Both the position numbers and the translations under genes were made by a program. Under the pieces are notes generated by a model. The model searched no databases. It worked only from the letters and a program-made list of their open reading frames with translations, and was not told the origin of the DNA. Below, piece by piece: positions 1 through 62,048 of a stretch of DNA of 62,048 nucleotides; positions within the stretch are counted from its first letter, which is position 1, and every line of letters starts with the position of its first letter. Origin of the DNA: Alphaproteobacteria bacterium (GTDB lineage: Bacteria; Pseudomonadota; Alphaproteobacteria; Paracaedibacterales; CAITNM01); NCBI GenBank assembly GCA_947487955.1, contig CANKYV010000006.1, positions 1 to 62,048 on the forward strand, in the 5' to 3' direction.

Positions 1-145
1 TTAATGTTCAAAAAATTCGGGTGAAAGACGTGTGGCATTTAACTGCAAAACTATCTCGTAAAATTCTTGCTCACACTGCTGCTTTCTTTATCAAAAAGTC
101 TTTGCAGTTCGATCTAATCTTCTCTTAAAAACTCGCACACTGCGT
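1..145 (+). mobile_element. 3' end of an IS982-family insertion sequence (transposase C-terminus 3..128 plus right inverted repeat)
   Basis: Frame 3 reads NVQKIRVKDVWHLTAKLSRKILAHTAAFFIKKSLQFDLIFS*, resembling IS982-family C-termini (R-x-R-D-L-W-H-L...R-K-I-L-A-H-T). It is followed by AAACTCGCACACTGCGT, an IS982-like end. Confidence 0.7.
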
Positions 146-266
146 TTTATAACTTAATTTTATTGATATTTATTTTATCTTGCAACGATAGATGATGTTA
201 ATAATTTTCTTAAGGAGCACCAACAATATTGACCCACATATAGATTTAAGGCATATTTCTGGAGTT

Positions 267-343
267 GGGCCTGTAGTTCAGTTGGTTAGAACCCCCCGCT
301 CATAACGGGGATGTCACAGGTTCGAGTCCTGTCGGGCCCACCA
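267..343 (+). tRNA. tRNA with CAT anticodon, most likely tRNA-Ile2 (lysidine-modified)
   Basis: GGGCCTG/CGGGCCC acceptor stem, CCCCG-CTCATAA-CGGGG anticodon arm, GGTTCGAGTCC T-arm and encoded CCA. The GGGCC acceptor is typical of Ile2 rather than Met. Confidence 0.92.
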
Positions 344-344
344 T

Positions 345-1307
345 TTATTTTAATCCCTCAATAAATGTATTAACATACGCATTCATAAGCGCTTCATACG
401 CACCCTCTCCCGCTTGAATATCAGCCCCTAGATAATCAACAACAGCAAAAGAAATTTTTAAGGTGTCCGCATAGCTTTTTACAAGCGCTGTACCCATTTG
501 TCGTTCTGCATACAAACATCTAGGGTGAATAACTCCTTTTTGTATTGCTTTGCGGATTTTTAGTATGTGACCCGCACTTGGTGGCACACTTGGATCAATT
601 GAAATTGTAGCAACTGTTTTAACATCATACGCCGCATCAAAATATTGATTGCCATCGTGTTGAATAATATACGATTTACCTTTGTAAGGAGCCATTTTCC
701 ACAATAATTGCTGGTGAAGAACTTGCAAACGTGTCTTATAATCACTTGCATTTTTATTCAATAGATCATGATGGTTTGGATATAATTGCTTAAAACGTTC
801 TAAGACTACATCAACTACTTGCAGCATAATCAAGGGATTTAGCCAAATATGTCCGTCTAAATTCGCTTCTTGGTGGCTGTGATTTTCATGAGAATGTTCA
901 TGTTCATCGTGATGACAACAAGCATGTTCATCCCAAAACCTACCACTTCTAAGTGGTTTTAGCTTAATTAAAGGGCTATTTTGTATACTTAAAACGTTGC
1001 TTTTCAGTGCTTTTATATGTTTGCTAAGCAGTTGCTCGTAAATAGGGCCAATCCAAACAACAACTTTAGCACCTTTCAGTGCTTGCACTTGTGAAGGTTG
1101 AAGCTGAGCATGATGAGGAGAAACATATCCATCTAACAATAATACAGGAGTAGTAATACCTTTGGTAAGCGCACAAACTAAGCTATGCAATGGTTTTATT
1201 GAAACAACAATCTCACTGTGTGTAGTTTTTGCTGAGAACAAACTGAAATACAAAATAGCAAAGACAGCAATCATAGCAGTTGCTACAGATATTATTTTTT
1301 TGAACAC
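345..1307 (-). CDS. znuA: Zinc ABC transporter substrate-binding protein
   Basis: VVSIKPLHSL, SPHHAQLQPS, His-rich loop, DGHIWLNP and HDGNQYF motifs, plus an N-terminal hydrophobic segment. Confidence 0.9.
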   Translation of the reverse strand: MFKKIISVATAMIAVFAILYFSLFSAKTTHSEIVVSIKPLHSLVCALTKGITTPVLLLDGYVSPHHAQLQPSQVQALKGAKVVVWIGPIYEQLLSKHIKALKSNVLSIQNSPLIKLKPLRSGRFWDEHACCHHDEHEHSHENHSHQEANLDGHIWLNPLIMLQVVDVVLERFKQLYPNHHDLLNKNASDYKTRLQVLHQQLLWKMAPYKGKSYIIQHDGNQYFDAAYDVKTVATISIDPSVPPSAGHILKIRKAIQKGVIHPRCLYAERQMGTALVKSYADTLKISFAVVDYLGADIQAGEGAYEALMNAYVNTFIEGLK

Positions 1308-1752
1308 GAATATTCTTCCAAATTATAATTTAGGGGATACTAGCACACCTAGCGTTTGAAACAACTGATGTAAGCCTTGCCAAAACCAATCTCTAATTTG
1401 TCCACAAGAGCCATCTTTTTCAAGCATTGCCTCAAGAGCCTTATAACCTTTGGCCTTTATCAAGAATATTTTCACGTAGCAGATTATACTGTTAGTTGCG
1501 ATAAGAAAAAACTATTTTTTAGCCAGTAAAATATTGAGTTTTATTTAGGCCTGCCCACTTAAAAATTTGACAAGCCAAAGAAATAAGAGTATTCTGTCAG
1601 AGTATTTTTAATATAAGCGTTTGTGGAAATGACTTTTCTTTGTTCAAGAAATTCCATATCAGGCAAAATCTCTATTTTGTCAAACGCTTGGCGTTGGCAT
1701 AGCTAAATCTCCATTTTTTTCAAAAAATTAGATTAACTCGACACTGTTCTCA

Positions 1753-2793
1753 GTGTCTCAGATCATGAGAAATGCTATGACATCGCAACATTTTTGTAAA
1801 TTATTTATATCATTGCTTTTACTATGCATCCCCGCACATACGGAAAGTGAATCTTTCGCACAAGCTAAAGCTATATTTGAAATATTAAAACCTAATATTT
1901 TAGATTTTGACATTGATGCAATCTTAGATAATCAACAACCAGTTGAAATTTTATCCATATCCGAAAATAGCAAATACAAGCTAATTAAAAAGCTTGAAAA
2001 TATTATTAATCAAGGACTTTTTATAGACTTTCTTTGTCCTGCATTTCCATTTAAATCAGGGAACCACGATCAAAATACGATTTCAAGTAACGTTGACATG
2101 ACAGAATATCATAGTCTTAAGCACCTAAACCAAATGATTGAGGCCATTAAAACAATATATCCAAAAGTACATTTTACGATTGTAACTGATGGACTATTAT
2201 TTGCTGACTTATTCCATATTCCTGATGAAATTGTTTTAGCTTACGAGCGTGACTTAAAAAGACTCACCAAATTATTACCTCACATAACAATTAAACCAAT
2301 TTTTCAACTACTGTCACATGCAAACCAATCTCTTCAAACAATCAGAGAAGAGATTGGATGTATTGAAAAAACACAATTGATACCCCCCCCTAAAAATAAG
2401 AAACGCTTTGAAATTTTAAAAGCACGCATTCTTCAAGAAATTAATCATTCAAATCACCCTTACTTTCATATGCAAGCTTTTGATCGAGTAATTTATCTGG
2501 AAAAAATTGCTCAAGCAGTTATCGCTAGAGATGAGTTTGTTAAACAATTTATGAAACAATTTGAAACAGCTAATACCATTCGTTTGTCTACCCATTATCA
2601 AAAAGATATAAGTGAAAAAATTGGAATTAGGTTTTCAAATGATTCTTACGTAACACCATGGAATGGTGTTTTTGTACGAAAAGCAGATGGCACAGTTTCT
2701 ATTTTACGAAAACGTGAGATTGATACACATAGATTCAAGCTAGAGCACGAACTTCACAACAACGTAGAGTGCGCTTTCTATAATTGGCGCTAA
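1753..2793 (+). CDS. Dit1/PvcA-family isocyanide synthase-like protein with a signal-peptide-like N-terminus (likely start ATG 1777)
   Basis: FLCPAFPFKSGN, IVTDGLLFAD, IRLSTH and TPWNGV match Dit1/PvcA/IsnA family motifs. Confidence 0.8.
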   Translation: MSQIMRNAMTSQHFCKLFISLLLLCIPAHTESESFAQAKAIFEILKPNILDFDIDAILDNQQPVEILSISENSKYKLIKKLENIINQGLFIDFLCPAFPFKSGNHDQNTISSNVDMTEYHSLKHLNQMIEAIKTIYPKVHFTIVTDGLLFADLFHIPDEIVLAYERDLKRLTKLLPHITIKPIFQLLSHANQSLQTIREEIGCIEKTQLIPPPKNKKRFEILKARILQEINHSNHPYFHMQAFDRVIYLEKIAQAVIARDEFVKQFMKQFETANTIRLSTHYQKDISEKIGIRFSNDSYVTPWNGVFVRKADGTVSILRKREIDTHRFKLEHELHNNVECAFYNWR

Positions 2794-2883
2794 GCGCCTG
2801 ATATTTCTTAATTTTCCCATAACTAATACTCAACTTTTGTTGAGCATACAAAATGTATACTTAAATTTCACAAGGAGAAAAAA

Positions 2884-3928
2884 ATGTTAAAAAAAATATA
2901 CAGCATTATAGCAATAGCATTATACAGCTTTAGCGTTTTAAATGCCATCGATACGACCAGCGAAGATGTTGCAAAAATCATTAAAACATATCGAAAAAGT
3001 CTTCCAAGCATTACAAAAAAAATGCCCGAAAATATTACTCCTGAACAATGTATCATTAGATTTTTAAAACGCTTTCATCCGACCCCTAATACGCTAGAAG
3101 GAGATGAAGTGCTTGCGTTAAATATTAGCAGCATTTTAGCGCAAGGAAATGGGCTAACATTTCTTTTACCAGCTAATCCTTGCAAATCACGTAATACAGA
3201 AAGAAAAGTTCTAGGACTAAATCCTGATTTGGGCGAAGTTTTGGAAATTATTACCCTGAAATATATATGTGATAGCATAGCAGAGCTTTGTCATCAGCCT
3301 GTGAAGTGTGTATTGGTTTCTGATGGCGTAGCTTTTGGAGATATTTTAAGGATTTCTGAAGATGAAGTGCATGATTACGTAAGAAAAGTCAGACACTTAA
3401 TACGTGCTCAAGATGCTGATAATGTAGTTACATTAATGATGTTAGGAGATTTTCCCTGGCACTCCGTTTTTTGAGAAATCATTCAGTGAGATACAAGCAG
3501 GGCTTGATAGCATTGAATGCAAAAAACCCACAGGCATATTAGAACGCTTCGTAAGTGATGAATTTCACTGTAGTTATTATCAAGACATCAAAAAATCTGA
3601 TATCCCCCTTATTGCAAGATCTATTGAAAAAAGAGGAACACAGTTTGGAGTTTACCTAAGAAATTACGTTTTCCAAGAACACATGGTTAGACTTTCAATG
3701 AACATGCATCACACACAAATTTGCGAAGCCCTCCCTATACGATTGGTTTATGGAACAAGTGGCTCTCCATGGCACCATGCTCTAATTGTAGATTCCAAAA
3801 AAAATGTAAAGTTCTCATACAGAGAAAATGAAGAATCTAGTGAACTACGTTCAGGAAAATATAAAGGAATCGATATACAATGGATGAAATATTTAGCAAC
3901 ATCCAGCAGTTATAGTGGATGGAATTAA
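2884..3928 (+). pseudogene. Second Dit1/PvcA-family gene, split by a frameshift at about 3446-3472
   Basis: 2884..3474 has LLPANPCKSRN...KVLGLNPDLGE and VSDGVAFGD. The +1 frame is open 3446..3928 and has VRLSMNMH and SPWHHALIV. Rejoined length is about 347 aa, like the neighbour. Confidence 0.75.
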
Positions 3929-4058
3929 AATTCCACACTTGAAATAAGTAAAATAAAAGGGAAATAAGTTATTTAAGTAGTAACTAATTTCCCTTAACAC
4001 TTCCTTAAAACACTCTTGTTAGGCTATAGTAACCCACAATAATAAAATGATTTTTTAG

Positions 4059-4508
4059 ATGCGACACAATTTTTTAGAAACAATCACGGGCGCTATAGTC
4101 TTGCTTGTAGCAGGAATTTTTTTTGCATTTGGATATCAATTCTCAACTTCTACTCATAAAGAAACATTTAGAATTTTTGCGCGTTTTGACAGAGTAGACG
4201 GGGTATCTATTGGTAATGATGTACGCATAGGTGGAGTTATTGTTGGTCATATTAATCACATATCAATTGATAAAAAGAACTTTAAAGCTATTGTAGCAAT
4301 GGATATTGACGCATCTTTAAAACTTCCAAAAGATAGCTCTGCTGAAATCAGCAGCGAAAGTTTAATGGGTGGAAAATACGTTAACCTATCTCCAGGTGGA
4401 GATGACGCATTTTTAAAGCAGGGAGATACTATTTCTTTAACTCAATCATCCGTCAGTCTTGAAAGCTTGCTTAGTAAGTACATTTTCAGCGATAAAGATA
4501 AGAAATAA
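4059..4508 (+). CDS. mlaD: Outer-membrane lipid asymmetry protein MlaD (MCE domain)
   Basis: N-terminal TM, then ARFDRVDGV...DVRIGGV.VG and SESLMGGKYVNLSPGG. Confidence 0.9.
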   Translation: MRHNFLETITGAIVLLVAGIFFAFGYQFSTSTHKETFRIFARFDRVDGVSIGNDVRIGGVIVGHINHISIDKKNFKAIVAMDIDASLKLPKDSSAEISSESLMGGKYVNLSPGGDDAFLKQGDTISLTQSSVSLESLLSKYIFSDKDKK

Positions 4509-4564
4509 GCATATATTGATAGGCTTTGCGATTTAAGCTGAGTCGTTGTAGGGGAAAAGTATTC

Positions 4565-6346
4565 ATGACCACAGTGCAACTGCGCTTGAAAGACGCTTGC
4601 GTTCGCTTTAGCGGTACTCCTGTTTTTGAAAAGTTAACAGCACAAATTTGTGACGGTGATCGCATTTGTTTGGTTGGCCGCAATGGTTGCGGAAAATCAA
4701 CCTTGCTCAAAGCACTTGCAAAAATCTATGAACTTGACGAAGGTGAGTACTTTTTATTATCTAGTCAAAATTTGGTGTATCTTGAACAAGATAAAACCTA
4801 CCCATTAGATGTAACAACCGCTGAATTATTAGAATCCTATGGTGCAAAGCCCCATGAAGCCAGATCAATTCTTGATAAATTAGGGATTGCTGCCAATATC
4901 ACATTAAATAGTGCATCTGGTGGGCAAAGGCGGCGATTTGCGCTAGCTGAGAGTTTAGTAAGAAACCCCACAATCCTTTTACTTGATGAGCCAACCAACC
5001 ATCTTGATTTACCCAGCATTCAATGGCTAGAAGAATACCTTTCCAAGTTCAAAGGCGCAGTAGTCATGATCAGCCATGATCGACGTTTTTTGGAAAAAGC
5101 TTCAAACATGACTTGGTGGCTTGATCGTGGCATATTACACGTGAATAAAAAGGGCTTCAAAGATTTTGATGATTGGTCAGCAATGCTGATAGAAGAGGAA
5201 GAAAGACGTCTGGAAAAACTTAATACGCGCTTACGCCTGGAAACAGATTGGTTGCATTATGGAGTTACCGCGAGACGAAAACGCAATCAAGGACGATTGC
5301 AACGCCTACATGAACTGCGGAGTGAACGCCGTGATATGATGCAAAATAAGACCCGCTCTATTGATGTGAATCCTGTTAACTTGCCACGAGGCAGCAAAAT
5401 TATTATTGAAGCTAAGGACATTCAAAAGTCATATGGTGAAAAAACAGTTGTGCAGCCTTTTTCCTGTCGTATTTTGCATCAGGACAAAATTGGCATTATT
5501 GGTCCAAATGGTGCTGGCAAAAGTACATTAGTAAAAATGTTGGTAGGTGAACTATCACCCGATTCTGGCCATGTGAAGCACGGCACAACATTGAAAGTTA
5601 CTTACATTGATCAGATGCGGTCAGAGCTTAATCCAACCGATACATTATGGCAAACTTTATGCCCAGAAGGCGGTGATCAAGTATGGGTTGGCAACGAAAC
5701 CAAGCACGTGGTTGGATACTTAAAAGAATTTTTATTTAATGAAGACCAAATTCGTGGGCAGGTAAGTATTTTATCGGGCGGTGAAAAAAATCGCCTACTT
5801 CTTGCAAAAGCGCTGGCAAATCCAGGAAATTTACTTGTATTAGATGAGCCTACCAATGATTTGGACATGGATACATTGGATTTGCTGGTAGAATGTTTGC
5901 AACAGTACAATGGTACGTTGATTGTAGTAAGCCATGATCGTGATTTCTTGGATCGCACAGTAACCTCCACCTATGTTACGTCAGATTCAGGTGAGATACA
6001 GGAATACGTAGGCGGATACAGTGATATTGAACATTACTTAAAAGCTGCTCAAAAATCTGTTAGTAAAGTTAAACAAAAAGAAGTGCTGCCTGAGAAAAAT
6101 TCTGCACCTAAGCGCCTGTCATACAATCTTAAGCGTGAGTGGGATGATCTGCCAAAAAAGATAAAAACACTGGAAGTACGCATTGGTGATCTATCTGCCC
6201 TTTTAGAAGATGTGACGTTGTATGAAAAAAATCCGCATCAATTCAAAACTTTAAGCGAAGAATTGCAGCAATGCCAAGAAGCATTAGATTCAGCTGAAAC
6301 CCGCTGGCTTGAATTGGAAATGATGGCTGAAGAATTAAAGGGTTAA
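4565..6346 (+). CDS. uup: ABC-F family ATPase, Uup-like
   Basis: Two ABC domains (GRNGCGKS, GPNGAGKS; LDEPTN twice), GVTARRKRNQGR linker and C-terminal coiled coil. Confidence 0.88.
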   Translation: MTTVQLRLKDACVRFSGTPVFEKLTAQICDGDRICLVGRNGCGKSTLLKALAKIYELDEGEYFLLSSQNLVYLEQDKTYPLDVTTAELLESYGAKPHEARSILDKLGIAANITLNSASGGQRRRFALAESLVRNPTILLLDEPTNHLDLPSIQWLEEYLSKFKGAVVMISHDRRFLEKASNMTWWLDRGILHVNKKGFKDFDDWSAMLIEEEERRLEKLNTRLRLETDWLHYGVTARRKRNQGRLQRLHELRSERRDMMQNKTRSIDVNPVNLPRGSKIIIEAKDIQKSYGEKTVVQPFSCRILHQDKIGIIGPNGAGKSTLVKMLVGELSPDSGHVKHGTTLKVTYIDQMRSELNPTDTLWQTLCPEGGDQVWVGNETKHVVGYLKEFLFNEDQIRGQVSILSGGEKNRLLLAKALANPGNLLVLDEPTNDLDMDTLDLLVECLQQYNGTLIVVSHDRDFLDRTVTSTYVTSDSGEIQEYVGGYSDIEHYLKAAQKSVSKVKQKEVLPEKNSAPKRLSYNLKREWDDLPKKIKTLEVRIGDLSALLEDVTLYEKNPHQFKTLSEELQQCQEALDSAETRWLELEMMAEELKG

Positions 6347-6535
6347 AAATTCAAGCAGAATTGATTATTTTAAGCTTGCATTTTTGGCCTTCATATCTAC
6401 ATATAGTGTATAATTTAAAATATTAGAGAATACATATTTAAGGTATGGTCTTTTTTTATTTTAGAAATTTTAACGCCTGGGCAAGGCACTTAACATAAGC
6501 ATTAAGATGCAACCTTATTTAATTATTAAAAGCTA

Positions 6536-7189
6536 ATGTTTGAAGATATTTTAGATCATTCTTTTAAAAGAAAAACCTTGCTAGCACAGGCACTTACTCC
6601 GCCAGTTTTGCAACAACGAAAACAAGGGAAAGCTTTTGAACGTTTAGAATTTTTAGGAGATCGAATTCTGGGGTTAGTTATTGCCGAAGCCTTGTACTCG
6701 CATTACACCCATGATGAAGAAGGTAAGCTTGCTAAACGGCTTTCATATCTAACGTCACGAGAGTTTTGTCATATCGTTGCAGAGCGTATTAACCTGGCAC
6801 AATTTTTACCCATTTCGGCAGATGAATTAAAAGGCACATCAATTCTTGCAAATTGCATAGAAGCAATTATTGCGGCTTTATACATTGATGGCAGAATGGA
6901 AGCGGCACAAAGTTTTATTCACAAATATTGGAAAAATGAAATTTATGCGTTGGAGGAATTGCCCAAAGATCCTAAAACTCTTGTACAAGAATGGGCCCAA
7001 AAGCGTGGCATGGATATTCCTGAATACATAGAAATTGAGCGTTCTGGCCCAGATCATGCTCCTACATACACTCTTAAAATTTCTTTAACAAATGGCCTAA
7101 CGGCCGTTGGTGAAGGTAAAAATAAGAAACTCGCAGAACGTAATGCAGCACAAAGACTTTGGAGTATTATTGATTCTGAGATAAAGTGA
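6536..7189 (+). CDS. rnc: Ribonuclease III
   Basis: ERLEFLGDRILG signature and C-terminal dsRBD (DPKTLVQEWAQ...GPDHAP). Confidence 0.95.
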   Translation: MFEDILDHSFKRKTLLAQALTPPVLQQRKQGKAFERLEFLGDRILGLVIAEALYSHYTHDEEGKLAKRLSYLTSREFCHIVAERINLAQFLPISADELKGTSILANCIEAIIAALYIDGRMEAAQSFIHKYWKNEIYALEELPKDPKTLVQEWAQKRGMDIPEYIEIERSGPDHAPTYTLKISLTNGLTAVGEGKNKKLAERNAAQRLWSIIDSEIK

Positions 7190-7376
7190 CTAATAATGTT
7201 ATGAAATTTTTTTATTAGCACAAAAAATTAGCTATTGAGCCACCTATTTTATTAGCACTCAATGTTATCCACAAAAAAAGCCACTTTGGTTAACTATTTC
7301 TTGACTTTTGAGACGCATAGTTGAAGTATAGGGTGACGAATTTTGTTGCTGCTAATAAGTTTAATGTGGAGAAAAT

Positions 7377-8642
7377 ATGAGCAAATCTTCTGGTGATAGT
7401 AAAAATACTTTGTATTGCTCTTTTTGTGGAAAAAGTCAGCATGAAGTCCGTAAATTAATTGCAGGACCAACTGTATTCATCTGTGATGAATGCGTTGATC
7501 TTTGTACTGATATCATTCAAGAAGAAAATGCAGTTCCTCGTTTATTAACTGAAGGTGTCCCATCTCCTTTAGAAATTCGTAAGGTTCTTGATGATTATGT
7601 AATTGGACAAGAACATGCAAAAAAAGTTCTCTCAGTTGCTGTACACAATCACTATAAGCGTCTCAACCATAGTGGCCATAATGCCGGAGATGTTGAAATT
7701 GCTAAATCAAACATTATGCTGGTAGGACCTACCGGTAGTGGTAAAACCTTATTAGCACAAACTTTGGCACGTATTATTGATGTTCCTTTTACCATGGCAG
7801 ATGCAACCACACTAACTGAGGCAGGTTATGTAGGCGAAGACGTAGAAAATATTATTCTAAAGCTTCTACAGGCTGCTGATTATAATGTTGAACGAGCACA
7901 ACGCGGTATTGTTTATATCGATGAAGTTGATAAGATTTCCAGAAAATCTGATAATCCTTCAATCACGCGCGATGTTTCTGGTGAAGGAGTACAACAGGCG
8001 CTACTAAAAATTATGGAAGGAACGGTTGCTTCTGTCCCTCCTCAAGGTGGACGCAAGCATCCTCAGCAAGAATTTTTGCAAGTCGATACTACCAATATTT
8101 TATTCATTTGCGGAGGCGCCTTTGCAGGACTAGAAAAAATTATTGCTGGTCGTAAAAAGGGTAGTGGAATAGGATTTGGAGTAGATGTAAAAGGCCCGCA
8201 GGATCATAAAGTGGGCGAACTCTTACGTGATCTTGAACCAGAAGATTTGCTAAAATTTGGTCTCATCCCAGAATTTATTGGCCGTCTCCCAGTAGTTGCA
8301 ACATTGGGCGATTTAGATGAAGCAGCATTAGTTGAAATTTTATCTACACCTAAAAATGCGTTACTAAAACAATATGCACGTTTATTTGAAATGGAAGATG
8401 TAAAACTAACCTTTGAAAATGAAGCTCTTCATTCAGTCGCTCAAAAAGCCATTTTGCGAAAAACTGGCGCCAGAGGACTACGCTCAATTATGGAAAGTAT
8501 TTTACTTGATCCGATGTATGAGTTACCCTCAAGAGAAGATGTGGAAGAAGTTATCATTAATAAAAAAGTAGTGGAAGACAAGGGTGAACCCGTAGTTGTT
8601 CTAAAACAAGAAGAACCAAAACGTAAAGAGAGTGCACGTTAA
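7377..8642 (+). CDS. clpX: Clp protease ATP-binding subunit ClpX
   Basis: CSFCGK...CDEC zinc finger, [15 protein letters not shown] and IGF loop. Confidence 0.97.
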
Positions 8643-11074
8643 TGGCTAAGAAAAGCGAATTGCTTTCAATTACTCAAGGAGATCTATTTCCAGTATTGCC
8701 TTTGCGCGATATCGTAGTTTTCCCTCATATGATTGTGCCGCTTTTTGTAGGGCGTGATAAGTCAGTGTTGGCATTAGAAGAAATGATGGTTTCCAACAAA
8801 AAAGAACTTATATTAGTTACGCAAAAAAATCCTTCAGATGACAATCCAGAAGCTAAAGACCTATACTCGGTTGGAACACTTGGCACTTTGTTACAACTTT
8901 TAAAGCTTCCCGATGGCACTGTTAAAGTACTAGTTGAAGGCACTCAGCGTGTACGCCTAAACCAATTTGTTGATGACTCTCCTTTTTTCCAAGCTTATGG
9001 ATCAGTTATTACTGAAGAAGATGGTTCCGAAGAAGAATTAGAAGCACTCATACGTGCTGTGGTTTCACAGTTTGAGCAATACGTTAAACTTAATAGAAAA
9101 ATTCCACCTGAAGTTCTGGTAACTGTTAACCAAATTGCAGATCCAGCAAAACTTGCAGACACAGTTGCTTCTTATTTTAGCTTAAAAATTCCTGACAAGC
9201 AGATCTTACTTGAGACGGCCAATATTAGTAAGCGTTTAGAAAAAGTTCTTGGTTATATTGAAAGTGAAAGTGCTGTTTTACACGTAGAGAAGAAAATTCG
9301 TACTCGCGTTAAAAAGCAAATGGAAAAAACGCAACGTGAATATTACCTTAACGAACAGCTAAAAGCGATCAATCGCGAATTAGGTGAAGGTGAAGAAAGT
9401 AAAGATGAAATTGCTGAGTTAGAAGAAAAAATTAAGAAAGTAAAACTTAGTAAAGAAGCTAAAGAAAAAGCTCTTGCGGAAGTTCGTAAGTTAAAAACCA
9501 TGAATTCTTCGTCTGCAGAGTCCACAGTATTACGCAATTACTTAGATTGGCTTTTAAATTTACCTTGGAAACAGCGTAGTCGCACCAAGAATAATCTAAC
9601 CACAGCGGAAAATATTTTAAACAAAGATCATTATGGTCTTGATAAAGTTAAAGAACGTATCTTAGAGTACCTTGCTGTACAAGCACGAGTTGGAAAAGTT
9701 CGCGGTCAAATTTTGTGCCTAGTAGGCCCTCCAGGTGTAGGAAAAACCAGTCTCGGGAAATCACTAGCTAAAGCTACGGGTAGAAATTTTGTTCGTATCT
9801 CTTTAGGAGGTGTACGCGACGAATCTGAAATTCGAGGACATAGACGTACATATATTGGGTCTATGCCTGGAAAAATTATTCAAGGAATGAAAAAAGCAAA
9901 AGCATCAAATCCTTTATTCCTTCTAGATGAGATTGATAAACTTGGAAGTGACTGGCGAGGAGATCCTGCATCTGCATTGCTGGAAGTGCTAGATCCTGAA
10001 CAAAATTCTACGTTTAATGATCATTACCTGGAGGTTGATTATGACCTTTCTGACGTAATGTTTATTACAACAGCAAATACGCTAAAAATGCCTCAACCAT
10101 TGCTTGATCGTATGGAAATTATTCGTATTCCAGGTTACACAGAGGATGAAAAATTAGTTATAGCTAAACAGCACTTAATTCCAAAGCAGATGGAACAGCA
10201 TGGCTTAAAAGCAACTGAATTTTCGGTCAATGATGAAGCAATATTAACGCTTATTCGCAATTATACTCGTGAAGCAGGTGTACGCAGTCTTGAGCGCGAA
10301 GTTACTAATCTTTGCCGCAAAGTTGTCCGCGAAATTATGAGTGCAAAAGTTAAAAAAATTAAAATTAATAAAGAGAATTTAGGAAAATACGCCGGTATAA
10401 AACGCTTCAGATATGGACTAGCAGAGGAAAAAGATACTATTGGTGTTACAACAGGACTTGCTTGGACAGAATCTGGCGGTGAGTTATTAAGTATTGAAGC
10501 AGTTGTATTACCTGGAAAAGGCAAAACGCTAATTACCGGTAAACTAGGCGATGTAATGCAAGAATCTGTTCAAGCAGCGCTTAGCTACGTTCGTGCACGT
10601 TCAACGCAGTTTGGATTAAAACCAAGCTTGTTTGAACGTAAAGACATACATATTCATGTGCCAGAAGGAGCTATTCCTAAGGATGGTCCATCTGCAGGTA
10701 TTACAATGTGCACTTCAATTGTTTCCGTACTAACGGGCATTCCTGTATCAAAAGATGTTGCGATGACTGGTGAAGTTACATTGCGTGGTAATGTACTACC
10801 TATAGGCGGCTTAAAAGAAAAGCTACTTGCTGCTCACCGTGGAGGCGTTAAGACTGTAATTATTCCTTATGATAATGAAAAAGATCTTGCTGAAATCCCA
10901 GATAACGTCACAAAGGGCTTAACGATTATCCCCGTTAAGCACGTAGATGAAGTGTTACGACTAGCACTCTCTAGTGAGCTACAACCAATTGAATATTCAG
11001 AAGATGAAGAGGGAAATGAAAAAAGATCTGGCCTGACTGATAAAGAAACTTTAGCAAGTCAAACAGTACAGTGA
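8642..11074 (+). CDS. lon: Lon protease
   Basis: LON N-domain, [17 protein letters not shown] and GGLKEKLL. Confidence 0.97.
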
Positions 11075-11093
11075 TATATGAATGCGAAAGTAC

Positions 11094-12284
11094 TTAACGT
11101 ACTTTCACATAAATCTTTTCTTCGCGTTCACCAAATTTTTCAATATCACGTAACTCAAATCCATACGATTCAAGCTGACTTGTAAGGACTAAATATGTTA
11201 TAAAAATTCCCCCAATGTCTAAGCTATTAGCAATTCGTTCTAATCGATCACTAAGCATATATGCATGATCAATAATACATTTAATAGGACTTCTTCCTTC
11301 ATTTTTTAATTTTATTAATGCATCCCAAAATTCAGGTGTAGTTGCATCTGCATGAATGTCAGCATGAGCAGCTCCATCGTATTCAATCGTAGCCTCAAGT
11401 CTACCGTCAGTTAAAGCAACAGCGATCTGTCTGTTGTGATCACATAAGCAATGCTGACAATCATGAACAAATGTTTTGTTTGTATATTTTTTTAAAAATT
11501 CATCTGCAAAATGATTTAGTGTCTCTGGTACATCAGCAATTAAAGAATGTCCACACCCAATCACTAACGTATCTGAAGGACCTTCTAATTCTATATATTT
11601 AGAAATTGATTGAGCTAATGTATGATTCTCATCTTTTTGCGCGCCAAAAAGATGATCATCACCTGCAACTAAACCCTCGACTAATAAAGTCATACGCATG
11701 CTGATAAGCACATCATCAGTATAGGCATTTGGTGCAAAAAATATTTTACCTAAAAAGTGCTTTAGTAGAGCACTATTGCCTCCTCTTGTTTCTAGGCGAT
11801 GGTTGTAAGCTGCAATGACTCTTTGATACTGACTCATTCTTTGAGTAATACATGCTTCAAAACCAGTAGTAACGGTTTCATCTCCATTTAACAAATTTAG
11901 GATTCCTGCATACATCCCATCGCTATCAACTGTACCGATAAGCGGCGCAGCGTGTCTCTCTCCTTTAAATGATGTGCTATAGTCTTGTCGCATTTGTTCT
12001 TTAAAAAACTCAGTAGCAAACAGCTCGTCTCTTGAAAAAACTAAAGAAGCTAACTGAATAGATTCTAAATTTTTTTTAATAGCCTCAGCTATAGGATGCC
12101 CCGGAAATGCATCAGCAAATCTTTCCCAATGCGTCTTTTCAAATGAGAGAATTTTAAAATATGCGGGTATACTCCGGCCTAGGCTTGCGTCTTGTTCAGC
12201 GATTTCTTGAGTTTCAGCAGCATAAAAAGATGCAATAAAAAAAAGCATCGCTGTAATTTTTTTTAAGTATTTCTTCAAAAACAT
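11094..12284 (-). CDS. Secreted hypothetical protein, possible C-terminal methyltransferase-like fold
   Basis: Signal-like MFLKKYLKKITAMLFFIASFYA. LVIGCG and L..GG.FI motifs resemble class I SAM-binding folds. Confidence 0.55.
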   Translation of the reverse strand: MFLKKYLKKITAMLFFIASFYAAETQEIAEQDASLGRSIPAYFKILSFEKTHWERFADAFPGHPIAEAIKKNLESIQLASLVFSRDELFATEFFKEQMRQDYSTSFKGERHAAPLIGTVDSDGMYAGILNLLNGDETVTTGFEACITQRMSQYQRVIAAYNHRLETRGGNSALLKHFLGKIFFAPNAYTDDVLISMRMTLLVEGLVAGDDHLFGAQKDENHTLAQSISKYIELEGPSDTLVIGCGHSLIADVPETLNHFADEFLKKYTNKTFVHDCQHCLCDHNRQIAVALTDGRLEATIEYDGAAHADIHADATTPEFWDALIKLKNEGRSPIKCIIDHAYMLSDRLERIANSLDIGGIFITYLVLTSQLESYGFELRDIEKFGEREEKIYVKVR

Positions 12285-12406
12285 AAGAGTAACTGCAGAG
12301 GTATAAATAACTACAGTTAATATTACGTATGAATAATTTTTAAATAGTTAAATTTAAAAATTTTTATTTTATATTTTAATGAAATTATTTATTTTACAAG
12401 TATGTA

Positions 12407-13312
12407 TTAACCATAAATAGCTCGCTCATGCTCTGGATTTTGAGCTAGCAAAACAGATGCTTGCAGGCGATGAGCCCCATCAAGGTGAGCACCATAAGTA
12501 TAGCGCATAAATTTTTCTACAGCTTGAGCTGAGTGAGCATAATTTTGTGGATCTTTTAACGCTTCTTGGTACAAAAATTGATGCAACAGATATCCCAAAA
12601 ATGTATCATCACTTTGTTTTAATATCTCTTGAATAGATGATTTCAAATCATTCAAATTAGTAATATGTAAGAGCTTTTTAATGGATTGCAACACAGAAGC
12701 CCCACCAGCCACTTGGATTTTTTGGTAAACACCAGGCGCTCCTGCAGCCATGTTAAGAATAGCTGAATCAACTTCGCCTCCTTGCTGCTTAATTACCTCT
12801 TCCATATCCGCATGTGACAACGGCTTAAAATCAACTTTAATACAACGAGAACGAATTGTTGGCAAAACACTTCCAAGGCTATGACAAACAAGTAAAAAGA
12901 ACGTGTCTTGCGGCGGCTCCTCTAAAATTTTTAGTAAAGCGTTTGCTGCCTGTCGGTTCATTTGATCAATAGCATCAATCACCACAATTCTTGGCCCAGA
13001 TATAGCAGCTTTTTGCTTTAAGCTATTTAAAAGGGTGCGCGCCTGTTCAATAGTGATTTCATGCTTTTGCTTTCCATCGTCATCCGTAACTTGAGAAATA
13101 TAGAAATAATTAGGATAAGATCCATTTGCACATTGCTGCTGCACTATATTTGGACTAAATGGACTAAACTTTATCAGCGTGGCAATCGCCAAGTGTTTTG
13201 CGGCTAAAGCTTTCCCAATACCTATAATACCATTTAACAAAAAAGCGTGATGCTGATGGTTTTCAAGAGCTGTTTCTAGAGCAGCGTAAGATGATGCATG
13301 GCCAATAATCAT
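12407..13312 (-). CDS. holB: DNA polymerase III subunit delta'
   Basis: HHAFLLNG..GIGK, AANALLKILEEPP and LPTIRSRC. Confidence 0.92.
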   Translation of the reverse strand: MIIGHASSYAALETALENHQHHAFLLNGIIGIGKALAAKHLAIATLIKFSPFSPNIVQQQCANGSYPNYFYISQVTDDDGKQKHEITIEQARTLLNSLKQKAAISGPRIVVIDAIDQMNRQAANALLKILEEPPQDTFFLLVCHSLGSVLPTIRSRCIKVDFKPLSHADMEEVIKQQGGEVDSAILNMAAGAPGVYQKIQVAGGASVLQSIKKLLHITNLNDLKSSIQEILKQSDDTFLGYLLHQFLYQEALKDPQNYAHSAQAVEKFMRYTYGAHLDGAHRLQASVLLAQNPEHERAIYG

Positions 13313-13361
13313 TGTGCTACCCTAGCTTGAAACTAAAAAAAAAGAAACTTTTTAATAATGC

Positions 13362-13652
13362 TTAATCACCCACGATAATTGTTGGCGAGCCAATCACAAT
13401 TTTACCACCGTGCCCACACAAATCTCCCATGCGCACCATTGGTTTTCCTTGCGCCATTACTGTAGCACTTCCCACGGCGACTTTATCAGGAGGGCCAACG
13501 CAGACAGACATATTATTGGTATTGACCGCAGGAGGACCGGCTACTAATACAGTCACAGCCATTCCAATAGTTGGCCCACCCACATGAGGCACCACGCCCG
13601 TTACCTTTGGACAAACATGTAAAGATCCAAGAAATGCTGCTGGTTTTCCCAT
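13362..13652 (-). CDS. PAAR-domain spike-tip protein
   Basis: PAAF/PAVN/PMVR repeats, HVCP...PHVGGP and CGHGG metal-ligand motifs. Confidence 0.9.
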   Translation of the reverse strand: MGKPAAFLGSLHVCPKVTGVVPHVGGPTIGMAVTVLVAGPPAVNTNNMSVCVGPPDKVAVGSATVMAQGKPMVRMGDLCGHGGKIVIGSPTIIVGD

Positions 13653-13655
13653 TTA

Positions 13656-14861
13656 CTACCTCGATTTCAATGCTCGCAAAGGCGCTTCAATTTCACTAAG
13701 TTCATCCAACGTGTGAGGATTTGGATCAAGTTCTTGGAATCGCCTTGCACTAACAAGAACTCGCTGTTCAAATGAACCTACTGTATTGTTATACGCTTCC
13801 ACTGCTGTTTCAAGTCCCTTCCCCATTCGTCCTAAGTGCCCTGTCATATCACCTAAGCGTTTGTATAATTCTTGTCCTAAAACAGAAATAGCTTTTGCAT
13901 TTTCTGCAATATTTTCTTGACGCCAACCATAAGCAACAGCCCTAAGCAGCGCTATTAAAGTAGTCGGTGTTGCCATCAGCACTTTTTCATTAACACCTGC
14001 TTCAATTAAACCAGGATCAGCTTGCAAAGCAGCACTAAACATTGCCTCATTTGGAATAAAAAGCACAACAAATTCAGGGCTATTTTCAAACTGTTCAAAG
14101 TAGCTTTTTTGTGAAAGCTGGCGAATATGATTGCGCACATGACGTGCATGATCTTGTAGTTTTAAAGCTTTTTGTGCATCATCTTGAGTTTCTAAAGCAT
14201 CAAGATAAGCAGCAAGTGGGGTTTTTGCATCAATAACAAGGGTTTTACCAGCAGGCAAACGCACAATCATATCAGGCCTCAATTTACCATCACCGCTAGA
14301 AACTTGCTCATAAAAATCAACATGATCAACCATACCAGCCATCTCAATCACGCGTTTAAGCTGCATTTCTCCCCACTGCCCTCTAGCATGTGGCGTTCTC
14401 AATGCTTTTACTAAAGTTGCTGTTTCTTGACGCAAATCTTTTTGGGAAATAACCATGTCTGTTAGTTGACGTCTTAAGTCAGCAAATGCCTCAATACGGT
14501 GTTTTTCAACAGTTTGTACTTGGGTGTTAACCTGCTCTAAAGATTTTGAAATTGGCTCTAGTAAATGCTTAAATTGTTCTTGGCGCTGTTCAAAAGTTAA
14601 ATTTGCTTTTTCCAAAACTCCATCAAATTGCGCTTTAGCAAGTCCAAGAAACTGATTCGACTGATTAATCAAAGCTTGTTGAGTTAAACGCTCAATTTGC
14701 TGCTGCCACATTTGCTGAATCTGTTGATCTGTTTGCGTTTGACTTTTTAATTGAATATTTTCTAAAAGTAATCTTTGTTTTTGCTTCCATACTAAAATTA
14801 AGCAGATTCCCAAAATTATTCCAATTGCAGTAGTTACGCAGATTAAAATTTGATCAAACAC
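13656..14861 (-). CDS. rmuC: DNA recombination protein RmuC
   Basis: N-terminal TM and coiled coil, RGQWGEMQL, LRPD...IDAKTP and TPTTLIALL. Confidence 0.93.
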   Translation of the reverse strand: MFDQILICVTTAIGIILGICLILVWKQKQRLLLENIQLKSQTQTDQQIQQMWQQQIERLTQQALINQSNQFLGLAKAQFDGVLEKANLTFEQRQEQFKHLLEPISKSLEQVNTQVQTVEKHRIEAFADLRRQLTDMVISQKDLRQETATLVKALRTPHARGQWGEMQLKRVIEMAGMVDHVDFYEQVSSGDGKLRPDMIVRLPAGKTLVIDAKTPLAAYLDALETQDDAQKALKLQDHARHVRNHIRQLSQKSYFEQFENSPEFVVLFIPNEAMFSAALQADPGLIEAGVNEKVLMATPTTLIALLRAVAYGWRQENIAENAKAISVLGQELYKRLGDMTGHLGRMGKGLETAVEAYNNTVGSFEQRVLVSARRFQELDPNPHTLDELSEIEAPLRALKSR

Positions 14862-14996
14862 TTAACACCATCAACAAAAATTTAAAAATTAATTCTTCAT
14901 GTTCACTTCATAATAAAAATTCGAACATTTATGCTTATAATATTTTCTGTTATGATTTTAGCGTATATTATATTAAAACCAAAGGAGAATTAAATA

Positions 14997-15428
14997 ATGA
15001 GGATAGTGAAATATTTGGCCATTTTTTCGATGCTGGCAAGTTTAACCCCAATGGAGAATAACAATGGACCACAAGCACATAACCCAGAGCACAGCACCAA
15101 AAATGTAGGACTTACAATTCGCAATTCTGAACAGAGTCACGATAGAAACCACTTCATTGAAGTTGAAATACGTGGAGGTCCCTCAGGAAATGAGGTTCTT
15201 TTTCGCACTGAATTTCCCGCTGATGCATGTCCCCACAGCCTTGATATTCCAGAAGGAGAAACAAGCATTTCAGCTTCTAACCTCATCGTAAGATTAAAAG
15301 AAAATGGCAGGATTATTTCGGATCAGCCATACTCAGTAGCTTTTTCTCTTGAAAATCTTATTAGTTTAGAAATAAATCTTGCTGGTAACCAAGCTAGAAT
15401 TGAGCCAATTCTTGGAGCACATCACTAA
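14997..15428 (+). CDS. Secreted hypothetical protein
   Basis: Strong RBS (AAAGGAG), signal-like N-terminus and a downstream terminator. Confidence 0.7.
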   Translation: MRIVKYLAIFSMLASLTPMENNNGPQAHNPEHSTKNVGLTIRNSEQSHDRNHFIEVEIRGGPSGNEVLFRTEFPADACPHSLDIPEGETSISASNLIVRLKENGRIISDQPYSVAFSLENLISLEINLAGNQARIEPILGAHH

Positions 15429-15436
15429 ATCCACTA

Positions 15437-15462
15437 AGTGGGTGTAAAGCACCCACTCTTTT
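15437..15462 (+). terminator. Rho-independent terminator
   Basis: AGTGGGTG-TAAAG-CACCCACT hairpin followed by CTTTT. Confidence 0.7.
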
Positions 15463-15568
15463 AGTCAGCTCTCTCTAACCCTTGCAACATTGATTGCGCT
15501 TGCATTACAAATTTGATATGTTTGTGGCTTATTGATCCATTTGGCCACTCTCCATTGTTGCTAGCAAT

Positions 15569-16795
15569 ATGTTAAAGATTTTTAAAAGCAAGATTCCCTT
15601 GTCTATCTGGGCTATTGGCTTTGCAAGCATGCTCTTAAACATATCTACAGTTATGATTTTTGGCGTTGCAGCCTTGTATATAAAAGAAATTCTGGGAGTT
15701 GCCACTGGAATCATGCTTCTATTAGAAGGTTTTTTTGAAGCAGTTGCTTATTTAATGAAGCTATTTTCAGGTGTCATTAGCGATTATTTGCGACGCAGAA
15801 AATCTATTATTGTCTGGGGTATAGCTTTAAGCGTTATTGCCAGACCCATATTTGCTTTGTTTTCAAATTTAGCAGCCATACTAACAGCACGTATTCTTGA
15901 CCGTTTGGGAAATGGTATCCACGCAACTCCTCGTGACGCATTGGTTAGTGACCTTGCTCCAGAAGATATAAAAGGTGCGTGTTTTGGCCTTAGGCAAAGT
16001 TTAGCAGTGGCTGGATCATTTATAGGTGGTTTTTTAGGTATTTGGTGCATGACCGCAACAAATACGAATTTTCAAGCTGTCTTTGCTGTTGCTAGCATCC
16101 CTGCGCTTCTTGGACTTTTGCTGGTGATATTTTTTGTAAAAGATCCTAAAGATATGGAAAAAAATGCAACTAAGAAAAAACCTATTCGACACCCTATTCG
16201 TTTTAATGATTTGAAGCGTTTGGGTAAGCCGTACTGGGTTTTGATGCTAATTGTTCTTACTTTCATGAGTGCGCGCGTTGGCGAGTCTGTGTTGGTACTA
16301 CACGCAACAGGTAGCTTTAATCTAGATCAAAATTTTTCTCATGCTGTTATGATTTTATATAACGGTGTAAATACAATGTGCTCTTATCCAGTTGGATATT
16401 TATCCGACCGATTTGGTCGTTATGGCTTTCTGGGCTTAAGCTTTTTTGTATTAATGCTTGCTGATTGTTTCTTAGGTTTTGCACAAAACCTTACCACCAT
16501 GATGGTTGGAGTTGCATTATGGGGCGTTCAAATTGGCATGAGCCAAAGTATGTTTTTAAGTCTGATTGCTGACTATGTACCCGAAGATTTACGTGGAACA
16601 GGCATTGGTTTTTTCTATCTTATTAGTGCTGTAGCTTTGATTCTAGCAGGTGCTATTGGTGGAGCTGCAGCACACATATACAGCCAATTTGCTACATTTA
16701 TTACAAGCGGCATAATAAGCTTAATAGCACTTTTAATGCTTGTAGTTTTCCATAAAACTTTGCAAAATGGGGCGTTCCAGTCAACTCAAAATTGA
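15569..16795 (+). CDS. MFS transporter
   Basis: About 12 TM segments; SGVISDYLRRRK, RILDRLGNG..ATPRDA and GYLSDRFGR. Confidence 0.9.
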   Translation: MLKIFKSKIPLSIWAIGFASMLLNISTVMIFGVAALYIKEILGVATGIMLLLEGFFEAVAYLMKLFSGVISDYLRRRKSIIVWGIALSVIARPIFALFSNLAAILTARILDRLGNGIHATPRDALVSDLAPEDIKGACFGLRQSLAVAGSFIGGFLGIWCMTATNTNFQAVFAVASIPALLGLLLVIFFVKDPKDMEKNATKKKPIRHPIRFNDLKRLGKPYWVLMLIVLTFMSARVGESVLVLHATGSFNLDQNFSHAVMILYNGVNTMCSYPVGYLSDRFGRYGFLGLSFFVLMLADCFLGFAQNLTTMMVGVALWGVQIGMSQSMFLSLIADYVPEDLRGTGIGFFYLISAVALILAGAIGGAAAHIYSQFATFITSGIISLIALLMLVVFHKTLQNGAFQSTQN

Positions 16796-18063
16796 GAGCA
16801 GGTATGCTACAACGTATAAAAGTTACTATAGCGATACTGATAGGTAATATTCTTGACTACTATGATTTCTTATTATTCGCCCATTTTGGACCTATTATCA
16901 CACCTTATTTTTTCCTCGAAACCAACTCAAAAGAATCGCACATACTAAGCCTTTTTTTATTCGGCGGTGCATTTGTGATAAGACCTATCGGGGGCATTAT
17001 TTTTGGATATATTTCAGATGTTTTTAATAGAAAAACAGCACTTCTTCGGGCTGTACAATGTGCAATTTTTCCAGCTTTAGCGATCGCTCTTCTGCCTAGT
17101 TATGAATATATTGGTTTTATAGCAAGTTGCCTGTTTGTAATTTTTCGATTGCTTCAAGGATTTTCACTAGGTGGAGAATACACGAACGCAGGAACTTACC
17201 TGATGGAATATCATAAAAAAAGACGCGGACTTATAAGCGGACTTTTATCAGCTTCTGGGACAATTGGTAGTTTAATGGGCCTTGGAGCATCAGCCATTTG
17301 TGTCTTTTATCAAGAGATAATCCCCTGGCTTTGGCGCATTGCATTTTTATTAGGAGGACTTGCTGCTTTCTGGAGCATTAGCATGCGCCGTCTTTTAGTA
17401 GACATTTTGCCAGAAAATCACCATCCAGAATCAAAAATAAAAGATAAATTTGGGTATCTTTGGCTGCGCAGATCATTAGTAATTTTTATTGGAATACTCG
17501 TTGGTACAACAAATTGGTTGCCGGCTACCTACACAAATTTTTATGTTACAAAAATTTTAAATCAGCCAACTACAACCGGATTGCAATGCACTATGATTTC
17601 TCTAGTTGGTTATGTTGTATTATCACCTGTTATGGGACTTATGGCAGACAGAACAAAACGCCATGAGCAATTCATGAGGATTGCAGCTTTACTTGTTGTT
17701 CCTTTAAGCATAGTTGGATTTATGCTGCTAAAACAAGGACACTATTATCTAGCACAAATACTTTTAGTGATTGCATCATCCAGTTTTGGTGCGGCAATTC
17801 ACCCAGTTATGAATAGTTTGTTTCCAGCTTCTGTGCGTGCTAGAAATGTATCATTACTATTTACAATTGGCTTAAGTATTGGAGGCATGACACCCGGCAT
17901 GATGAGCTATTTTGTCGACAAAACAGGATTACACCTTATACCCGCATTTTTTGTTAGTATATTAGCTGCTTGCACGGCTATGTTGTTTTTCATTTATGAA
18001 GAACGAAGCTCAAAAAATTTTTTGCAACCAAATAAAATAAAGTTATTTTCAAGTAACAGTTAA
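16792..18063 (+). CDS. MFS transporter, ProP/MHS-like
   Basis: GNILDYYDF, RPIGGIIFG and RLLQGFSLGGE. Confidence 0.9.
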   Translation: MRAGMLQRIKVTIAILIGNILDYYDFLLFAHFGPIITPYFFLETNSKESHILSLFLFGGAFVIRPIGGIIFGYISDVFNRKTALLRAVQCAIFPALAIALLPSYEYIGFIASCLFVIFRLLQGFSLGGEYTNAGTYLMEYHKKRRGLISGLLSASGTIGSLMGLGASAICVFYQEIIPWLWRIAFLLGGLAAFWSISMRRLLVDILPENHHPESKIKDKFGYLWLRRSLVIFIGILVGTTNWLPATYTNFYVTKILNQPTTTGLQCTMISLVGYVVLSPVMGLMADRTKRHEQFMRIAALLVVPLSIVGFMLLKQGHYYLAQILLVIASSSFGAAIHPVMNSLFPASVRARNVSLLFTIGLSIGGMTPGMMSYFVDKTGLHLIPAFFVSILAACTAMLFFIYEERSSKNFLQPNKIKLFSSNS

Positions 18064-18079
18064 CACTTTTGAGGTCATT

Positions 18080-19801
18080 ATGGGTCATGTCACCACTGCT
18101 ATAGATCTCACTCGTTCTAAATTTCCTGATACCGACTTTTATAACTTTTGGCAAATAGCAAGTGAAGTAACGAACCAAGATACAGTTGATACGCAATTCG
18201 CAAAAATTATTCAAGTTATTCAAAAGAATCAACAACCATTTCAATGCCATGCAAAAACTTCAGCATATAAACACCTTCATTTTTCAACAGTCTTTTCACT
18301 TAAAAAGCATGCTTTAGAATTTTTCAATCAAGAATTTGTACTAATTTGTGATGACATAACTATTTGGGATCATCTCATTAAAGTTACGGCTGCCAAACAA
18401 ATTAGCATTGCTTTAGACTGGACTTGCAAACTGTACAAGTATGCAACACAAAAAACATTAGTAAATGCACTAGAGATGCTTAAACATCCACATCTTACTC
18501 AAGATGAAGAATTTAATAAAATTATCACAGACTGGGAATATGCTCTTCGTAAAACGCAACAGCAATTACTTGATACTTATTTTCCAGATCATCCCTTATG
18601 CACTTATCTTTTAAAAATTATTCATCAAAATAAATTTATTGATACTTTCAAAGAGATCATTGAAAAATTACCTGAGTCAACTCAAGCACAAACAAATTTT
18701 CTTGCTGAATATATACATCTTCTAGATGGTAAAAACCATTGTGTTGAATGGTTCAAAAAGGCTGTGTATGTAAATACATGCTCTTCACAAATTCGCTTAG
18801 GGCTTCATGAAGCTTTAAAATTCACTCCCACTCAAGTTGTCTTTTGTTTAAGACACAACCAAATTCGACCACAACTAAGTCACCGACTATTTAAAGATAT
18901 TAAAAAAGAAAATTTAGCTGAACAACTTTTACAGTGGAAAGGCAACAACCCTTTAAATATTTTAAGTTATTCACAAGAAGCTGTTTTTTGCCATCCTTTA
19001 GTCAATAGTGATCACCAGCAAAAATACCAAGAAAAACGATTGCTACTGCTAGGTGAAAAACCAATTGCAAACCCTATTACTAGCAGTCGCCCTACTACCA
19101 TTAGCGCAACAGGTTTTAATTTATTAATGCAAGATCCTTATGGGTTTTACGCTCGATACATTTTAAAACTTCGCGCACTTGAGAGACTAACTAATAATAA
19201 CTTCGCAAAAGAATTTGGACTGGCAACGCACAAAACAATAGAACTATATTTAAAAAGCGGATTTGATGCTGCATTACAATATGCACATGCATTAAAATTG
19301 AGTAGTCATGAACTTTTGTGGAAAAATAAACTATTACGCATCTTAAATTGGGTGCATGACCAAATAAATGATTTGAGTCCAAACGAAATTCAAAGCGAAA
19401 AAGATTTTCAGACAATATTAGGTTCAATTACTTTAAAAGCAAGAATTGATGCATTACTCTTCATAACTGTTGGAAACTTGGTTGTAAATTTTAAAACAGG
19501 CATGCCTCCTGGAAAGACAGAAGTAACCAGTGGATATGCTCCTCAATTAGCTGTTGAAATGTTTTTGGGACATAAAGAATATGATCATCGGCCAATTCAA
19601 GCGGAGTTTTGGCAACTTAAAGGTACACAGCCCGTTGGAATCACCTCTTCAAGCCTTGCAATTCCAATGAATACACTGGAAACAGAACTTGAAAAAATCA
19701 TTTCTCATTATTTAGTGAGGAATTCTCAATTTTTAACTTGCCCATGGCCTTCAAAAACGCCAAAGTGTAACGAATATAAAAATTTGGAACGATTGACTTA
19801 A
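18080..19801 (+). CDS. addB: Reduced AddB-like protein (C-terminal PD-(D/E)XK domain)
   Basis: ISAT...LMQDPYGFYARYILKL, ARID, FKTG and PQL motifs of alphaproteobacterial AddB; lies near addA. Confidence 0.75.
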   Translation: MGHVTTAIDLTRSKFPDTDFYNFWQIASEVTNQDTVDTQFAKIIQVIQKNQQPFQCHAKTSAYKHLHFSTVFSLKKHALEFFNQEFVLICDDITIWDHLIKVTAAKQISIALDWTCKLYKYATQKTLVNALEMLKHPHLTQDEEFNKIITDWEYALRKTQQQLLDTYFPDHPLCTYLLKIIHQNKFIDTFKEIIEKLPESTQAQTNFLAEYIHLLDGKNHCVEWFKKAVYVNTCSSQIRLGLHEALKFTPTQVVFCLRHNQIRPQLSHRLFKDIKKENLAEQLLQWKGNNPLNILSYSQEAVFCHPLVNSDHQQKYQEKRLLLLGEKPIANPITSSRPTTISATGFNLLMQDPYGFYARYILKLRALERLTNNNFAKEFGLATHKTIELYLKSGFDAALQYAHALKLSSHELLWKNKLLRILNWVHDQINDLSPNEIQSEKDFQTILGSITLKARIDALLFITVGNLVVNFKTGMPPGKTEVTSGYAPQLAVEMFLGHKEYDHRPIQAEFWQLKGTQPVGITSSSLAIPMNTLETELEKIISHYLVRNSQFLTCPWPSKTPKCNEYKNLERLT

Positions 19802-21063
19802 TGAATGAAGAGAGAACATCTGCACACGCCTATCTAGCCTGGGGAGGCGTTGCGCTATTTTTTCTATATCAGTATGTGCTTCGCATTGCTCCTGGCCTTG
19901 TGGAGCCAGAACTTCGCAGCGCATTTTTTATGACTGCCAATGACTTTTCAACGCTTGGTTCATTTTTTATGTTTATCTATGCGATAGTGCAAATCCCCTG
20001 TGGCGTACTAATTGATAGAATCGGCGTGAAGCGGGTAGTTTTATCTAGCATTTTATTATGTTTAATTGGAAATGGTTTATTAATCATCGGTAACAACCTA
20101 TGGGAAGCGCAGATTAGTAGGCTATTTATGGGACTCGGATCCGCATCTGGCTATATAGGCTGCATGAAGATTGCCGCAGATAGCTTTCCAAGGTCTAACC
20201 GTGGATTCTTCATGGGAGCAGCGCTGACTCTTGGATTATTTGGACCTCTTTTAGCGGCAAAACCTCTATTAGTTCTTATAGAGGCTACAAGTTGGCGTTA
20301 TGCATTTACTGTGCTATCTGTAATCGGAGTGATTTTATGGTTTTCACTTGTTATTGTGATGCCCAAAGAAGCTATTAATCATCAAGCAGTTCTTAAGTGG
20401 AGTGAAATCAAAAAAAGCATTGCTCATGTATTTAAAACGCGTCCGATTCTAGCATATGCTATTACGACAACATGCTTTTTTTCACCTTTTTCTGTAATTG
20501 CGGATTTGTGGGGGGTATCATTTTTAATGAATCACTTTAATCTGCAACGAATCAATGCAGCTAATATCACAACATTAATTTACGTTGGAGCAGCAGTTAG
20601 CAGTTTAGTCATTCCTTGGCTGTGCGAACGATATAAGGAATATAATCGAGGTATTATTTATAGCTGGCTTGGCATGATAACTTGCTTAATTATTTTGTTG
20701 TACAGCGATTTGTCTGCATTTTCTTTGATTTTCATACTAATCCTTATAGGAATTTTCAGCAGTTCTGAAATTTTGTGTTTTGGTGCCGCTTCTCACTATA
20801 CAACACCAGAAACATCAGGCACCACTCTTGGTGTTATTAATACTTTTTGCGTAATGGGAAGCGCCTGCGTAATGCAAGCTGTAGGCTTTCTATTAGATGT
20901 AAAATGGAGCGGAAATATGGATGAACAAGGTATCAGACTGTACTCTAGCTGTGAGTATATTTTCGCACTCAGTTCAATTCTTGTTTTTGTTGGGATTTTG
21001 GGAGTTCTAGCTTTTTTCCTTTATAGACAAGGCCAAAAGCTCAGTCAAAATGAAATAAAGTAA
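19801..21063 (+). CDS. MFS transporter
   Basis: FFLYQYVLR, QIPCGVLIDRIG and about 12 TM segments. Confidence 0.9.
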   Translation: MNEERTSAHAYLAWGGVALFFLYQYVLRIAPGLVEPELRSAFFMTANDFSTLGSFFMFIYAIVQIPCGVLIDRIGVKRVVLSSILLCLIGNGLLIIGNNLWEAQISRLFMGLGSASGYIGCMKIAADSFPRSNRGFFMGAALTLGLFGPLLAAKPLLVLIEATSWRYAFTVLSVIGVILWFSLVIVMPKEAINHQAVLKWSEIKKSIAHVFKTRPILAYAITTTCFFSPFSVIADLWGVSFLMNHFNLQRINAANITTLIYVGAAVSSLVIPWLCERYKEYNRGIIYSWLGMITCLIILLYSDLSAFSLIFILILIGIFSSSEILCFGAASHYTTPETSGTTLGVINTFCVMGSACVMQAVGFLLDVKWSGNMDEQGIRLYSSCEYIFALSSILVFVGILGVLAFFLYRQGQKLSQNEIK

Positions 21064-21080
21064 TGAAATGATTACTTTTA

Positions 21081-23516
21081 TTGGTTATGCGTCTCTCACA
21101 ACAAAAAGCTAGCAATCCAGGTTCCAGCTGTTGGGTAAATGCTTCAGCAGGATCTGGAAAAACCAAAGTACTTATTGATAAAATTATTCGTTTGCTGCTG
21201 CACTCAGCAAAACCAGAGCGCATACTTTGTTTAACTTTTTCAAGAGCCGCAGCAAGTGAAATGCAGCAGCGCCTTATGAAGCGAGTAGAATTACTTGCAA
21301 AAGCCTCTGAATCAGAAATTATAGAAGAATTAGCAAGCCTCGGAGAAACGCCCGATAAAGAACAGATTACAAGAGCAAAAAATCTGTATTTAGTCATACA
21401 ATCTCAGCCAATTTCTATTCAAACCGTACATGGATTTTGCCAAAGTTTACTACAGCGACACATGGGTAAAAGTGTTTTATTCTCACCGCCTAGAATCATG
21501 GAAAACTTTGAGGAGTCTACTTATTTAACGCAAGCCTTTGAAGCATTAGTTGAAAACCAAAAAGCAACCTCTTACTTAGAAGAGTTTCTTACCTTTTATT
21601 CAGACAAAACTCTTTTTGAATATTTAAGTAAAACAACACGTAGCTTTCAAGATTTAAGCTTCGATGATGTTCATAATCGCTTGCATGAACTTTTCGATAT
21701 TCATAACACTCCAGAATTCCCAGAGGCACCTGCAGAAATACACCCATTGCTTAAAGGACTTTTAAATGTTATCCCCCCAAATAATAGCGTTTCTAAGGAC
21801 CATCCTTTTTCTCAATGTTTTTTAACGCAAAAAGGTACAGTACGAGCTAAAATTCTACCAGCAAGCCTTCAAAAAGAATATCCAGACGCTGAAATCCAGC
21901 TAAAAATTTATGCAGAAACACTGGCTCATTACTTTACTCAAAAAACACGTTTTGACCATGTGCAAAAATCACTGCACTTTTGGCAATTACAGCAATTGTT
22001 TGGCAAGCATTATAAAAGCCTAAAAGAAACTCTTAATCTTTGGGATTTTCACGATTTAATTGAAAAAACATTAGAAATATTAAGCATAGATACATTTGAC
22101 CAAATTCTTTTGGATTTAAATTATCGTATTGACCATATTTTGGTGGATGAAGCACAAGATACAAGTATTGATCAATGGCGTGTTATTACTCATCTTGTAA
22201 ATGGCTTATTTGACCAACAAGGTGATAGAAGTCTTTTCGTTGTGGGAGATGAGAAGCAATCAATTTATAGCTTTCAAGGCGCAGATATTCGCATGTATCA
22301 AGATATGCAAAAATATTTTTCGAGGTTCTGCGAACCTTTTGAAAACATCAATCTCACAACTAGTTTTCGCAGTTCAAAAGATATTTTGAAATTAGTAGAT
22401 GCAGTTTTTGAAAAAAATGCCAATGGTCTTGGAAACAATATTTTACCTCACACCGCCTACCATTTATTTCATGGCAATATTGAAGTTTTACCATTTATTG
22501 AGCAGGAAACTGAAACTATTGAACCATGGCCAATTTTTACAACATATCCTGAAGTACATGAGCCAGAAGAGCTACTAGCAGAAACCATCTTGAATCATAT
22601 AGAGCAAACTATTTGTAGTGGTTTATTTTTAGCATCGGAAAAGCGTCAAGCAACTTATAGTGATGTGATGATTTTAATGCGCAAACGAGGAACCCAAATG
22701 CGCGCATTAACTGACATTTGCGAGAAAAAGAAAATCCCTTACTCTGCTTTTGAGCCTAAAAATCTTCTGGAATTCCTGGTTGTACGCGATATTTTAAGTG
22801 CAGTTGAATTTATGTTGATGCCTTTAAATGATCTAAATTTAGCTCAGTTATTAAAAAGCCCATGGATGCGAAATTTTGGAACAATCAGTGAAGAAGATTT
22901 ATTTAATCTTTGCCACAATCGCAAAAAATTTTTATGGAATGAAGTACAAACCCACTACCCTTCTCATGCTAAAGCTTTAAATGAGCTGCTGCAAAACACT
23001 CCAACTAACCCTTATGATTATTTTCAATGCGCTTATGATGCTATGAGTGTTGAGTGTGAGCTCTTGCATAACTTTATGGATGAAGTATTCAAGCGCTTTA
23101 ATTTATTAGACTTAGGCATTCGAGAGCTGCTTGAACATTTATATCGCTACCCTCCTATATTTACCCAAACCAACCATCAAGAAGGAATAAAGCTTTCAAC
23201 AGTACACGGAGCTAAGGGACTAGAAGCACCCATCGTTATTATTCTTGATAATGGTGAAGAGCCAAATATGAAACAAGATATTGTATTATATGATCCAGTT
23301 AAGCAATTTTGGTTTTTAAAACCTTCAATTGCTGCTGATACAGTTTTAACATCAGCACTGAAAGAACACCATCAACAAGCTTTAGAGTTTGAGCATAATC
23401 GGCTCTTTTATGTGGCTTTGACACGAGCAAAAGAGCACTTAATTCTGGCCGGCCTACCCCATGACCCTATTCCTCATTCTTGGTATTGGCGAGTTTGTGA
23501 AGCTATAAAGCTCTAA
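21081..23516 (+). CDS. addA: AddA/UvrD-family helicase, no C-terminal nuclease domain
   Basis: ASAGSGKT, LVDEAQDT, VGDEKQSIYSFQGA, TVHGAKGLE and YVALTRA. Confidence 0.88.
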   Translation: MVMRLSQQKASNPGSSCWVNASAGSGKTKVLIDKIIRLLLHSAKPERILCLTFSRAAASEMQQRLMKRVELLAKASESEIIEELASLGETPDKEQITRAKNLYLVIQSQPISIQTVHGFCQSLLQRHMGKSVLFSPPRIMENFEESTYLTQAFEALVENQKATSYLEEFLTFYSDKTLFEYLSKTTRSFQDLSFDDVHNRLHELFDIHNTPEFPEAPAEIHPLLKGLLNVIPPNNSVSKDHPFSQCFLTQKGTVRAKILPASLQKEYPDAEIQLKIYAETLAHYFTQKTRFDHVQKSLHFWQLQQLFGKHYKSLKETLNLWDFHDLIEKTLEILSIDTFDQILLDLNYRIDHILVDEAQDTSIDQWRVITHLVNGLFDQQGDRSLFVVGDEKQSIYSFQGADIRMYQDMQKYFSRFCEPFENINLTTSFRSSKDILKLVDAVFEKNANGLGNNILPHTAYHLFHGNIEVLPFIEQETETIEPWPIFTTYPEVHEPEELLAETILNHIEQTICSGLFLASEKRQATYSDVMILMRKRGTQMRALTDICEKKKIPYSAFEPKNLLEFLVVRDILSAVEFMLMPLNDLNLAQLLKSPWMRNFGTISEEDLFNLCHNRKKFLWNEVQTHYPSHAKALNELLQNTPTNPYDYFQCAYDAMSVECELLHNFMDEVFKRFNLLDLGIRELLEHLYRYPPIFTQTNHQEGIKLSTVHGAKGLEAPIVIILDNGEEPNMKQDIVLYDPVKQFWFLKPSIAADTVLTSALKEHHQQALEFEHNRLFYVALTRAKEHLILAGLPHDPIPHSWYWRVCEAIKL

Positions 23517-23581
23517 AAGTAATTCAGAACCCTTAACTTTTTTTTAAAAATTTAATCGTATTTTATTTATATAAACAGAAT

Positions 23582-24382
23582 ATGAATTTTATTGTGAAAA
23601 AATTATTTACTTTTTTTGCTTTGCTAGTAACTATAATCTTTTCCAATTTAACTAGTGCAGAAAATGCTTTTAATGGCTTTTATTTAGGAGTTCAAACAGG
23701 CTATACACAGCGTGATGTAACAAACAAAGTTGTAGAGGATAGCGTGACCGTTGGCTACAACGGCATTGGTTTTATCAACGGATCTAAAACGAAAAATATT
23801 AAAGGTCTTTTATATGGTCTTCTTGGAGGATGGGGTAAAAGTACGAATGATTTTTACCTAGGGTTAGAAGCCAGCTTACATTACGATAATCTCAATAAAA
23901 CTAAACAATATTCTTTTTATTCACCACTTGATGGTAGTGGTCCTTGGCCATTTCAGGCTCAATACAAGAGAGGTCTTGTCTTTGGCGTAGGACCTCGTTT
24001 TGGAAAAATAATAAATGAGTCTTATTTAATTTATGGGAAATTAGGACTTGAATTAAGCCGAGACAGAGCAATGCATATGGCTTCTTCTTCATCAGTTGCA
24101 AGCCCTCCTGGGGCAGCTACTGCCTCTTATTCAGCTAGCCCAAACTTTAAAAGTGCAGCTAGAATAAAAATAGTTATAGTCCCTGCCATAGGTTTTGAGA
24201 AATCATTCGAAAAATTTTTAACACGCTTAGAATATGGATTCAACCCAGGTGCAACGCTACGTCAGGAACGTTCTTATGTGCAAACACAAAATGCTCCACC
24301 TACTAATTATAACAATACTGACCGCCAGACTATTAAGTATAAACAACACATTATAAAATTCGCAGCGGTGTATAAATTTTAA
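23582..24382 (+). CDS. Outer-membrane beta-barrel protein
   Basis: Signal peptide, FNGFYLG start, amphipathic strands and C-terminal YKF. Confidence 0.82.
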   Translation: MNFIVKKLFTFFALLVTIIFSNLTSAENAFNGFYLGVQTGYTQRDVTNKVVEDSVTVGYNGIGFINGSKTKNIKGLLYGLLGGWGKSTNDFYLGLEASLHYDNLNKTKQYSFYSPLDGSGPWPFQAQYKRGLVFGVGPRFGKIINESYLIYGKLGLELSRDRAMHMASSSSVASPPGAATASYSASPNFKSAARIKIVIVPAIGFEKSFEKFLTRLEYGFNPGATLRQERSYVQTQNAPPTNYNNTDRQTIKYKQHIIKFAAVYKF

Positions 24383-24394
24383 AGCATTTTTACA

Positions 24395-26191
24395 CTATAC
24401 AGTAACTTGCCGACGAATCTTACTAATAGGAAGCGATTCATTAAAAATTATGGAGTCAAGAGATGGAGATCTCCAGTAAAAATCCTTAATACCAAAATAT
24501 TTGTCCAATGGAACGTACGCACTTTTAGGTGTTGTTAAACCTGCCCGCCCTTCATCTATCTCATGAATACGTTCCCGTGCAAGCTGCAAAGGATTTTCTA
24601 AAGACTCAGTTTCTGCGTAAGATGTTGGAATGCGATAAATTCCAGCAAGCTCTGGATTAATATCCCAAAAAATATTCGCAAAACTTCTATCACTTATGGA
24701 AAGAGCCTTATCAAATCTATGTAACTTTATGCTGATTTTCTTTATAAGTGTGTGATTATAAAAAATACCTAACGTGCTTTTGAATAAATCTTCCTTTCTT
24801 AATAAAGATTGCAATTGCCTTTGATATTTATTTTCTACCCAACAGTCACCAATCCATCTCTTTATATTATTTTTAATGCTTTCTCTAGATTTTAATTTAT
24901 GGCTTTTTGAAAATCCTGTATTAACATTTTTTTTAAGAAGTATTTCGTAAAAACATAAAAGTGCACAATGAACACGCGTCTTAATTCTTCCTTCTTCCGG
25001 ATGATCATATTCTATAGATTCGTGTTCACCAAAAGTACGCTCATTGTCAACAAGCACAAATTCGTATTCATCACTACCTTTAATTTTTCTAATAAGATAA
25101 TTTTGAGGACGCCCATCTTCAGGGCTAATAAGAGAAGAGAAATATACTAATTTTTGAAATTTTTCAGCATTGAAAATCCATTCCTTGCCATACTCTGGAT
25201 CTTCTTTCACCTTGTCCAAGACTGCTTCTAAAGTCTCTCCTTCCATATATTCTGAAACCAAAAAAACTTTATCCTTCATCAAAATAGTTCTGGACTTAGG
25301 CAAAGGTAAATTTTCTTGGTCTTCTGGAAAAAGCTGCTGATACAATTTATACACTGCGTACTCGCGCTCTGGCGCTTCTGGCCATTGCTTAAAAAAGAGA
25401 CGTCTTTTTCCAGCAATTGAATAAAATCCTGTTTTTCGTGTTCCACCTAACGGCCTATCTGCAGGGCAAAACTCTTCACCATTCATTAACCTATGGTAAG
25501 GATCATAAACTCTATAATGTTTGAGTTTATTATTTTCTTTTAAAGTTACCGTAATAATATCCGTTTCTCTATAGCCCCGTGGTAAACAAAAAAATGGTTC
25601 TGGATAATAATTATTGTCTAAAAACCCTTCGCATTTTCTCAAAAATGTATCAACACTTACACATTGAATATACTCTTGTACAGCAGGATAAAAATCAGTC
25701 GTCTGGGATTCAAAGAATCTTTCTGTTGCATCAGAAACGCAACGCGCCATTTCGTAGAGGCCTATTTCACTTAATTTACGTTTACGTGGACTTTCCTTTT
25801 CTCTATCATTATCAATTTCACAGCCAAAACTGTCATTGAGCGGAATAGAAATAACTGGCCCTTTTATCGTTAAATCATCAATCTCACTATAGTCTTCTTC
25901 AGCGCTTTCAGAAGTAGTGCTACCACCTTGAAGGCTATCAGATCGATCTTTGCATCCCCAAGGAGTCGTACAACTTATTTCATCACTTGAGTCGTCAATA
26001 TTGCTGGTTTCAGAATCGCTGTTGCTAGTTTCAGATAAAATAGTAAATCTTTCAACTTCTTGATCATATATATCATAATTTATGCCAAAAATATGACCAC
26101 AAGCGCAAAATACAAAAATAAAAATTATGGATTTGAAGGATTTATTTAATAGCAGAATCATTGAGCAGCACAAAAGTCTTTTGCTCATCAT
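24395..26191 (-). CDS. Secreted kinase-like protein (PI3/4-kinase/HipA-like fold), candidate effector
   Basis: FFK..P...ERE, DGRPQNYLI and VLVDNERTF motifs; acidic N-region and SPRKRK. Confidence 0.6.
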   Translation of the reverse strand: MMSKRLLCCSMILLLNKSFKSIIFIFVFCACGHIFGINYDIYDQEVERFTILSETSNSDSETSNIDDSSDEISCTTPWGCKDRSDSLQGGSTTSESAEEDYSEIDDLTIKGPVISIPLNDSFGCEIDNDREKESPRKRKLSEIGLYEMARCVSDATERFFESQTTDFYPAVQEYIQCVSVDTFLRKCEGFLDNNYYPEPFFCLPRGYRETDIITVTLKENNKLKHYRVYDPYHRLMNGEEFCPADRPLGGTRKTGFYSIAGKRRLFFKQWPEAPEREYAVYKLYQQLFPEDQENLPLPKSRTILMKDKVFLVSEYMEGETLEAVLDKVKEDPEYGKEWIFNAEKFQKLVYFSSLISPEDGRPQNYLIRKIKGSDEYEFVLVDNERTFGEHESIEYDHPEEGRIKTRVHCALLCFYEILLKKNVNTGFSKSHKLKSRESIKNNIKRWIGDCWVENKYQRQLQSLLRKEDLFKSTLGIFYNHTLIKKISIKLHRFDKALSISDRSFANIFWDINPELAGIYRIPTSYAETESLENPLQLARERIHEIDEGRAGLTTPKSAYVPLDKYFGIKDFYWRSPSLDSIIFNESLPISKIRRQVTV

Positions 26192-26505
26192 TTGTTTTTC
26201 TTTTTTAAAAAGTCCTTGGGTTGATGAGATATCAGTTTATACTTTTATTCAAGGACTTATCTACGCATTTTTGAATGCTTTATAAAAAAATACATATTTC
26301 TATCCTTGCTTAATGGCACATTACTTATATATTTTACATGCGCATCAAAAATAGTTAAAAAAATAAAATTTTCACATTTCTGAATAGCAATTTTTTACAA
26401 TCTCAAAAAGAATTAAAACTCTATTCAAAAGAACAGAATAAATCTAATAATAAAATAATAGATCGTGTAGCAAAATGCTTTGCTAGAAATTAATCTCCTA
26501 AAGAA

Positions 26506-27813
26506 TTACCCTGCAAGTGGCATGGCTGGACTTACTGAACTATCTTCATATGTAAACCCTTCTTCGAGTTTAGAAAAATGGTCTACACCCCATAAAAAGC
26601 CAATACTAATAGGAAAAGCTATGACCCAAATTCCATAAGATCCTAGTAAATTTGTCAAATAAACCACCCCAAAAGACGTTACAACGTACGTAATTGCACG
26701 TGATATAGCATAGAGAACACTGCTGTATGTGAATCGTCGCTGCACCGGAAAATATTTAAAAAATATAGGAATTGTAGGTATGGTTCCTAAAGAAAAAACA
26801 GTCAAAAGAAGTTGCACTGTTGTTAAAGCATAAATATCTGTCAAGGGAAGTAAAGGCATAATTAATAGAACTGCTGAAGACGCAAGAGCTCGCAACTTCA
26901 ATATTTTTAATGGATGAAATTTCTTAGCTAGCAAAATAATGGATATACCTACAATAAAGCTAGAGATAGTTAAGAAAAGATTATGATCAACAATTTGTTC
27001 TGGTGTATAGTGCATAGAATACTTTAGGAAGTCTGCACAATATATAAAAATAATATAAAAACAAAGAGGGAACCCTGAATAAATAAAGAAATATGCTAAA
27101 GAAGTTTTTCTAGAAACTTTTTCTTTTTGCCTATTTTCCTTGTGCTTATTGGCTTGCGCTCTTAAAAAAGCAGGTGTTTCTCGAAGCCTTCGACGTGCTA
27201 CAGCACCTGAAACAGCAATCATTCCACCTAAAATAAATACTGCGCGCCAGTTTGCATTACACTTAAATATTAAGCTTGTTACTAAAAGTGCAACCAAACT
27301 TCCTAGCGTGCATAATTCAGATACCCACGATACTAACTGATATGATGCCGGAGGTGGCAAAAGTTCTGAGAGATAAATTTCTGCCCCAATTACTTCTCCG
27401 GTTGCTGAAAAACTTTGTAAAATACGACATGTAATCATCGCAAAACTTGCAAAAAGTCCAACTTCAGCATAAGTAGGTAAGATGCTCATAAAGAAGCAAC
27501 TCACTGCCATCATCGTTGTTGAAATGATAATTGCTGATTTTCGACCAATGTGGTCACCAATATAGCCAAACATCAGAGCTCCAATAGGTCTAAAGACGTA
27601 AGTAGAACAGAAAGCAAATGCAGCAAGAAGCGCTGCAATACGTTGATCTGTTTTTGGAAAAAATAATTCATTTAATAAAACTGATAGATGCACATAAAGC
27701 ATCAAATCAAAATATTCTAGGAAAGTGCCAATCTGTAAAAGCCCAACAGCTTCTTTTTGATCATGTCTTAGAGTTTTAAAAATGTTCAATTTTTTCCCCT
27801 TTATAAGCATCAT
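26506..27813 (-). CDS. MFS transporter, ProP/MHS-like
   Basis: GTFLEYFDLMLY, RPIGALMFGYIGDHIGRK and LRETP. Confidence 0.9.
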   Translation of the reverse strand: MMLIKGKKLNIFKTLRHDQKEAVGLLQIGTFLEYFDLMLYVHLSVLLNELFFPKTDQRIAALLAAFAFCSTYVFRPIGALMFGYIGDHIGRKSAIIISTTMMAVSCFFMSILPTYAEVGLFASFAMITCRILQSFSATGEVIGAEIYLSELLPPPASYQLVSWVSELCTLGSLVALLVTSLIFKCNANWRAVFILGGMIAVSGAVARRRLRETPAFLRAQANKHKENRQKEKVSRKTSLAYFFIYSGFPLCFYIIFIYCADFLKYSMHYTPEQIVDHNLFLTISSFIVGISIILLAKKFHPLKILKLRALASSAVLLIMPLLPLTDIYALTTVQLLLTVFSLGTIPTIPIFFKYFPVQRRFTYSSVLYAISRAITYVVTSFGVVYLTNLLGSYGIWVIAFPISIGFLWGVDHFSKLEEGFTYEDSSVSPAMPLAG

Positions 27814-28209
27814 AGGAACACACGGATAGCCTTACGCTAACAAAGATAGTTTGTCTAGCTATTAAAAAGTATAGAACTAGTTTGACAAAAGAATAACAAC
27901 AACCAATTTGGCCAAACAACAAGTGAGAAATCCTTATGAAATAACCTCATTTATACTATTTGGGAATTATTATGTTTTTTTCACTTTGAAAAATTTCACG
28001 ATTCTTTTCGGAATTACTCTAGTTTTTTTAAAAATTCAAAGAAAGATAAAATTATGTATTTACTTCGCCAATTTCATCCTGTTCCATCCAAGGGACAATA
28101 GCCTCTCTTCCACTGGCAGAAAAACATAAGATCCCCATGGTTTGATGACTTATTGGTGACTTCTACTTTGTTATAACTTTCAAAACCACTTTATAATCCG
28201 TGGTTTTCA

Positions 28210-28285
<76 letters not shown>

Positions 28286-28362
28286 GCTTGGCTATATTTT
28301 TAGCCTAAATTAGATTTTCTGTCGACCCTCAAAATAAGGAAGATACAGAGTTAAAGGAGTTT

Positions 28363-28710
28363 CTACTCAGCATCAATCACATCAACTAGTTCAACGTCAA
28401 ATATCAAATTCGCATTTGCTGGAATAATTCTACCAGCGCCTCTTTCCCCATATCCTAGATTTGATGGAATATACAATCGGCGCTTACCACCAACCTTCAT
28501 GGTTGCTAAACCTTCTTCCCAGCCTTGAATAACCATGCCTACGCCATGGGTATATTGCAGCGGCTCACCACGATCTATAGAACTATCAAATTTCTGACCG
28601 TCCTCAAGCGTACCCGTGTAATGCACAAATATCATTTGTCCTTTTTTTGGTGAAAGTCCAGTTCCCTCTATGACATCCTCGTATTGAAGTCCAGTAGCTG
28701 TTGTAATCAT
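28363..28710 (-). CDS. FKBP-type peptidyl-prolyl isomerase
   Basis: VHYTGTL..G.KFDSS, VIQGWEEG and LGYG...IPANANLIFDVEL. Confidence 0.95.
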   Translation of the reverse strand: MITTATGLQYEDVIEGTGLSPKKGQMIFVHYTGTLEDGQKFDSSIDRGEPLQYTHGVGMVIQGWEEGLATMKVGGKRRLYIPSNLGYGERGAGRIIPANANLIFDVELVDVIDAE

Positions 28711-28748
28711 GGATTATACCTTTATGAATAAAAAGTAACTTTAGCTTT

Positions 28749-31133
28749 CTAGTGCCGACTTTTCAAGCGTCGATGGAAAACTTTTAAAGTTTCAGCAGCT
28801 TTATAAAAAATGCTTCCCTTTTTGAAGGATCCTACTATTTGCCCCTCTGCATTAACCTTTATACCAGCAGGAATGCCGGTTATTAATTCTATAGCTTCAT
28901 AAATAGTATCTACTCCCCAAATTTGGAAATTACCTGCAGCTATATCTTCAACAACTTCTGGACGCAACGTTAGGTTTGAAATATTTGCATTAGGTATAAT
29001 CACACCTTGAGTTTTCGTAAAACCTCGTTCTTTGCATAGCCTATGAAAACCTTCAATTTTCATATGAATACCGCCAACAACTTGCGAACCACCAAATTGA
29101 TTAATGGATCCAGTAATCGCAATATCTTGGCGAACTGGCACATTTGCAAGCGAGGACAATATTGCAACCAACTCAGCCATAGAGGCACTATCACCTTCCA
29201 CATCGGTATAATTTTGCTCGAATGTTAGAGAGCAAGAACAAGAAAGAGGATATTTTTGCGCAAAAACACCATTTAAGAATCCTTCCAAAATGAAAGCACC
29301 CTTTTGTTGTATTGGGCCACCTAAGTCAGTAAGCCTTTCAATGTTTACAACACCCTTTTCCCCAACATATGTCCTAGCACTTATACGTGCTGGAATACCA
29401 AAACTACGATCACTGATACTTAAAATAGTTAACCCATTGACCAGTCCAACTTTACGTCCTTGAGTATCTATCAGTACTTGATCTCTTTGAATTTCCTCTA
29501 ACGTACCATCCTCTAGACGTGCATTACGACGACGACGCTGAAAAAATACTTGATCAAGTATTTTTTCATCAATTGGTTTTTTTGGCGATTGTTCGCTAAC
29601 AACTGCATCAGCTTCTGCCAAAATATCACCAATTAATTCAAATTTTGCGGAAAGCTTTTCGCGGTCTTTTGCCCATCTTGAGCTATACCCTGTCAGGTAA
29701 GAAATCGCTCCTGGCGTAATATCACGATTAGTTTCTCTCAAACAAGTTGTTCGAATAAGCTTTTGGTAATTTGTGATGTTTTCAGGCGTAGCTGGTAAAT
29801 CTGAGTCTATTTCAGCACGTATCTTGAAATAGGATGAAAAATCAGGGTCCTGTTGAAAAAAGCTATAATACCATGCGGGAGATGCAACCAAGAATACTTG
29901 TAAATTCAGTGGTATTGAGCGAGGACTTGGGGCATCATCTAACGGAGTTCCACCTTCGCGATAACGCTCGCGAATAGTAATTTTGCTATCTCGAAGAGCG
30001 GACTTTAACATATTCCAAGCATCTTCATCCTGTGCAATTTCATCAGCTCGTAACACCAAAATCCCACCGTTTGCGCGATGCAAAGCACCAGGCCTAATTA
30101 AAGTAAAATTAGTTTCAACACTTCCCGTTGAAGGATTATTGCGATATTTGATAGAACCAAATAAATTTTCATATGTTGGTTTTGATTCTAAAACAGCTTG
30201 AGCCCCAGGCTTTTGAGAATGATCAATAATAACGTTAATGCCATAACGCTCAATTGCTGATTTGCTAAGTTTTGCTTTGGGATTTTCTTCATCAAATAAT
30301 AAATAAAGATTTTGCAATAAATCACGCTTAAAATCGTCAATCCAACTTTTTAAATGAACAGAGAATTCTTCTTTATATTCTTGGAATAATGGCGTAAGCA
30401 CTTTTCTTGCAGTGCTTTGCTTAAGTTGAGATATTTGCTTTTCAATTCTTTGATTTGCCAAATTTGCTGCAATGCTTAGACGTGTTAAAGCATTTCTTAA
30501 TGCAACTAAGTCTTTTGGTGATTTATTTTCGTTGCTAGGTCCTTCTTCACTTTCTTGGAGCTCCAAAGATATGCCGTCAAGACTAGAAATCAATTCAAAA
30601 CCCTTAGCCCTTGCCTGATTGTGTAGATCTTGGGTTTGTTGATCAATTTGTGACTGCTGATAATGTCTCAAATTTTCCATTTGTTTGCGAAATTGACTCG
30701 ATGTAAAAATTTTCCCCAAAATTGTGCTGGCACTTTGCAGCAATTCAATAGTTTTGTCTCGCAGATAAACCCCTTGACCCGAAGGTAACTTAAAAGGAAG
30801 AGGACGATTGCTTTCAACAAAATTATTCACATAAACCCAATCAGGCGGCTGAGGGAGTTTTTTTACATATTCCTGCAAATACCCCATTGTCGTACTCATA
30901 CGGCCACTACGGTCATCACCTATCACAAAAATATGAAATCGCTTATTACGCATTTTAAGGCCAAATTCTATGGCCTCTTTTGCGCGCTCATGAGACGATA
31001 AATCAAACAACGAAATAGCGAATTTGTTAAGGCGGTTTTTTGGTAAAAAAACAGCTGAACTGCATGGATGCAGGGGGATGCCAATTTGTTCAATAGGAAT
31101 AGGTGCTTTCATACATTTATTATGTATCAGCAA
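28749..31133 (-). CDS. Lon-like S16 protease (LonB/LonC-type, AAA_32); probable start near 31112
   Basis: PPDWVYVNNF, PGALHRANGG, VEGDSAS Ser and GGIHMK Lys dyad; degenerate Walker A (GDDRSGRMS). Confidence 0.88.
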   Translation of the reverse strand: MLIHNKCMKAPIPIEQIGIPLHPCSSAVFLPKNRLNKFAISLFDLSSHERAKEAIEFGLKMRNKRFHIFVIGDDRSGRMSTTMGYLQEYVKKLPQPPDWVYVNNFVESNRPLPFKLPSGQGVYLRDKTIELLQSASTILGKIFTSSQFRKQMENLRHYQQSQIDQQTQDLHNQARAKGFELISSLDGISLELQESEEGPSNENKSPKDLVALRNALTRLSIAANLANQRIEKQISQLKQSTARKVLTPLFQEYKEEFSVHLKSWIDDFKRDLLQNLYLLFDEENPKAKLSKSAIERYGINVIIDHSQKPGAQAVLESKPTYENLFGSIKYRNNPSTGSVETNFTLIRPGALHRANGGILVLRADEIAQDEDAWNMLKSALRDSKITIRERYREGGTPLDDAPSPRSIPLNLQVFLVASPAWYYSFFQQDPDFSSYFKIRAEIDSDLPATPENITNYQKLIRTTCLRETNRDITPGAISYLTGYSSRWAKDREKLSAKFELIGDILAEADAVVSEQSPKKPIDEKILDQVFFQRRRRNARLEDGTLEEIQRDQVLIDTQGRKVGLVNGLTILSISDRSFGIPARISARTYVGEKGVVNIERLTDLGGPIQQKGAFILEGFLNGVFAQKYPLSCSCSLTFEQNYTDVEGDSASMAELVAILSSLANVPVRQDIAITGSINQFGGSQVVGGIHMKIEGFHRLCKERGFTKTQGVIIPNANISNLTLRPEVVEDIAAGNFQIWGVDTIYEAIELITGIPAGIKVNAEGQIVGSFKKGSIFYKAAETLKVFHRRLKSRH

Positions 31134-31185
31134 CGGTTAAGGCATTGTTAATTTAATTATTTAGTACGTCTCCTCTTTTTTAATT

Positions 31186-31213
31186 ATGCCCCCTCAAGTT
31201 TTATGAGGGCATA
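31186..31213 (-). terminator. Possible terminator hairpin after the NHL-repeat gene
   Basis: Imperfect ATGCCC..TCA/TGAGGGCAT stem. Confidence 0.4.
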
Positions 31214-31236
31214 CCTTCGCCACTTTTTTTTCAAGA

Positions 31237-32754
31237 TTAACCATTCGCCGTTACATCTTGTCTCAAACTGTGCGAACTAAGATTAATAACAGAAGCTTTC
31301 AATATTCCCCCAAATGCCCCTGCTGGAATATCCACTCCAACGACCACCGTATGCGCTGTTGTATCCCCACTTCCATACACATTACTGCCTGGCAATGAAT
31401 CTAAATCTAATTCATTAAACGTACCTGCGTTAGCATTTAAATTTGTTAAATGCACAGGATTGGTAACAGATGATACACCGCCAGTTGAAGCAACCGCATC
31501 CAAGTAAATTTTTTCTGTACCAGCAATACCTACCAATGTTAGCGCACCATTACCGCTTGCTGTTGCTACATGTACATTATCAGCATCTGCTTGAACAGCT
31601 GCAGCATTGGTCATGGTAAGTGCTGGGAGAGTCATCGCAGCGGTTGCTTCTAAACTACCTCCTGTCATATTAACACCATGCGTGCCAAGTGGCGTTGCAC
31701 TAGCAACTTTGACATTACCTTGGTGAATTTCTATAGCAGAAGTTGCACTACCTGAAAACATACAGCTTCCTGATCCTACAAACTTTACTCCACCTGTAAT
31801 TGGCGCTGTGAATTGCCCGCCATCTGTGAAGTCAACTTCGAGAACAGGCTCTGCAGTTGGTGCAGGGGCTGGGAGAACAAGTCTACGGACATTATGATCC
31901 GCTATTTCAGCAAAATAAAGAGTATTTGAGCTATCAATAGCAAGCCCCATTGGACCTCCTAAACCTGTAGCAAGAGTATTCGTAGTTGTATAGCCACCAC
32001 TAGCAAGGATTTCCTTGATGCTGTTGGTTCCATACTCTGAGAAATAAATATTTTTTGAGCTATCAGTGCAAATACCCTGAGGATTACTTAATCCTGTAGC
32101 AATAATATTAACAGTTGTGTATCCACCACTGGCAAGAACCTGCCGAAGACGACCACTGTTATACTCTGTAACATAAAGATTGTTTTCATTATCAACACAA
32201 ATTCCCTGAGGTTTTCCTAAGCCAGTAACAATAGTATTAATAGTTGTGTAGCCACCACTAGCAAGAATTTGCTTAATTCTTCCATCGTAATATTCTGTGG
32301 CATAAAGATTATCCGAGCTATCAACGCCAACAGCAAAACAGCCATTTAAACTTGTAACAAGAGTATTAATAGTTGTGTAACCACTACTAGCAAGAATTTG
32401 CTTGATAGTGTTCCCACCGTCTGCAACGTATATATTTTGCGCACTATCAATACAAATACCCAGAGAGTAAGTTAAACTAGAAGTAATAGTATTCGTTGTT
32501 GTATAACCACTGCTAACAAGTATTTCCTTGAGGTTATGCACATCTACTTCTGAGAAAAATACATTTTTTGAGCTATCAACGCAAACCCCATATGGTTGAC
32601 TTAGTCCACTTGCAATGGTTTCTAATTCATATCCATCATAAGCTGTAGCATCAGCTTTCGTCGACAATCCAAAAACCAAGACGAATGCAGAGCAATATTT
32701 AAAAACTGAATGTATTTTCATGATATCTATCCATAATAAAAATTCTATTAGCAT
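31237..32754 (-). CDS. Secreted NHL-repeat six-bladed beta-propeller protein with passenger-like C-terminus (likely start 32721)
   Basis: Six ~42-aa repeats GYTT.NT..TGL..P.G.C.DS..N.Y..E, a PAPAPTAEP linker and a Gly/Thr/Ala-rich tail. Confidence 0.8.
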   Translation of the reverse strand: MLIEFLLWIDIMKIHSVFKYCSAFVLVFGLSTKADATAYDGYELETIASGLSQPYGVCVDSSKNVFFSEVDVHNLKEILVSSGYTTTNTITSSLTYSLGICIDSAQNIYVADGGNTIKQILASSGYTTINTLVTSLNGCFAVGVDSSDNLYATEYYDGRIKQILASGGYTTINTIVTGLGKPQGICVDNENNLYVTEYNSGRLRQVLASGGYTTVNIIATGLSNPQGICTDSSKNIYFSEYGTNSIKEILASGGYTTTNTLATGLGGPMGLAIDSSNTLYFAEIADHNVRRLVLPAPAPTAEPVLEVDFTDGGQFTAPITGGVKFVGSGSCMFSGSATSAIEIHQGNVKVASATPLGTHGVNMTGGSLEATAAMTLPALTMTNAAAVQADADNVHVATASGNGALTLVGIAGTEKIYLDAVASTGGVSSVTNPVHLTNLNANAGTFNELDLDSLPGSNVYGSGDTTAHTVVVGVDIPAGAFGGILKASVINLSSHSLRQDVTANG

Positions 32755-33095
32755 TTTTTATATTAAAAGATAGGTATTAAATTAATGTTAATTATTTTTT
32801 AAAAACAAATTAATATTATTTAAATATATTTTATTGTTTTATTAAAATTTTTAATACACTAAGTTATTGAGAGAGAACCTAAGGTAAGTATGTATAGCTT
32901 TCATATGTCTCTCCTGAAGATCCAAATGCAAAAATTTTGTATATTTCTCTTTGAGATATAATCCTACGAAGCAAAATAAAGGCTGTGGTTTTAAACATGA
33001 TTACACAAATTAAGTATAGTTTTCATTTCGCACCTATCAGAGCCTTCCAAAAAAATTAACACAATAGCTAGAGTGTTATTTCTTTTTGCAGTATC

Positions 33096-33668
33096 TTGGA
33101 GTCTAGAGTTTTAAGTAAAGAAAGCACTATGGCATCATCAAAAACATGGTTTGAGCGAGGACTCGTTTTTACTATTTTTTCCAGCCGCTGGCTGCAAGCA
33201 CCCTTATACCTAGGGCTGATTGTTGCTCAGGGTATCTATGTGCACCGATTCATAAAAGAGGTCTGGCATCTTTTAACAAGCTTAAGAGTTTATACAGAAA
33301 CTGAGATTATGTTGGTGGTTTTGAACCTTATTGATGTGGTAATGATTTCAAACCTACTAATTATGGTGATTATTGGTGGTTATGAAACATTTGTAAGTAG
33401 ACTTGGCATGGATACCCACCCTGACCTTCCAGAATGGTTAGATCATGTAAATGCCAATACCATGAAAATTAAACTTTCTATGGCACTCATCGGTATTTCA
33501 TCTATTCATCTTTTAAAAACATTTATTAATGCTCCACAAATGCAAGAAGTAACCATCAAGTGGCAAGTCATTATTCATGTTACTTTTCTTATTTCTTCTA
33601 TAGCTTTAGCGTATACAGCAAAGATTTCTCAGCAACATCTAGAGGCTTTAAGTGCAAATAGACATTAA
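33096..33668 (+). CDS. UPF0114/TIGR00645 (YqhA-like) membrane protein
   Basis: [38 protein letters not shown] and SSIHLLKTF. Confidence 0.9.
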
Positions 33669-33939
33669 TGAAATTATTCGGGCCGTAAAAAGTCATTTAG
33701 GCGAGGATGCTATCCTGCAAGTAGTTGATGAATCTAATCAACACAAAGGGCACAAGGGACATAATCCAGAGATTGGTATTACGCATATTGCACTCAATAT
33801 TATTTGGGAGTCTTTTGAAGGATTAACACTAATTGAAAGGCACCGTCTTTTAAACTCATGGTTAGATAGTTTTTTCAAAAAAGGCTTACATGCTGCGAAA
33901 TATAATTTAAAAACACCAAATGAAAGCACTTCATCATGA
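33652..33939 (+). CDS. bolA: BolA-family protein
   Basis: [22 protein letters not shown] and GLHA. Confidence 0.85.
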
Positions 33940-34619
33940 TGCCACTCGTATTAATTGTCGATGATGACATGCGCCTTCGAGAACTATTGGGGAAGTTCCT
34001 GAGTGATTACAGTTATAGAGTACAAACAGCATCTAATGCCGCTCAAGCACGCGCACAACTTGCTTCACAACATTTTGATATAATGATTTTAGATATTATG
34101 ATGCCAAAAGAATCAGGCCTAGAATTGCTTAGTTCAATACGGAGTCCTCAGTCTTCTTATAAGCAAATCCCTGTTATTTTGCTGTCCGCTCAAGATGGAC
34201 TAGATGAAAAAATTCATGGCTTAACGTCCGGAGCTGATGATTATTTAACAAAACCTTTTGAACCAAAAGAGCTTATAGCTAGAATTGAAACAGTGTTAAG
34301 GCGCACAAATATTAGACAGCAGGTCGGTGTTGATTTGCATTTAGGTCATTACATTTTTAAGGTAGAGAAAGCCTCTCTATTTAGAAACAATGAAGAAGTT
34401 CGCTTAACATCAACAGAACAAATGGTCTTGCGAATTCTTGCACAACATCCTTATCAACCCTTTTCCAGAAGTGATTTAGCGCAACGAATTGGATTTGTTA
34501 TTAGCGATAGAAGTATTGATGTACAAATTAATAGGTTACGGCGCAAACTAGAAGACGAAACAGGAAAATACTTAAAAACTATTAGACATGTAGGGTATGC
34601 TTTATGTCCCGATTCTTAA
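33936..34619 (+). CDS. ompR: OmpR-family response regulator
   Basis: VDDD, LDIMMP, GADDYLTKPF and RSIDVQINRLRRK. Confidence 0.85.
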   Translation: MMPLVLIVDDDMRLRELLGKFLSDYSYRVQTASNAAQARAQLASQHFDIMILDIMMPKESGLELLSSIRSPQSSYKQIPVILLSAQDGLDEKIHGLTSGADDYLTKPFEPKELIARIETVLRRTNIRQQVGVDLHLGHYIFKVEKASLFRNNEEVRLTSTEQMVLRILAQHPYQPFSRSDLAQRIGFVISDRSIDVQINRLRRKLEDETGKYLKTIRHVGYALCPDS

Positions 34620-35974
34620 ATATAATCATGAACCCTAAAAGGTTGCTGAAAAAAATCCTTCCTACAAGCTTATTCAGTCGCGCATTAATTATATTATTAA
34701 CACCGTTATTATTAGTGCAGATGGTACTCGGTTATATCTTTTTCGATCGACATACCGAAACAATTTTACGGCAATTTTCAAAAACTATTGCCGGTGATGT
34801 TGCATTAGTAATGGATTGGGTAGAACGTGATCCCAAAGCGATAAAATCTATTCAGCGAGCTGCACAAAAATACATGGGGCTTGATGTCAATTTTGTGCCT
34901 AAAAACACCCTTGAAAAATATGGTACTCATAAAACAACTTGGTTATACAGTTTTATGGAAGATGCACTTAATGAAGCCTTACTTTCGGAAGAATTCAACA
35001 AAGGCAATAGCAAAAAGCCCTCTTATTATTTAAGGATGAGTGCCGACAAAATATACATTTCTGTTGAAGCAAAAAAGAAAGGTGTTTTAGAGGTTTCCCT
35101 TCCCCGCAAACGACTATTTAGCAAGACGACACCATTAGTACTAATTTGGACTACATCATCTGCGTTATTGTTGTTTTTAGTGGCATCAATTTTTATGCGT
35201 AATCAGATTAGACCACTGCGAAGACTAGCAGAAGCAGCAGATCGATTTGGCAAAGGTGACGATTTAGGTGAACTAAAAATTGAAGGAGCTAGAGAACTAC
35301 GTATGTTGAGCCGCATTTTCAATATTATGCGCGCTCGCATTCAACGTCACTTGCATGAAAGAACACAAATGCTTGCAAGTGTCTCTCATGATTTAAGAAC
35401 GCCAATTACTCGCATGCAGCTTCAATTAGCAATGATGCAAGAAACAGAAGAAAATCATTTATTACAAGAAGATTTAAAACAAATGCAATTAATGGTTGAA
35501 GGTTTTCTAGCTTACGCAAAAGGCACTGCCAGTGAATCACGTCAAGCAGTGCCCATTGCAAGTTGCATTCAAGAAATTATCGACAATCTACCTGGCAAAA
35601 AAAATCCTATTGAGTTTGTTCCAACTGATAATCCAATCATTCAAATAAAATTGCAACTTTTTAACCGTTGCTTAACTAATTTGTTGTTAAATGCTAATAG
35701 GTACGCATCGCATACTTGGATTAGCCTAACGCTAAATACTCGGCATTGTGAAGTTGTGGTAGATGATGACGGGCCTGGAATTCCTAAAGAAAATAGAGAA
35801 CAGGTCTTTCAGCCCTTTTATAGACAAGACACAGCACGCAATTTAGATGAAGGTGGCACAGGACTTGGTCTTAGTATAGTGAGAGACGCAGTACGTAGCC
35901 ATGGAGGAAAGATTCGTTTGGATCAATCTCCTTATGGAGGGCTTAGGGTAATACTTACTTTCCCTAGATCTTAA
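34604..35974 (+). CDS. envZ: EnvZ-like sensor histidine kinase
   Basis: Two TMs, FFDRH, HAMP, SHDLRTP, DDDGPGI and GTGLGL. Confidence 0.85.
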   Translation: MSRFLNIIMNPKRLLKKILPTSLFSRALIILLTPLLLVQMVLGYIFFDRHTETILRQFSKTIAGDVALVMDWVERDPKAIKSIQRAAQKYMGLDVNFVPKNTLEKYGTHKTTWLYSFMEDALNEALLSEEFNKGNSKKPSYYLRMSADKIYISVEAKKKGVLEVSLPRKRLFSKTTPLVLIWTTSSALLLFLVASIFMRNQIRPLRRLAEAADRFGKGDDLGELKIEGARELRMLSRIFNIMRARIQRHLHERTQMLASVSHDLRTPITRMQLQLAMMQETEENHLLQEDLKQMQLMVEGFLAYAKGTASESRQAVPIASCIQEIIDNLPGKKNPIEFVPTDNPIIQIKLQLFNRCLTNLLLNANRYASHTWISLTLNTRHCEVVVDDDGPGIPKENREQVFQPFYRQDTARNLDEGGTGLGLSIVRDAVRSHGGKIRLDQSPYGGLRVILTFPRS

Positions 35975-36026
35975 CCAACTTGGCTTGAATCGAGCGTTGC
36001 GTTACTGAATACAAAATTAAATTAAA

Positions 36027-36533
36027 GTGAAGGTATTCATTATGGCGCAGCCAAAAAATGCTAAAGGGCAAACAAATAGCAAAGACTGGAAAGAGCAGCA
36101 ACACAAGTATGCTCAAACAGCAAAAGAAATGTTTGAAAAATTTTCAGACTTTGCAAAAGCATCAAAGCCAAATCACGCAAAAATAATGGAGAACCACAAA
36201 AAAAATCTTGAGGCTCTTAGTGATGCCAATAAAATCGCAGCTGATGTCATGAAATCTCTTGCAAAAATGCAAAGTGAATTTGTGAAACAAACATTTGAAG
36301 ATATCAATGCCATGATGCGCAACGCAATGACACAAAAGCCTGGACAACCTATTGATGTATCCAACTACTCAGATGTTATACAGCATTCACTACAACGCAC
36401 TGCTGACCACGCAAAAAATGTAAGAAGTACATTATCAAATTCAGGTAAAGAAATTCATGCAAAAGTGAAAGATCGCCTTGAAGAAGTAAGCGAAGACATA
36501 AAAGCGCATGTATCAAAGTATGGGAAGCACTAG
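36027..36533 (+). CDS. Phasin (PHA granule protein)
   Basis: ENHKKNLEAL..AN..AA.VM..LAK.Q.EF pattern of phasins. Confidence 0.75.
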   Translation: MKVFIMAQPKNAKGQTNSKDWKEQQHKYAQTAKEMFEKFSDFAKASKPNHAKIMENHKKNLEALSDANKIAADVMKSLAKMQSEFVKQTFEDINAMMRNAMTQKPGQPIDVSNYSDVIQHSLQRTADHAKNVRSTLSNSGKEIHAKVKDRLEEVSEDIKAHVSKYGKH

Positions 36534-36711
36534 TTTCAAATCGAACAGTGAAAAATAAATATTTTTTAACGGAGATTTTTTCATATACCTATAAAATGTT
36601 GCAGTATACATCCGCATTTCTTTCTTTACTTAAAAATCTATTGATATTTAAAAATCTTGTGACTATATTCAGCGTACATGATCCTGACAAAAAAATAACG
36701 GGAGAAACATC

Positions 36712-38001
36712 GTGCCTGTAGATGCAAAAGATTTAAGAAGAAAAATTTTGTTTCCCTGTCTAATAGGTAATGCTTTAGAATTTTACGATTTTACACTTTG
36801 TGGAGTTTTCATCGCAATTTTAGGTAAAAATTTTTTCCCCTCAGAAAATGATTTTGCTACTTTGCTGGGTGGAATTTTTGCTTTTTCAGCAGCTTTTTGG
36901 ACCAGACCATTAGGTGCTCTTTTATTTGGCTATATAGGCGATAAATACGGCAGAAAACAAGCTCTTACTTTGTCAGTTTTATTGATGGGACTCCCAACAC
37001 TTATTATTGGCCTTTTACCTTCATACGCAGCCATCGGAGTAGCTGCTCCCTGTATTTTGCTCAGTTGCCGCTTAATACAAGGTTTGTGTACTGGTGGAGA
37101 ATATAATGGCGCTGCAGTTTTTGCTCTTGAACATATGAAAGCAAAGCCAGGAATGATTAGCGGCCTAATTTCCGCTTCCTGTGTTGTTGGTGCAGTTAGC
37201 GCAACTTTAATTGCATATCTTGTAACAAACTATTTACCTTTTGAACAAGCATGGAGAATCCCCTTTTATCTAGGCGCATGCATAGCTGTTGTTGGATTTA
37301 TCCTACGCAAAAAAGCAATGGAAACAACGGAATTTATCAAACGAAAGCCGATAAAAGGATTACCGATTGTTGAAATCATAAAGAAATACCCGAAACAATA
37401 CATATTAGTAATCGCTTCAGGGGCGTTTAATGGTGTCTTAAGCTATACCTTATTTGGCTTTTTAAATTTGTATGTCACTCAATACCTAGGCGTTAAACTA
37501 GCAACCAGCTTATTTTTCAATATTTTTGGTATGCTTGCTTTTATGCTCAGTTGCCCTATTTTCGGGCGAATTTCAGATAAAATTACTCCTTATCGCTCAA
37601 TGATTTTAGCCGCAGCTATTGCTATTCTTTCAAGTTGGCTTGGATTTATTCTTTTGCAACAAAGAACTACCGAAGAGATTATTATTGGCCAAATATTTAT
37701 AGGCATTGGTGTTGGAAGTTTCGTGGGTCCTTCACATGTATTCCTTCAACAGCAATTTCTCCCAGAGGTTCGTTATACAGGTGTAGCATCTGGATTTTCA
37801 ATAGGAATGGCCCTAACAGGTGGAACAACTGCACTAGTAATGACATACATACTCAAACAAACTCATATGCTTTTAGCGCCTGCTATGTACATAACAGCTG
37901 CTGCCATAATTTGGTTACTTGTTTTACCTTTCCTTAGTGTAAGAAAAGAGAAACCCAGCGATCAAGAAAAAGAGAAAATTGCTTTAAGCGCAACTACTTG
38001 A
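36712..38001 (+). CDS. MFS transporter, ProP/MHS-like
   Basis: GNALEFYDF, GDKYGRK and RLIQGLCTGGEY. Confidence 0.92.
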   Translation: MPVDAKDLRRKILFPCLIGNALEFYDFTLCGVFIAILGKNFFPSENDFATLLGGIFAFSAAFWTRPLGALLFGYIGDKYGRKQALTLSVLLMGLPTLIIGLLPSYAAIGVAAPCILLSCRLIQGLCTGGEYNGAAVFALEHMKAKPGMISGLISASCVVGAVSATLIAYLVTNYLPFEQAWRIPFYLGACIAVVGFILRKKAMETTEFIKRKPIKGLPIVEIIKKYPKQYILVIASGAFNGVLSYTLFGFLNLYVTQYLGVKLATSLFFNIFGMLAFMLSCPIFGRISDKITPYRSMILAAAIAILSSWLGFILLQQRTTEEIIIGQIFIGIGVGSFVGPSHVFLQQQFLPEVRYTGVASGFSIGMALTGGTTALVMTYILKQTHMLLAPAMYITAAAIIWLLVLPFLSVRKEKPSDQEKEKIALSATT

Positions 38002-38003
38002 GG

Positions 38004-38816
38004 CTATATAAGCTCAAGATGCCTAAACCATTTATGAGTTTCTGATCTGGGCAAAGCCTCTACATTATGCGCATCTATAAATGCGACAATTGCCCATCTG
38101 GCATATGATTTTCCAATTAATGTTTTATCTAGCTGAATAACGTCGTGCCACCCAGGAGAAAACAGAGTTGTGTTCATTGTCTTTTGAAAATTACTTGATA
38201 TCATAAATACGGCATTCCTTAGCTTATAAGGCACAAGCTGAAGATTGTCTGGGCAACTTCCTATTCTAAGGCCTGGACAGCTCTCAGCAATTGCCAGTGT
38301 ATAAGAACCAGCATCAAAATGCGGCTTCGCCAAATACTCTCTCGATTCATCCCATTCATATCTTAAAAATCTTAAAAGAATATGCGGATGCTTTGTGTTA
38401 AAAACCTTATCGACAATACCAGGAATTTCTGGTTCAAGTGTTACCAAAACCTCCTTCACTGTGCTATATACCATGTCCCATATAGGCTTTGCTTGTTTCA
38501 CAAAATCGTTAACCACTGGGTGAGTTTTTAAGAAATCAGCATATTTTTCAAAAAGTGCTGGATGAAAATGAAAAAAATCTTTGCTGTCATTATAAACATG
38601 ATCGCTTGAATCACGATGTTTAAATCCAACATCTCCACGGCGGTGCTTGGGAGCAATTGAGAAATCAATATGTTTTTTTATCTCATCAGGTTCCTGTAAA
38701 AATTTGAAAAATGCTTGAATAGCGTCATTAATAACATCAGGAGAAATTGCAAATGAAACATGCACATAAAACTGTCGTTGCAAATCTGTACAAATATCTT
38801 CATAGCCCATCATCAC
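38004..38816 (-). CDS. 2-oxoglutarate/Fe(II)-dependent oxygenase
   Basis: LRFLRY, PHFD (HxD), GWHDV (distal His) and RWAIVAF. Confidence 0.8.
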   Translation of the reverse strand: MMMGYEDICTDLQRQFYVHVSFAISPDVINDAIQAFFKFLQEPDEIKKHIDFSIAPKHRRGDVGFKHRDSSDHVYNDSKDFFHFHPALFEKYADFLKTHPVVNDFVKQAKPIWDMVYSTVKEVLVTLEPEIPGIVDKVFNTKHPHILLRFLRYEWDESREYLAKPHFDAGSYTLAIAESCPGLRIGSCPDNLQLVPYKLRNAVFMISSNFQKTMNTTLFSPGWHDVIQLDKTLIGKSYARWAIVAFIDAHNVEALPRSETHKWFRHLELI

Positions 38817-39540
38817 ACCCGAATCTCAAATCAAGAATTGCTTGCCTGTAGTCTGATTTTTTAAAAATACTACTGCAAGCTATCAGTACATCTACCTTTA
38901 AATCCATAAAAAGAGAAGAAAATTCTGGCTTAACTCCCCCATCTACCATAATCAAAAAGTTTAAACGTAGAGATCTCCTTCTCATTGTTAATTCCATAAT
39001 TTTACCTAAAGTTGCAGGAATAAAAGATTGACCACAGGCTCCAGGCTTTACACCCATTACTATAACGTGGTCCACTATAGATAATACACCAGCAATGCTA
39101 TCAATAGGCTGGTCTGGATTAAGTACCACCCCTGCTTTACACCGAAGTGCTTTTATAAACAAAAGCTTTTTTTTTAACTCTTTAACGGGAGCTATTGGAA
39201 TCGATATTGTTGTGGCAGCTTCATACAACTTTATGTGATTTTTAGGCAAATTTCGAAGCAGATGAACATCAAGCGGCAAAAAACCACAAACTGATCGTAA
39301 TCCATTAAAATTAATGTCTGATGTAGGAGCATCAATATCAATATGTATTCGATCTGCTCCAGCCTTTATAACAGCTTTTGCGGCGTCCTCTAGAGAGATC
39401 TCTCTCATTACTACTAAAGACGGTGCTATCATCAATGCTCTAAGAGCAGGTTTTTTTTCCGGCTCCTTAAATTCACTTACTGCGTATATAGCATTTACAA
39501 AAAAAATTACTGTTAAGAATGATTTTAAAAGATGTTTCAT
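38800..39540 (-). CDS. Ribulose-phosphate 3-epimerase paralog with signal-peptide-like N-terminus
   Basis: IAPSL, IHID, DVHL, MGVKPGACGQSF and VDGG motifs, preceded by MKHLLKSFLTVIFFVNAIYA. Confidence 0.8.
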   Translation of the reverse strand: MKHLLKSFLTVIFFVNAIYAVSEFKEPEKKPALRALMIAPSLVVMREISLEDAAKAVIKAGADRIHIDIDAPTSDINFNGLRSVCGFLPLDVHLLRNLPKNHIKLYEAATTISIPIAPVKELKKKLLFIKALRCKAGVVLNPDQPIDSIAGVLSIVDHVIVMGVKPGACGQSFIPATLGKIMELTMRRRSLRLNFLIMVDGGVKPEFSSLFMDLKVDVLIACSSIFKKSDYRQAILDLRFGCDDGL

Positions 39541-39570
39541 ACGCGCACCTCAACTAATTAATTCTATAAT

Positions 39571-40233
39571 TCAGCCTCTCAAGCTATTAATAGCTTTTTT
39601 GTAATCTGGTTGTTTAAATACGCTGCTTCCTGCCACCAACACATCAGCTCCTGCTTCAATAATACTTGAAGCATTTTGCACATTAATCCCACCATCAACA
39701 ACAATATCAAAACTCAGTCCCTGCTCTTCTCTAATTCTTTTTAAAACAGTAATTTTTTCCAATACAGATGGTATAAAAGCTTGTCCATAAAATCCAGGAT
39801 TAACACTCATTACAAGCACTTGATCCACTGCATTAAGGAAATCTTTAATTTGATTTACCGATGTTTCAGGTTTTATCGAAACTCCAGCCCTGCAACCAAG
39901 CTTTTTGATTGTATTCAAATTTTTACGTAAATCTGTGGTTGCTTCAATGTGGATAGTAATGTGGTCAGCTCCTGCTTTTTGATACAAATCTATGCATAGC
40001 TCAACAGGCTCTACCATCAAGTGCACATCAAAAGGCAAAGAGCAAATAGGTCTTAATTGACTGATAATATCAGGGCCAAAAGTTAAGTTGGGGACAAAGT
40101 GTCCATCCATAATATCTAAGTGAAGCCAATCAGCACCAGCAACCTCTACTGCCTGCACTTCATCTTTTAAATATAACATGTTTGCTGCCATTAATGACGG
40201 CGCGATAAGGGTAGAATTTCTAACACGTAACAT
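39571..40233 (-). CDS. rpe: Ribulose-phosphate 3-epimerase
   Basis: HLDIMDGHFVPNLTFG, MSVNPGF and VDGGIN. Confidence 0.95.
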   Translation of the reverse strand: MLRVRNSTLIAPSLMAANMLYLKDEVQAVEVAGADWLHLDIMDGHFVPNLTFGPDIISQLRPICSLPFDVHLMVEPVELCIDLYQKAGADHITIHIEATTDLRKNLNTIKKLGCRAGVSIKPETSVNQIKDFLNAVDQVLVMSVNPGFYGQAFIPSVLEKITVLKRIREEQGLSFDIVVDGGINVQNASSIIEAGADVLVAGSSVFKQPDYKKAINSLRG

Positions 40234-40913
40234 TACAACTCCAACATATCATTTAAGCTATAAAAGCCCGGTGACTGATTAAATAACCACTCGGCTACTC
40301 TAATCGCTCCTTTAGCAAATACATCACGATTTAAACATTCATGGCTTAAACGAATAATCTCATCTCCTTGAAAAAAGTGCACGGTGTGTTCACCCACAAC
40401 ATTACCGCCACGAAGGCTTGTATAATTAATAGAATTTTCTGGATATCCAGATTGCGCAATGATTTTACCTAGCTCCAATGCAGTACCAGATGGAGCATCT
40501 TTTTTTAAACGATGGTGCGTTTCGTTAATTGTAATATCTACATGTTGACCCAGAGCTTTAGCAACAATAGCCACAGCTCTTTTCAAAACGGCAATCCCAA
40601 AACTTGTATTAGCTGCGTAAAGCACAGGAATATTTTTTCCTGCTGTCTTTAAAAGATTAAAATGAGATTCTTCAAGGCCTGTTGTACAACATAAATAAGG
40701 CTTTTTAAAATTCAAACAAGCTTCTAAAGCTGGCTGAATATTATTTGCATGGCTTATATCAATAACTCCATCACAAGCCTGCAAATCCTTGGCAAACAAT
40801 TCAAGATTTTGTGTATCTAAACGAGAATATTTGTGCGTTTTAACTCCACTTGGAAGCAGTGTAACTACTGCATTTCCCATGCGTCCACTACCTATAATAC
40901 AAACGTTTTTCAA
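40233..40913 (-). CDS. dapB: 4-hydroxy-tetrahydrodipicolinate reductase
   Basis: GSGRMG, ETHHRLKKDAPSGTA and RGGNVVGEH. Confidence 0.95.
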   Translation of the reverse strand: MKNVCIIGSGRMGNAVVTLLPSGVKTHKYSRLDTQNLELFAKDLQACDGVIDISHANNIQPALEACLNFKKPYLCCTTGLEESHFNLLKTAGKNIPVLYAANTSFGIAVLKRAVAIVAKALGQHVDITINETHHRLKKDAPSGTALELGKIIAQSGYPENSINYTSLRGGNVVGEHTVHFFQGDEIIRLSHECLNRDVFAKGAIRVAEWLFNQSPGFYSLNDMLEL

Positions 40914-40974
40914 ACAGCCGTCCTTTTTTGCTTTTTTAAATAATAAGCGATCTTATAGACGGTGGCCAGATCTT

Positions 40975-41487
40975 CTAATGAAATGTTCTATTTGTCGATA
41001 ATTTTTTACAATTATACAGCCCTAATTGGTAAGGAGTATCCTCTATTTTCTCCCATATAGTTTGCAAGTATATGAGCGTTTTTTTAATGTTACTTAGTGC
41101 GTGCAGTTTTGTAGGCGGAACAAGCACTAGACTAAAAGCAATTTCTTGCATTGCTATACCTTCATGATAAATAGGATTCAACGCTTTTAAAATGTATCTC
41201 CACAACCCTTCAATTTTTTGATTACTAAACTTGTCATAAGTAATGCCATAAAGTTGATCCCAATTTTGACTGGCTGTACGCACACGATTGCAAATTCCAA
41301 AGCTTCGCATAGCTAAACTATACAATTTCGCAAAAGCTAAACCTGCATGAAATAAGGATTCATCAATCGACTCATCTAAATATAATTGATGCAATAAGCA
41401 ACCTTCCCTTGCTGCGTGATGAATACTCTGTATAAAGGTTTGTATATCCTGCGAATCCTCATTTCTTTTTTGGACAATTTTTACCAT
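40975..41487 (-). CDS. Hypothetical protein
   Basis: 170-aa ORF overlapping the upstream HTH gene by 7 bp. Confidence 0.6.
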   Translation of the reverse strand: MVKIVQKRNEDSQDIQTFIQSIHHAAREGCLLHQLYLDESIDESLFHAGLAFAKLYSLAMRSFGICNRVRTASQNWDQLYGITYDKFSNQKIEGLWRYILKALNPIYHEGIAMQEIAFSLVLVPPTKLHALSNIKKTLIYLQTIWEKIEDTPYQLGLYNCKKLSTNRTFH

Positions 41488-41957
41488 GAGAGCCCTCTTA
41501 CAAAAAATGGTTTCAAATTATTTTCCATACGCATTTTATTTGCCAGCATTAATAACTGCCGAGCACTCAAAATTTTTGCACCAGCTCTAAATTGGCGGCG
41601 ATCTATTGAAGTACCAGGAGCCGACACCTCATAAAAGCAAACTTTTTGTTGACCAAGATAATCACACAATTTCCAAAAACCTACCCAATTATCAAACTCT
41701 TCTTGCAATGCTTTCCTTCCAAAAGAAGGAGGTTTTAGTGAACATTGGATATCTCTTTTTGTTCGAAACATGCTTACAATTTTTTGTCTAGGCAATTCCG
41801 GACGTATACCAAATCGACTAAGAGCCTTATTGATGGCTGTTGTTGATCGACTCAGTTTGCTGGCAATATCTTTCATTGACAAACCGGCAAGAAAATAACT
41901 GCGCATTTTGCTAATTTCGGTAGCTGACCATTCTTGTGTATTCATGCACTTCTCCAT
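41481..41957 (-). CDS. HTH protein with GcrA-like N-terminus
   Basis: WSATEISKMRSYFLAGLSMKDIASKLSRSTTAINKALSRFG helix-turn-helix. Confidence 0.6.
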   Translation of the reverse strand: MEKCMNTQEWSATEISKMRSYFLAGLSMKDIASKLSRSTTAINKALSRFGIRPELPRQKIVSMFRTKRDIQCSLKPPSFGRKALQEEFDNWVGFWKLCDYLGQQKVCFYEVSAPGTSIDRRQFRAGAKILSARQLLMLANKMRMENNLKPFFVRGLSW

Positions 41958-42095
41958 GCTAAAAAATTATTCCTGATATGCAATATTTGCATGTCTAGTG
42001 TTATAAAAACTTATATGTTTGGTCAATACGTTAAAATTTTCAAAAGAAATTTTGATAAAGTTTTAAAAATAAATGTTATAAAGTAAGATTTGAGA

Positions 42096-42620
42096 TTATT
42101 TTTTAAACACAAAAAATGTATAGGAAAGAGTAATCTCGCTCACGCCTTTCAACAAAGGATCATCAGCAAAAGCAGGGTCCATAAAAAACTGAACAGGCAT
42201 TTCCATTTCTTCACCGGGATCAAGTTTTTGTTGCTCAAAACAAAAGCAAAATACTTTATTAAAATATTGCCCCGCAGTGTCTGGTGAAACATTATAGGTT
42301 GCCATTCCTATAATAGGCTTATCCGAGCAATTTTTAGCTTTATAAAACGCCAGTCCATTTTCCCCGATTTTTAAACGAAGAGTATGTTGTAAAGGCGTAA
42401 ATTCCCAGGGTAGATCACGATGAATATTAGCGACAAACCGAACAGTAATTTCACGATTGATAACTTTTGTTGAGGCGTCTCGGCTAATTTTAGGAGTGCC
42501 ACCAAACCCTGTTTTTTGGCAAAATATTCTATATAAAGGAACAGATGCAAAAGCCAGCGCAAGCATGGCAAAAAATCCAAAAACTAATAAAATTGCAACT
42601 GTGCGATCACGTTTTTGCAC
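42096..42620 (-). CDS. ctaG: Cytochrome c oxidase assembly protein CtaG/Cox11
   Basis: VPLYRIFCQKTGFGG and YFNKVFCFCF. Confidence 0.95.
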   Translation of the reverse strand: MQKRDRTVAILLVFGFFAMLALAFASVPLYRIFCQKTGFGGTPKISRDASTKVINREITVRFVANIHRDLPWEFTPLQHTLRLKIGENGLAFYKAKNCSDKPIIGMATYNVSPDTAGQYFNKVFCFCFEQQKLDPGEEMEMPVQFFMDPAFADDPLLKGVSEITLSYTFFVFKK

Positions 42621-44529
42621 AAACTATCCCAATAATATGATCAACAACACTTGGCTCAGCAAGAGTACTAACATCACCGATTTTTTCAAATTCAGATCTT
42701 GCAATACAGCGTAAAATTCGTCGCATAATTTTTCCTGAGCGTGTTTTTGGCAAGCCTTTAACGATATAAATCTCATCAGGACTTGCAATAGGGCCAATTT
42801 GGGAACGAATTGTATTTTTAATGATAGCTTTTAATTCCTCTAGATTATGCGTTGTATGGCTTGCGGAAATTGCAAAAACCATAATTCCTTCACCTTTAAT
42901 AGCATGTGGAAAACCCACCACTGCAGTTTCAATAATTGAGTGATCTAGCGTTGCTGCAGTTTCAATTTCAGCTGTTCCCAAACGATGACCAGAAACATTT
43001 AAGACATCATCAACACGACCGGTAAGCCAGTAATCGCCATCATCATCTCGTCTGGCTCCATCACCACTGAAATAATATCCAGGAAATTGACTAAAATATG
43101 TTTCTTCAAAGCGACCATGATCACCATAGACTGTGCGCATCTGTCCAGGCCATGAAGCCTTTAGCGCTAATCTTCCTTCTGCAGAATTATCATTAATTTC
43201 ATGGCCTTGCTCGTCTAATAAAACTGGCTGAATTCCAAAAAAAGGTTGAGTTGCTGAACTTGGTTTTAAATCATGTACCCCAGGAAGAGGTGTAATCAAA
43301 ATTCCTCCTGTTTCTGTTTGCCACCAAGTATCCACAATCGGGCACTGCGCTTTACCAACTTGATGGTAATACCATTCCCAAGCTTCTTGATTAATAGGCT
43401 CCCCTACAGATCCTAATACTCTTAAAGACTGTCGTGATGTCGTTTGTAACCACTCATCACCTGCTTGCATAAGACTACGTATTGCCGTAGGTGCTGTATA
43501 GAAAATACTAACTTTTAAATCATCTATAATTTTCCATAAACGATCTGGATTTGGATAATTTGGAACCCCTTCAAACATCACGGTTGTTGCGCCATTAGCA
43601 AGCGGACCGTAAATCACATATGAATGCCCAGTAATCCAACCAGCATCAGCTGTGCACCAATAAATATCATCATATTTACAATCAAATATCCACTGGTGCG
43701 TTAAACTTGCATAAGTTAAATAACCACCACTAGTATGTAACACTCCTTTAGGCTTACCTGTTGAACCCGACGTATAGAGAATAAACAAAGGGTCTTCAGC
43801 ATTTATAGGTTCTGGAACAACGGCTTGATTATAATTCGGTGCATATACAACATCACGACCTTCTACCATGGGAACGTTTGTACTTGTATGATTAACCACT
43901 AACACTTTTTTAACTTGAGCTACTTGTAAAAGAGCCTTATCAACATTGGCTTTTAAAGGAATCAATTTACCTCCTCGTATTCCCTCATTTGCCGTAACAA
44001 CCACTTTCGCACCACAATCTTGAATACGACCAGCTAAACTTTCTGGAGAAAATCCACCAAACACTACGGAATGAATCGCCCCAATTCTGGCACACGCTAA
44101 CATTGCATAGGCGATTTCAGGAATCATCGGCATGTAAATAATGACGCGATCACCTTTTTGCACCCCAAGATTTTGTAAAGAGAATGCCATTGCATTCACT
44201 TCTTTGAGTAATGTTGCGTAAGAAATATAGGTCGTTATTGTTCCTTGATCGTTCACCCAAATAATAGCTGTTTTATCAGGTGTGCTGTCGGCATGACGAT
44301 CAACACAATTAGCACATATATTTAAAACACCATCTTCAAACCACTTAATAGATACCGGCTTTTGAAACTGCCAATTACCAGATTTTGTTGGAAATTGCAT
44401 CCAATCTAAGCGTTTGGCCATATCTAGCCAAAAAGCATTCGGCTCCACCTCTGCCACTTGATGCAACTGCCGATAATTATTTGAATTAATTAGATAAGAT
44501 TGGCCATCGGCAGGTTTTGGATAGATCAT
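42607..44529 (-). CDS. acs: Acetyl-CoA synthetase
   Basis: YTSGSTGKPKG, VDTWWQTETG and PKTRSGKIMRR. Confidence 0.96.
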   Translation of the reverse strand: MIYPKPADGQSYLINSNNYRQLHQVAEVEPNAFWLDMAKRLDWMQFPTKSGNWQFQKPVSIKWFEDGVLNICANCVDRHADSTPDKTAIIWVNDQGTITTYISYATLLKEVNAMAFSLQNLGVQKGDRVIIYMPMIPEIAYAMLACARIGAIHSVVFGGFSPESLAGRIQDCGAKVVVTANEGIRGGKLIPLKANVDKALLQVAQVKKVLVVNHTSTNVPMVEGRDVVYAPNYNQAVVPEPINAEDPLFILYTSGSTGKPKGVLHTSGGYLTYASLTHQWIFDCKYDDIYWCTADAGWITGHSYVIYGPLANGATTVMFEGVPNYPNPDRLWKIIDDLKVSIFYTAPTAIRSLMQAGDEWLQTTSRQSLRVLGSVGEPINQEAWEWYYHQVGKAQCPIVDTWWQTETGGILITPLPGVHDLKPSSATQPFFGIQPVLLDEQGHEINDNSAEGRLALKASWPGQMRTVYGDHGRFEETYFSQFPGYYFSGDGARRDDDGDYWLTGRVDDVLNVSGHRLGTAEIETAATLDHSIIETAVVGFPHAIKGEGIMVFAISASHTTHNLEELKAIIKNTIRSQIGPIASPDEIYIVKGLPKTRSGKIMRRILRCIARSEFEKIGDVSTLAEPSVVDHIIGIVCAKT

Positions 44530-44739
44530 TTCTTAAAAATTTATGTTACTTGAAACATCCTACCCTGTGGCAACACACCTGCAAAGGCACTATCAAAAGT
44601 CATTTTTATTAAAAATTTTAAATAATATTACTAATAAATTTCAATATTATTAAATAAAAAATCATCATTAACTATATTTTAATTATACACCAATAAAATA
44701 AATCCTGAATATTTTCACACTCAAATGTAATCAAGGTCA

Positions 44740-47448
44740 ATGATGTTTAATTTTATTCATTATATACTTATATTAATTTTCATCAATTATTCTTATGCTA
44801 CACACCTTGATGAGTTTATTTTACGTAATAATGCTCCAACTGAGCAAAAAGTTGTATTACGTTTTCAATCACGACTACTCTTAAAAAGTAATGACGAGAT
44901 AGTCGCACCTTTTAGCTTGGTATTTTTAAATGAAAAAGGAGAAAAAGTATCATCAATAACTCCTTACCTAGATGAGTTTATCGAATTTCAACGCAAAAAT
45001 TTTGATGTAGAAACAGAGCAAGAAATAACACTACCTGCAGGCGCAGAACAAACAATCACCTCACCTTATTTTCTCACTCGCAATGTCAGTATTTTAAGCT
45101 CAGATAATTGGGGCTTTTTTGATTTAGATAATCTTTTCTATACTGGCTCTTTAGCTTTTCCCAAGTCTTGCCTCGAGATAATCCAGCCAAATAATTTAAA
45201 AAAAATAGAAAAATATATCAGAGATAGTTTTTCTTTCTCAAGACGAAATAACACCCCTGATCCAGAGCATGAAATCAAAAAGCCATCAAATTTAAGATGC
45301 CCCGCTCCACTCATTCGTAAAAGCTATGGAAAAACGAATGAAGAGGCTTTACTTGGAATAGATTATTTAGAAGCTCAGTCACTAGACATTCTTCACTCCG
45401 CCTCTACTGCAATTATATATTCAGAACCAGAAACACCTATTGCACCTCCTTCTTCACCTGTTGAAGAAGAGGAATTGTTTGAAGAAGAACAGCTTGGATA
45501 CGACTATTGCGATACCCCTCTCATTCGTAAAAACTATAGAAAAATCAATAGTAAAGAAGAAGAATTATTTGCAGAAACAAACCTTGAGTATTATTACTGC
45601 AACAATACTCTGATTCGTAGAAATTATAGAAAAACCAACGAAAAAGCTTTACGAGGCATTGATTACTTGGAAGCTCAGTCACTAGACATTCTTCACTCCG
45701 CCTCCATTACAATTTCTACAACTCCTTCAGAGTTAGTAACATTTAAAAAAACTCATCGTATGTGGATTACATCTTCTGATTCACCTGTTGAGCCACCAGA
45801 AGAGCAGCTTGAACATTACATCAACTCAGTAGCAAGGCTTAACCTTGGTGATGGCTGGACTCACAAATTCTGGTGTTGGGATAAACTGTCCTTACCAAGA
45901 ACGTGTAAAATTCTAGAAGGCTCTGGACAAAATATTGAAATTGTTGAATTTCGCCATCCTAATATCTTAGAAAAGATTATAGCAAAACACTTTGTTTTTG
46001 CTGCCATTGATCATGGATTATTTACTGTTGCCGGAAATATCTTACGAAATAATGTGATATTAGATGAAGGAGGTTTTTACAGTGATATTGGCGCACAAAT
46101 CAAACGTGACCCATCTCCTTTATTAAAGAATAGTGATATCATCGCCCATCATAGAATCGGCAGGGTAGATCGCAGAGCCTGGTGGATTGATCATGATTTC
46201 ATGGCAGCAAAAGCTGGAAATCCAATTATTAAAGAATTTCTTAATAGAGTTAATACCCTGCATGAACTAGCTAGTAATCCTGAAATTGTTGAGTTTTTTA
46301 GAGACCCCAAACTAGCGCATTCTTGGACTAATGCGCGACTTTTAACAGAAGTCTTTACTTTTTTTAGTGAACCGAATGCCATAAAAACCTTAATTCTACC
46401 AAACGACGAGAGTATTATTGCAGCTCATCATCAAACATCTTGGTACGGTGGCGACGGGAAAAGCTGTAAAGACATAGACAAAACAACAATGAGCTGGTTT
46501 AAAGTTACCCCTAATTATCAATCAGTACGTGATTCTTTAATAGAAGATGGTTTTGATTTAGCGCGTTACAGAGAACATTTTGCTCCAACTCTTAGCAACC
46601 CTGGTGAATTAACCCATCACTTCCTTACCCAACAAAAATTAGGCATCATACCTTTTATTGCTTCAGAAGAGCGCCCGCTGCCCTTAACCGTTACACTGAC
46701 CTCATGGCAAGGAAAAATTCGTGAAGCACATATTGCTATTTTGTCGTTGTTTAGCCAGACTCTTAAACCAAATAAAATTGTATTATGGTTAGCCGATGAA
46801 GAGTTTTCAGACAGGAAAGTACCATCAACTATTTCACATCTTCTACCCAGAGGTCTTGAAATTAAATGGTGTGAAAACATCAGATCTGCAAAAAAGCTTA
46901 TTCCATCATTACGTGATTCAGAATTGAACCAAACAATCTTAGTAACAGCAGATGATGATGTTAAATATCAACCTAATTGGCTTGAAGATTTATATCTTGA
47001 GCATTGCAAACATCCAACGGCTATCATCGCACACCGTGCTCGCGCAATGAAATTTAATGAAGATTCAATGCCTACAAATTATAATTCATGGCGTTTGCAA
47101 ATAGACCCTAGCACAGCTGAAAGCAAAATACTTTTTCCAACCGGCAGTGGAGGTATTCTTTTCCCTCCAGGTTCATTACATTCAGAGGCCTCAAACGCTG
47201 CTCAATTTATGAAATTGTGCCAAACTGGAGATGATATATTCTGGTTTGCCATGGCTGTATTACAAGGCACAAAGATTCGGATACCGCCTTCCCCGCAAAC
47301 GACTCTTTGCGACCTTAATGATACCAAAGCAGAGGAATTGTCTCTATGGACAACAAATAAAACCGGAAAAAATGATGAGATGATTAAATCAGTATTCACA
47401 GAATACGGTATTTACGATCTTTTAAAAAGAAATCTTGGAAGGTGCTAA
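44740..47448 (+). CDS. Large secreted protein with two glycosyltransferase-like domains and internal repeats
   Basis: Signal peptide. First domain: HRMW...LR...EGGFYSD (GT32/GT44-like). Second domain: LTSW..., LVTADDDVKY, FPTGSGGILFPPG and DDIFW. Confidence 0.72.
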   Translation: MMFNFIHYILILIFINYSYATHLDEFILRNNAPTEQKVVLRFQSRLLLKSNDEIVAPFSLVFLNEKGEKVSSITPYLDEFIEFQRKNFDVETEQEITLPAGAEQTITSPYFLTRNVSILSSDNWGFFDLDNLFYTGSLAFPKSCLEIIQPNNLKKIEKYIRDSFSFSRRNNTPDPEHEIKKPSNLRCPAPLIRKSYGKTNEEALLGIDYLEAQSLDILHSASTAIIYSEPETPIAPPSSPVEEEELFEEEQLGYDYCDTPLIRKNYRKINSKEEELFAETNLEYYYCNNTLIRRNYRKTNEKALRGIDYLEAQSLDILHSASITISTTPSELVTFKKTHRMWITSSDSPVEPPEEQLEHYINSVARLNLGDGWTHKFWCWDKLSLPRTCKILEGSGQNIEIVEFRHPNILEKIIAKHFVFAAIDHGLFTVAGNILRNNVILDEGGFYSDIGAQIKRDPSPLLKNSDIIAHHRIGRVDRRAWWIDHDFMAAKAGNPIIKEFLNRVNTLHELASNPEIVEFFRDPKLAHSWTNARLLTEVFTFFSEPNAIKTLILPNDESIIAAHHQTSWYGGDGKSCKDIDKTTMSWFKVTPNYQSVRDSLIEDGFDLARYREHFAPTLSNPGELTHHFLTQQKLGIIPFIASEERPLPLTVTLTSWQGKIREAHIAILSLFSQTLKPNKIVLWLADEEFSDRKVPSTISHLLPRGLEIKWCENIRSAKKLIPSLRDSELNQTILVTADDDVKYQPNWLEDLYLEHCKHPTAIIAHRARAMKFNEDSMPTNYNSWRLQIDPSTAESKILFPTGSGGILFPPGSLHSEASNAAQFMKLCQTGDDIFWFAMAVLQGTKIRIPPSPQTTLCDLNDTKAEELSLWTTNKTGKNDEMIKSVFTEYGIYDLLKRNLGRC
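45310..45704 (+). repeat. Intragenic direct repeats (about 95-bp units 300 bp apart, plus a 90-bp-period repeat)
   Basis: GAAGCTCAGTCACTAGACATTCTTCACTCCGCCTC is identical at 45370 and 45670. EEELF...C..LIR.NYRK occurs twice. Confidence 0.9.
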
Positions 47449-47472
47449 CTTTATAACAGCTTCTCTCTTTAC

Positions 47473-48345
47473 TTATGCTCTAAGCACTCCTCGCTTCTTG
47501 ACATAACTTTTTTTACCACCTTTTCCGGTATCTTTTTGAAGCTTACTTAAAAGATAAGATTCGTCTTCATCTTCTTCATCATTTTCTTCCTCTTCTTCAG
47601 AGTCTTTGCTTTCTTCATCATCAGTTGATTGATATATTTTTTCTAAATCACGAGTTTCTTTTTGTTTCAAAGGCTTTAATAAAAAACTTTTATCAGCCTC
47701 AGACTCTTCTGTTTTAGGAGAAAAAACCACATCTCTATCAACAGGATTTTTTTCTAATACCTCTGTTTCCAGTTCTGCAGTATTGAAATTTTCAGAACTG
47801 CCTTCTGAAAAAGGTGAACGCCAATCCTGTTCTGTTGGCTCTTTAATTTCTTCAAGAGAAGCACTTAATTCTTTAGCGGTAGCACTTGAATTATGTTGCT
47901 CTGGCATAGGCTCGCCTTTATCATTCTCAATAGCCAATGAAGTAGCAACACCAACACTAGACGAAATAGTTTCTAAATTAACTCTAGAAGAAACACTTTC
48001 TACGTCAGCACTTGTCTTCAAAAATTCAGGCATTGGCACAGAATCTTTTTCATATACTGAGAGTAAATTCACTGCAGCACCATGTTCATTTGATAGCGCT
48101 GTTGGCGTTGCTTCTAAAGATTTTTCCTTTATTTCAACTAAATGTGTTTTTTTAGAAGACTCAAATCTTTTGCACCGCCCATTGGAAGGCTGTGGAATCT
48201 CAGAACAGTACGTATGAGCATAAGGACATTTACATGCAGAACCACAAGGCTTCTCAGCATCATCCATCGCCCTAACATTCGTAACTAGCAGCGCAAATAA
48301 AATTAAAAAACTTTTATAAATCACGTTGTTTAAGATCAGATCCAA
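47473..48345 (-). CDS. Secreted acidic low-complexity hypothetical protein
   Basis: Signal-like N-terminus, Cys cluster, Glu/Asp run and basic C-terminus. Confidence 0.65.
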   Translation of the reverse strand: MDLILNNVIYKSFLILFALLVTNVRAMDDAEKPCGSACKCPYAHTYCSEIPQPSNGRCKRFESSKKTHLVEIKEKSLEATPTALSNEHGAAVNLLSVYEKDSVPMPEFLKTSADVESVSSRVNLETISSSVGVATSLAIENDKGEPMPEQHNSSATAKELSASLEEIKEPTEQDWRSPFSEGSSENFNTAELETEVLEKNPVDRDVVFSPKTEESEADKSFLLKPLKQKETRDLEKIYQSTDDEESKDSEEEEENDEEDEDESYLLSKLQKDTGKGGKKSYVKKRGVLRA

Positions 48346-48501
48346 TCTTACGTTTCTAGCATGAAATTCATAAAAAGAGAATTTTATTCAAAGAACATAA
48401 TCTTTAAAATCGACGAGCTCAATTCTCAGCATGTTAATTATCTATTAATATATTTCATTTACAATGCAAATATTGATTGATTTTACTTAAAGGATATTAT
48501 T

Positions 48502-48696
48502 ATGAAACTTTTAGTATTAGCTTTTCTATTGACTGGTTTCAGTGTTTGTACTTTACAAGCATACACTGAAAAAGAAGCACGTAAAAAATGTTCTGAAGTA
48601 GGTGGCAGTATAAAATCTGGCGATAAAGAAGGACAATGCTGGGGATATAAAAAAGGTCGATCATTGCACTATCAATCATATGATCTTCCCCGTTAA
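48502..48696 (+). CDS. Small secreted two-cysteine peptide A
   Basis: RBS AAAGGA, signal peptide ending TLQA; paralogous to the next ORF. Confidence 0.8.
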   Translation: MKLLVLAFLLTGFSVCTLQAYTEKEARKKCSEVGGSIKSGDKEGQCWGYKKGRSLHYQSYDLPR

Positions 48697-48749
48697 CACT
48701 TAAATTTATTTAATACATTTTTATAAAAAACCATAAAAAGGATATTATT

Positions 48750-48959
48750 ATGAAATTTCTAACATTAGCACTTTTATTGGCTGGTTTCAGCGTTTGCACT
48801 TTACAAGCTGCTGAGCAACAAACTCAAGCAGCTGTTGAGCAAGATGATGCAGCAGCAAAAGACAAAAAACTTAGAAAATGCGTTAGCTCAAAAGGTAGTA
48901 TAAAAAACGGGAAATGCATGAGAAAAGGTCAAGAATTGCAAGCATATTCTTACAAATAA
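48750..48959 (+). CDS. Small secreted two-cysteine peptide B
   Basis: Same AAAGGATATTATTATGAAA start context and near-identical signal peptide. Confidence 0.8.
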   Translation: MKFLTLALLLAGFSVCTLQAAEQQTQAAVEQDDAAAKDKKLRKCVSSKGSIKNGKCMRKGQELQAYSYK

Positions 48960-48966
48960 TATACAG

Positions 48967-48995
48967 AAGCCTCTCTATGAAGAGAGGCTTTCTTT
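48967..48995. terminator. Bidirectional Rho-independent terminator
   Basis: AAGCCTCTCT-ATGA-AGAGAGGCTT perfect stem between converging genes. Confidence 0.8.
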
Positions 48996-49001
48996 CTCCA
49001 A

Positions 49002-50387
49002 TTAATAATGGATTACACGTCCATACGCATCTAGCGTTGACTCATGCATCATTTCTGAAAGAGTTGGGTGTGGGAAAATAGTATGCATTAATTCTGCTTC
49101 TGTTGTTTCCAATGTTTTACCAATAGCAAAGCCATGTATTAACTCAGTAACTTCTGCACCAATCATGTGCGCACCTAATAGCTCACCTGTTTTAGCATCA
49201 AATATTGTCTTCACAAGACCTTCTGCGTCACCCAAAGCAATAGCTTTTCCATTACCACGATAAGGAAATCTACCAACTTTAAGCTGGTGGCCTTCCGCTT
49301 TAGCTTTTTCCTCAGTTAAACCAATGCTTGCAATTTGTGGATGACTATAGGTACAGCCAGGAATATTTGATTTTTTCATCGGATGCAGGCCTTTAACGCC
49401 GCATATGTACTCAACTGCCAATATACCTTCATGACTAGCTTTATGTGCAAGCCATGGAGCGCCAGCAACATCCCCAATAGCATATACGCCCTTTTCGGCC
49501 GTTTCACACCATTCATTCACTAATATTTGGCCTTTTTCTGTTTTTATTTTAGTTTTTTCTAAACCAAGATTTTCGGTATTGCCTGAAATTCCAATTGCCA
49601 CAATCACCGCATCTACTTTTAATTCTTCAATTTTTTTATCATCTTTTGAAATCACAGCACTTACATGGTCTTTAGCAGGAGTGATTTTGCTTACAGAACT
49701 TAAATGAAATTTGATTCCCTGTGTTTCAAATTGCTTTTGCGCCAAAGTAGAAATTTCCGCATCTTCATTAGGTAAGATTCGTGATTGCATCTCAACAACC
49801 GTAACATCAACGCCAAGAGTACGATAAAAACTTGCAAATTCTATCCCTATCGCACCTGAACCAATCACCAAAAGTGACTTTGGTGTAAATTCCGGAGTCA
49901 TTGCTTGCTTTGCTGTCCAAATCCGTGAGTGAGCATCAACACCAGGCAACATACGCGCTTTAGAACCGGTCGCTATAATGATATTTTTTGCTTCTATAGT
50001 TTCTTCTTTTTCGCCTTTTATTTTTAAAGTTTTAGCGTTTTCAAAACTGGCAGTTCCACTGAAAATAGTTACCTTATTTTTAGCCAATAGCCCCTTAATA
50101 CCTGTAGACAGTTGACCAGCAATTTTGCGTGACCGCTCAACCATTTTTGCAAGGTTAATCTTTACCTGGCCTACTTCAATGCCAAACTCATTCGCATGAT
50201 TAATAAGGTGCAGTACTTCAGCAGAACGCAATAGTGCTTTTGTTGGAATACATCCCCAATTTAAGCACACGCCACCAAGATGTTCTTTTTCAATAATAGC
50301 AACTTTTTTACCAAGTTGACTCGCCCTAATGGCCGCAACATACCCACCTGGGCCAGCCCCTATAATAACCACATCAAAACTTTGCAT
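49002..50387 (-). CDS. lpdA: Dihydrolipoamide dehydrogenase
   Basis: GAGPGGY, GGVCLNWGCIPTK and HPTLSE. Confidence 0.96.
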   Translation of the reverse strand: MQSFDVVIIGAGPGGYVAAIRASQLGKKVAIIEKEHLGGVCLNWGCIPTKALLRSAEVLHLINHANEFGIEVGQVKINLAKMVERSRKIAGQLSTGIKGLLAKNKVTIFSGTASFENAKTLKIKGEKEETIEAKNIIIATGSKARMLPGVDAHSRIWTAKQAMTPEFTPKSLLVIGSGAIGIEFASFYRTLGVDVTVVEMQSRILPNEDAEISTLAQKQFETQGIKFHLSSVSKITPAKDHVSAVISKDDKKIEELKVDAVIVAIGISGNTENLGLEKTKIKTEKGQILVNEWCETAEKGVYAIGDVAGAPWLAHKASHEGILAVEYICGVKGLHPMKKSNIPGCTYSHPQIASIGLTEEKAKAEGHQLKVGRFPYRGNGKAIALGDAEGLVKTIFDAKTGELLGAHMIGAEVTELIHGFAIGKTLETTEAELMHTIFPHPTLSEMMHESTLDAYGRVIHY

Positions 50388-50498
50388 ATTTTTCCCTGTA
50401 ATTTCTACATTTCACTAAGATAACTTAAGTTAAGTAATGATGCTATTTTCTTTTTGTTATGGCATAATGTAGCTGGATACGGGAAAGTTTTTAACAAA

Positions 50499-50753
50499 AT
50501 GGCAGAAATTATCATTTATACAACAAATTATTGCCCATATTGTGTTAAAGCAAAACAATTACTACACAACAAAGGTGTTACCTTTGAAGAAATTGATCTC
50601 ACCAATGATGATGCTGGCCGTATAGAATTAGTTAAAAAATCTGGCGGTCGGAAAACAGTTCCCCAGATCTTCATCAATGATCAACATATAGGCGGATGTG
50701 ATGATTTGTATGCTCTAGAAGCCAAGAAAGAGCTTGATCCTTTATTAACATGA
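50499..50753 (+). CDS. grxC: Glutaredoxin 3
   Basis: CPYC, TVPQIFI and GGCDDL. Confidence 0.95.
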   Translation: MAEIIIYTTNYCPYCVKAKQLLHNKGVTFEEIDLTNDDAGRIELVKKSGGRKTVPQIFINDQHIGGCDDLYALEAKKELDPLLT

Positions 50754-52024
50754 GCCTGTTTAAAACAAAATCGCAGAGTATACCCTCAGAAACTTTTGCT
50801 GCTCTTGATATTGGCTCAAGCAAGGTCTGCTGTGCTATTGCAAAAATGAACCGCGATATCATTCCTGAAAAAGGAGTTACTGTTAAAATTTTGGGGGTAG
50901 CTTCTCATGCAGCAAAAGGCATTCGCGGCGCTTCTATTATTAACTTAGAAGAACTTGAAGACTCAATCTTAAATGGTATTCATTCAGCAGAACAACTTGC
51001 AAAGCAAACTATTCATAACGTATACGTTAATCTTCCAGCAGAAGCACTACAATCACATTTTATTACCACAAAAATCTCTCTTTATGGACAACCAGTAAAA
51101 GAATCACACCTTCAAAAAGCTTTAGATGTCAGCAGAGATCAAAGCATTGGCATTGCTAGGAAAATTATTCATATTTTTCCAATTTCATACGATATAGATG
51201 ACAGTACTAATATTCAAGATCCAAAAGGAATGCTAGGCGACACTCTCACAACAAGGCTACATGTAATAACATCTCCATCTAACCTTATTGCAAATCTAAG
51301 CACGTGCCTTGGAAGATGCCACTTAGACGTGAATGCTTTTGTAGCAGGCCCTTATGCTGCTGCACTTGCTTGCCTGACTGAAGATGAAAAAGAAATGGGT
51401 GTGACGTTACTTGATATTGGTAGTCACAGTATTTCCATAATGAGTTTTTATAATGGCAATCCTATCTATCTGGGGTGCTTACCTATGGGCGGAAACCATA
51501 TTACTCATGATATTGCACAAGGGTTAAACACAAATCTTAGCCAAGCTGAGCGCCTTAAAACTTTATACGGCAGCTTATTTGGCGCAATTGATGATCGAGA
51601 GACAATTTTAGTGACTCAACTTGGAGATGATAATACAACTTTTGCTAATCCTGTCTCTAAAAGCTTTTTAATGCATATCATTAAAGCAAGAGCCGAAGAA
51701 ATTATTGAAGCGATTGAGCGAATGCTTACTTCACAGCCTATTGATCCAATAGCACTGCAGCGATTTGTAATTACTGGAGGATCTAGCCAATTGCAAGGCT
51801 TTCGCGATGTTATGCAGTCTCACCTTAATAAAATTGTACGTGTGGCAACACCTCAAGGATTACAAGGAATTGGTGATGTTATTCATACTCCAGCATTTTC
51901 ATTATGTGCAGGGCTTTTACAATATGCACTGCGTGATCATCAAGGATTACAAATAAACAATGCCTTAGGAAAACAAAAAAGTATTGTAATGCGAGCTTGG
52001 AACTGGGTTCGTAACCATGTATAG
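50750..52024 (+). CDS. ftsA: Cell division protein FtsA
   Basis: LDIGSSKV, GG.HITHDI, AERLK and TGGSSQL. Confidence 0.93.
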   Translation: MSLFKTKSQSIPSETFAALDIGSSKVCCAIAKMNRDIIPEKGVTVKILGVASHAAKGIRGASIINLEELEDSILNGIHSAEQLAKQTIHNVYVNLPAEALQSHFITTKISLYGQPVKESHLQKALDVSRDQSIGIARKIIHIFPISYDIDDSTNIQDPKGMLGDTLTTRLHVITSPSNLIANLSTCLGRCHLDVNAFVAGPYAAALACLTEDEKEMGVTLLDIGSHSISIMSFYNGNPIYLGCLPMGGNHITHDIAQGLNTNLSQAERLKTLYGSLFGAIDDRETILVTQLGDDNTTFANPVSKSFLMHIIKARAEEIIEAIERMLTSQPIDPIALQRFVITGGSSQLQGFRDVMQSHLNKIVRVATPQGLQGIGDVIHTPAFSLCAGLLQYALRDHQGLQINNALGKQKSIVMRAWNWVRNHV

Positions 52025-52029
52025 ATCAA

Positions 52030-52179
52030 ATGAACGATAAATCAAAAATTCAATTAGAAAAGCAAAAACGGCTTGAAAAAGCATTACGTGAAAATTTACG
52101 CAAACGCAAACTTCAGCAACGCGAAAGAGAAGATAAAAAGAGCCAAGACTCAGAACAAAAGAAGCCAGAAGAAGCGTAA
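52030..52179 (+). CDS. Small basic protein (49 aa), not in the ORF track
   Basis: MNDKSKIQLEKQKRLEKALRENLRKRKLQQR...; the RL..ALRENL..RK.Q motif resembles a small alphaproteobacterial hypothetical protein. Confidence 0.65.
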   Translation: MNDKSKIQLEKQKRLEKALRENLRKRKLQQREREDKKSQDSEQKKPEEA

Positions 52180-52181
52180 AT

Positions 52182-52883
52182 TTATTGACTCATCATTGAG
52201 GTAAATTTTGAAACAGCATGTTCAGTCGTTTGCGCATTTAATTTTTTGCGGATGTTAGCTAAATGAAAGGCTGCAGTAGATCCAGAAATATTTAAGTTGT
52301 GACTTACTACTTTAATAGTTAATCCTTGCGCTTTTTGAGTAAGAAGTTCAATTTCACGGTCTGTTAAACACTCCAACGCTTGACTATCTTTTATAGTCGC
52401 TATCTTATTTGCACAAACGTTTGCCACTAAAGAAAGGGTATATAAAACTTCTGGGTGTAAAAATGCCTGATTCAGAACTGTTGTAAAACCGTGAAAAGTA
52501 GCATGAGGAATCAAAGGAATGGTAATTCCAGATTTTATACCAAAATCAAATGATTCTTCCATTAAAGTTTGCTGTATTGGCAAAAGATTATCAAAACCGT
52601 CAACGCTCCATTCAAATGGAACCGCTACTTTCTTTAGTGTACTGAACACAGGGTCACACAAATAATATCGTTCTTTTGTATAACGTTTTTCCCATTCTTT
52701 TGAGTACGTGTTGTGCACACAAAAAGATTCCGTAATTTTCTTCTTGCCTGAAAACACAGCAAGTGCAAACTGTTCAACATTAAAGTCATTACAAATGTTC
52801 TGAAAAATTTCAAAAACACCCTCATCAGACTGTGTAATGCTATTTATTTGCTCAATCGCAGCATTTATTCGCTTATTCAGCAT
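52182..52883 (-). CDS. luxR: LuxR-family AHL-responsive transcriptional regulator (full length)
   Basis: Autoinducer-binding residues W, Y, DP, W, G (YSKEWEKRY...DPV...PFEW...GIKSG) and C-terminal HTH (LTDREIELL...G...FHLANIRKKL). Confidence 0.93.
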   Translation of the reverse strand: MLNKRINAAIEQINSITQSDEGVFEIFQNICNDFNVEQFALAVFSGKKKITESFCVHNTYSKEWEKRYTKERYYLCDPVFSTLKKVAVPFEWSVDGFDNLLPIQQTLMEESFDFGIKSGITIPLIPHATFHGFTTVLNQAFLHPEVLYTLSLVANVCANKIATIKDSQALECLTDREIELLTQKAQGLTIKVVSHNLNISGSTAAFHLANIRKKLNAQTTEHAVSKFTSMMSQ

Positions 52884-52976
52884 TTTTAATCCTTTATCTT
52901 ACAACTAGTACTAATTTTAAAAAAACTACTATAAGAAAATATTGCTAAGCTTTTATCGCTCCATACAAAAAAAATG

Positions 52977-53534
52977 TCAATCAGGTCTTCTTGAAAAATT
53001 TCGTTTGTCTTGCAAGGATATAATTTTGTTTGAGCAAACATTACCCACCAGAGAAAGCGTATACAAAACATCATGGTGTAATGATGATTGATTGAGCACG
53101 GTCACAAAACCATGAAAAGTAGCATAAGGAATCAAAGGAATTGTAATGCCAGATTTTATACCAAAATCAAATGATTCTTCCATTAAGGTTTGTTGTGTTG
53201 GCAAGAGACCATCAAAACTTTTAGTATCCCATTCAAAAGGAACAGCAACTTTCCGCAATGAACTAAAAACAGGATCGCATAAATGATATTGTTTCTCTTT
53301 ATAATGCTGTATCCACTCTTTTGAGTAAGTATTGTATATAGAAAATGATTCTGTGATATCTTTTCTACCTGAAAAGATTGCTAATGCAAATTTTTCAAAA
53401 TTTAAATCTAGGCAAATACCTTTAAACACAGCAAACACATCTTCTTCAAAATATTTCACAGCATCTATTCTCTCTAATGCGCTTTTTATTTTCTTATCAG
53501 CTAGCAGTTTTGTACCAGAGATCATTTCACTCAC
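52977..53534 (-). CDS. LuxR paralog with autoinducer-binding domain only (no HTH)
   Basis: Highly similar to the neighbouring luxR (38-bp identical block at 52528 and 53149) but stops just before the HTH. Confidence 0.85.
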   Translation of the reverse strand: MSEMISGTKLLADKKIKSALERIDAVKYFEEDVFAVFKGICLDLNFEKFALAIFSGRKDITESFSIYNTYSKEWIQHYKEKQYHLCDPVFSSLRKVAVPFEWDTKSFDGLLPTQQTLMEESFDFGIKSGITIPLIPYATFHGFVTVLNQSSLHHDVLYTLSLVGNVCSNKIISLQDKRNFSRRPD

Positions 53535-53592
53535 CTCTCACATAAGTACATTATGATTATCGGTAATCTAAAACGATTTTTAGGTTTTCTAA

Positions 53593-53612
53593 ACCTGTTA
53601 GATTATACAGGT
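53593..53612. promoter_or_regulatory. lux box
   Basis: ACCTGT-TAGATTAT-ACAGGT has the same arms as the Vibrio fischeri lux box (ACCTGT-N8-ACAGGT); 59 bp upstream of the truncated luxR start. Confidence 0.85.
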
Positions 53613-53666
53613 AAAATGTTTTTAATTTGATGCTAACAAGAGTTGCACCAGTTTTTTCTAACATCA

Positions 53667-53798
53667 TATAGCCAGACTCATATAAATTGAGCACATAAAT
53701 TTAGATTGCTCGCAAAGACGTTAAATACTTAATTTTTGTCTTCGCGAGGAGCATAAGCGACGTGGCGATCTTATAATTAAATTGTAGTTCTGGCTATA
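53667..53798. mobile_element. MITE-like element with 10-bp terminal inverted repeats enclosing REP/RPE-like sequence
   Basis: TATAGCCAGA...TCTGGCTATA ends; internal GTCTTCGCGAGGAGC..GCGACGTGGCGATCT and AGATTGCTCGCAAAGAC. Confidence 0.55.
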
Positions 53799-53815
53799 CT
53801 CTAGGCTTCTAAATC

Positions 53816-53917
53816 ATCATCTTGAGCCCTTAAGAAGGCGTGAAAATCCAGTAAGTAATTTCAATGTTGAAATAATAAAACTGGACCCTCACGAGAGCTA
53901 TGCTCCCTCAGGGTGAC
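53816..53917. repeat. Nested imperfect palindrome (REP/REPIN-like)
   Basis: ATCATCTTGAG/CTCAGGGTGAC outer arms and GTGAAAATCCAGT/ACTGGACCCTCAC inner arms. Confidence 0.55.
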
Positions 53918-54081
53918 GAGTTTCTAAGCAACTTTATTCCGGACAGCAGTGCAGACACGCCAGTGACAAACTCTGCCGAGGATTTTAGGCAGAGCACGTA
54001 AATCTATTCAAAAATATTTATTGGAAAGGGATCAAGAAACAAATGCAAACTCATTCCCCGTATTTTTTTTATAAGCAAGTC

Positions 54082-54267
54082 TTACTGAAGCTCTTCCTTA
54101 AAAAGCTCATCCATCATTTTACTTTGAGCATCTAAAATTCTTATTTCTTTCAAAACTATTTCTGTTTTTTGAAGTTCGTTTATATTCATTTTCTTCATCC
54201 CCTTACTCTGCTGACTATCTTCAGTTTTTTGCTGACTATTTTCGATATTTTGCACTGCATCCACCAT
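54082..54267 (-). CDS. Small hypothetical protein (61 aa)
   Basis: Strong RBS (AAAAGGAGA) upstream; internal SQQ duplication. Confidence 0.6.
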   Translation of the reverse strand: MVDAVQNIENSQQKTEDSQQSKGMKKMNINELQKTEIVLKEIRILDAQSKMMDELFKEELQ

Positions 54268-54360
54268 GGACTTTTTTCTCCTTTTGATTCCAATAACCTA
54301 TTGATATCAAGTATTTTTATAATTTTTATCCAATAAAAAATTGTTATTTATACTTATACT

Positions 54361-54885
54361 CTAATTCGAATAAGATAGGAAATAATTTTTTTGTCTTACA
54401 AATTGCAAAAATTCTACCCCCAGTTTAGTTAAACAAATTTTTCCAGCTTGTACTTGAATAAAATTTGAATTTTTTAAAAAATTAAGCCATGTAAAAAATG
54501 CTGGCATATTTTTATGAGCAGTTGAAACATTTTTTGCAAATATCTGGTAGATATCTTTCTCAGAAAAAGCAACTCCGTAATGAAATTCAAGGTATTCTAA
54601 TAATTTAATATGACTTCTAGAAACACGCTTATACGTATTTTCATAATAAGCCACTTTCTGCAATACGCATTCTTTATCTCCAGTCTTGCCATTTAGAGAA
54701 ACAGCCTTTAAATGCGGACTGACTAAATTTATCTTGTTAGCGTTGGCTTTTTTTTCATTGAACTGCACCTGCATTTTGCATACCAGAGGCCAAGCAATCT
54801 GCGTTATACAATAGAAGCAAGCTATAACAACACATCCACCTGCAATAAAACGTAGCAAGAAAATTTTCAAGGTTTTTGCCATCAT
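54361..54885 (-). CDS. Membrane-anchored protein with a possible C-terminal winged-helix
   Basis: N-terminal TM; C-terminal WLNFLKNSNFI...ICLTKLGVEFL; lux box upstream. Confidence 0.7.
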   Translation of the reverse strand: MMAKTLKIFLLRFIAGGCVVIACFYCITQIAWPLVCKMQVQFNEKKANANKINLVSPHLKAVSLNGKTGDKECVLQKVAYYENTYKRVSRSHIKLLEYLEFHYGVAFSEKDIYQIFAKNVSTAHKNMPAFFTWLNFLKNSNFIQVQAGKICLTKLGVEFLQFVRQKNYFLSYSN

Positions 54886-54942
54886 TCATCTCCGTTTCTA
54901 AAGTTCCGTGATGAGTTTTAGCTTGAATTGACTAATATTTAA

Positions 54943-54962
54943 ACCTGTTACTTTATACAGTT
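54943..54962. promoter_or_regulatory. lux box
   Basis: ACCTGT-TACTTTAT-ACAGTT; 58 bp upstream of the 54885 start. Confidence 0.8.
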
Positions 54963-54978
54963 ATTTCTAGAATTATAG

Positions 54979-55602
54979 CTAACCTTGACCTTGTAAAATA
55001 TAAACAGGTTCGTTGGCAGGAAGATTTATTTTATCTAATAGCTTAGAATATGACTCGGCTAGCGGTGAATATTCCGTTACGTGTATTTCTTCATTATTAA
55101 CAACGCTACGAGCTAAAAGTGATGTTGAAAAAAACTGGGAAAGAATCCTCGCTGGAGAGGGATAAGAAAGTGTCACAAAGCTTTTAATCTCTGCGTCTAA
55201 ACCAAACAAAACTGAAGCCGCTAATATTCTACAGCACACATTCTTTGCATCTTCTTTTGTATAACCTTCAGCAAAATCGTAGTCAACAGCCATACGACTC
55301 GCTTCCCAATGCTGCGCGTTCTTATAGTCTTTTAAATTTGATAATACAAAATCAAAAGGACCATCAAACATACAAGGGTTATTCATAGGAATATAACGCT
55401 GACACCCCCTAACAATGTTATTTTTGTCCTTAAAAATTAAATAATATGTATTATTTTCATCATACTCATCTTTTTCCATACCATCTTCACTGTTAACCTG
55501 CCACTTCAATTTTTCAAAAAATACCTTATGACGAAGCCTGTACATTGCATCTAGATCATCGCGGTGTGTAGAATACTCATTGGGTGTAATTAGATAAACC
55601 AT
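54979..55602 (-). CDS. luxI: Acyl-homoserine-lactone synthase
   Basis: YRLRHKVF..KLKW, EKDEYD, GCQRY.P and WEASR signatures. Confidence 0.95.
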   Translation of the reverse strand: MVYLITPNEYSTHRDDLDAMYRLRHKVFFEKLKWQVNSEDGMEKDEYDENNTYYLIFKDKNNIVRGCQRYIPMNNPCMFDGPFDFVLSNLKDYKNAQHWEASRMAVDYDFAEGYTKEDAKNVCCRILAASVLFGLDAEIKSFVTLSYPSPARILSQFFSTSLLARSVVNNEEIHVTEYSPLAESYSKLLDKINLPANEPVYILQGQG

Positions 55603-55658
55603 AAAAATACCTGTTATCGTTAGATGAGCTATATTTAGTGATAGTTATTTGTAATTTC

Positions 55659-55678
55659 AACTGTTTAAATAAATAGGA
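55659..55678. promoter_or_regulatory. Degenerate lux box upstream of luxI
   Basis: AACTGT-TTAAATAA-ATAGGA; 57 bp upstream of the luxI ATG, matching the spacing of the other two boxes. Confidence 0.55.
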
Positions 55679-55842
55679 AAAAACAAAATAAACATTTTTT
55701 ACACTATAAAATATATAAAATTGAACTAAATAATTTTAAAAAAAATATAATAAAATAAATTACGAAAATATTAACACTAAAGATATAAGAATTTTTTTAC
55801 TTTTTTAGAAAATCTATATAATCAACTAAAAAATTTTTAACT

Positions 55843-55862
55843 ACCTGTATAATTATACAGTT
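55843..55862. promoter_or_regulatory. lux box (distal)
   Basis: ACCTGT-ATAATTAT-ACAGTT, with a perfect 16-bp palindromic core CTGTATAATTATACAG. Confidence 0.78.
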
Positions 55863-55925
55863 CAGATCTGCTTATGGGGTATAATTAAACAGAAGGCTAA
55901 AAACTTAAGATGCATTCTTAAAATT

Positions 55926-56738
55926 TTAGCGCCAGTGGCGGCCGTGCCAACCTTCTCTACGCCCCCAGCCTCCTCCAAGCCAAATGCCAGGACCACCCCA
56001 ATAAGGATAACCATAATAAGGCGCACGATGTTCTTCTATAATAATCGGTTGAACAGGTTGCACAGGAGGACCATAGGCTGGAGGAACTTGTTTAACGCTT
56101 GCTGCTGGTGTTGCTACGGAAGCTGATTTCTCATGTTTCGCTGCGTGATGGATATTTTTTGCCCGATCAATCACACCTTGTAAAAATGCCCCAACCTCAC
56201 TGGTTGGATCTTTGATAGTTATATCAACAGTAATCTTTATTGATTTACCTTTTTCTTTATCACCTGGCCAACGATAGGTGTACTCAAAAGCATGACCATT
56301 CCAATGACCCTTCTCTAATAATAGCCTTTCACCACTTTTAAAATATCCCATTTCTGTTTCGTCATTTTTAGACTTTTCTCTAGCGTCGCTTTCCCCATCA
56401 ATCTCATTTGCCCAACACAATGCAATGTGTTTTTCATCTTCATGCCGTTCTTCAGGTGTTAAGCGAATTTTTATCGAAGTCCAAGGACCATCAAATGTTA
56501 ATTCTTCATTTTTTACAAGCTGAATAATTTCATCTTTGCCTAATTCATATCCTGGACATAATGCCCAAGTGATAATTTTTTCATCAGATAAAGTTCTTAA
56601 TTTTTCAAGGTCATAACTTTCTACTTTTTTGACGGCTTCTGCATGTGCTGACTCATTTTGCATGGGATCTCCGCCAGCAAAAGCAAACACACAAAAGCAA
56701 GTAAATAGAAATAAATTAAGAATTTTCATATTAAACAA
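55926..56738 (-). CDS. Secreted hypothetical protein with Pro/Gly/Trp/Arg-rich tail
   Basis: Signal peptide ending AFA; C-terminal PYYGYPYWGGPGIWLGGGWGRR. Confidence 0.7.
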   Translation of the reverse strand: MFNMKILNLFLFTCFCVFAFAGGDPMQNESAHAEAVKKVESYDLEKLRTLSDEKIITWALCPGYELGKDEIIQLVKNEELTFDGPWTSIKIRLTPEERHEDEKHIALCWANEIDGESDAREKSKNDETEMGYFKSGERLLLEKGHWNGHAFEYTYRWPGDKEKGKSIKITVDITIKDPTSEVGAFLQGVIDRAKNIHHAAKHEKSASVATPAASVKQVPPAYGPPVQPVQPIIIEEHRAPYYGYPYWGGPGIWLGGGWGRREGWHGRHWR

Positions 56739-56785
56739 TATTTATTATATAGTTATATATATGTTAACATTGGCATTACTAATAA

Positions 56786-57214
56786 TTAATTAATAAAGAC
56801 TCCTGTACAATATGTTCCCCAAAAACCTATAGCCCACGCAACCACAAATGGCAATTTTTGCGTTTGTGTAGTTTTAAAAATAACAACAAGAACACCAGCC
56901 GTAATCATGCAATAAACAGGCAAAAAGTTAATAGCAAAACACCCTGCACCAAAACTAAAAAGCACAATATCAACCAGCTGAATGCTATTTTTTCTAAAGT
57001 ATCGATATCCCCATAAAAAACAAAAAATCCCTAAAACATGAAAAGGATAGTGAAGGTTTAAAGTTAAAGCGATTAGAGTTGCAAGAATAGTTCCTACATT
57101 CAACAATCGCTTTTTCCAGTCTTGCCATGCAAGAAGAACGGTCAACGGGAGAAGTAAAAATAAAAAAGGAAACACATAACAAATACCAAATACTGAAAAG
57201 CTGATATTATTCAT
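56786..57214 (-). CDS. Membrane protein, possible degenerate A24 prepilin peptidase
   Basis: Multi-TM; AWQDWKKRLL, IQLVDIVL and LPFV resemble the D.., GxGD and PF motifs. Confidence 0.45.
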   Translation of the reverse strand: MNNISFSVFGICYVFPFLFLLLPLTVLLAWQDWKKRLLNVGTILATLIALTLNLHYPFHVLGIFCFLWGYRYFRKNSIQLVDIVLFSFGAGCFAINFLPVYCMITAGVLVVIFKTTQTQKLPFVVAWAIGFWGTYCTGVFIN

Positions 57215-57274
57215 AGTACCATGTCTTTCGAAGAAAAAGCTGAAGTATGCTACCAGACCAAAAGTCTAGATAGA

Positions 57275-57469
57275 TCAATCATTTTCTTTATTTTTACGCA
57301 AATCAGTTAGCATTACCGCTAATCTATCCGATAATTTCGACTTCACAGCTTTTTTAATTTCATCTGAGAAGTTTATCCAATTTTGTACTTCATACGCATT
57401 ACGTCCACAGCCAATACAAACCTTATCAGCGTTAAGCACACAAATTCTTACGCAGGGAGATTTTTCCAA
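57275..57469 (-). CDS. DUF1289-family Cys-rich protein
   Basis: SPCVRIC...CIGCGR...EV..W. Confidence 0.85.
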   Translation of the reverse strand: MEKSPCVRICVLNADKVCIGCGRNAYEVQNWINFSDEIKKAVKSKLSDRLAVMLTDLRKNKEND

Positions 57470-58098
57470 CTTAAACCCTTCCTTTCTTGTAAAATGTCAA
57501 TAATTTGGCGGTGAATAACCTTTGGGTGAGAATCTGCTTGCATCACTACGCAACGGCTAGGATTATCTTTAGCAATTTCTAAAAATCCAGCTCTTATTCG
57601 CTTATGAAATTCCATATCCATTGCTTCAAAGCGCCCTTCAACAACTACATTACCTTCCATACGGGTTGTTGCACGCTTAATCCCTTCATACACATCAAGA
57701 TCAAATACAAAGGTGATGTCTGGCTCGATATCACCAACAACGTAGTTATATAATAATTGCAAAAATTCTCGATTAACTCCTCTACCGTACCCTTGATAAG
57801 CAACTGTTGAGTCCGCAAATCTGTCACACAAAACCCAACTACCATTATCAAGAGCCGGCTTAATTGTATTTTGCCAATGATCAGCACGAGCCGCATACAT
57901 TAACAAAACCTCGCTCATGTTTGACCAACGATCTACAGATCCTGTTACAAGCAAATTTCGAATAATCTCAGCCCCTGGGCTTCCGCCTGGTTCTCGAGTT
58001 AAAACAACATCAACGTCATTTTTTTTTAAAATATCAGCCAAGATCAAAGCTTGCGTGCTTTTTCCTGTACCTTCTCCGCCTTCAAAAGTAATAAACAT
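57448..58098 (-). CDS. tmk: Thymidylate kinase
   Basis: FITFEGGEGTGKSTQ, TREPGG and CDRFADST.AYQG. Confidence 0.96.
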   Translation of the reverse strand: MFITFEGGEGTGKSTQALILADILKKNDVDVVLTREPGGSPGAEIIRNLLVTGSVDRWSNMSEVLLMYAARADHWQNTIKPALDNGSWVLCDRFADSTVAYQGYGRGVNREFLQLLYNYVVGDIEPDITFVFDLDVYEGIKRATTRMEGNVVVEGRFEAMDMEFHKRIRAGFLEIAKDNPSRCVVMQADSHPKVIHRQIIDILQERKGLSWKNLPA

Positions 58099-58241
58099 AA
58101 CCTCTCCACCCTATTAACTGTATAGATTTTACTTATAATTTTCCAGGTGAACTTAAGGATAAAAATAAAAATTTTCCGTTAACTATCTCTTAGGTATTTG
58201 CATGGCAGAGTTGAATGAGACAAAAAACTAACGAGGACTTA

Positions 58242-58400
58242 ATGCTACAATTTATTACTATTCTAGGCATTTCAACTGTTTTATCTATTGCGGCTTACAA
58301 AATTCAACACGAAGAAATACAAGAAAGTAAAAAACTAATGCTAAATTCAGATATCACTGCCTCTGAATTAGCTCAATTATGCTCTTTCGCAACCGACTGA
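58242..58400 (+). CDS. Possible small membrane-anchored protein
   Basis: GAGG RBS before ATG 58242 and a hydrophobic N-terminus; overlaps the corC-like 3' end. Confidence 0.4.
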   Translation: MLQFITILGISTVLSIAAYKIQHEEIQESKKLMLNSDITASELAQLCSFATD

Positions 58401-59659
58401 GAAAGAGGGGGAGTCACTTTGACTAACGTAATTTGGTTGCGTTGACGCCTTAATATTTCAAAGCGGAAGCCTCTCCAATTAAATATTTGACCAACTGTTG
58501 GAAGCACTCGAAATTGAATAATTAAAAGCCCAGCAAGAGTTGCAGCAACATCGTTAGGCAATTCCCAGTCAAATTGACGATTCAAATCACGAATTGTTAC
58601 GTTACCATAAATAACAAAACTTCCATCTAACTGAGGACGTACACCACGCACATTTACGTCATGCTCGTCAGCAATGTCCCCCACAATTTCTTCTAAAACA
58701 TCCTCTAGCGTTACAATTCCCATAAGCGCTCCATACTCATCAACAACCAAAGCAAAGTGCTCGCGTCGTTGACGAAAAGCGTGAAGCTGTTCTAAAAGAT
58801 CAGTACTTTCAGGAGTAAACCAAGGTTTATGCGCAATATCGACAATATTTAGATCATCCAATGATCCAGAATGGGCACGCACCGCACGCAATAGTGCTTT
58901 TGTATTAATAATACCCACAATATTATCAGGATTGCCTTGCCATAAAGGCAAGCGCGTAAAAGGGCATGCTAGAACTTGATCAACAATTTCAGTTGGTGAA
59001 TCATCTGCATTAACCATTGTAACATTTTGGCGATGCACCATAATTTCAGAAACTTGCACCGTTCCTAAGTCCAAAATACTTTTTAGCATAGCCTTTTCAT
59101 GAGGCGTATCCTGACCAGGCCCATCGTGCATATCAATAGCGCCACGCAGCTCTTCCATTTTAGCGTGATGATCCTCTGCTTTTACCTTAAAACCAAACAC
59201 TCTTAATAAAGAGGTGACAAAAAAGGACAAAGCTTTGTTAATAGGTAAAAACAAATTGTAGCTAAAACGAATTGCAGGAGCTGCAAACATTAAAAACCGG
59301 ATGGTGTCTTGTATTGCAAGCGTTTTGGGTAACATTTCCGCAAACACCAAAACAATTGCACCTGTCAAAACAGAAGCAATAACAGCAGCAATAGTTGAAT
59401 TATCCCCCACCAGATCAAAGGATAAACTAGCTAAAACCGAAGCTATAGCAGCATTTAAGAGTGTATTGTAAGCTAAAATTGAGCTCACAACCATGCTCAG
59501 GTGCTGCTGCAAATCACGAATAGTTATAGCTGATTTATTACCAGCTTTTGCAAGTTGATGCAGCTTTGGACGAGAAGCAAATGTAATTGCTGTTTCAGAA
59601 GCAGAAAAGAAAGAGGAGATCAATAACAAGACGACGGAAAAGATACAAAGAGTAATCAT
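58373..59659 (-). CDS. HlyC/CorC (CNNM) family protein: DUF21, CBS pair, CorC
   Basis: FFSASETA, FAEMLPKT and VVDEYG...GIVTLEDVLEEIVG. Confidence 0.92.
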   Translation of the reverse strand: MITLCIFSVVLLLISSFFSASETAITFASRPKLHQLAKAGNKSAITIRDLQQHLSMVVSSILAYNTLLNAAIASVLASLSFDLVGDNSTIAAVIASVLTGAIVLVFAEMLPKTLAIQDTIRFLMFAAPAIRFSYNLFLPINKALSFFVTSLLRVFGFKVKAEDHHAKMEELRGAIDMHDGPGQDTPHEKAMLKSILDLGTVQVSEIMVHRQNVTMVNADDSPTEIVDQVLACPFTRLPLWQGNPDNIVGIINTKALLRAVRAHSGSLDDLNIVDIAHKPWFTPESTDLLEQLHAFRQRREHFALVVDEYGALMGIVTLEDVLEEIVGDIADEHDVNVRGVRPQLDGSFVIYGNVTIRDLNRQFDWELPNDVAATLAGLLIIQFRVLPTVGQIFNWRGFRFEILRRQRNQITLVKVTPPLSQSVAKEHN

Positions 59660-60204
59660 TAATTCCCCTGATTAGTTTGAATTTCATCAGAATCTGCATA
59701 GCGAATTTTGGCATGCTGCATATTCTCATGATCATGATCATTTTTTTTGACAAGAGGATCAATTTCTTGCCTAAAAACACGTTTTACTGGACGATCCCCG
59801 CACAAACTACCCCACAAAACATCACTGCGCTGATAATTACAAAAGGATTCAAGAGGTTTTGGCTCATTACTGCTCATAATTGCCAAAAGCTTTTGCAAAA
59901 CTGCCATATAGTGAGCGATTTGTTTTACAGTATCTTCCTTTTTCATACCTTGCTGATCAGAAGTATTTTGATTATCACAACTCTCTAGTAATTTTCTAGC
60001 ATCATCTACATATTCATCAAATAAAATCTCTAACTGAAGCCCTGCTCCAGCTGATTTCTTCTTCTCTATAAGCTGATTTAACTGTTTAAGATTTTCAAAA
60101 ACATATCTTCTCGTAATAGAAGAAGGAGGTACTCCGCCATAAACGACAGCCATCAGCGCAACGACACAAGATATCTTTCTCAAGAACATGCCCTTCTCCC
60201 CCAA
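59659..60204 (-). CDS. Secreted hypothetical protein
   Basis: Signal-like N-terminus; translationally coupled to the corC-like gene. Confidence 0.6.
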   Translation of the reverse strand: MGEKGMFLRKISCVVALMAVVYGGVPPSSITRRYVFENLKQLNQLIEKKKSAGAGLQLEILFDEYVDDARKLLESCDNQNTSDQQGMKKEDTVKQIAHYMAVLQKLLAIMSSNEPKPLESFCNYQRSDVLWGSLCGDRPVKRVFRQEIDPLVKKNDHDHENMQHAKIRYADSDEIQTNQGN

Positions 60205-60224
60205 ATCATGAAAGGATTATTTGG

Positions 60225-60830
60225 CTATACAGACTTCAACACATAATAATTCGGATATTTTGCCCGAATAAAATCACTCATTGCCTGAATAACTCGATCA
60301 ACTGTCGCATTAGTCGGCTCATCTAATGTTTGAACATGTACATCAGCTTCCTCAAATATTGGATAACGCTCTTCAATGAGTTTATCTAAAACTTCACGGT
60401 GATTTGAATCAGTAAACATCGGTCGATCTGTACGTCTTGAAACTCTCGCAACTAACGTATCAATATCTGCTTTTAGCCAAACAGAAATTGCTTTTTCTTT
60501 TACAATCTTTCTTGTTTGCTCGTAAGCAAATGACCCCCCACCTGTTGCTAAAACATGCGTAGGCTGATCAAGCAAACGCTTAATCACTCGCTGCTCTCCA
60601 TCAAGAAAAGATTGCTCCCCAAAAATTTCATAGATTTCTTTAATAGGGTAACCAGCTGCCTGTTCAACCTCAATATCTGAGTCAAAAAAAGAAAGCTCCA
60701 GTCTGTTTGCCAAACGCTTTCCTATACTTGTTTTTCCGCTACCCATCAACCCAACCAAAACAATTGTTTTTGGAGGCATAAAACTCACTGTTATTTGTGA
60801 TCGATTAGCTTGACTAAAATCGTCTCTCAT
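60225..60830 (-). CDS. aroK: Shikimate kinase
   Basis: LVGLMGSGKT, DSD, LATGGG and RP..R.P motifs. Confidence 0.93.
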   Translation of the reverse strand: MRDDFSQANRSQITVSFMPPKTIVLVGLMGSGKTSIGKRLANRLELSFFDSDIEVEQAAGYPIKEIYEIFGEQSFLDGEQRVIKRLLDQPTHVLATGGGSFAYEQTRKIVKEKAISVWLKADIDTLVARVSRRTDRPMFTDSNHREVLDKLIEERYPIFEEADVHVQTLDEPTNATVDRVIQAMSDFIRAKYPNYYVLKSV

Positions 60831-61261
60831 GAACCTAACGTAACCATTATCTCTAAGTTAAATACAACACTGGAACCCTTTAGGGCCCATGTACAATATA
60901 CCCTAAACACGCTCAAGATACAAGTATTTGTGAACTGTTGACTGCTTAATTTGAAAGTATTAGCTTATGACTTCAATTAATTTTCCAACGCTCAAGCAAA
61001 CGCCTTACAACTGTTTCTACTAATTCTTTAACAGATTCCCTGGCATTGAACTTTTCATAAAGTGGTAATACTAGCGGGTAAAGATGTTCTGCAAGCTTCG
61101 CTGAAACATCATGAGCTGGCACCACTATTATTTCAATTTGGCATAAATTTTGCACTATAAAAATCACACAAAAGGGAAAGAAGATAAATGGATTTTAATG
61201 TTTTTTCACTGTGTCATATTTAATGGCTTATAAAAGAAATAAATTTTTCAGGAGAACAATA

Positions 61262-61900
61262 ATGCTAAATTTTAAATGTTTAAAATTCATGTATGTTTCC
61301 ATTTTGACATGTATAAGCATCTTCCCAATTATGGTTGGGGAATCTTCCCTGGAAGGTAAAGATTACGATTTTCAACTTAGTGGTAAAAAAGTTTTTGTTG
61401 CTGGCCACAATGGCATGGTAGGTTCCGCTCTAGTTCGTAGGCTCGCTTCTGAGTCTTGTTCAATTCTTACAGCTTCTCGTGCAGAACTTGATTTACGGCA
61501 GCAAGCTGATGTGGAGAGCTGGTTCAGCATCAACAAACCAGATGTGGTTTTTTTAGCAGCTGCTAAAGTTGGCGGGATTGGCGCAAATAGTACTTATCCT
61601 GCTGATTTTCTTTACGATAATCTTATGATAGAGGTGAATGTCATCCGTTCTGCGTATTTATCCGGTGTTAAACGTTTAGTCTTCTTAGGTTCATCCTGTA
61701 TTTATCCTAAATTTGCAGCACAACCTATTAAAGAAAATGAATTATTAAGTGGCTATCTTGAGCCAACTAACGAGCCTTACGCCATTGCTAAAATAGCTGG
61801 TCTCAAAATGGTTGAAAGCTACAGAAAGCAATATGGTGTCGACTATATATCCGTAATGCCAACAAATCTATACGGTGCTGGTGACACATATCATTTAGAA
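61262..61900 (+). pseudogene. fcl: GDP-L-fucose synthase interrupted by an IS982-family element
   Basis: [29 protein letters not shown] and PTNLYG motifs. Homology breaks at YHLE| exactly where ACCCTAATTCGGG begins. Confidence 0.88.
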
Positions 61901-62048
61901 ACCCTAATTCGGGATTAGATGGTTAAATTTGATACAAGGTTTTTTTGATTTCAAGGTATAAGCGACAAGGGTTGAAAAGATGTGAATAAAGCCATTAATG
62001 GGAGATCGATGGCGAGTGTGAGAAATTTGAAAGTCCTTTTTAATCACA
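61901..62048 (-). mobile_element. 3' end of an IS982-family element (transposase C-terminus 61904..62047 and inverted repeat)
   Basis: Minus strand reads VIKKDFQISHTRHRSPINGFIHIFSTLVAY...*; HTRHRS is typical of IS982 transposases. The terminus begins ACCC. Confidence 0.85.

Follow-up and report, generated by a model that had tools for sequence, protein, structure and literature searches.

Can a genome-reduced, host-dependent bacterium run a quorum-sensing circuit of its own? Quorum sensing is commonly regarded as a property of large-genome bacteria that live freely or only facultatively with a host, and regulatory circuits are among the earliest losses when a genome shrinks. The question is raised by a cassette at positions 52182-55862 of a 62,048-nucleotide stretch of alphaproteobacterial DNA (the window), in which all five ORFs share the minus strand. 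The features are as follows, with boxes scored in bits by a weight matrix trained on this genome's own sites:

52182..52883 (-): luxR, full-length AHL-type receptor/transcription factor, 233 aa; PF03472 E 1.1e-19 and PF00196 GerE HTH E 3.8e-11
52977..53534 (-): luxR', HTH-less receptor copy, 185 aa; PF03472 Autoind_bind E 4.2e-21 only
53593..53612: lux-type box upstream of luxR'-luxR, 26.3 bits
54082..54267 (-): orf60, small conserved ORF, 61 aa; no Pfam or NCBIfam family
54361..54885 (-): X, orphan protein, 174 aa; no Pfam or NCBIfam family
54943..54962: lux-type box in the luxI/X intergenic region, 20.1 bits
54979..55602 (-): luxI, acyl-homoserine-lactone synthase homologue, 207 aa; Pfam PF00765 Autoind_synth E 4.4e-28
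55632..55660 (-): putative sigma-70-like luxI promoter, TTGAAA (55660-55655), 17 nt, TAAATA (55637-55632)
55659..55678: proximal degenerate box overlapping the -35 of the putative luxI promoter, 13.3 bits
55843..55862: distal lux-type box upstream of luxI, ACCTGTATAATTATACAGTT, 31.0 bits

The first-pass annotation had recognized luxI, a full luxR and an HTH-less luxR copy on one strand, and both the Pfam matches and the ORF coordinates bear this out. Its description of a complete, self-contained circuit also stands, as the genome encodes a single LuxI together with receptors and boxes. The locus is, in our view, likely to be a functional quorum-sensing cassette of the LuxI/LuxR type that regulates itself, carried by an energy parasite with a reduced genome from a Holosporales/Paracaedibacterales-like order. 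The DNA alone shows which genes are present and in what order, how they are conserved and selected, that the motif is enriched, and how the carriers are related; the chemistry of the signal, binding to DNA, antagonism by LuxR', the output of the regulon and life inside host cells are what we infer. The GC content of the cassette (0.31-0.34) is the window minimum, two further window regions are equally low, and a short repeat inside the cassette recurs on contig C4.

The luxI product scores 98.5 bits against PF00765, for which the curated cut-off is 24, and is the sole match to this family in the whole genome; NCBIfam TraI models match it below their equivalog cut-offs (78 vs 250-292 bits). LuxI aligns with the TofI, LasI and EsaI structures using HMMER, and R24, F28, W34, E43, D45, D48, R69, E100, S102 and R103 lie within blocks identical in TofI/LasI. 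We take R24, F28, W34, E43/D45/D48, R69-70, E100-101, S102-103 and R103-104 to be the canonical LuxI catalytic/SAM-site residues. Substrate supply genes are present in the genome (MetK, FabF-type and FabZ-type), and luxI has a dN/dS of 0.07-0.12 against its two orthologues. The first-pass annotation had further placed a threonine at the position of EsaI T140. Thr or Ser at this position serves as a marker of 3-oxo products. The EsaI alignment ends at query residue 108, short of T140, while the LasI alignment sets query T144 opposite LasI T142 and query S146 opposite LasI T144. LasI T142, T144 and T145 appear as active-site residues in a table of one review (PMC9654057). A hydroxyl residue is found at either candidate position, but the exact T140 equivalent is not fixed, and a 3-oxo-AHL product, predicted from the SFVTLS motif with an alignment not fixed to the residue, may be what the enzyme makes. 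In the phylogenetic tree the clade that contains LuxI has a stem of 2.31 substitutions per column, which is very long; relatives bearing the labels Holosporales and Ca. Paracaedibacteraceae are 47-50% and 42% identical to it. The clade is order-specific and very divergent. The PF00765 match spans residues 11-154 only, and the product may be other than a standard AHL.

LuxR aligns over its full length to RhlR and QscR, with residues 12-223 matched to RhlR. Six residues, W64, Y68, D77, P78, W92 and G119, are invariant in 10 of 10 aligned full and truncated receptor copies, and we take them to be equivalent to W57, Y61, D70, P71, W85 and G113 of the TraR ligand pocket. A Pfam search of the 185-aa LuxR' protein returned no GerE match, and the four truncated receptors all break off at one point in the linker. 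The spacer between luxR' and luxR is just 93 nt long, which leaves no HTH remnant there. Selection has been maintained on both genes, judging by dN/dS values of 0.05-0.09 for luxR and 0.15-0.19 for luxR'. By analogy with HTH-less receptors described elsewhere, LuxR' most likely damps the response, either through DNA-blind heterodimers with LuxR or its paralogs or through sequestration of the signal.

The two genes that had been called unknown, X and orf60, are real ORFs conserved in three species. Neither returned a Pfam or NCBIfam family at E<=0.01, nor did either fall within RsaL, RsaM or TraM by the profiles of these libraries, which may lack such models. X is predicted to contain a long N-terminal membrane-type helix, a disordered linker and a C-terminal winged-helix-like domain (AF2, pLDDT 83). 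Its top Foldseek PDB matches are wHTH regulators, mainly of the MarR/ArsR/Fur type (E about 1e-2), and the modelled fold is consistent with a DNA-binding type. Relatives of X are few, 12 at E<=1e-3 among 1.84 billion representatives, and X occurs in 4 of 62 order genomes, namely the three luxI carriers of the genus and one distant C-terminal match. The orf60 product has a conserved C-terminal helix motif with 10 invariant columns among 3 aligned sequences. Its dN/dS is 0.26 for the single computable pair, and that of X is 0.11-0.28. Across the five cassette genes dN/dS is 0.05-0.28, compared with 0.03-0.08 for the flanking ftsA and tmk, although dS is >1 and saturated and the values are qualitative only. 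Read in this way, all five cassette genes are under purifying selection.

The motif CTGT-N8-ACAG has three matches in the window, all within the locus (53595, 54945 and 55845); the mean in shuffled windows was 0.6, and three matches were reached in 1 of 100 shuffles. Of the four lux-box palindromes reported in the first-pass annotation, three are strong 20-bp sites, but the fourth is degenerate and weak. The three strong positions are conserved across three species: in two congeneric loci, L008 and L009, equivalents are found for the distal box (L008 1510 and 1541; L009 7737), the luxI/X box (L008 2433; L009 8624) and the luxR'-luxR box (L008 4719; L009 9510). LuxR-type receptors bind an 18-20-bp inverted repeat centred near -42.5 of their target promoters. 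The proximal box is located 57 nt 5' of the luxI ATG, and its final two bases are the initial two of the TTGAAA hexamer. The distal box is ~240 nt from the ATG, which is far for a classical lux promoter. Alignment of the luxI upstream region revealed a block, AGTTGAA...CTATCACTA.ATATAGC, that shows little or no variation among the three species and that may be read as a sigma-70-like luxI promoter. A consensus promoter scan did not list this promoter, and called fewer sites than it did in shuffles.

Outside the cassette, boxes precede two DksA-type regulators, a luxR paralog and a DUF2795-phospholipase D pair. The gap from box to start is 51-63 nt ahead of the luxR paralog on contig C24, both DksA paralogs and DUF2795. 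Genome-wide, the weight matrix returned 10 sites at >=16 bits, and three mononucleotide shuffles gave 2-7 matches at >=14 bits. The pattern CTGTATAANNNNNCAG matches 13 times in this genome (G000; 10 sites) and 5 and 6 times in the other carriers, G005 and G010, compared with once in G003 and not at all in G013, both cassette-free; reversed-pattern controls gave 0-1 matches. The G005 DksA orthologue also has an adjoining box, while none was found in 23 DksA-paralog loci of 11 cassette-free congeners or in 4 further DksA-paralog loci from the three carriers. Some boxes are target-poor (C1:68980; C24:20050, about 280-350 nt from a PEBP gene), one falls inside a surA-like gene, and regulon content varies among the three carriers.

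The organism itself has a 1.548 Mb genome (98.39% complete) that encodes a TLC ATP/ADP translocase (E 3.2e-170), the T6SS sheath protein TssC, and eukaryote-like LRR-Ulp1, Sel1 and RING-like proteins. Together with relatives labelled Holosporales or Paracaedibacteraceae, these marks uphold the earlier view of a reduced, host-dependent genome. The genome, itself a metagenome bin, contains no 16S gene, its nearest ClpX relatives carry only Pseudomonadota or Alphaproteobacteria MAG labels, and all relatives are metagenome bins whose records have no host entry. According to a review, as far as its available text goes, all characterised members of the Holosporales are obligately host-associated (PMC11909080). 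The expectation that AHL circuits would be exceptional in such genomes was not borne out: LuxI is encoded in 19 of 61 searched order genomes, compared with 57 of 301 in a class-wide sample, and receptors in 29 of 62 order genomes. This suggests that AHL genes are widespread in the order. Our literature search found no description of AHL circuits in this order, and AHL genes go unmentioned in the available text of a 2025 review of the group.

How did the cassette come to be in such a genome? A search for syntenic loci identified two congeners with the arrangement luxI-X-orf60-luxR'-luxR at the same site, between mem142 and ftsA, with orf60 in its position in both and luxR' present once in L008 and twice in L009. 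The site is empty in six congeners. The three carriers form a nested clade, with support of 100/100 for FtsA and 99/99 for Lon rooted on the sister genus; with the site empty in six congeners, the simplest history is therefore a single gain, which would have followed genome reduction. Might the cassette instead have no role, having arrived by recent transfer as a passenger or arisen through faulty assembly or binning? Its gain as a block, its low GC and the repeat that it has in common with contig C4 would fit this, but three species with saturated synonymous sites have it in one place and in one gene order, and all five genes are under purifying selection. Two other window regions match its GC, boxes and LuxR paralogs lie on other contigs (6 Autoind_bind matches in this genome, 11 in G005), and boxes stand upstream of housekeeping-type regulators. 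Chimerism, which would have undone the reading of the locus, is unlikely as the same flanking genes occur in two other species, and we regard the passenger or artefact explanation as highly improbable.

Two further explanations accept a working circuit and differ in what it senses. If the organism were epibiotic or had a long extracellular stage, the circuit could sense density in the ordinary way, within biofilms or on the surfaces of hosts. The hostless records of its relatives, the retention of MetK and fatty-acid synthesis, and a LuxI frequency in the order equal to or above that of the class leave room for this, but all 15 family genomes encode the TLC translocase and none of 14 free-living controls does, genus genomes measure 1.1-1.7 Mb, and the eukaryote-like proteins and the habit of characterised Holosporales point the same way; we consider this explanation improbable. 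Less improbable, though still unlikely, is that the circuit senses confinement (diffusion sensing): one or a few bacteria in a host vacuole would build up their own signal, and would thereby register enclosure or their release from it. Positive feedback on luxI and luxR from the boxes at 55843, 55659 and 53593 would give a switch that few cells could trip when the volume is small. Genome marks of intracellular life agree with such a role. Phospholipases D can serve in escape from membrane compartments, and the PLD-type protein downstream of a box would fit it. The sequence fits counting equally, however, and residence in a vacuole, in the cytosol or outside cells would each be compatible with it. 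A dedicated damper such as LuxR' argues for a raised threshold, and counting therefore fits better than confinement.

Within the preferred reading, a self-regulating cassette in an energy parasite, LuxI would make an acyl-homoserine-lactone-type signal out of SAM and an acyl carrier, and the signal would be bound by full-length LuxR. LuxR would in turn bind the 20-bp palindrome ACCTGTATAAnnATACAGGT, over or beside the -35 of target promoters. The predicted targets include luxI itself, X-orf60 and luxR'-luxR, and the circuit would therefore feed back on itself. LuxR' would be co-induced with LuxR from one box and would damp the response as TrlR and CerN do. The boxes outside the cassette would drive the two DksA/TraR-type zinc-finger regulators, the luxR paralog and the DUF2795-phospholipase D pair, so that the signal would switch global transcription, and probably host-directed functions, once there are enough bacteria or enough confinement. 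The first-pass proposal, that the circuit could count cells inside a host and set off their exit or the release of effectors, finds indirect support in the boxes upstream of the two DksA-type regulators and the DUF2795-PLD pair.

Each part is of a known kind, and what is new is the setting, together with the accessory genes. Like the Vibrio fischeri LuxI/LuxR system, the cassette has one PF00765 synthase, a receptor with Autoind_bind and GerE HTH domains, a 20-bp CTG-N10-CAG inverted repeat near the -35, and, as predicted here, positive feedback on the synthase. Unlike that system, it has a LuxI from an order-specific long-stem clade, two boxes ahead of luxI, of which the strong one lies some 240 nt away from the ATG, three extra genes between synthase and receptor, and a 1.55 Mb genome with an ATP/ADP translocase. 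TrlR of octopine-type Ti plasmids in Agrobacterium tumefaciens is likewise an HTH-less receptor copy encoded with its system, and is described in the available text as blocking TraR through inactive heterodimers (PMC3907764). While TrlR is plasmid-borne and opine-induced, LuxR' is chromosomal, its gene immediately precedes luxR and has a lux-type box ahead of it, and it is kept in three species, one of which has two copies, and is found in another family of the order. CerN of Cereibacter sphaeroides, an HTH-less LuxR homologue, binds a full-length LuxR homologue in the presence of AHL and stops its DNA binding, and that species combines six LuxR homologues with one synthase, as far as the source's accessible text states (PMC11655674); the present genome has six Autoind_bind matches and one LuxI. 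However, CerM represses and feeds into CtrA, whereas the architecture here points to activation, and C. sphaeroides is a free-living phototroph with a large genome. Extra small regulators of the RsaL, RsaM and TraM type also lie inside luxI/luxR loci, according to the excerpts available (PMC3386692, PMC10710839). Unlike them, X has an N-terminal membrane-type helix and few relatives. Sodalis glossinidius, the tsetse endosymbiont, is a recent symbiont, culturable and with a large genome. Its SogI/SogR system is a case of AHL quorum sensing in a symbiont that lives inside cells and is passed on by the mother, as reported in the accessible part of that study (PMC2568817). In contrast to Sodalis, the present lineage had probably undergone reduction and had the translocase before the cassette arrived.

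A fuller scenario is possible but doubtful. An already-reduced obligate intracellular energy parasite would have gained an AHL circuit, expanded its receptors to 4-11 paralogs, and rewired the circuit to DksA-type global regulators and to proteins aimed at the host, among them phospholipase D, large secreted proteins and a PTP-like phosphatase. Within one host cell the self-made signal would time a developmental switch at which replication gives way to exit or transmission; the signal, made by a member of the divergent LuxI clade, could be a new acyl-HSL, and could also be read by the host.

On the present evidence, a translocase-bearing lineage appears to have gained a full AHL cassette, multiplied its receptor, and spread the binding site to global regulators and to genes that are likely host-directed. 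The order-specific LuxI clade may be an untapped source of candidate signals. The presence of the cassette in a host-dependent bacterium suggests that intracellular bacteria may still sense their numbers or their confinement. If the circuit works inside host cells, it would offer a tractable model for the sensing of intracellular load or enclosure, with closely related carrier and non-carrier species as natural controls.

Searches against Pfam and NCBIfam bore out the first-pass annotation of luxI, a full luxR, an HTH-less luxR copy and two unknown genes on one strand. The cassette comprises five ORFs spanning 52182-55602, all on the minus strand:

54979-55602, minus strand: luxI, 207 aa, Pfam Autoind_synth (E 4.4e-28)
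54361-54885, minus strand: X, 174 aa, orphan gene
54082-54267, minus strand: orf60, 61-aa ORF
52977-53534, minus strand: luxR', 185 aa, Autoind_bind alone (E 4.2e-21)
52182-52883, minus strand: luxR, 233 aa, Autoind_bind (E 1.1e-19) and GerE (E 3.8e-11)

Judged by its sequence, the core of the cassette is a textbook LuxI/LuxR circuit. X and orf60 returned zero family matches in Pfam and in NCBIfam, and Rfam, too, had no match within 52000-56200 at E<=1. Alignments with the TofI and LasI structures revealed that the N-terminal motif blocks of LuxI are conserved; they contain R24, F28, W34, E43, D45, D48, R69, E100, S102 and R103, which we take to be the canonical residues. The threonine of the LuxI SFVTLS motif is T144. 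In HMMER alignments T144 and S146 lie opposite LasI T142 and T144, and the alignment to EsaI ends at query residue 108, which leaves the match to EsaI T140 tentative; a 3-oxo product, as the first-pass annotation suggested, is thus a possibility. W64, Y68, D77, P78, W92 and G119 are invariant in an alignment of ten receptors, full-length and truncated, drawn from three species; by TraR numbering they are the six hallmark pocket residues. The cassette LuxI is the one PF00765 match in the query genome, G000, which has six Autoind_bind matches: two in the cassette, three full-length paralogs on contigs C24, C2 and C15, and a fragment on C43.

The locus had also been credited with four lux-box palindromes. 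Three are strong, and the fourth is degenerate (weight-matrix scores):

55843: box, 31.0 bits
54943: box, 20.1 bits
53593: box, 26.3 bits
55659: fourth, degenerate box, 13.3 bits

The pattern CTGT-N8-ACAG has three matches in the whole window, every one in the cassette locus; shuffled sequences gave a mean of 0.6, with at least three matches in 1 of 100 shuffles. The 55659 box runs out within a TTGAAA hexamer, which together with TAAATA, 17 nt further on, forms a block just upstream of luxI that is conserved in three species. We infer that this pair is the luxI promoter, with the box centred near -43.5; TTGAAA/TAAATA was not among the sites listed by the consensus scanner, whose promoter and terminator scan returned fewer promoter-like sites than in shuffles. 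An A/T-rich hexamer lies 21-22 nt after each strong box and could serve as a -10 element. A further block, CTATCACTAnATATAGC, is invariant in the three luxI promoters: at 55625-55650 of the window and at the corresponding places in L008 and L009, which are the cassette loci of two congeners. It overlaps the spacer and proposed -10 of the luxI promoter, and a second regulator might use it as an operator.

In its predicted structure, X starts with a long helix, to which a disordered linker joins a C-terminal domain with pLDDT >90. The best PDB matches of this domain are winged-helix DNA-binding proteins, with weak E-values near 1e-2; they are mainly MarR-, ArsR- and Fur-type regulators, and an Atlas search agrees. 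Relatives of X number 12 among 1.84 billion representatives, and within the order X occurs in three carriers, with one distant C-terminal match in a fourth genome. Our guess is that X may bind the conserved CTATCACTAnATATAGC block.

Extra regulators within luxI/luxR loci are a known theme, according to the available portions of two papers (PMC3386692, PMC10710839). In four of four truncated LuxR' copies the pocket is intact and the protein ends at the linker. An HTH-less copy adjoins a full receptor and a clade-A luxI in G025, from another family of the order. The accessible text of two papers provides precedents for such a truncated receptor: in Agrobacterium, TrlR and TraR combine into dimers that are inactive (PMC3907764), and in Cereibacter, CerN together with AHL attaches to CerM and keeps it from binding DNA (PMC11655674). 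Because of these precedents we favour a damping role for LuxR', which would act via heterodimers or signal capture. luxR' and luxR lie behind one common box, an arrangement that would give delayed negative feedback. Calls of 'no HTH' for clade-B receptors of 212-244 aa were discarded, as HTH detection was too insensitive.

The search for a syntenic locus among relatives that the first-pass annotation proposed found the same gene order in two congeners (L008 and L009): tmk, a small zinc-ribbon gene, mem142, luxI, X, orf60, luxR' and luxR, facing ftsA. LuxI is 79% identical to the query in L008 and 72% in L009, luxR' is doubled in tandem in L009, and the same three box positions recur in both loci. 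Pairwise dN/dS values are qualitative because dS is >1.

Pairwise dN/dS of cassette and flanking genes (qualitative, dS >1)
luxI: 0.07-0.12
X: 0.11-0.28
orf60: 0.26 (one pair)
luxR': 0.15-0.19
luxR: 0.05-0.09
ftsA: 0.06-0.07
tmk: 0.03-0.08

In six cassette-free congeners mem142 directly follows ftsA-orf49, and in three others neither a cassette nor flanking genes were recognisable downstream of orf49 within the retrieved locus. In a tree of FtsA from 12 genomes the three carriers form a clade (support 100/100); a Lon tree (15 genomes, with the sister genus as root) again recovers them as a clade (99/99), nested among non-carriers. The simplest history is one gain of the cassette in the carriers' common ancestor. 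This gain would postdate the shift to energy parasitism, because the translocase is present in all 15 genomes of the family.

Several smaller features were recorded around the cassette. orf49 (52030-52179, plus strand) lies directly after ftsA and encodes a very basic, Lys/Arg/Glu-rich protein of 49 aa; tblastn detected it after ftsA in 12/12 other genus loci examined. In G000 the cassette is separated from mem142 by a 270-aa ORF without a Pfam family (55926-56738, minus strand), whose product has a hydrophobic stretch at its N terminus and a tail rich in Gly, Trp and Pro. This ORF is missing from L008 and L009, and occurs at the same site, between ftsA-orf49 and mem142, in cassette-free G013 (51% identity). 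The orf60/luxR' spacer carries at 53667-53801 a repeat of ~130-150 bp that has two copies on contig C4 (83-85% identity) and shorter matches on C4 and C17; it resembles a small element of the MITE type. L008 instead has tandem repeats and a GIY-YIG-type ORF in this spacer.

A LuxI tree of 53 sequences (quick method) placed the query within a clade of 16 with SH-aLRT support of 100 and a stem of 2.31 substitutions per column. All 16 members come from order genomes or from MAGs labelled Holosporales, Alphaproteobacteria, Pseudomonadota or Proteobacteria; LuxIs from two other families of the order cluster with other alphaproteobacteria. Because of this placement the cassette donor was probably another member of the order. 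LuxI was found in 19 of the 61 order genomes searched; a class-wide sample of 301 genomes yielded it in 57, a tally that takes in one unpublished genome whose sequence was left out of the analysis. Receptors were found in 29/62 order genomes, with 11 matches in the carrier G005. Tandem luxI pairs a few hundred bases apart occur in order genomes G016, G031, G056 and G058, and G016 has four PF00765 matches. A single weak Autoind_bind match (E ~1e-6 to 1e-7) was found in each of five cassette-free congeners (G001, G002, G004, G006, G011), within an open frame of 158-176 aa; the C43 fragment of G000 (916-1116, 122-aa frame) resembles these. They may represent a distinct and distant protein with a ligand-binding domain that the genus shares.

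The window is an entire contig of a metagenome bin of 1,548,166 bases in 48 contigs (98.39% complete, 0.02% contaminated, 37.4% GC). A search of the bin for a 16S gene found none, and ClpX homologues carried generic labels only (88-99% identity), giving no fine placement of the organism. G000 encodes a TLC ATP/ADP translocase (E 3.2e-170), a family found in 15/15 genomes of the bacterial family versus 0/14 well-known control genomes. It also encodes a T6SS sheath protein, large Sel1-repeat and LRR-Ulp1-protease proteins and a RING-like protein; a VirB4-type T4SS was not found in the bin, which is 98% complete. LuxI relatives are metagenome-derived only, the named ones being 'Holosporales bacterium' (47-50% identity) and 'Candidatus Paracaedibacteraceae bacterium' (42%). 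Characterised Holosporales are all obligately host-associated according to the available text of a 2025 review (PMC11909080). On the strength of the translocase, the sheath protein, the eukaryote-like proteins, the LuxI relatives and this review, host dependence of the organism appears well supported. MetK, FabF-type and FabZ-type genes are present, and therefore the LuxI substrates can be made. At locus L033, on contig C24, two very large proteins (1-3222 and 6382-9792) share a conserved central region, whose motifs include CFKQNPE.PG and ILxDNERS. Sel1-like repeats occur in one of them, and LRRs plus an Ulp1/C48 protease domain (Pfam E 1.4e-07) in the other. Both look like eukaryote-directed effectors.

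AHL sensing is already known in an intracellular symbiont, Sodalis, as the accessible part of PMC2568817 describes. In searches that covered the main text of open-access papers, we found no description of an AHL circuit, or of the five-gene architecture with X and orf60, from any reduced lineage that is Holosporales-like or otherwise bears the translocase. The words quorum, LuxR, homoserine and autoinducer have 0 occurrences in the available text of the Holosporales review (PMC11909080).

At >=16 bits the weight matrix identified ten sites in the 1.55-Mb G000 genome; mononucleotide shuffling, done three times, yielded 2, 3 and 7 matches at >=14 bits. Two DksA/TraR-type zinc-finger paralogs (C35, C31) have a box 57-58 nt upstream, the C24 paralog of luxR has one at 63 nt, and a DUF2795 gene, with a two-HKD PLD-like protein after it, has one at 51 nt. 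Other boxes lie at a greater distance from a PEBP gene and from the LRR-Ulp1 gene. Two further boxes were rejected: C3:74488 as a regulatory site, since it lies inside a surA-like gene, and C1:68980, with no assignable target. A box likewise accompanies the closest DksA orthologue of G005. No box turned up at 23 DksA-paralog loci from 11 cassette-free congeners, or at four further such loci from the carriers G000, G005 and G010. G000 has four DksA/TraR-type genes (C35, C31, C20, C18), and each of 14/14 genus genomes has 2-5. On C31 (locus L034), 107 nt past a minus-strand ORF (4533-4772) directly facing the boxed DksA paralog, a 125-aa protein (4256-4633, minus strand) has weak RING/MIZ-type zinc-finger matches, the best at E 1.1e-05, under cut-offs.

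Matches to CTGTATAANNNNNCAG in genomes with and without the cassette (reversed-pattern controls, 0-1 matches)
G000, with cassette: 13 matches (10 sites)
G005, with cassette: 5 matches
G010, with cassette: 6 matches
G003, without cassette: 1 match
G013, without cassette: 0 matches

The extra boxes in G005 and G010 precede a PTP-like phosphatase and class-I methyltransferases, and in G010 also three copies of a large protein without a known family. Since these boxes stand at other genes, the output would be species-dependent. The putative box-driven output would lean towards regulators and likely secreted proteins.

Follow-up and report, generated by a model that had tools for sequence, protein, structure and literature searches.

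The question raised by this locus is whether an open reading frame that encodes the ligand-binding domain (LBD) of a LuxR-type receptor, and that lies directly beside a full-length luxR gene, is a remnant of gene decay or a maintained part of the AHL circuit in which it is embedded. Throughout, the window denotes the whole stretch of DNA that was analysed, 62,048 nucleotides in length. The cluster lies on its minus strand in the order luxI, orf174, an 826-bp spacer, the short luxR, a 93-bp gap and the full-length luxR, after which follows a convergent ftsA. The features used in the analysis are the following.

52182–52883, minus strand: full-length LuxR-type receptor and presumed partner (233 aa; Autoind_bind and GerE HTH by Pfam)
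52952–52980, minus strand: promoter-like block TTGACA-N17-GATAAA before luxR, seen in the gap alignment (putative promoter)
52977–53534, minus strand: short LuxR paralogue with the ligand-binding domain only, from the ORF list and Pfam (TGA stop at 52977–52979)
53106–53204, minus strand: candidate gene-conversion tract shared with luxR 52485–52583 (identity at 92 of 99 nt, including an unbroken run of 38 nt)
53565–53570, minus strand: -10-like hexamer TAGATT, located 22 nt downstream of the lux box (putative promoter element)
53593–53612, read on the minus strand: lux-box-like 20-bp palindrome ACCTGTATAATCTAACAGGT, 58 bp ahead of the annotated GTG start codon
54361–54885, minus strand: orf174, a conserved 174-aa gene between luxI and the short luxR, with its own lux box at 54943–54962
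54979–55602, minus strand: luxI-type AHL synthase (207 aa; Pfam Autoind_synth, 98.5 bits, the single match in the genome)
55843–55862: lux box of luxI, with 1 mismatch

Dispersed, relatively GC-rich repeat pieces occur at 53690–54010 in the 826-bp spacer that separates orf174 from the short luxR, and a unit of ∼100 nt from among them recurs twice on contig C4 with 91–95% identity; the equivalent spacer in the related genome G010 measures 1.7 kb. A search of positions 50000–58000 against Rfam gave no match.

The short frame can be read as 185 aa from a GTG at 53534 or as 182 aa from an ATG at 53525. The ATG is the likelier start, since it is the one used for the short LuxR in the public gene call, giving a protein that begins MISGTK, and since a GAGAGGTGA ribosome-binding site is located a few bases upstream of it. 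Using Pfam, we obtained Autoind_bind (PF03472) as the sole match in the short protein (75.5 bits over residues 30–149, the curated cut-off being 23 bits) and no match to GerE. The protein therefore shares its LBD family, pocket residues and fold with canonical LuxR receptors and LuxR solos, whereas it lacks the GerE HTH that defines canonical LuxR-type transcription factors. In alignment with the first 168 residues of the full-length neighbour, 108 of 168 residues (64%) are identical (E 3e-87). When the protein was aligned to TraR (1h0m), the equivalents of W57, Y61, D70, P71, W85 and G113, which make up the six-residue AHL-pocket list quoted in TraR numbering in the pertinent passages of PMC11655674, were all found to be identical. 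Across ten short forms, five of these six residues are invariant and the W85 position is kept in nine.

An AlphaFold2 model of the short protein, built on a 10-row alignment (pLDDT 75, pTM 0.73), displays a complete alpha/beta/alpha ligand-binding fold, the last helix of which is long (residues 151–178). The best Foldseek matches of this model were LasR LBD constructs, which it covers in full, with a TM of 0.75–0.77 by target length over 163–166 columns (E 1.8e-9). The frame stops in the linker, 7–17 residues past the last LBD helix. Local alignment of the short gene's tail and the 93-bp gap with the HTH-coding DNA of luxR disclosed no HTH remnant, 430 of 500 shuffles scoring as high, and the same alignment carried out in three species was equally negative (430, 67 and 131 of 500 shuffles as high). 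The sequence-only reading had depicted a LuxR copy that keeps the AHL pocket, lacks the DNA-binding domain, stops cleanly at the linker and leaves no trace of the HTH in the 93-bp gap; all four observations are borne out by these results.

Two further candidates were rejected. A faint ATTGACATTT similarity, considered as an HTH remnant, corresponds to the conserved promoter-like block before luxR. The idea of a split gene with a separately encoded HTH finds no stand-alone GerE gene in the genome, where the five GerE matches all fall within frames of 238–282 aa.

We analyzed the age of the truncation by comparing gene order among relatives, all of which are uncultured MAGs. Matches were found in only 3 of the 14 genus genomes searched, namely in the present genome (G000) and in two others that carry the cluster (G010 and G005). 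These three have in common the order orf142, luxI, orf174, short gene or genes and full-length luxR, with a convergent ftsA, G005 having two short genes in tandem. The full-length LuxR orthologues are 76% identical to that of the window in G010 and 71% in G005. The short-then-full order is also present on seven metagenome contigs (L130–L136), the shorter of which carry the cluster in part only; L130 and L134 clearly belong to the same species as G010, and L136 to that of G005. Beside the short gene, orf174 was found in the three genomes and on the three longer contigs. The truncation is kept, and the frame open, in all ten syntenic loci, so that the conservation of the truncation in relatives, which had been proposed as a check, is confirmed. 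In a protein search, 17 relatives were retrieved, seven of which (including the window's own) are proteins of 167–187 aa with Autoind_bind only.

A maximum-likelihood tree of the ligand-binding domain was computed from 37 rows and 171 columns, a freshly split paralogue on G005:C14 being left out. In this tree, the syntenic full-length proteins form one clade (99/98), and seven short forms, including that of the window, group together and apart from the full-length orthologues (84/94, not starred). The second short form of G005 and P0014 are placed beside the full-length protein P0013 (96/96), and the nearest relatives of the short form are paralogues of its own genus. When all nine short forms of the genus are constrained to one clade, the log-likelihood drops by 26 units (AU p = 0.017), a test in which the group was named after the tree had been seen and in which gene conversion can distort the tree. 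On the evidence of synteny and divergence, the duplication and the truncation are older than the split of at least three species. The description of the gene as recently duplicated is thus contradicted, as the same position in three genus genomes and seven metagenome contigs, the tree and a dS of about 1 all point to an old event.

LBD-only LuxR genes with intact pocket residues, adjoining luxR or luxI, are also encountered in other genera of the order. In G025, a 183-aa LBD-only gene (L030, C9, 5169–5720) directly precedes a 238-aa luxR, and in G016 a 156-aa LBD-only gene (L032, C21, 2812–3282) lies near two luxI genes. In G005, a tandem LuxR paralogue (L029, C14, 16733–17448, minus strand) has been broken only recently into two frames, one of 154 aa with the LBD and one of 75 aa with the HTH, and illustrates a way in which HTH-less forms can originate.

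The DNA of the short gene had been described as near-identical to luxR in places. This proved correct for one 99-nt tract, in which 92 of 99 positions agree; the remainder of the aligned domain is only 66% identical (248/375), and the resemblance is not a sign of recency. In the alignment windows of the tract, the short–full pairs of G010 and G005 are only 67–77% identical, and the tract, being specific to G000, is best explained by a gene-conversion event in the lineage of this genome. The short copy was probably the donor, since the full-length copy of G000 carries F and A at positions occupied by R and P in the other full-length orthologues and by Y/F and A in the short forms, residues which look derived from the short lineage. 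The tract includes a portion of the pocket strands as well as the loop 132–135, which lies in the dimer face of the complex model described below.

Selection on the short form was assessed from dN/dS, calculated by the Nei-Gojobori method (NG86) for the G000–G010 pair, as comparisons with G005 were saturated at synonymous sites. The following values were obtained.

Short form: dN 0.184, dS 1.05, dN/dS 0.175 (bootstrap 95% 0.10–0.29)
Full-length LuxR: dN 0.131, dS 1.445, dN/dS 0.09 (bootstrap 95% 0.052–0.14)
Full-length LuxR, first 168 residues: dN 0.104, dS 1.984, dN/dS 0.053 (bootstrap median 0.057; bootstrap 95% 0.027–0.109)
luxI: dN 0.126, dS 1.896, dN/dS 0.066
ftsA: dN 0.093, dS 1.339, dN/dS 0.069
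orf174: dN 0.32, dS 1.337, dN/dS 0.24

In addition, we simulated neutral evolution of the 182-codon frame by random substitution at the base composition of the window, under which the frame remained open in 229, 24, 4 and 2 of 5000 runs at 0.1, 0.2, 0.3 and 0.5 changes per site, respectively. The dN/dS of 0.17 and the frame-survival simulation together show the short form to be under purifying selection, which is about three-fold relaxed when set against the corresponding domain of the full-length receptor (0.17 versus 0.057). The dN/dS comparison suggested in the earlier reading, with its orthologue ratio of 0.17 between species, hence favours function over decay.

The locus could alternatively represent a decaying pseudogene, that is, a broken luxR copy on its way out. 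Breakage does create truncated LuxRs, as illustrated by the separate LBD and HTH frames on G005:C14, and in G031, a genome of the same order but of a different genus, the gene that is probably orthologous to the intact 183-aa short form of G025 is degraded, an internal TGA leaving an 88-aa frame, so that the short protein can be lost. Set against these cases are the dN/dS of 0.17 at a dS of about 1, the open frame at every one of the ten syntenic loci, the survival of the frame in at most 4 of 5000 neutral runs at 0.3 or more changes per site, and the conservation of the pocket, the lux box and the ribosome-binding site; moreover, the orthologues, being 68% identical, are not assembly copies of one sequence. 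We therefore give a pseudogene hardly any credence, and decay as the general state of the short form can be regarded as excluded by these comparisons. The truncation in 10/10 loci, the dN/dS of 0.17 and a lux box in 9/10 loci lend inferential support to the earlier proposal of an autoinduced LuxR partner rather than simple decay.

The palindrome ACCTGTATAATCTAACAGGT is the sole match without mismatch to ACCTGT-N8-ACAGGT in the 1.55-Mb genome, and the short gene does lie, as had been stated, behind the best lux box. When up to one mismatch was allowed, seven lux-box sites were found as against one for the reversed control, and three of the seven belong to this cluster. A lux box is located ∼60–80 bp before the first short gene in 9/10 syntenic loci; it is perfect in G000, G010 and L130–L134 and has two mismatches in G005 and L136, and in L135 no lux box within two mismatches was found before the short gene. 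Following the box by 22–23 nt, -10-like hexamers (TAGATT, TAGGTT and TAGTAT) are present in the three genomes. A -10 element at such a distance is the geometry expected for a LuxR-type activator, as in class II lux and tra boxes.

The four other one-mismatch lux boxes of G000 are situated at C31:12878–12897 (L039), C35:3104–3123 (L040), C24:20050–20069 (L038) and C1:68980–68999 (L035). Two of these four each precede by 58 bp a DksA/TraR-type zinc-finger gene, the two genes being paralogous (131 and 136 aa). Another is found in front of a gene of the PEBP family, immediately downstream of a LuxR paralogue, and the remaining one in the vicinity of an HTH_3 gene. Next to the C31 box, a frame of 125 aa matches a RING/MIZ zinc finger below the threshold.

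In this genome, the TTGACA of the promoter-like block before luxR contains the stop codon of the short gene. The pattern TTGACA-N17-GATAA is present in 10/10 syntenic loci, the rest of the gap does not align, and it occurs once among the 124,096 positions of the window on both strands. The TTGACA-N17-GATAAA block is probably luxR's own promoter, and consequently only the short form would be signal-induced. A generic promoter scan did not have the block in its list because its -10 element lacks the final T. No terminator-like site was predicted between the short gene and luxR; read-through from the lux-box promoter into luxR is therefore possible, and would blur a simple feedback picture.

Two RNA libraries, each from a separate study, yielded contigs with 100% identity to the short ORF. 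Run X3 covers positions 53149–53427 within the short ORF, together with orf174, luxI and the 3′ part of luxR, and run X11 covers 53157–53307 and 52911–53061, the latter segment extending from the end of the short gene into the gap. All sequencing-run data consist of contigs, which carry neither strand, level nor transcript ends, and RNA libraries can contain DNA; the matches thus show presence and are weak support for, not proof of, transcription, and uncovered stretches (such as the spacer at 53431–54488 in X3) carry no meaning. In one X3 contig, 52527 is joined to 53149 by way of the identical 38 nt, so that the 5′ part of the short gene is linked to the 3′ part of luxR. The likeliest cause of this junction is that the assembler collapsed a repeat longer than its word, although a recombinant hybrid gene would give the same picture.

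We modelled residues 1–170 of the full-length LuxR (16-row alignment) together with the short form (10 rows) as a two-chain complex. The heterodimer models reached ipSAE values of 0.69, 0.55 and 0.61 (quoted as 0.61), compared to 0.00 in all three controls; the mark used is one reached by 116 of 157 solved complexes and by 2 of 215 mismatched pairs. At least 84% of the contacts agree between runs, and the pLDDT of the partner is at least 80. The modelled interface is symmetric and comprises helix 1, residues 92–96 and 132–135 (also given as 85–89 and 125–128) and the last helix, corresponding to the LBD dimer face of the LuxR family. Multimer modelling, which had been suggested as a check on pairing, is thus positive with respect to its controls, but since LuxR-type LBD dimers are solved structures, the pass may stem from likeness to these and is not proof of binding. 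Conservation among the short forms is no higher at the interface residues than elsewhere (0.748 versus 0.733; 3735 of 10000 permutations as high), and the last helix is conserved (mean 0.795).

Taken together, we regard it as reasonably probable that the short ORF encodes a functional, long-maintained LuxR paralogue, reduced to the AHL-binding domain, which gives TrlR-like negative feedback. The most likely effect of the short protein is to dampen the full-length receptor next to it, inhibition being assumed solely by analogy with TrlR; AHL binding, lux-box control and heterodimer formation are, like this inhibition, inferred. According to this model, the full-length LuxR would be made from its own TTGACA-N17-GATAAA promoter independently of the signal. 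As AHL from the single LuxI accumulates, LuxR–AHL would occupy the perfect lux box and switch the short gene on, and the short protein would bind the same AHL and pair with the full-length LuxR through the LBD dimer face formed by helix 1 and the last helix. Mixed dimers with one DNA-binding domain would activate poorly, and the outcome would be a delayed negative feedback on quorum sensing, like that of TrlR on TraR.

The same anatomy, in which a short gene adjoins a full-length one, the pocket is intact and a heterodimer is predicted, is equally compatible with a positive sensor, in which the AHL-bound short form would pull signal-free, DNA-bound LuxR off its sites and thereby cause de-repression. 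The HTH-less CerN of Cereibacter sphaeroides, encoded beside full-length LuxRs and luxI, works in this manner according to the parts of PMC11655674 devoted to it, and the four full-length LuxR paralogues of the present genome provide possible targets. However, the full-length neighbour retains all pocket residues, and the lux boxes stand ∼23 nt upstream of -10-like hexamers, an activator-type position. Because of these two features, a signal-dependent activator fits better than a signal-free repressor, and we deem de-repression of this kind unlikely.

Alternatively, the short protein may act purely as an AHL sink or buffer, sequestering the signal and raising the threshold without touching LuxR. 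The retention of the pocket residues across the short forms, five of six being invariant in ten, the interface residues with no extra conservation, and lux-box induction, which would give a self-limiting sink, all fit such a role. A stoichiometric protein sink would, however, be poorly suited to lowering a signal that diffuses freely, and the retained, well conserved last helix of the dimer face and the heterodimer model that passes its controls count against such a role, so that we hold a pure sink to be quite improbable. The short LBD could also serve another partner, such as the orf174 product, in a split sensor-and-output pair made up of a membrane anchor and a possible winged helix. The gene lies beside the short gene in the three genomes and the three longer contigs and has a lux box of its own, and its product has an N-terminal hydrophobic stretch; Atlas structure rows hint at a winged-helix-like C-terminus (TM ∼0.5), which we take as a lead only. 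Considering that this structural lead is weak and that searches for an orf174 family gave no match in Pfam or NCBIfam, such a pair seems very unlikely, and we know of no precedent for an LBD-only LuxR acting with an orf174-type protein.

The kind of regulator favoured here, an HTH-less LuxR that dampens its full-length neighbour, would not be new in itself. TrlR (TraS), encoded on octopine-type Ti plasmids of Agrobacterium tumefaciens, forms inactive heterodimers with AHL-bound TraR according to the relevant passages of PMC11655674 and PMC13043044, which cite Chai 2001, Zhu and Winans 1998 and Oger 1998 as primary literature. As described there, TrlR resembles the short LuxR in having an AHL-binding domain without a DNA-binding domain and in residing together with a full-length paralogue, but it is a recent copy, 88% identical to TraR (PMC11655674), whereas the short LuxR is 64% identical to its neighbour and older than the species splits. 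Between the short LuxR and TraR, similarity is limited to 84 residues (E 2.3e-6); the short LuxR does not descend from TraR, and its origin is independent. TrlR arose by frameshift and is opine-induced; unlike TrlR, the short LuxR lies behind a lux box and has no HTH remnant downstream.

CerN antagonises the repressor-like CerM, which binds DNA without AHL and to which it is 31% identical, as stated in the sections of PMC11655674 on this pair. Compared by description, CerN is like the short LuxR in being HTH-less, in having an intact pocket, in lying beside a full-length LuxR and luxI and in its old divergence, and the AHL-dependent binding to a full-length LuxR by which CerN acts (PMC11655674, same sections) is a likeness that the short LuxR would share. 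Other proteins, namely TraM, QslA, QteE and QscR, restrain LuxR-type activators by protein contact and thereby set threshold or timing, as outlined in the corresponding part of PMC13043044. TraM, QslA and QteE have unrelated folds and QscR keeps its DNA-binding domain, whereas the inhibitor proposed here would be a copy of the receptor's own LBD. From the two HTH-less LuxRs described so far, the short LuxR differs in being old, conserved across species and placed behind a lux box. No description of these short LuxR proteins was found in the open-access literature, and two surveys, in the passages that set out their definitions, define LuxR-like proteins by both domains and would probably miss HTH-less LuxRs for that reason.

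The genome as a whole encodes one luxI, four full-length LuxR paralogues, the short form and a 116-aa LBD fragment on C43. The latter (L006, 787–1137, minus strand) is a frame with a partial Autoind_bind match (25.7 bits) that lacks the N-terminal third of the domain as well as an HTH. A full-length TLC ATP/ADP translocase is encoded at G000:C3:68337–69800 (L128; 565 bits). Together, the genome size of 1.55 Mb, the GC content of ∼36% in the window and the ATP/ADP translocase suggest a host-dependent lifestyle, the translocase in a small genome suggesting an intracellular, energy-parasitic one. The terms quorum, LuxR and autoinducer do not occur in a review of the Holosporales, an order to which the present organism may or may not belong. 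With such a lifestyle, the possession of an AHL circuit in which four full-length LuxR paralogues are accompanied by one short form is notable.

As HTH-less LuxRs are known from single cases, TrlR being a recent plasmid accident and CerN the other, the short LuxR provides a clean comparative case for the evolution of HTH-less partners, and its conservation across species, the purifying selection on it and its conserved lux box argue for a designed part of the circuit. A broader proposal, which we put forward tentatively and hold to be possible but doubtful, is that LBD-only LuxR copies are a recurrent, selected circuit element of this probably intracellular lineage with its reduced genome, which would have arisen at least twice in the genus and which occurs in other genera of the order as well, with the strongest lux box letting the receptor induce its own dominant-negative partner and with short-to-full conversion of the pocket-and-interface segment keeping the two proteins matched. 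If true, this would make the short LuxR, unlike the one-off TrlR, a built-in, co-evolving negative-feedback module of AHL signalling. As the organism is uncultured, the value of these results lies in a hypothesis that is testable in a heterologous host rather than in a demonstrated mechanism. Overall, the cluster gives a hint of a host-dependent bacterium whose AHL signalling would be under feedback control.

Follow-up and report, generated by a model that had tools for sequence, protein, structure and literature searches.

Lux-type boxes at an ordinary LuxI/LuxR locus of an alphaproteobacterial MAG suggest a quorum-sensing regulon of about eight sites

The region analysed here belongs to an alphaproteobacterial MAG (G000; 1.55 Mb, 37% G+C) and lies within a stretch of 62,048 nucleotides, hereafter the window. 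It is a core AHL quorum-sensing locus of the ordinary LuxI/LuxR type. One MAG of the same order carries the label Holosporales. Read along the minus strand, luxI is followed by a 174-aa gene, a 61-aa ORF, a small repeat element, an HTH-less luxR and finally luxR1; the main genes are as follows.

54979–55602, minus strand: luxI, AHL synthase of 207 aa, matching Autoind_synth (PF00765) at 4.4e-28
54361–54885, minus strand: ORF of 174 aa with an N-terminal hydrophobic stretch, whose orthologues follow luxI in relatives
52977–53534, minus strand: HTH-less LuxR paralogue, 185 aa from GTG 53534, matching Autoind_bind at 4.2e-21
52182–52883, minus strand: luxR1, full-length LuxR-type receptor of 233 aa, matching Autoind_bind at 1.1e-19 and GerE at 3.8e-11

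The luxI product carries the autoinducer synthase domain of LuxI-type AHL synthases and is the sole Autoind_synth match in the whole genome (n=1); the TraI-type models of NCBIfam also matched it, with scores under the model cut-offs. LuxR1 combines Autoind_bind with a GerE-type HTH, as is typical of a LuxR-type quorum-sensing receptor, and its orthologues in two congeners have 235 aa (G010, 76% identity) and 234 aa (G005, 71% identity). Read by eye from the orthologue alignment, with the residue list in the available text of PMC11655674, the W, Y, D, P, W and G of its pocket are kept. The genome encodes six LuxR-type ligand-binding domains. Orthologues of the 174-aa gene are found downstream of luxI in G010 (176 aa) and G005 (170 aa). 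The 174-aa protein gave no match in Pfam or NCBIfam, and an Atlas structure comparison returned ArsR-type and DUF7347 folds at a TM of ~0.5 as a lead only, its C-terminus being possibly winged-helix-like; because these weak structural leads stood alone, the protein was left without a family name. An Rfam scan of 51000–58500 gave no match at E up to 1. In a search of sequencing runs, none contained half or more of the sequence words; contigs of the one RNA run with this locus matched coding stretches of luxR1, luxI, the 174-aa gene and the HTH-less luxR at 100% identity, with DNA carry-over possible. No contig lay over intergenic DNA, and this absence is no evidence either way. Among the 13 congeners, luxI was detected in two, and among all 14 genomes Autoind_bind matches below E 1e-10 were found only in G000, G010 and G005. 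In the order, 11 of 61 sampled genomes, G000 included, have luxI homologues below E 1e-40.

The gene preceding luxR1 was called a truncated luxR in a preliminary description of this DNA. The GerE profile gave no match to the 185-aa protein and no C-terminal HTH was found, but a recent truncation or pseudogene was rejected, since the same end point is kept in three lineages. The protein ends just past the ligand-binding domain in G000, G010 (173 aa) and G005 (190/172 aa), the gene being duplicated in the last of these. Because the gap to luxR1 is only 93 nt, no HTH remnant can fit between the two genes. The 185-aa product is a conserved HTH-less LuxR paralogue like TrlR and CerN and was not classed as a transcription factor; it retains the ligand-pocket residues. 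GTG 53534 falls within a Shine–Dalgarno-like GAGGTGA, and ATG 53525, located 5 nt past GAGGTGA and in register with the orthologue starts, appears the likelier start codon.

Two 20-bp dyads, with arms of the type ACCTGT/ACAGGT that we take to resemble the Vibrio fischeri lux box, precede the HTH-less luxR/luxR1 pair and the 174-aa gene, and each dyad is followed by a putative −10-like hexamer.

53593–53612, unstranded: lux-type box A, upstream of the HTH-less luxR/luxR1 pair (ACCTGTTAGATTATACAGGT; 0 mismatches; 27.0 bits)
53565–53570, minus strand: putative −10-like TAGATT, 22 nt past box A
54943–54962, unstranded: lux-type box B (ACCTGTTACTTTATACAGTT; 1 mismatch; 19.9 bits)
54915–54920, minus strand: putative −10-like TAAAAC, 22 nt past box B

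The preliminary description had pointed out these two 20-mers, a third one upstream of luxI (box C) and the TAGATT hexamer; the 20-mers were recovered exactly, at 53593–53612, 54943–54962 and 55659–55678, and the hexamer at 53570–53565 on the minus strand. The outer arms of box A are perfect against ACCTGT-N8-ACAGGT. This box is conserved as ACCTGTATAAACTAACAGGT in G010 and GACTGTATAATTTAACAGGT in G005, with TAGGTT (G010) and TAGTAT (G005) at the positions aligned with its −10-like hexamer. Box B follows the luxI stop by 16 nt and precedes the ATG of the 174-aa gene by 57 nt. Its counterpart in G005 is a 0-mismatch box 57 nt before the orthologous gene, and that in G010 is degenerate (8.6 bits) and lies 56 nt before the orthologue; the −10-like hexamer aligns with TAAATA (G010) and TATATA (G005), with an invariant GC directly before it. 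In both cases, the hexamer starts 22–23 nt after the box, in agreement with the class-II-like geometry proposed previously. If the hexamer is taken as −12 to −7, these positions imply a box centre at approximately −43 to −45; the lux box is described, in the available text of two papers, as a 20-bp inverted repeat centred at −42.5 (PMC3376562, PMC4471428). The distances of 59, 58 and 57 bp given for boxes A, B and C are arithmetically right for GTG 53534, ATG 54885 and ATG 55602, but the first depends on GTG 53534, and 68 is the likelier figure because ATG 53525 has a far better ribosome-binding site and the support of the orthologue alignment.

The box family ACCTGTATAATTATACAGGT has seven sites at ≤1 mismatch in the 1.55-Mb genome, all of them intergenic and with the common interior TATAATTATA. 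Three of the seven fall in a 2.3-kb stretch of the luxI/luxR locus; two further sites, one at 2 mismatches, flank a third luxR. A genome-wide scan with a PWM, as proposed in the preliminary description, gave eight sites at ≥18 bits as a candidate regulon list, and 10 simulated genomes gave 0.2 on average and 1 at most; these statistics are partly circular because the seeds are sites that were scored, namely seven of the eight, the non-seed being C24:14079. All eight were intergenic in the ORF maps. Within 300 nt upstream of 1567 ORFs, five of the 14 PWM hits of ≥10.5 bits were at 56–58 nt, a recurrence of the ~57-nt spacing. The notion of a readable lux-type regulon was upheld. In the window, three sites at ≤2 mismatches to ACCTGT-N8-ACAGGT were found versus 1.26 expected.

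At ≤1 mismatch, the same pattern was found seven times in G000 and eight times in G010 (reversed-pattern control, one each), and 0–2 times in the eleven luxI-negative congeners (controls, 0–5). G005, which has luxI and many LuxR genes, showed no excess of the ACCTGT-type pattern (3 versus 3 for the control). Boxes A and B, together with a box D farther upstream of luxI, are kept in G010 and G005 amid diverging flanks. All three are dyads within the CT-N12-AG frame (18–20 bp), with 0, 1 and 1 mismatches for A, B and D, respectively, and are both commoner than chance and tied to the presence of LuxR/LuxI. In G005, a box-bearing dksA-like paralogue has its box 58 nt before the start; no box was detected at the housekeeping dksA-like gene, which is present in all 14 genomes. 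A second family, ACCTAT-N8-ATAGGT, has seven exact sites versus 0.18 expected and is enriched only in the luxI-positive congeners, which suggests a second LuxR regulon.

Palindromes of this kind might instead form hairpins or terminators in RNA, or be operators for a regulator unrelated to LuxR, for example an XRE-type HTH protein. Box A (53593–53612) was terminator-like on the plus strand in a generic scan, with a 6-bp stem, an 8-nt loop and a T-rich tail, and the family member C1:68980 belongs to a repeated element that has an XRE-type HTH gene beside it and occurs three times in G010; that site might be bound by another protein. However, the number of terminator-like structures equalled the shuffle expectation (3 versus 2.3), and the ‘loop’ TATAATTATA is conserved between sites, which a hairpin does not need. 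The family sites precede genes by a fixed distance instead of following them, co-occur with luxI and luxR across the 14 congeners and cluster at luxI/luxR loci, and we consider both variants of this explanation very improbable. The same generic scan was uninformative on promoters in DNA this rich in AT (9 promoter-like sites versus 15.9 expected).

Upstream of luxI, five elements were distinguished.

55843–55862, unstranded: distal luxI box D (ACCTGTATAATTATACAGTT; 1 mismatch; 30.5 bits)
55815–55820, minus strand: −10-like TATATA, 22 nt past box D, a possible distal promoter (tentative)
55659–55678, unstranded: box C (AACTGTTTAAATAAATAGGA; 3 mismatches; 10.7 bits)
55632–55660, minus strand: predicted sigma-70-like proximal luxI promoter, TTGAAA (55660–55655), 17 nt, TAAATA (55637–55632)
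55627–55646, minus strand: conserved palindrome AACTATCACTAAATATAGCT (CTAT-N8-ATAG) from a loose-pattern search, spanning the putative −10 and start site

Box D, absent from the preliminary description, is the best-scoring box in the window and lies 240 nt before the luxI ATG (241 by the measure used there). Its counterparts are at 246 nt in G010, with a second box at 277 nt, and at 244 nt in G005. A ranking with the strongest box at the luxR pair and the weakest at luxI, and the order of feedback read from it, therefore fail, because luxI carries this best-scoring box, kept at 240/246/244 nt; affinities cannot, in any case, be read from sequence. Between G000 and G005, the only changes in the distal box are at positions 5 and 16, which are symmetric. 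Box D is ~228 bp upstream of the predicted proximal luxI start, which is an unusual place for a LuxR activator. The distal promoter is tentative because the region is AT-rich and the TATATA hexamer weakly conserved; a 10-nt insertion shifts this hexamer in G010. The architecture of the proximal promoter is the same in G010 (TTGAAT-17-TATTTA) and G005 (TTGAAA-17-TAGATA), and the generic scan omitted it because its rule needs a second hexamer that ends in T.

Of the three lux boxes claimed previously, A and B belong to the genome-wide family, but box C is weak. It keeps CT-N12-AG despite three mismatches, and by sequence it is not above chance: at the three-mismatch level, the window has 10 matches versus 15.3 expected, and 20 PWM hits of ≥10 bits were found genome-wide versus 13.8 in simulated genomes. 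The caution that comparable matches might be frequent in shuffled DNA applies to box C, at least 10 such matches occurring in 93 of 100 shuffles; at ≤2 mismatches, at least three sites occurred in 10 of 100. The right arm overlaps the −35 TTGAAA of the conserved sigma-70-like promoter, which also explains its conserved bases. The aligned sequences, CCCTATATATAAAAGCAGTT (G005) and TTTTGTTTATTATATTAGTT (G010), are poorly conserved, and both arms are degenerate in the G010 lineage, with the left arm lost. By position, in contrast, box C is non-random. It lies 56 nt before the luxI ATG, which is the regulon spacing, and the chance of finding it in a 5-nt spacing window is ~1.5e-4 from the measured upstream hit rate. 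Viewing box C as a mere remnant may thus undervalue it, and its position leaves room for a weak LuxR site.

It is possible, though in our view doubtful, that box C functions as a class-II lux box of low affinity at the proximal promoter of luxI, in concert with box D; two LuxR dimers placed ~185 bp from one another might, for example, bind cooperatively or form a loop. The response of luxI would then come last, or would occur only when LuxR–AHL levels are high. Its geometry is that of the strong boxes, with the −10-like TAAATA at +22, and its CT-N12-AG core is kept in G000 and G005. Computed by hand, the centres of the distal and the weak box are 184, 186 and 186 bp apart in the three lineages, although many indels lie between them, and G010, in which the weak box is lost, has two distal boxes instead. 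This comparison rests on three lineages, and the sequence statistics and the overlap with −35 argue the other way. In the reading we favour, box C would be no more than a degenerate remnant of low affinity, placed at the class-II position of the proximal luxI promoter.

The palindrome AACTATCACTAAATATAGCT is the most conserved block of the luxI upstream intergenic region and lies 24, 28 and 26 nt before the ATG in the three lineages. Some LuxR-type proteins, the EsaR-type regulators, act as repressors. The dyad symmetry of this block, its conservation and the reality of the ACCTAT family, with which LuxR2 is associated, would fit an operator through which luxI is also repressed by an EsaR-like protein, LuxR2 being the candidate. 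The palindrome, however, has two mismatches to the outer arms of the ACCTAT family, and a region containing the −10 and the start would be conserved in any case; such repression seems unlikely to us.

From the motifs, their enrichment, positions and conservation, and the gene families at the locus, we infer LuxR binding, transcription starts and the direction of regulation as follows. Boxes A and B are probably operators in a LuxR-type regulon, with luxI served mainly via distal box D plus a basal proximal promoter. The 20-bp dyads at 53593 and 54943 would each accept a LuxR-type dimer, abutting or replacing −35, with the −10-like hexamer 22–23 nt on and a short leader, and this arrangement would produce the recurrent ~57 nt to the start codon. 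The regulon would comprise approximately eight sites. Its targets would be the HTH-less luxR/luxR1 pair, the 174-aa gene, luxI, the third luxR, two DksA/TraR-type zinc-finger paralogues, a DUF2795–phospholipase-D pair, a PEBP-family gene and the repeat-associated site. The strong box at 55843 would provide positive feedback on luxI, and the conserved sigma-70-like proximal promoter would maintain basal signal synthesis. The wiring is thereby corrected: in place of the weakest box alone, luxI has a strong distal box together with a basal promoter that is conserved.

In Vibrio fischeri, class-II activation of luxI by LuxR likewise involves a box upstream of a weak −10, overlapping the −35 position, at the quorum-sensing genes themselves. 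Compared with that system, the box interior here is AT-rich and conserved (TATAATTATA), the centre would lie at ~−43 to −45, the best box of the synthase gene is 240 nt before the ATG and not at the proximal promoter, and the regulon counts ~8 sites, in a genome of 1.55 Mb that encodes six LuxR-type ligand-binding domains. The mechanism is a textbook one, and the locus adds a further case to the known LuxI/LuxR systems.

The role of the HTH-less LuxR is suggested by analogy with two other HTH-less LuxR paralogues. According to the available text of the respective papers, TrlR of Agrobacterium tumefaciens forms inactive heterodimers with TraR (PMC13043044), and CerN–AHL interferes with the DNA binding of CerM in Cereibacter sphaeroides, whose genome encodes six LuxR homologues and a single LuxI (PMC11655674). 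The 185-aa protein would probably modulate LuxR1 by heterodimerisation or ligand competition, and the box-A operon would therefore feed back both positively and negatively. Unlike the genes for TrlR and CerN, the gene here comes first in what looks like a two-gene unit, preceded by a lux box with perfect arms, and would thus itself be quorum-sensing-induced; it is also kept in three lineages and duplicated in G005.

Networks of several LuxR proteins with distinct box specificities are known, for example those with las/rhl-type CT-N12-AG boxes. As in such networks, ACCTGT-type and ACCTAT-type dyads have a common CT-N12-AG frame here and occur next to LuxR paralogues whose recognition helices differ (SxSTAAFH versus SQATITFH). 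Because G010 has two full-length LuxR genes and two box families, a pairing of paralogue and box type may be proposed. We offer only tentatively the view of a two-receptor, two-operator AHL network, in which LuxR1-type receptors would use ACCTGT-type and LuxR2 ACCTAT-type boxes, with a switching distal luxI site and the self-induced HTH-less LuxR as a built-in brake. Both box types together would control ~15 accessory-gene promoters. Pfam matches among these targets include phospholipase-D-like, Sel1-repeat and PEBP proteins and the two DksA/TraR-type paralogues, and a host might be the target of some of the products. The feedback site of luxI would stay ~185 bp upstream of the basal promoter and would switch box type among species by symmetric changes in both arms; the type at this site differs between G000 and G005, and G010 has both.

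The motif scan provides a short list of candidate LuxR-controlled promoters in an unculturable organism, for which the luxI-negative congeners are natural controls. Holosporales are described as obligately host-associated. A 2025 review of Holosporales mentions neither quorum sensing, LuxR, LuxI, autoinducers nor acyl-homoserine, and our literature search found no paper joining Holosporales, quorum sensing and LuxR. If bacteria of this order live inside hosts, AHL signalling there is worth testing.

Metagenome contigs yielded four more luxI loci (72–79% identity), again from the G010 and G005 lineages, so that the footprinting still covers three lineages. Among nine distant luxI copies in six genomes of other families, no CTAT-type box was found upstream of luxI in G058, G053, G020 and G056, and the motif is therefore not universal in the order. 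The CTAT-type boxes upstream of luxI in the other two genomes were at 257 and 104 nt in G025 and at 226 nt in G031.

The window is contig C6 of an assembly of 1.55 Mb (48 contigs, 37.4% G+C), and its luxI/luxR locus is situated between ftsA and tmk; there are one luxI and six Autoind_bind matches in the whole genome. The locus includes a 61-aa ORF on the minus strand and the following elements.

Elements of the luxI/luxR locus
52182–52883, minus: luxR1, full-length luxR (Autoind_bind and GerE)
52977–53534, minus: HTH-less luxR, 185 aa, autoinducer-binding domain only
53593–53612: box A
54361–54885, minus: 174-aa gene, without family
54943–54962: box B
54979–55602, minus: luxI, 207 aa (Autoind_synth, 4.4e-28)
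55659–55678: weak box upstream of luxI
55843–55862: box D

A small intergenic repeat element (53668–53800) has two further copies on contig C4 (83–85% identity); two aquatic metagenome runs gave DNA contigs in which its depth was 3–4x higher, with several loose ends. The 270-aa gene at 55926–56738 (minus), located between luxI and a 142-aa gene, encodes a hydrophobic N-terminus and a Gly/Pro/Trp-rich C-terminus and matched no Pfam or NCBIfam family; it is missing at that position in the luxI-positive congener G010.

The preliminary description had placed three lux boxes 59, 58 and 57 bp upstream of a truncated luxR, the 174-aa gene and luxI, respectively; these differences were reproduced, as were the TAGATT hexamer and all three 20-mers. 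With up to two mismatches, the pattern ACCTGT-N8-ACAGGT occurs in the window at 53593 (no mismatch), 54943 (one) and 55843 (one), compared with 1.26 sites expected, three sites being reached in 10 of 100 shuffles. Boxes A and B were confirmed and could be extended genome-wide, whereas the site at 55659 is weak: it carries three mismatches, a level at which the window holds 10 matches against 15.3 expected, and scores 10.7 bits, where the genome gives 20 hits against 13.8 expected.

Across the genome, seven sites with at most one mismatch also share their interior (consensus ACCTGTATAATTATACAGGT), and a weight matrix was built from these seven. At 18 bits or more, it detected eight sites, where ten simulated genomes gave a mean of 0.2; one of the eight, C24:14079, was outside the matrix seeds, and ORF maps place all of them in intergenic DNA. 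The genome-wide matrix scan proposed earlier defines a box set. More telling than the matrix counts are the luxI-less congeners, which serve as a natural control. luxI was detected in 2 of 13 congeners (G010 and G005), and Autoind_bind matches with E < 1e-10 were restricted, within the genus comparison, to these two and the genome under study. The ACCTGT-type pattern at up to one mismatch was found seven times here and eight times in G010 (reversed-pattern control, one in each), but 0–2 times in the eleven luxI-less congeners (controls, 0–5); luxI-positive G005 breaks the trend, with three sites against three in the control. Boxes A and B and their relatives are a real family, and a genuine LuxR-type regulon of known kind appears to be readable here from sequence.

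The locus between tmk and ftsA is kept in G010 (luxI 79% identical) and G005 (72%), four additional metagenomic loci being re-samplings of these two lineages only. Box A is ACCTGTATAAACTAACAGGT in G010, 63 nt from an ATG and with a −10-like TAGGTT, and GACTGTATAATTTAACAGGT in G005, 56 nt from a TTG and with a −10-like TAGTAT. Box B lies at 57 nt without a mismatch in G005, and its G010 counterpart, at 56 nt, is degenerate (8.6 bits).

Distances from box end to start codon, with −10-like hexamers
Box A to HTH-less luxR: 58 nt (GTG) or 67 nt (ATG); TAGATT
Box B to 174-aa gene: 57 nt; TAAAAC
C31 site and C35 site to DksA-like genes: 57 nt each (paralogous promoters, counted as non-independent); TATGAT, TATTAT
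C24:14079 to DUF2795/PLD pair: 51 nt; TATTAA
C24:19144 to third luxR: 63 nt (GTG); TAGCTT
C1:68980 to doubtful short ORF: 59 nt
Box D to luxI: 240 nt
C24:20050 to PEBP gene: at least 257 nt

In promoters oriented to their genes, the −10-like hexamer starts 22–23 nt past the box. If the hexamer is taken as −12 to −7, the box centre would fall at about −43 to −45, not far from the −42.5 that passages of PMC3376562 and PMC4471428 give for lux boxes; the class-II-like placement suggested earlier is retained as a prediction. When the regions upstream of 1567 ORFs of at least 100 aa (463,762 positions) were counted without bias, 14 hits scored 10.5 bits or more, 5 of them at 56–58 nt. The claimed common distance is accordingly a real property of the regulon, explained by the predicted class-II-type placement and short leaders, but it is inexact and fails for some boxes. 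The value of 59 depends on a GTG inside the Shine-Dalgarno-like GAGGTGA; with the likelier start, the ATG at 53525 (5 nt past this motif), the value becomes 68.

The strong boxes precede luxI and the 174-aa gene, the HTH-less luxR and luxR1 as a pair, two DksA/TraR zinc-finger paralogues, a DUF2795 gene with a phospholipase-D-like gene behind it, a PEBP-family gene and the third luxR, whose box has two mismatches. A DksA-like paralogue in G005 also carries a box, 58 nt ahead of its GTG, whereas the housekeeping DksA-like gene, found in all 14 genomes compared within the genus, has none. The housekeeping genes share a conserved upstream motif, TTTTCACGTGG / TTTTACGTAG. The box at C1:68980 sits in a conserved repeated unit whose flanks are similar and in which an XRE-type HTH gene lies at a distance of about 450 nt; G010 has three copies of it (C6:32706, C21:7356 and C31:6726). 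Either the unit is perhaps a mobile or plasmid-like element controlled by quorum sensing, or the box may be an operator of the XRE protein.

Upstream of luxI, a strong distal box is found at 240 nt (box D), and at 246 nt in G010 and 244 nt in G005. The distal boxes of G005 and the genome under study differ solely at symmetric positions 5 and 16, the pattern that a dimer-binding site would show. In G010, a second box, of the ACCTAT type, lies 31 bp farther up. Also kept are a sigma-70-like luxI promoter (TTGAAA-17-TAAATA here, TTGAAT-17-TATTTA in G010 and TTGAAA-17-TAGATA in G005) and a near-invariant palindrome, AACTATCACTAAATATAGCT (55646–55627), 24–28 nt ahead of the luxI ATG. The preliminary description had overlooked box D; its hierarchy, with the weakest box at luxI setting the order of feedback, is therefore overturned.

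The weak box at 55659 overlaps the −35 element of this promoter. That it functions as a low-affinity site seems unlikely, even though its position, 56 nt from luxI with a −10-like hexamer at +22, reproduces the geometry of the regulon; with hits measured at 3e-5 per upstream position, one would fall into a particular 5-nt window ahead of a gene with a chance of about 1.5e-4. Moreover, the centre distance between the distal and weak boxes, measured by hand, stays at 184, 186 and 186 bp across the three lineages, even though these differ by many indels. In sequence, however, the box cannot be told from a chance match, and one of the two sister lineages does not conserve it: CT-N12-AG is kept in G005, but both arms are degenerate in G010. 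A degenerate remnant is the more likely reading.

The gene described as a truncated luxR proved to be a conserved HTH-less paralogue. Its product stops directly behind the ligand-binding domain, as do the G010 (173 aa) and G005 (190/172 aa) proteins, to which it is 45–68% identical; this end point, common to three lineages, rules out a fresh truncation. Precedents for LuxR paralogues without an HTH appear in passages of two reports: TrlR forms inactive heterodimers with TraR (PMC13043044), and CerN of Cereibacter sphaeroides, whose genome encodes a single LuxI and six LuxR homologues, adjoins cerM-cerR-cerI and, together with AHL, hinders CerM from binding DNA (PMC11655674). If the analogy holds, box A would control the receptor as well as its modulator.

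Among hexamer dyads spaced by 8 nt, homopolymers aside, one of the most over-represented is ACCTAT-N8-ATAGGT, a second box family with seven exact sites, all intergenic, against 0.18 expected (C1:71012, C1:85071, C2:27855, C5:60966, C14:1078, C18:19124 and C19:2338). Also strongly over-represented are ACCACG-N7-CGTGGT, seen 9 times where 0.024 were expected, and TTTGCA-N8-TGCAAA, seen 7 times (0.17 expected). ACCTAT-type sites lie upstream of genes for a DUF4410 protein (60 nt), a PLD-like protein (68 nt), Sel1-repeat proteins, a receiver-domain protein (51 nt) and an HD-domain protein (88 nt), the last site having luxR2, the second full-length luxR, 286 nt away on its other side. Exact sites number seven here, eight in G010 and two in G005; luxI-negative congeners have none or one, and that one is an identical GC-rich site throughout. 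Across the three luxI-positive genomes luxR2 is kept in synteny, with an ACCTAT-type box 286, 215 (G010) and 169 nt (G005) upstream, and the recognition helix of LuxR2 reads SQATITFH, compared with SxSTAAFH in LuxR1, LuxR3 and LuxR4. In G010, two box families are matched by two full-length LuxR genes, which suggests one family per receptor; the ACCTAT-type sites are possibly the LuxR2 operator set. In another family of the order, ACCTAT-type boxes lie upstream of luxI at 257 and 104 nt (G025) and 226 nt (G031); four other genomes of the order examined had none there.

The mechanism is already known and nothing in it is novel; what is new is the host lineage and the details of the network, namely, a LuxR that lacks the HTH, two families of boxes, and a distal box with a basal promoter at luxI. 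In contigs of one freshwater metatranscriptome run, stretches of luxI, luxR1, the 174-aa gene and the HTH-less luxR occur at 100% identity, compatible with transcription of the locus in nature, DNA carry-over being another possible source. One RNA contig (run X3) joins luxR1 and the HTH-less luxR, skipping 621 nt (52527/53149) at a 38-nt stretch common to both paralogues, and is most simply an assembly artefact. luxI homologues (E < 1e-40) were found in 11 of 61 sampled genomes of the order, this one included, and AHL signalling appears to be common in this order of small genomes. Tandem luxI pairs are frequent (G058, G056, G031 and G016), and G005 has 11 Autoind_bind matches.
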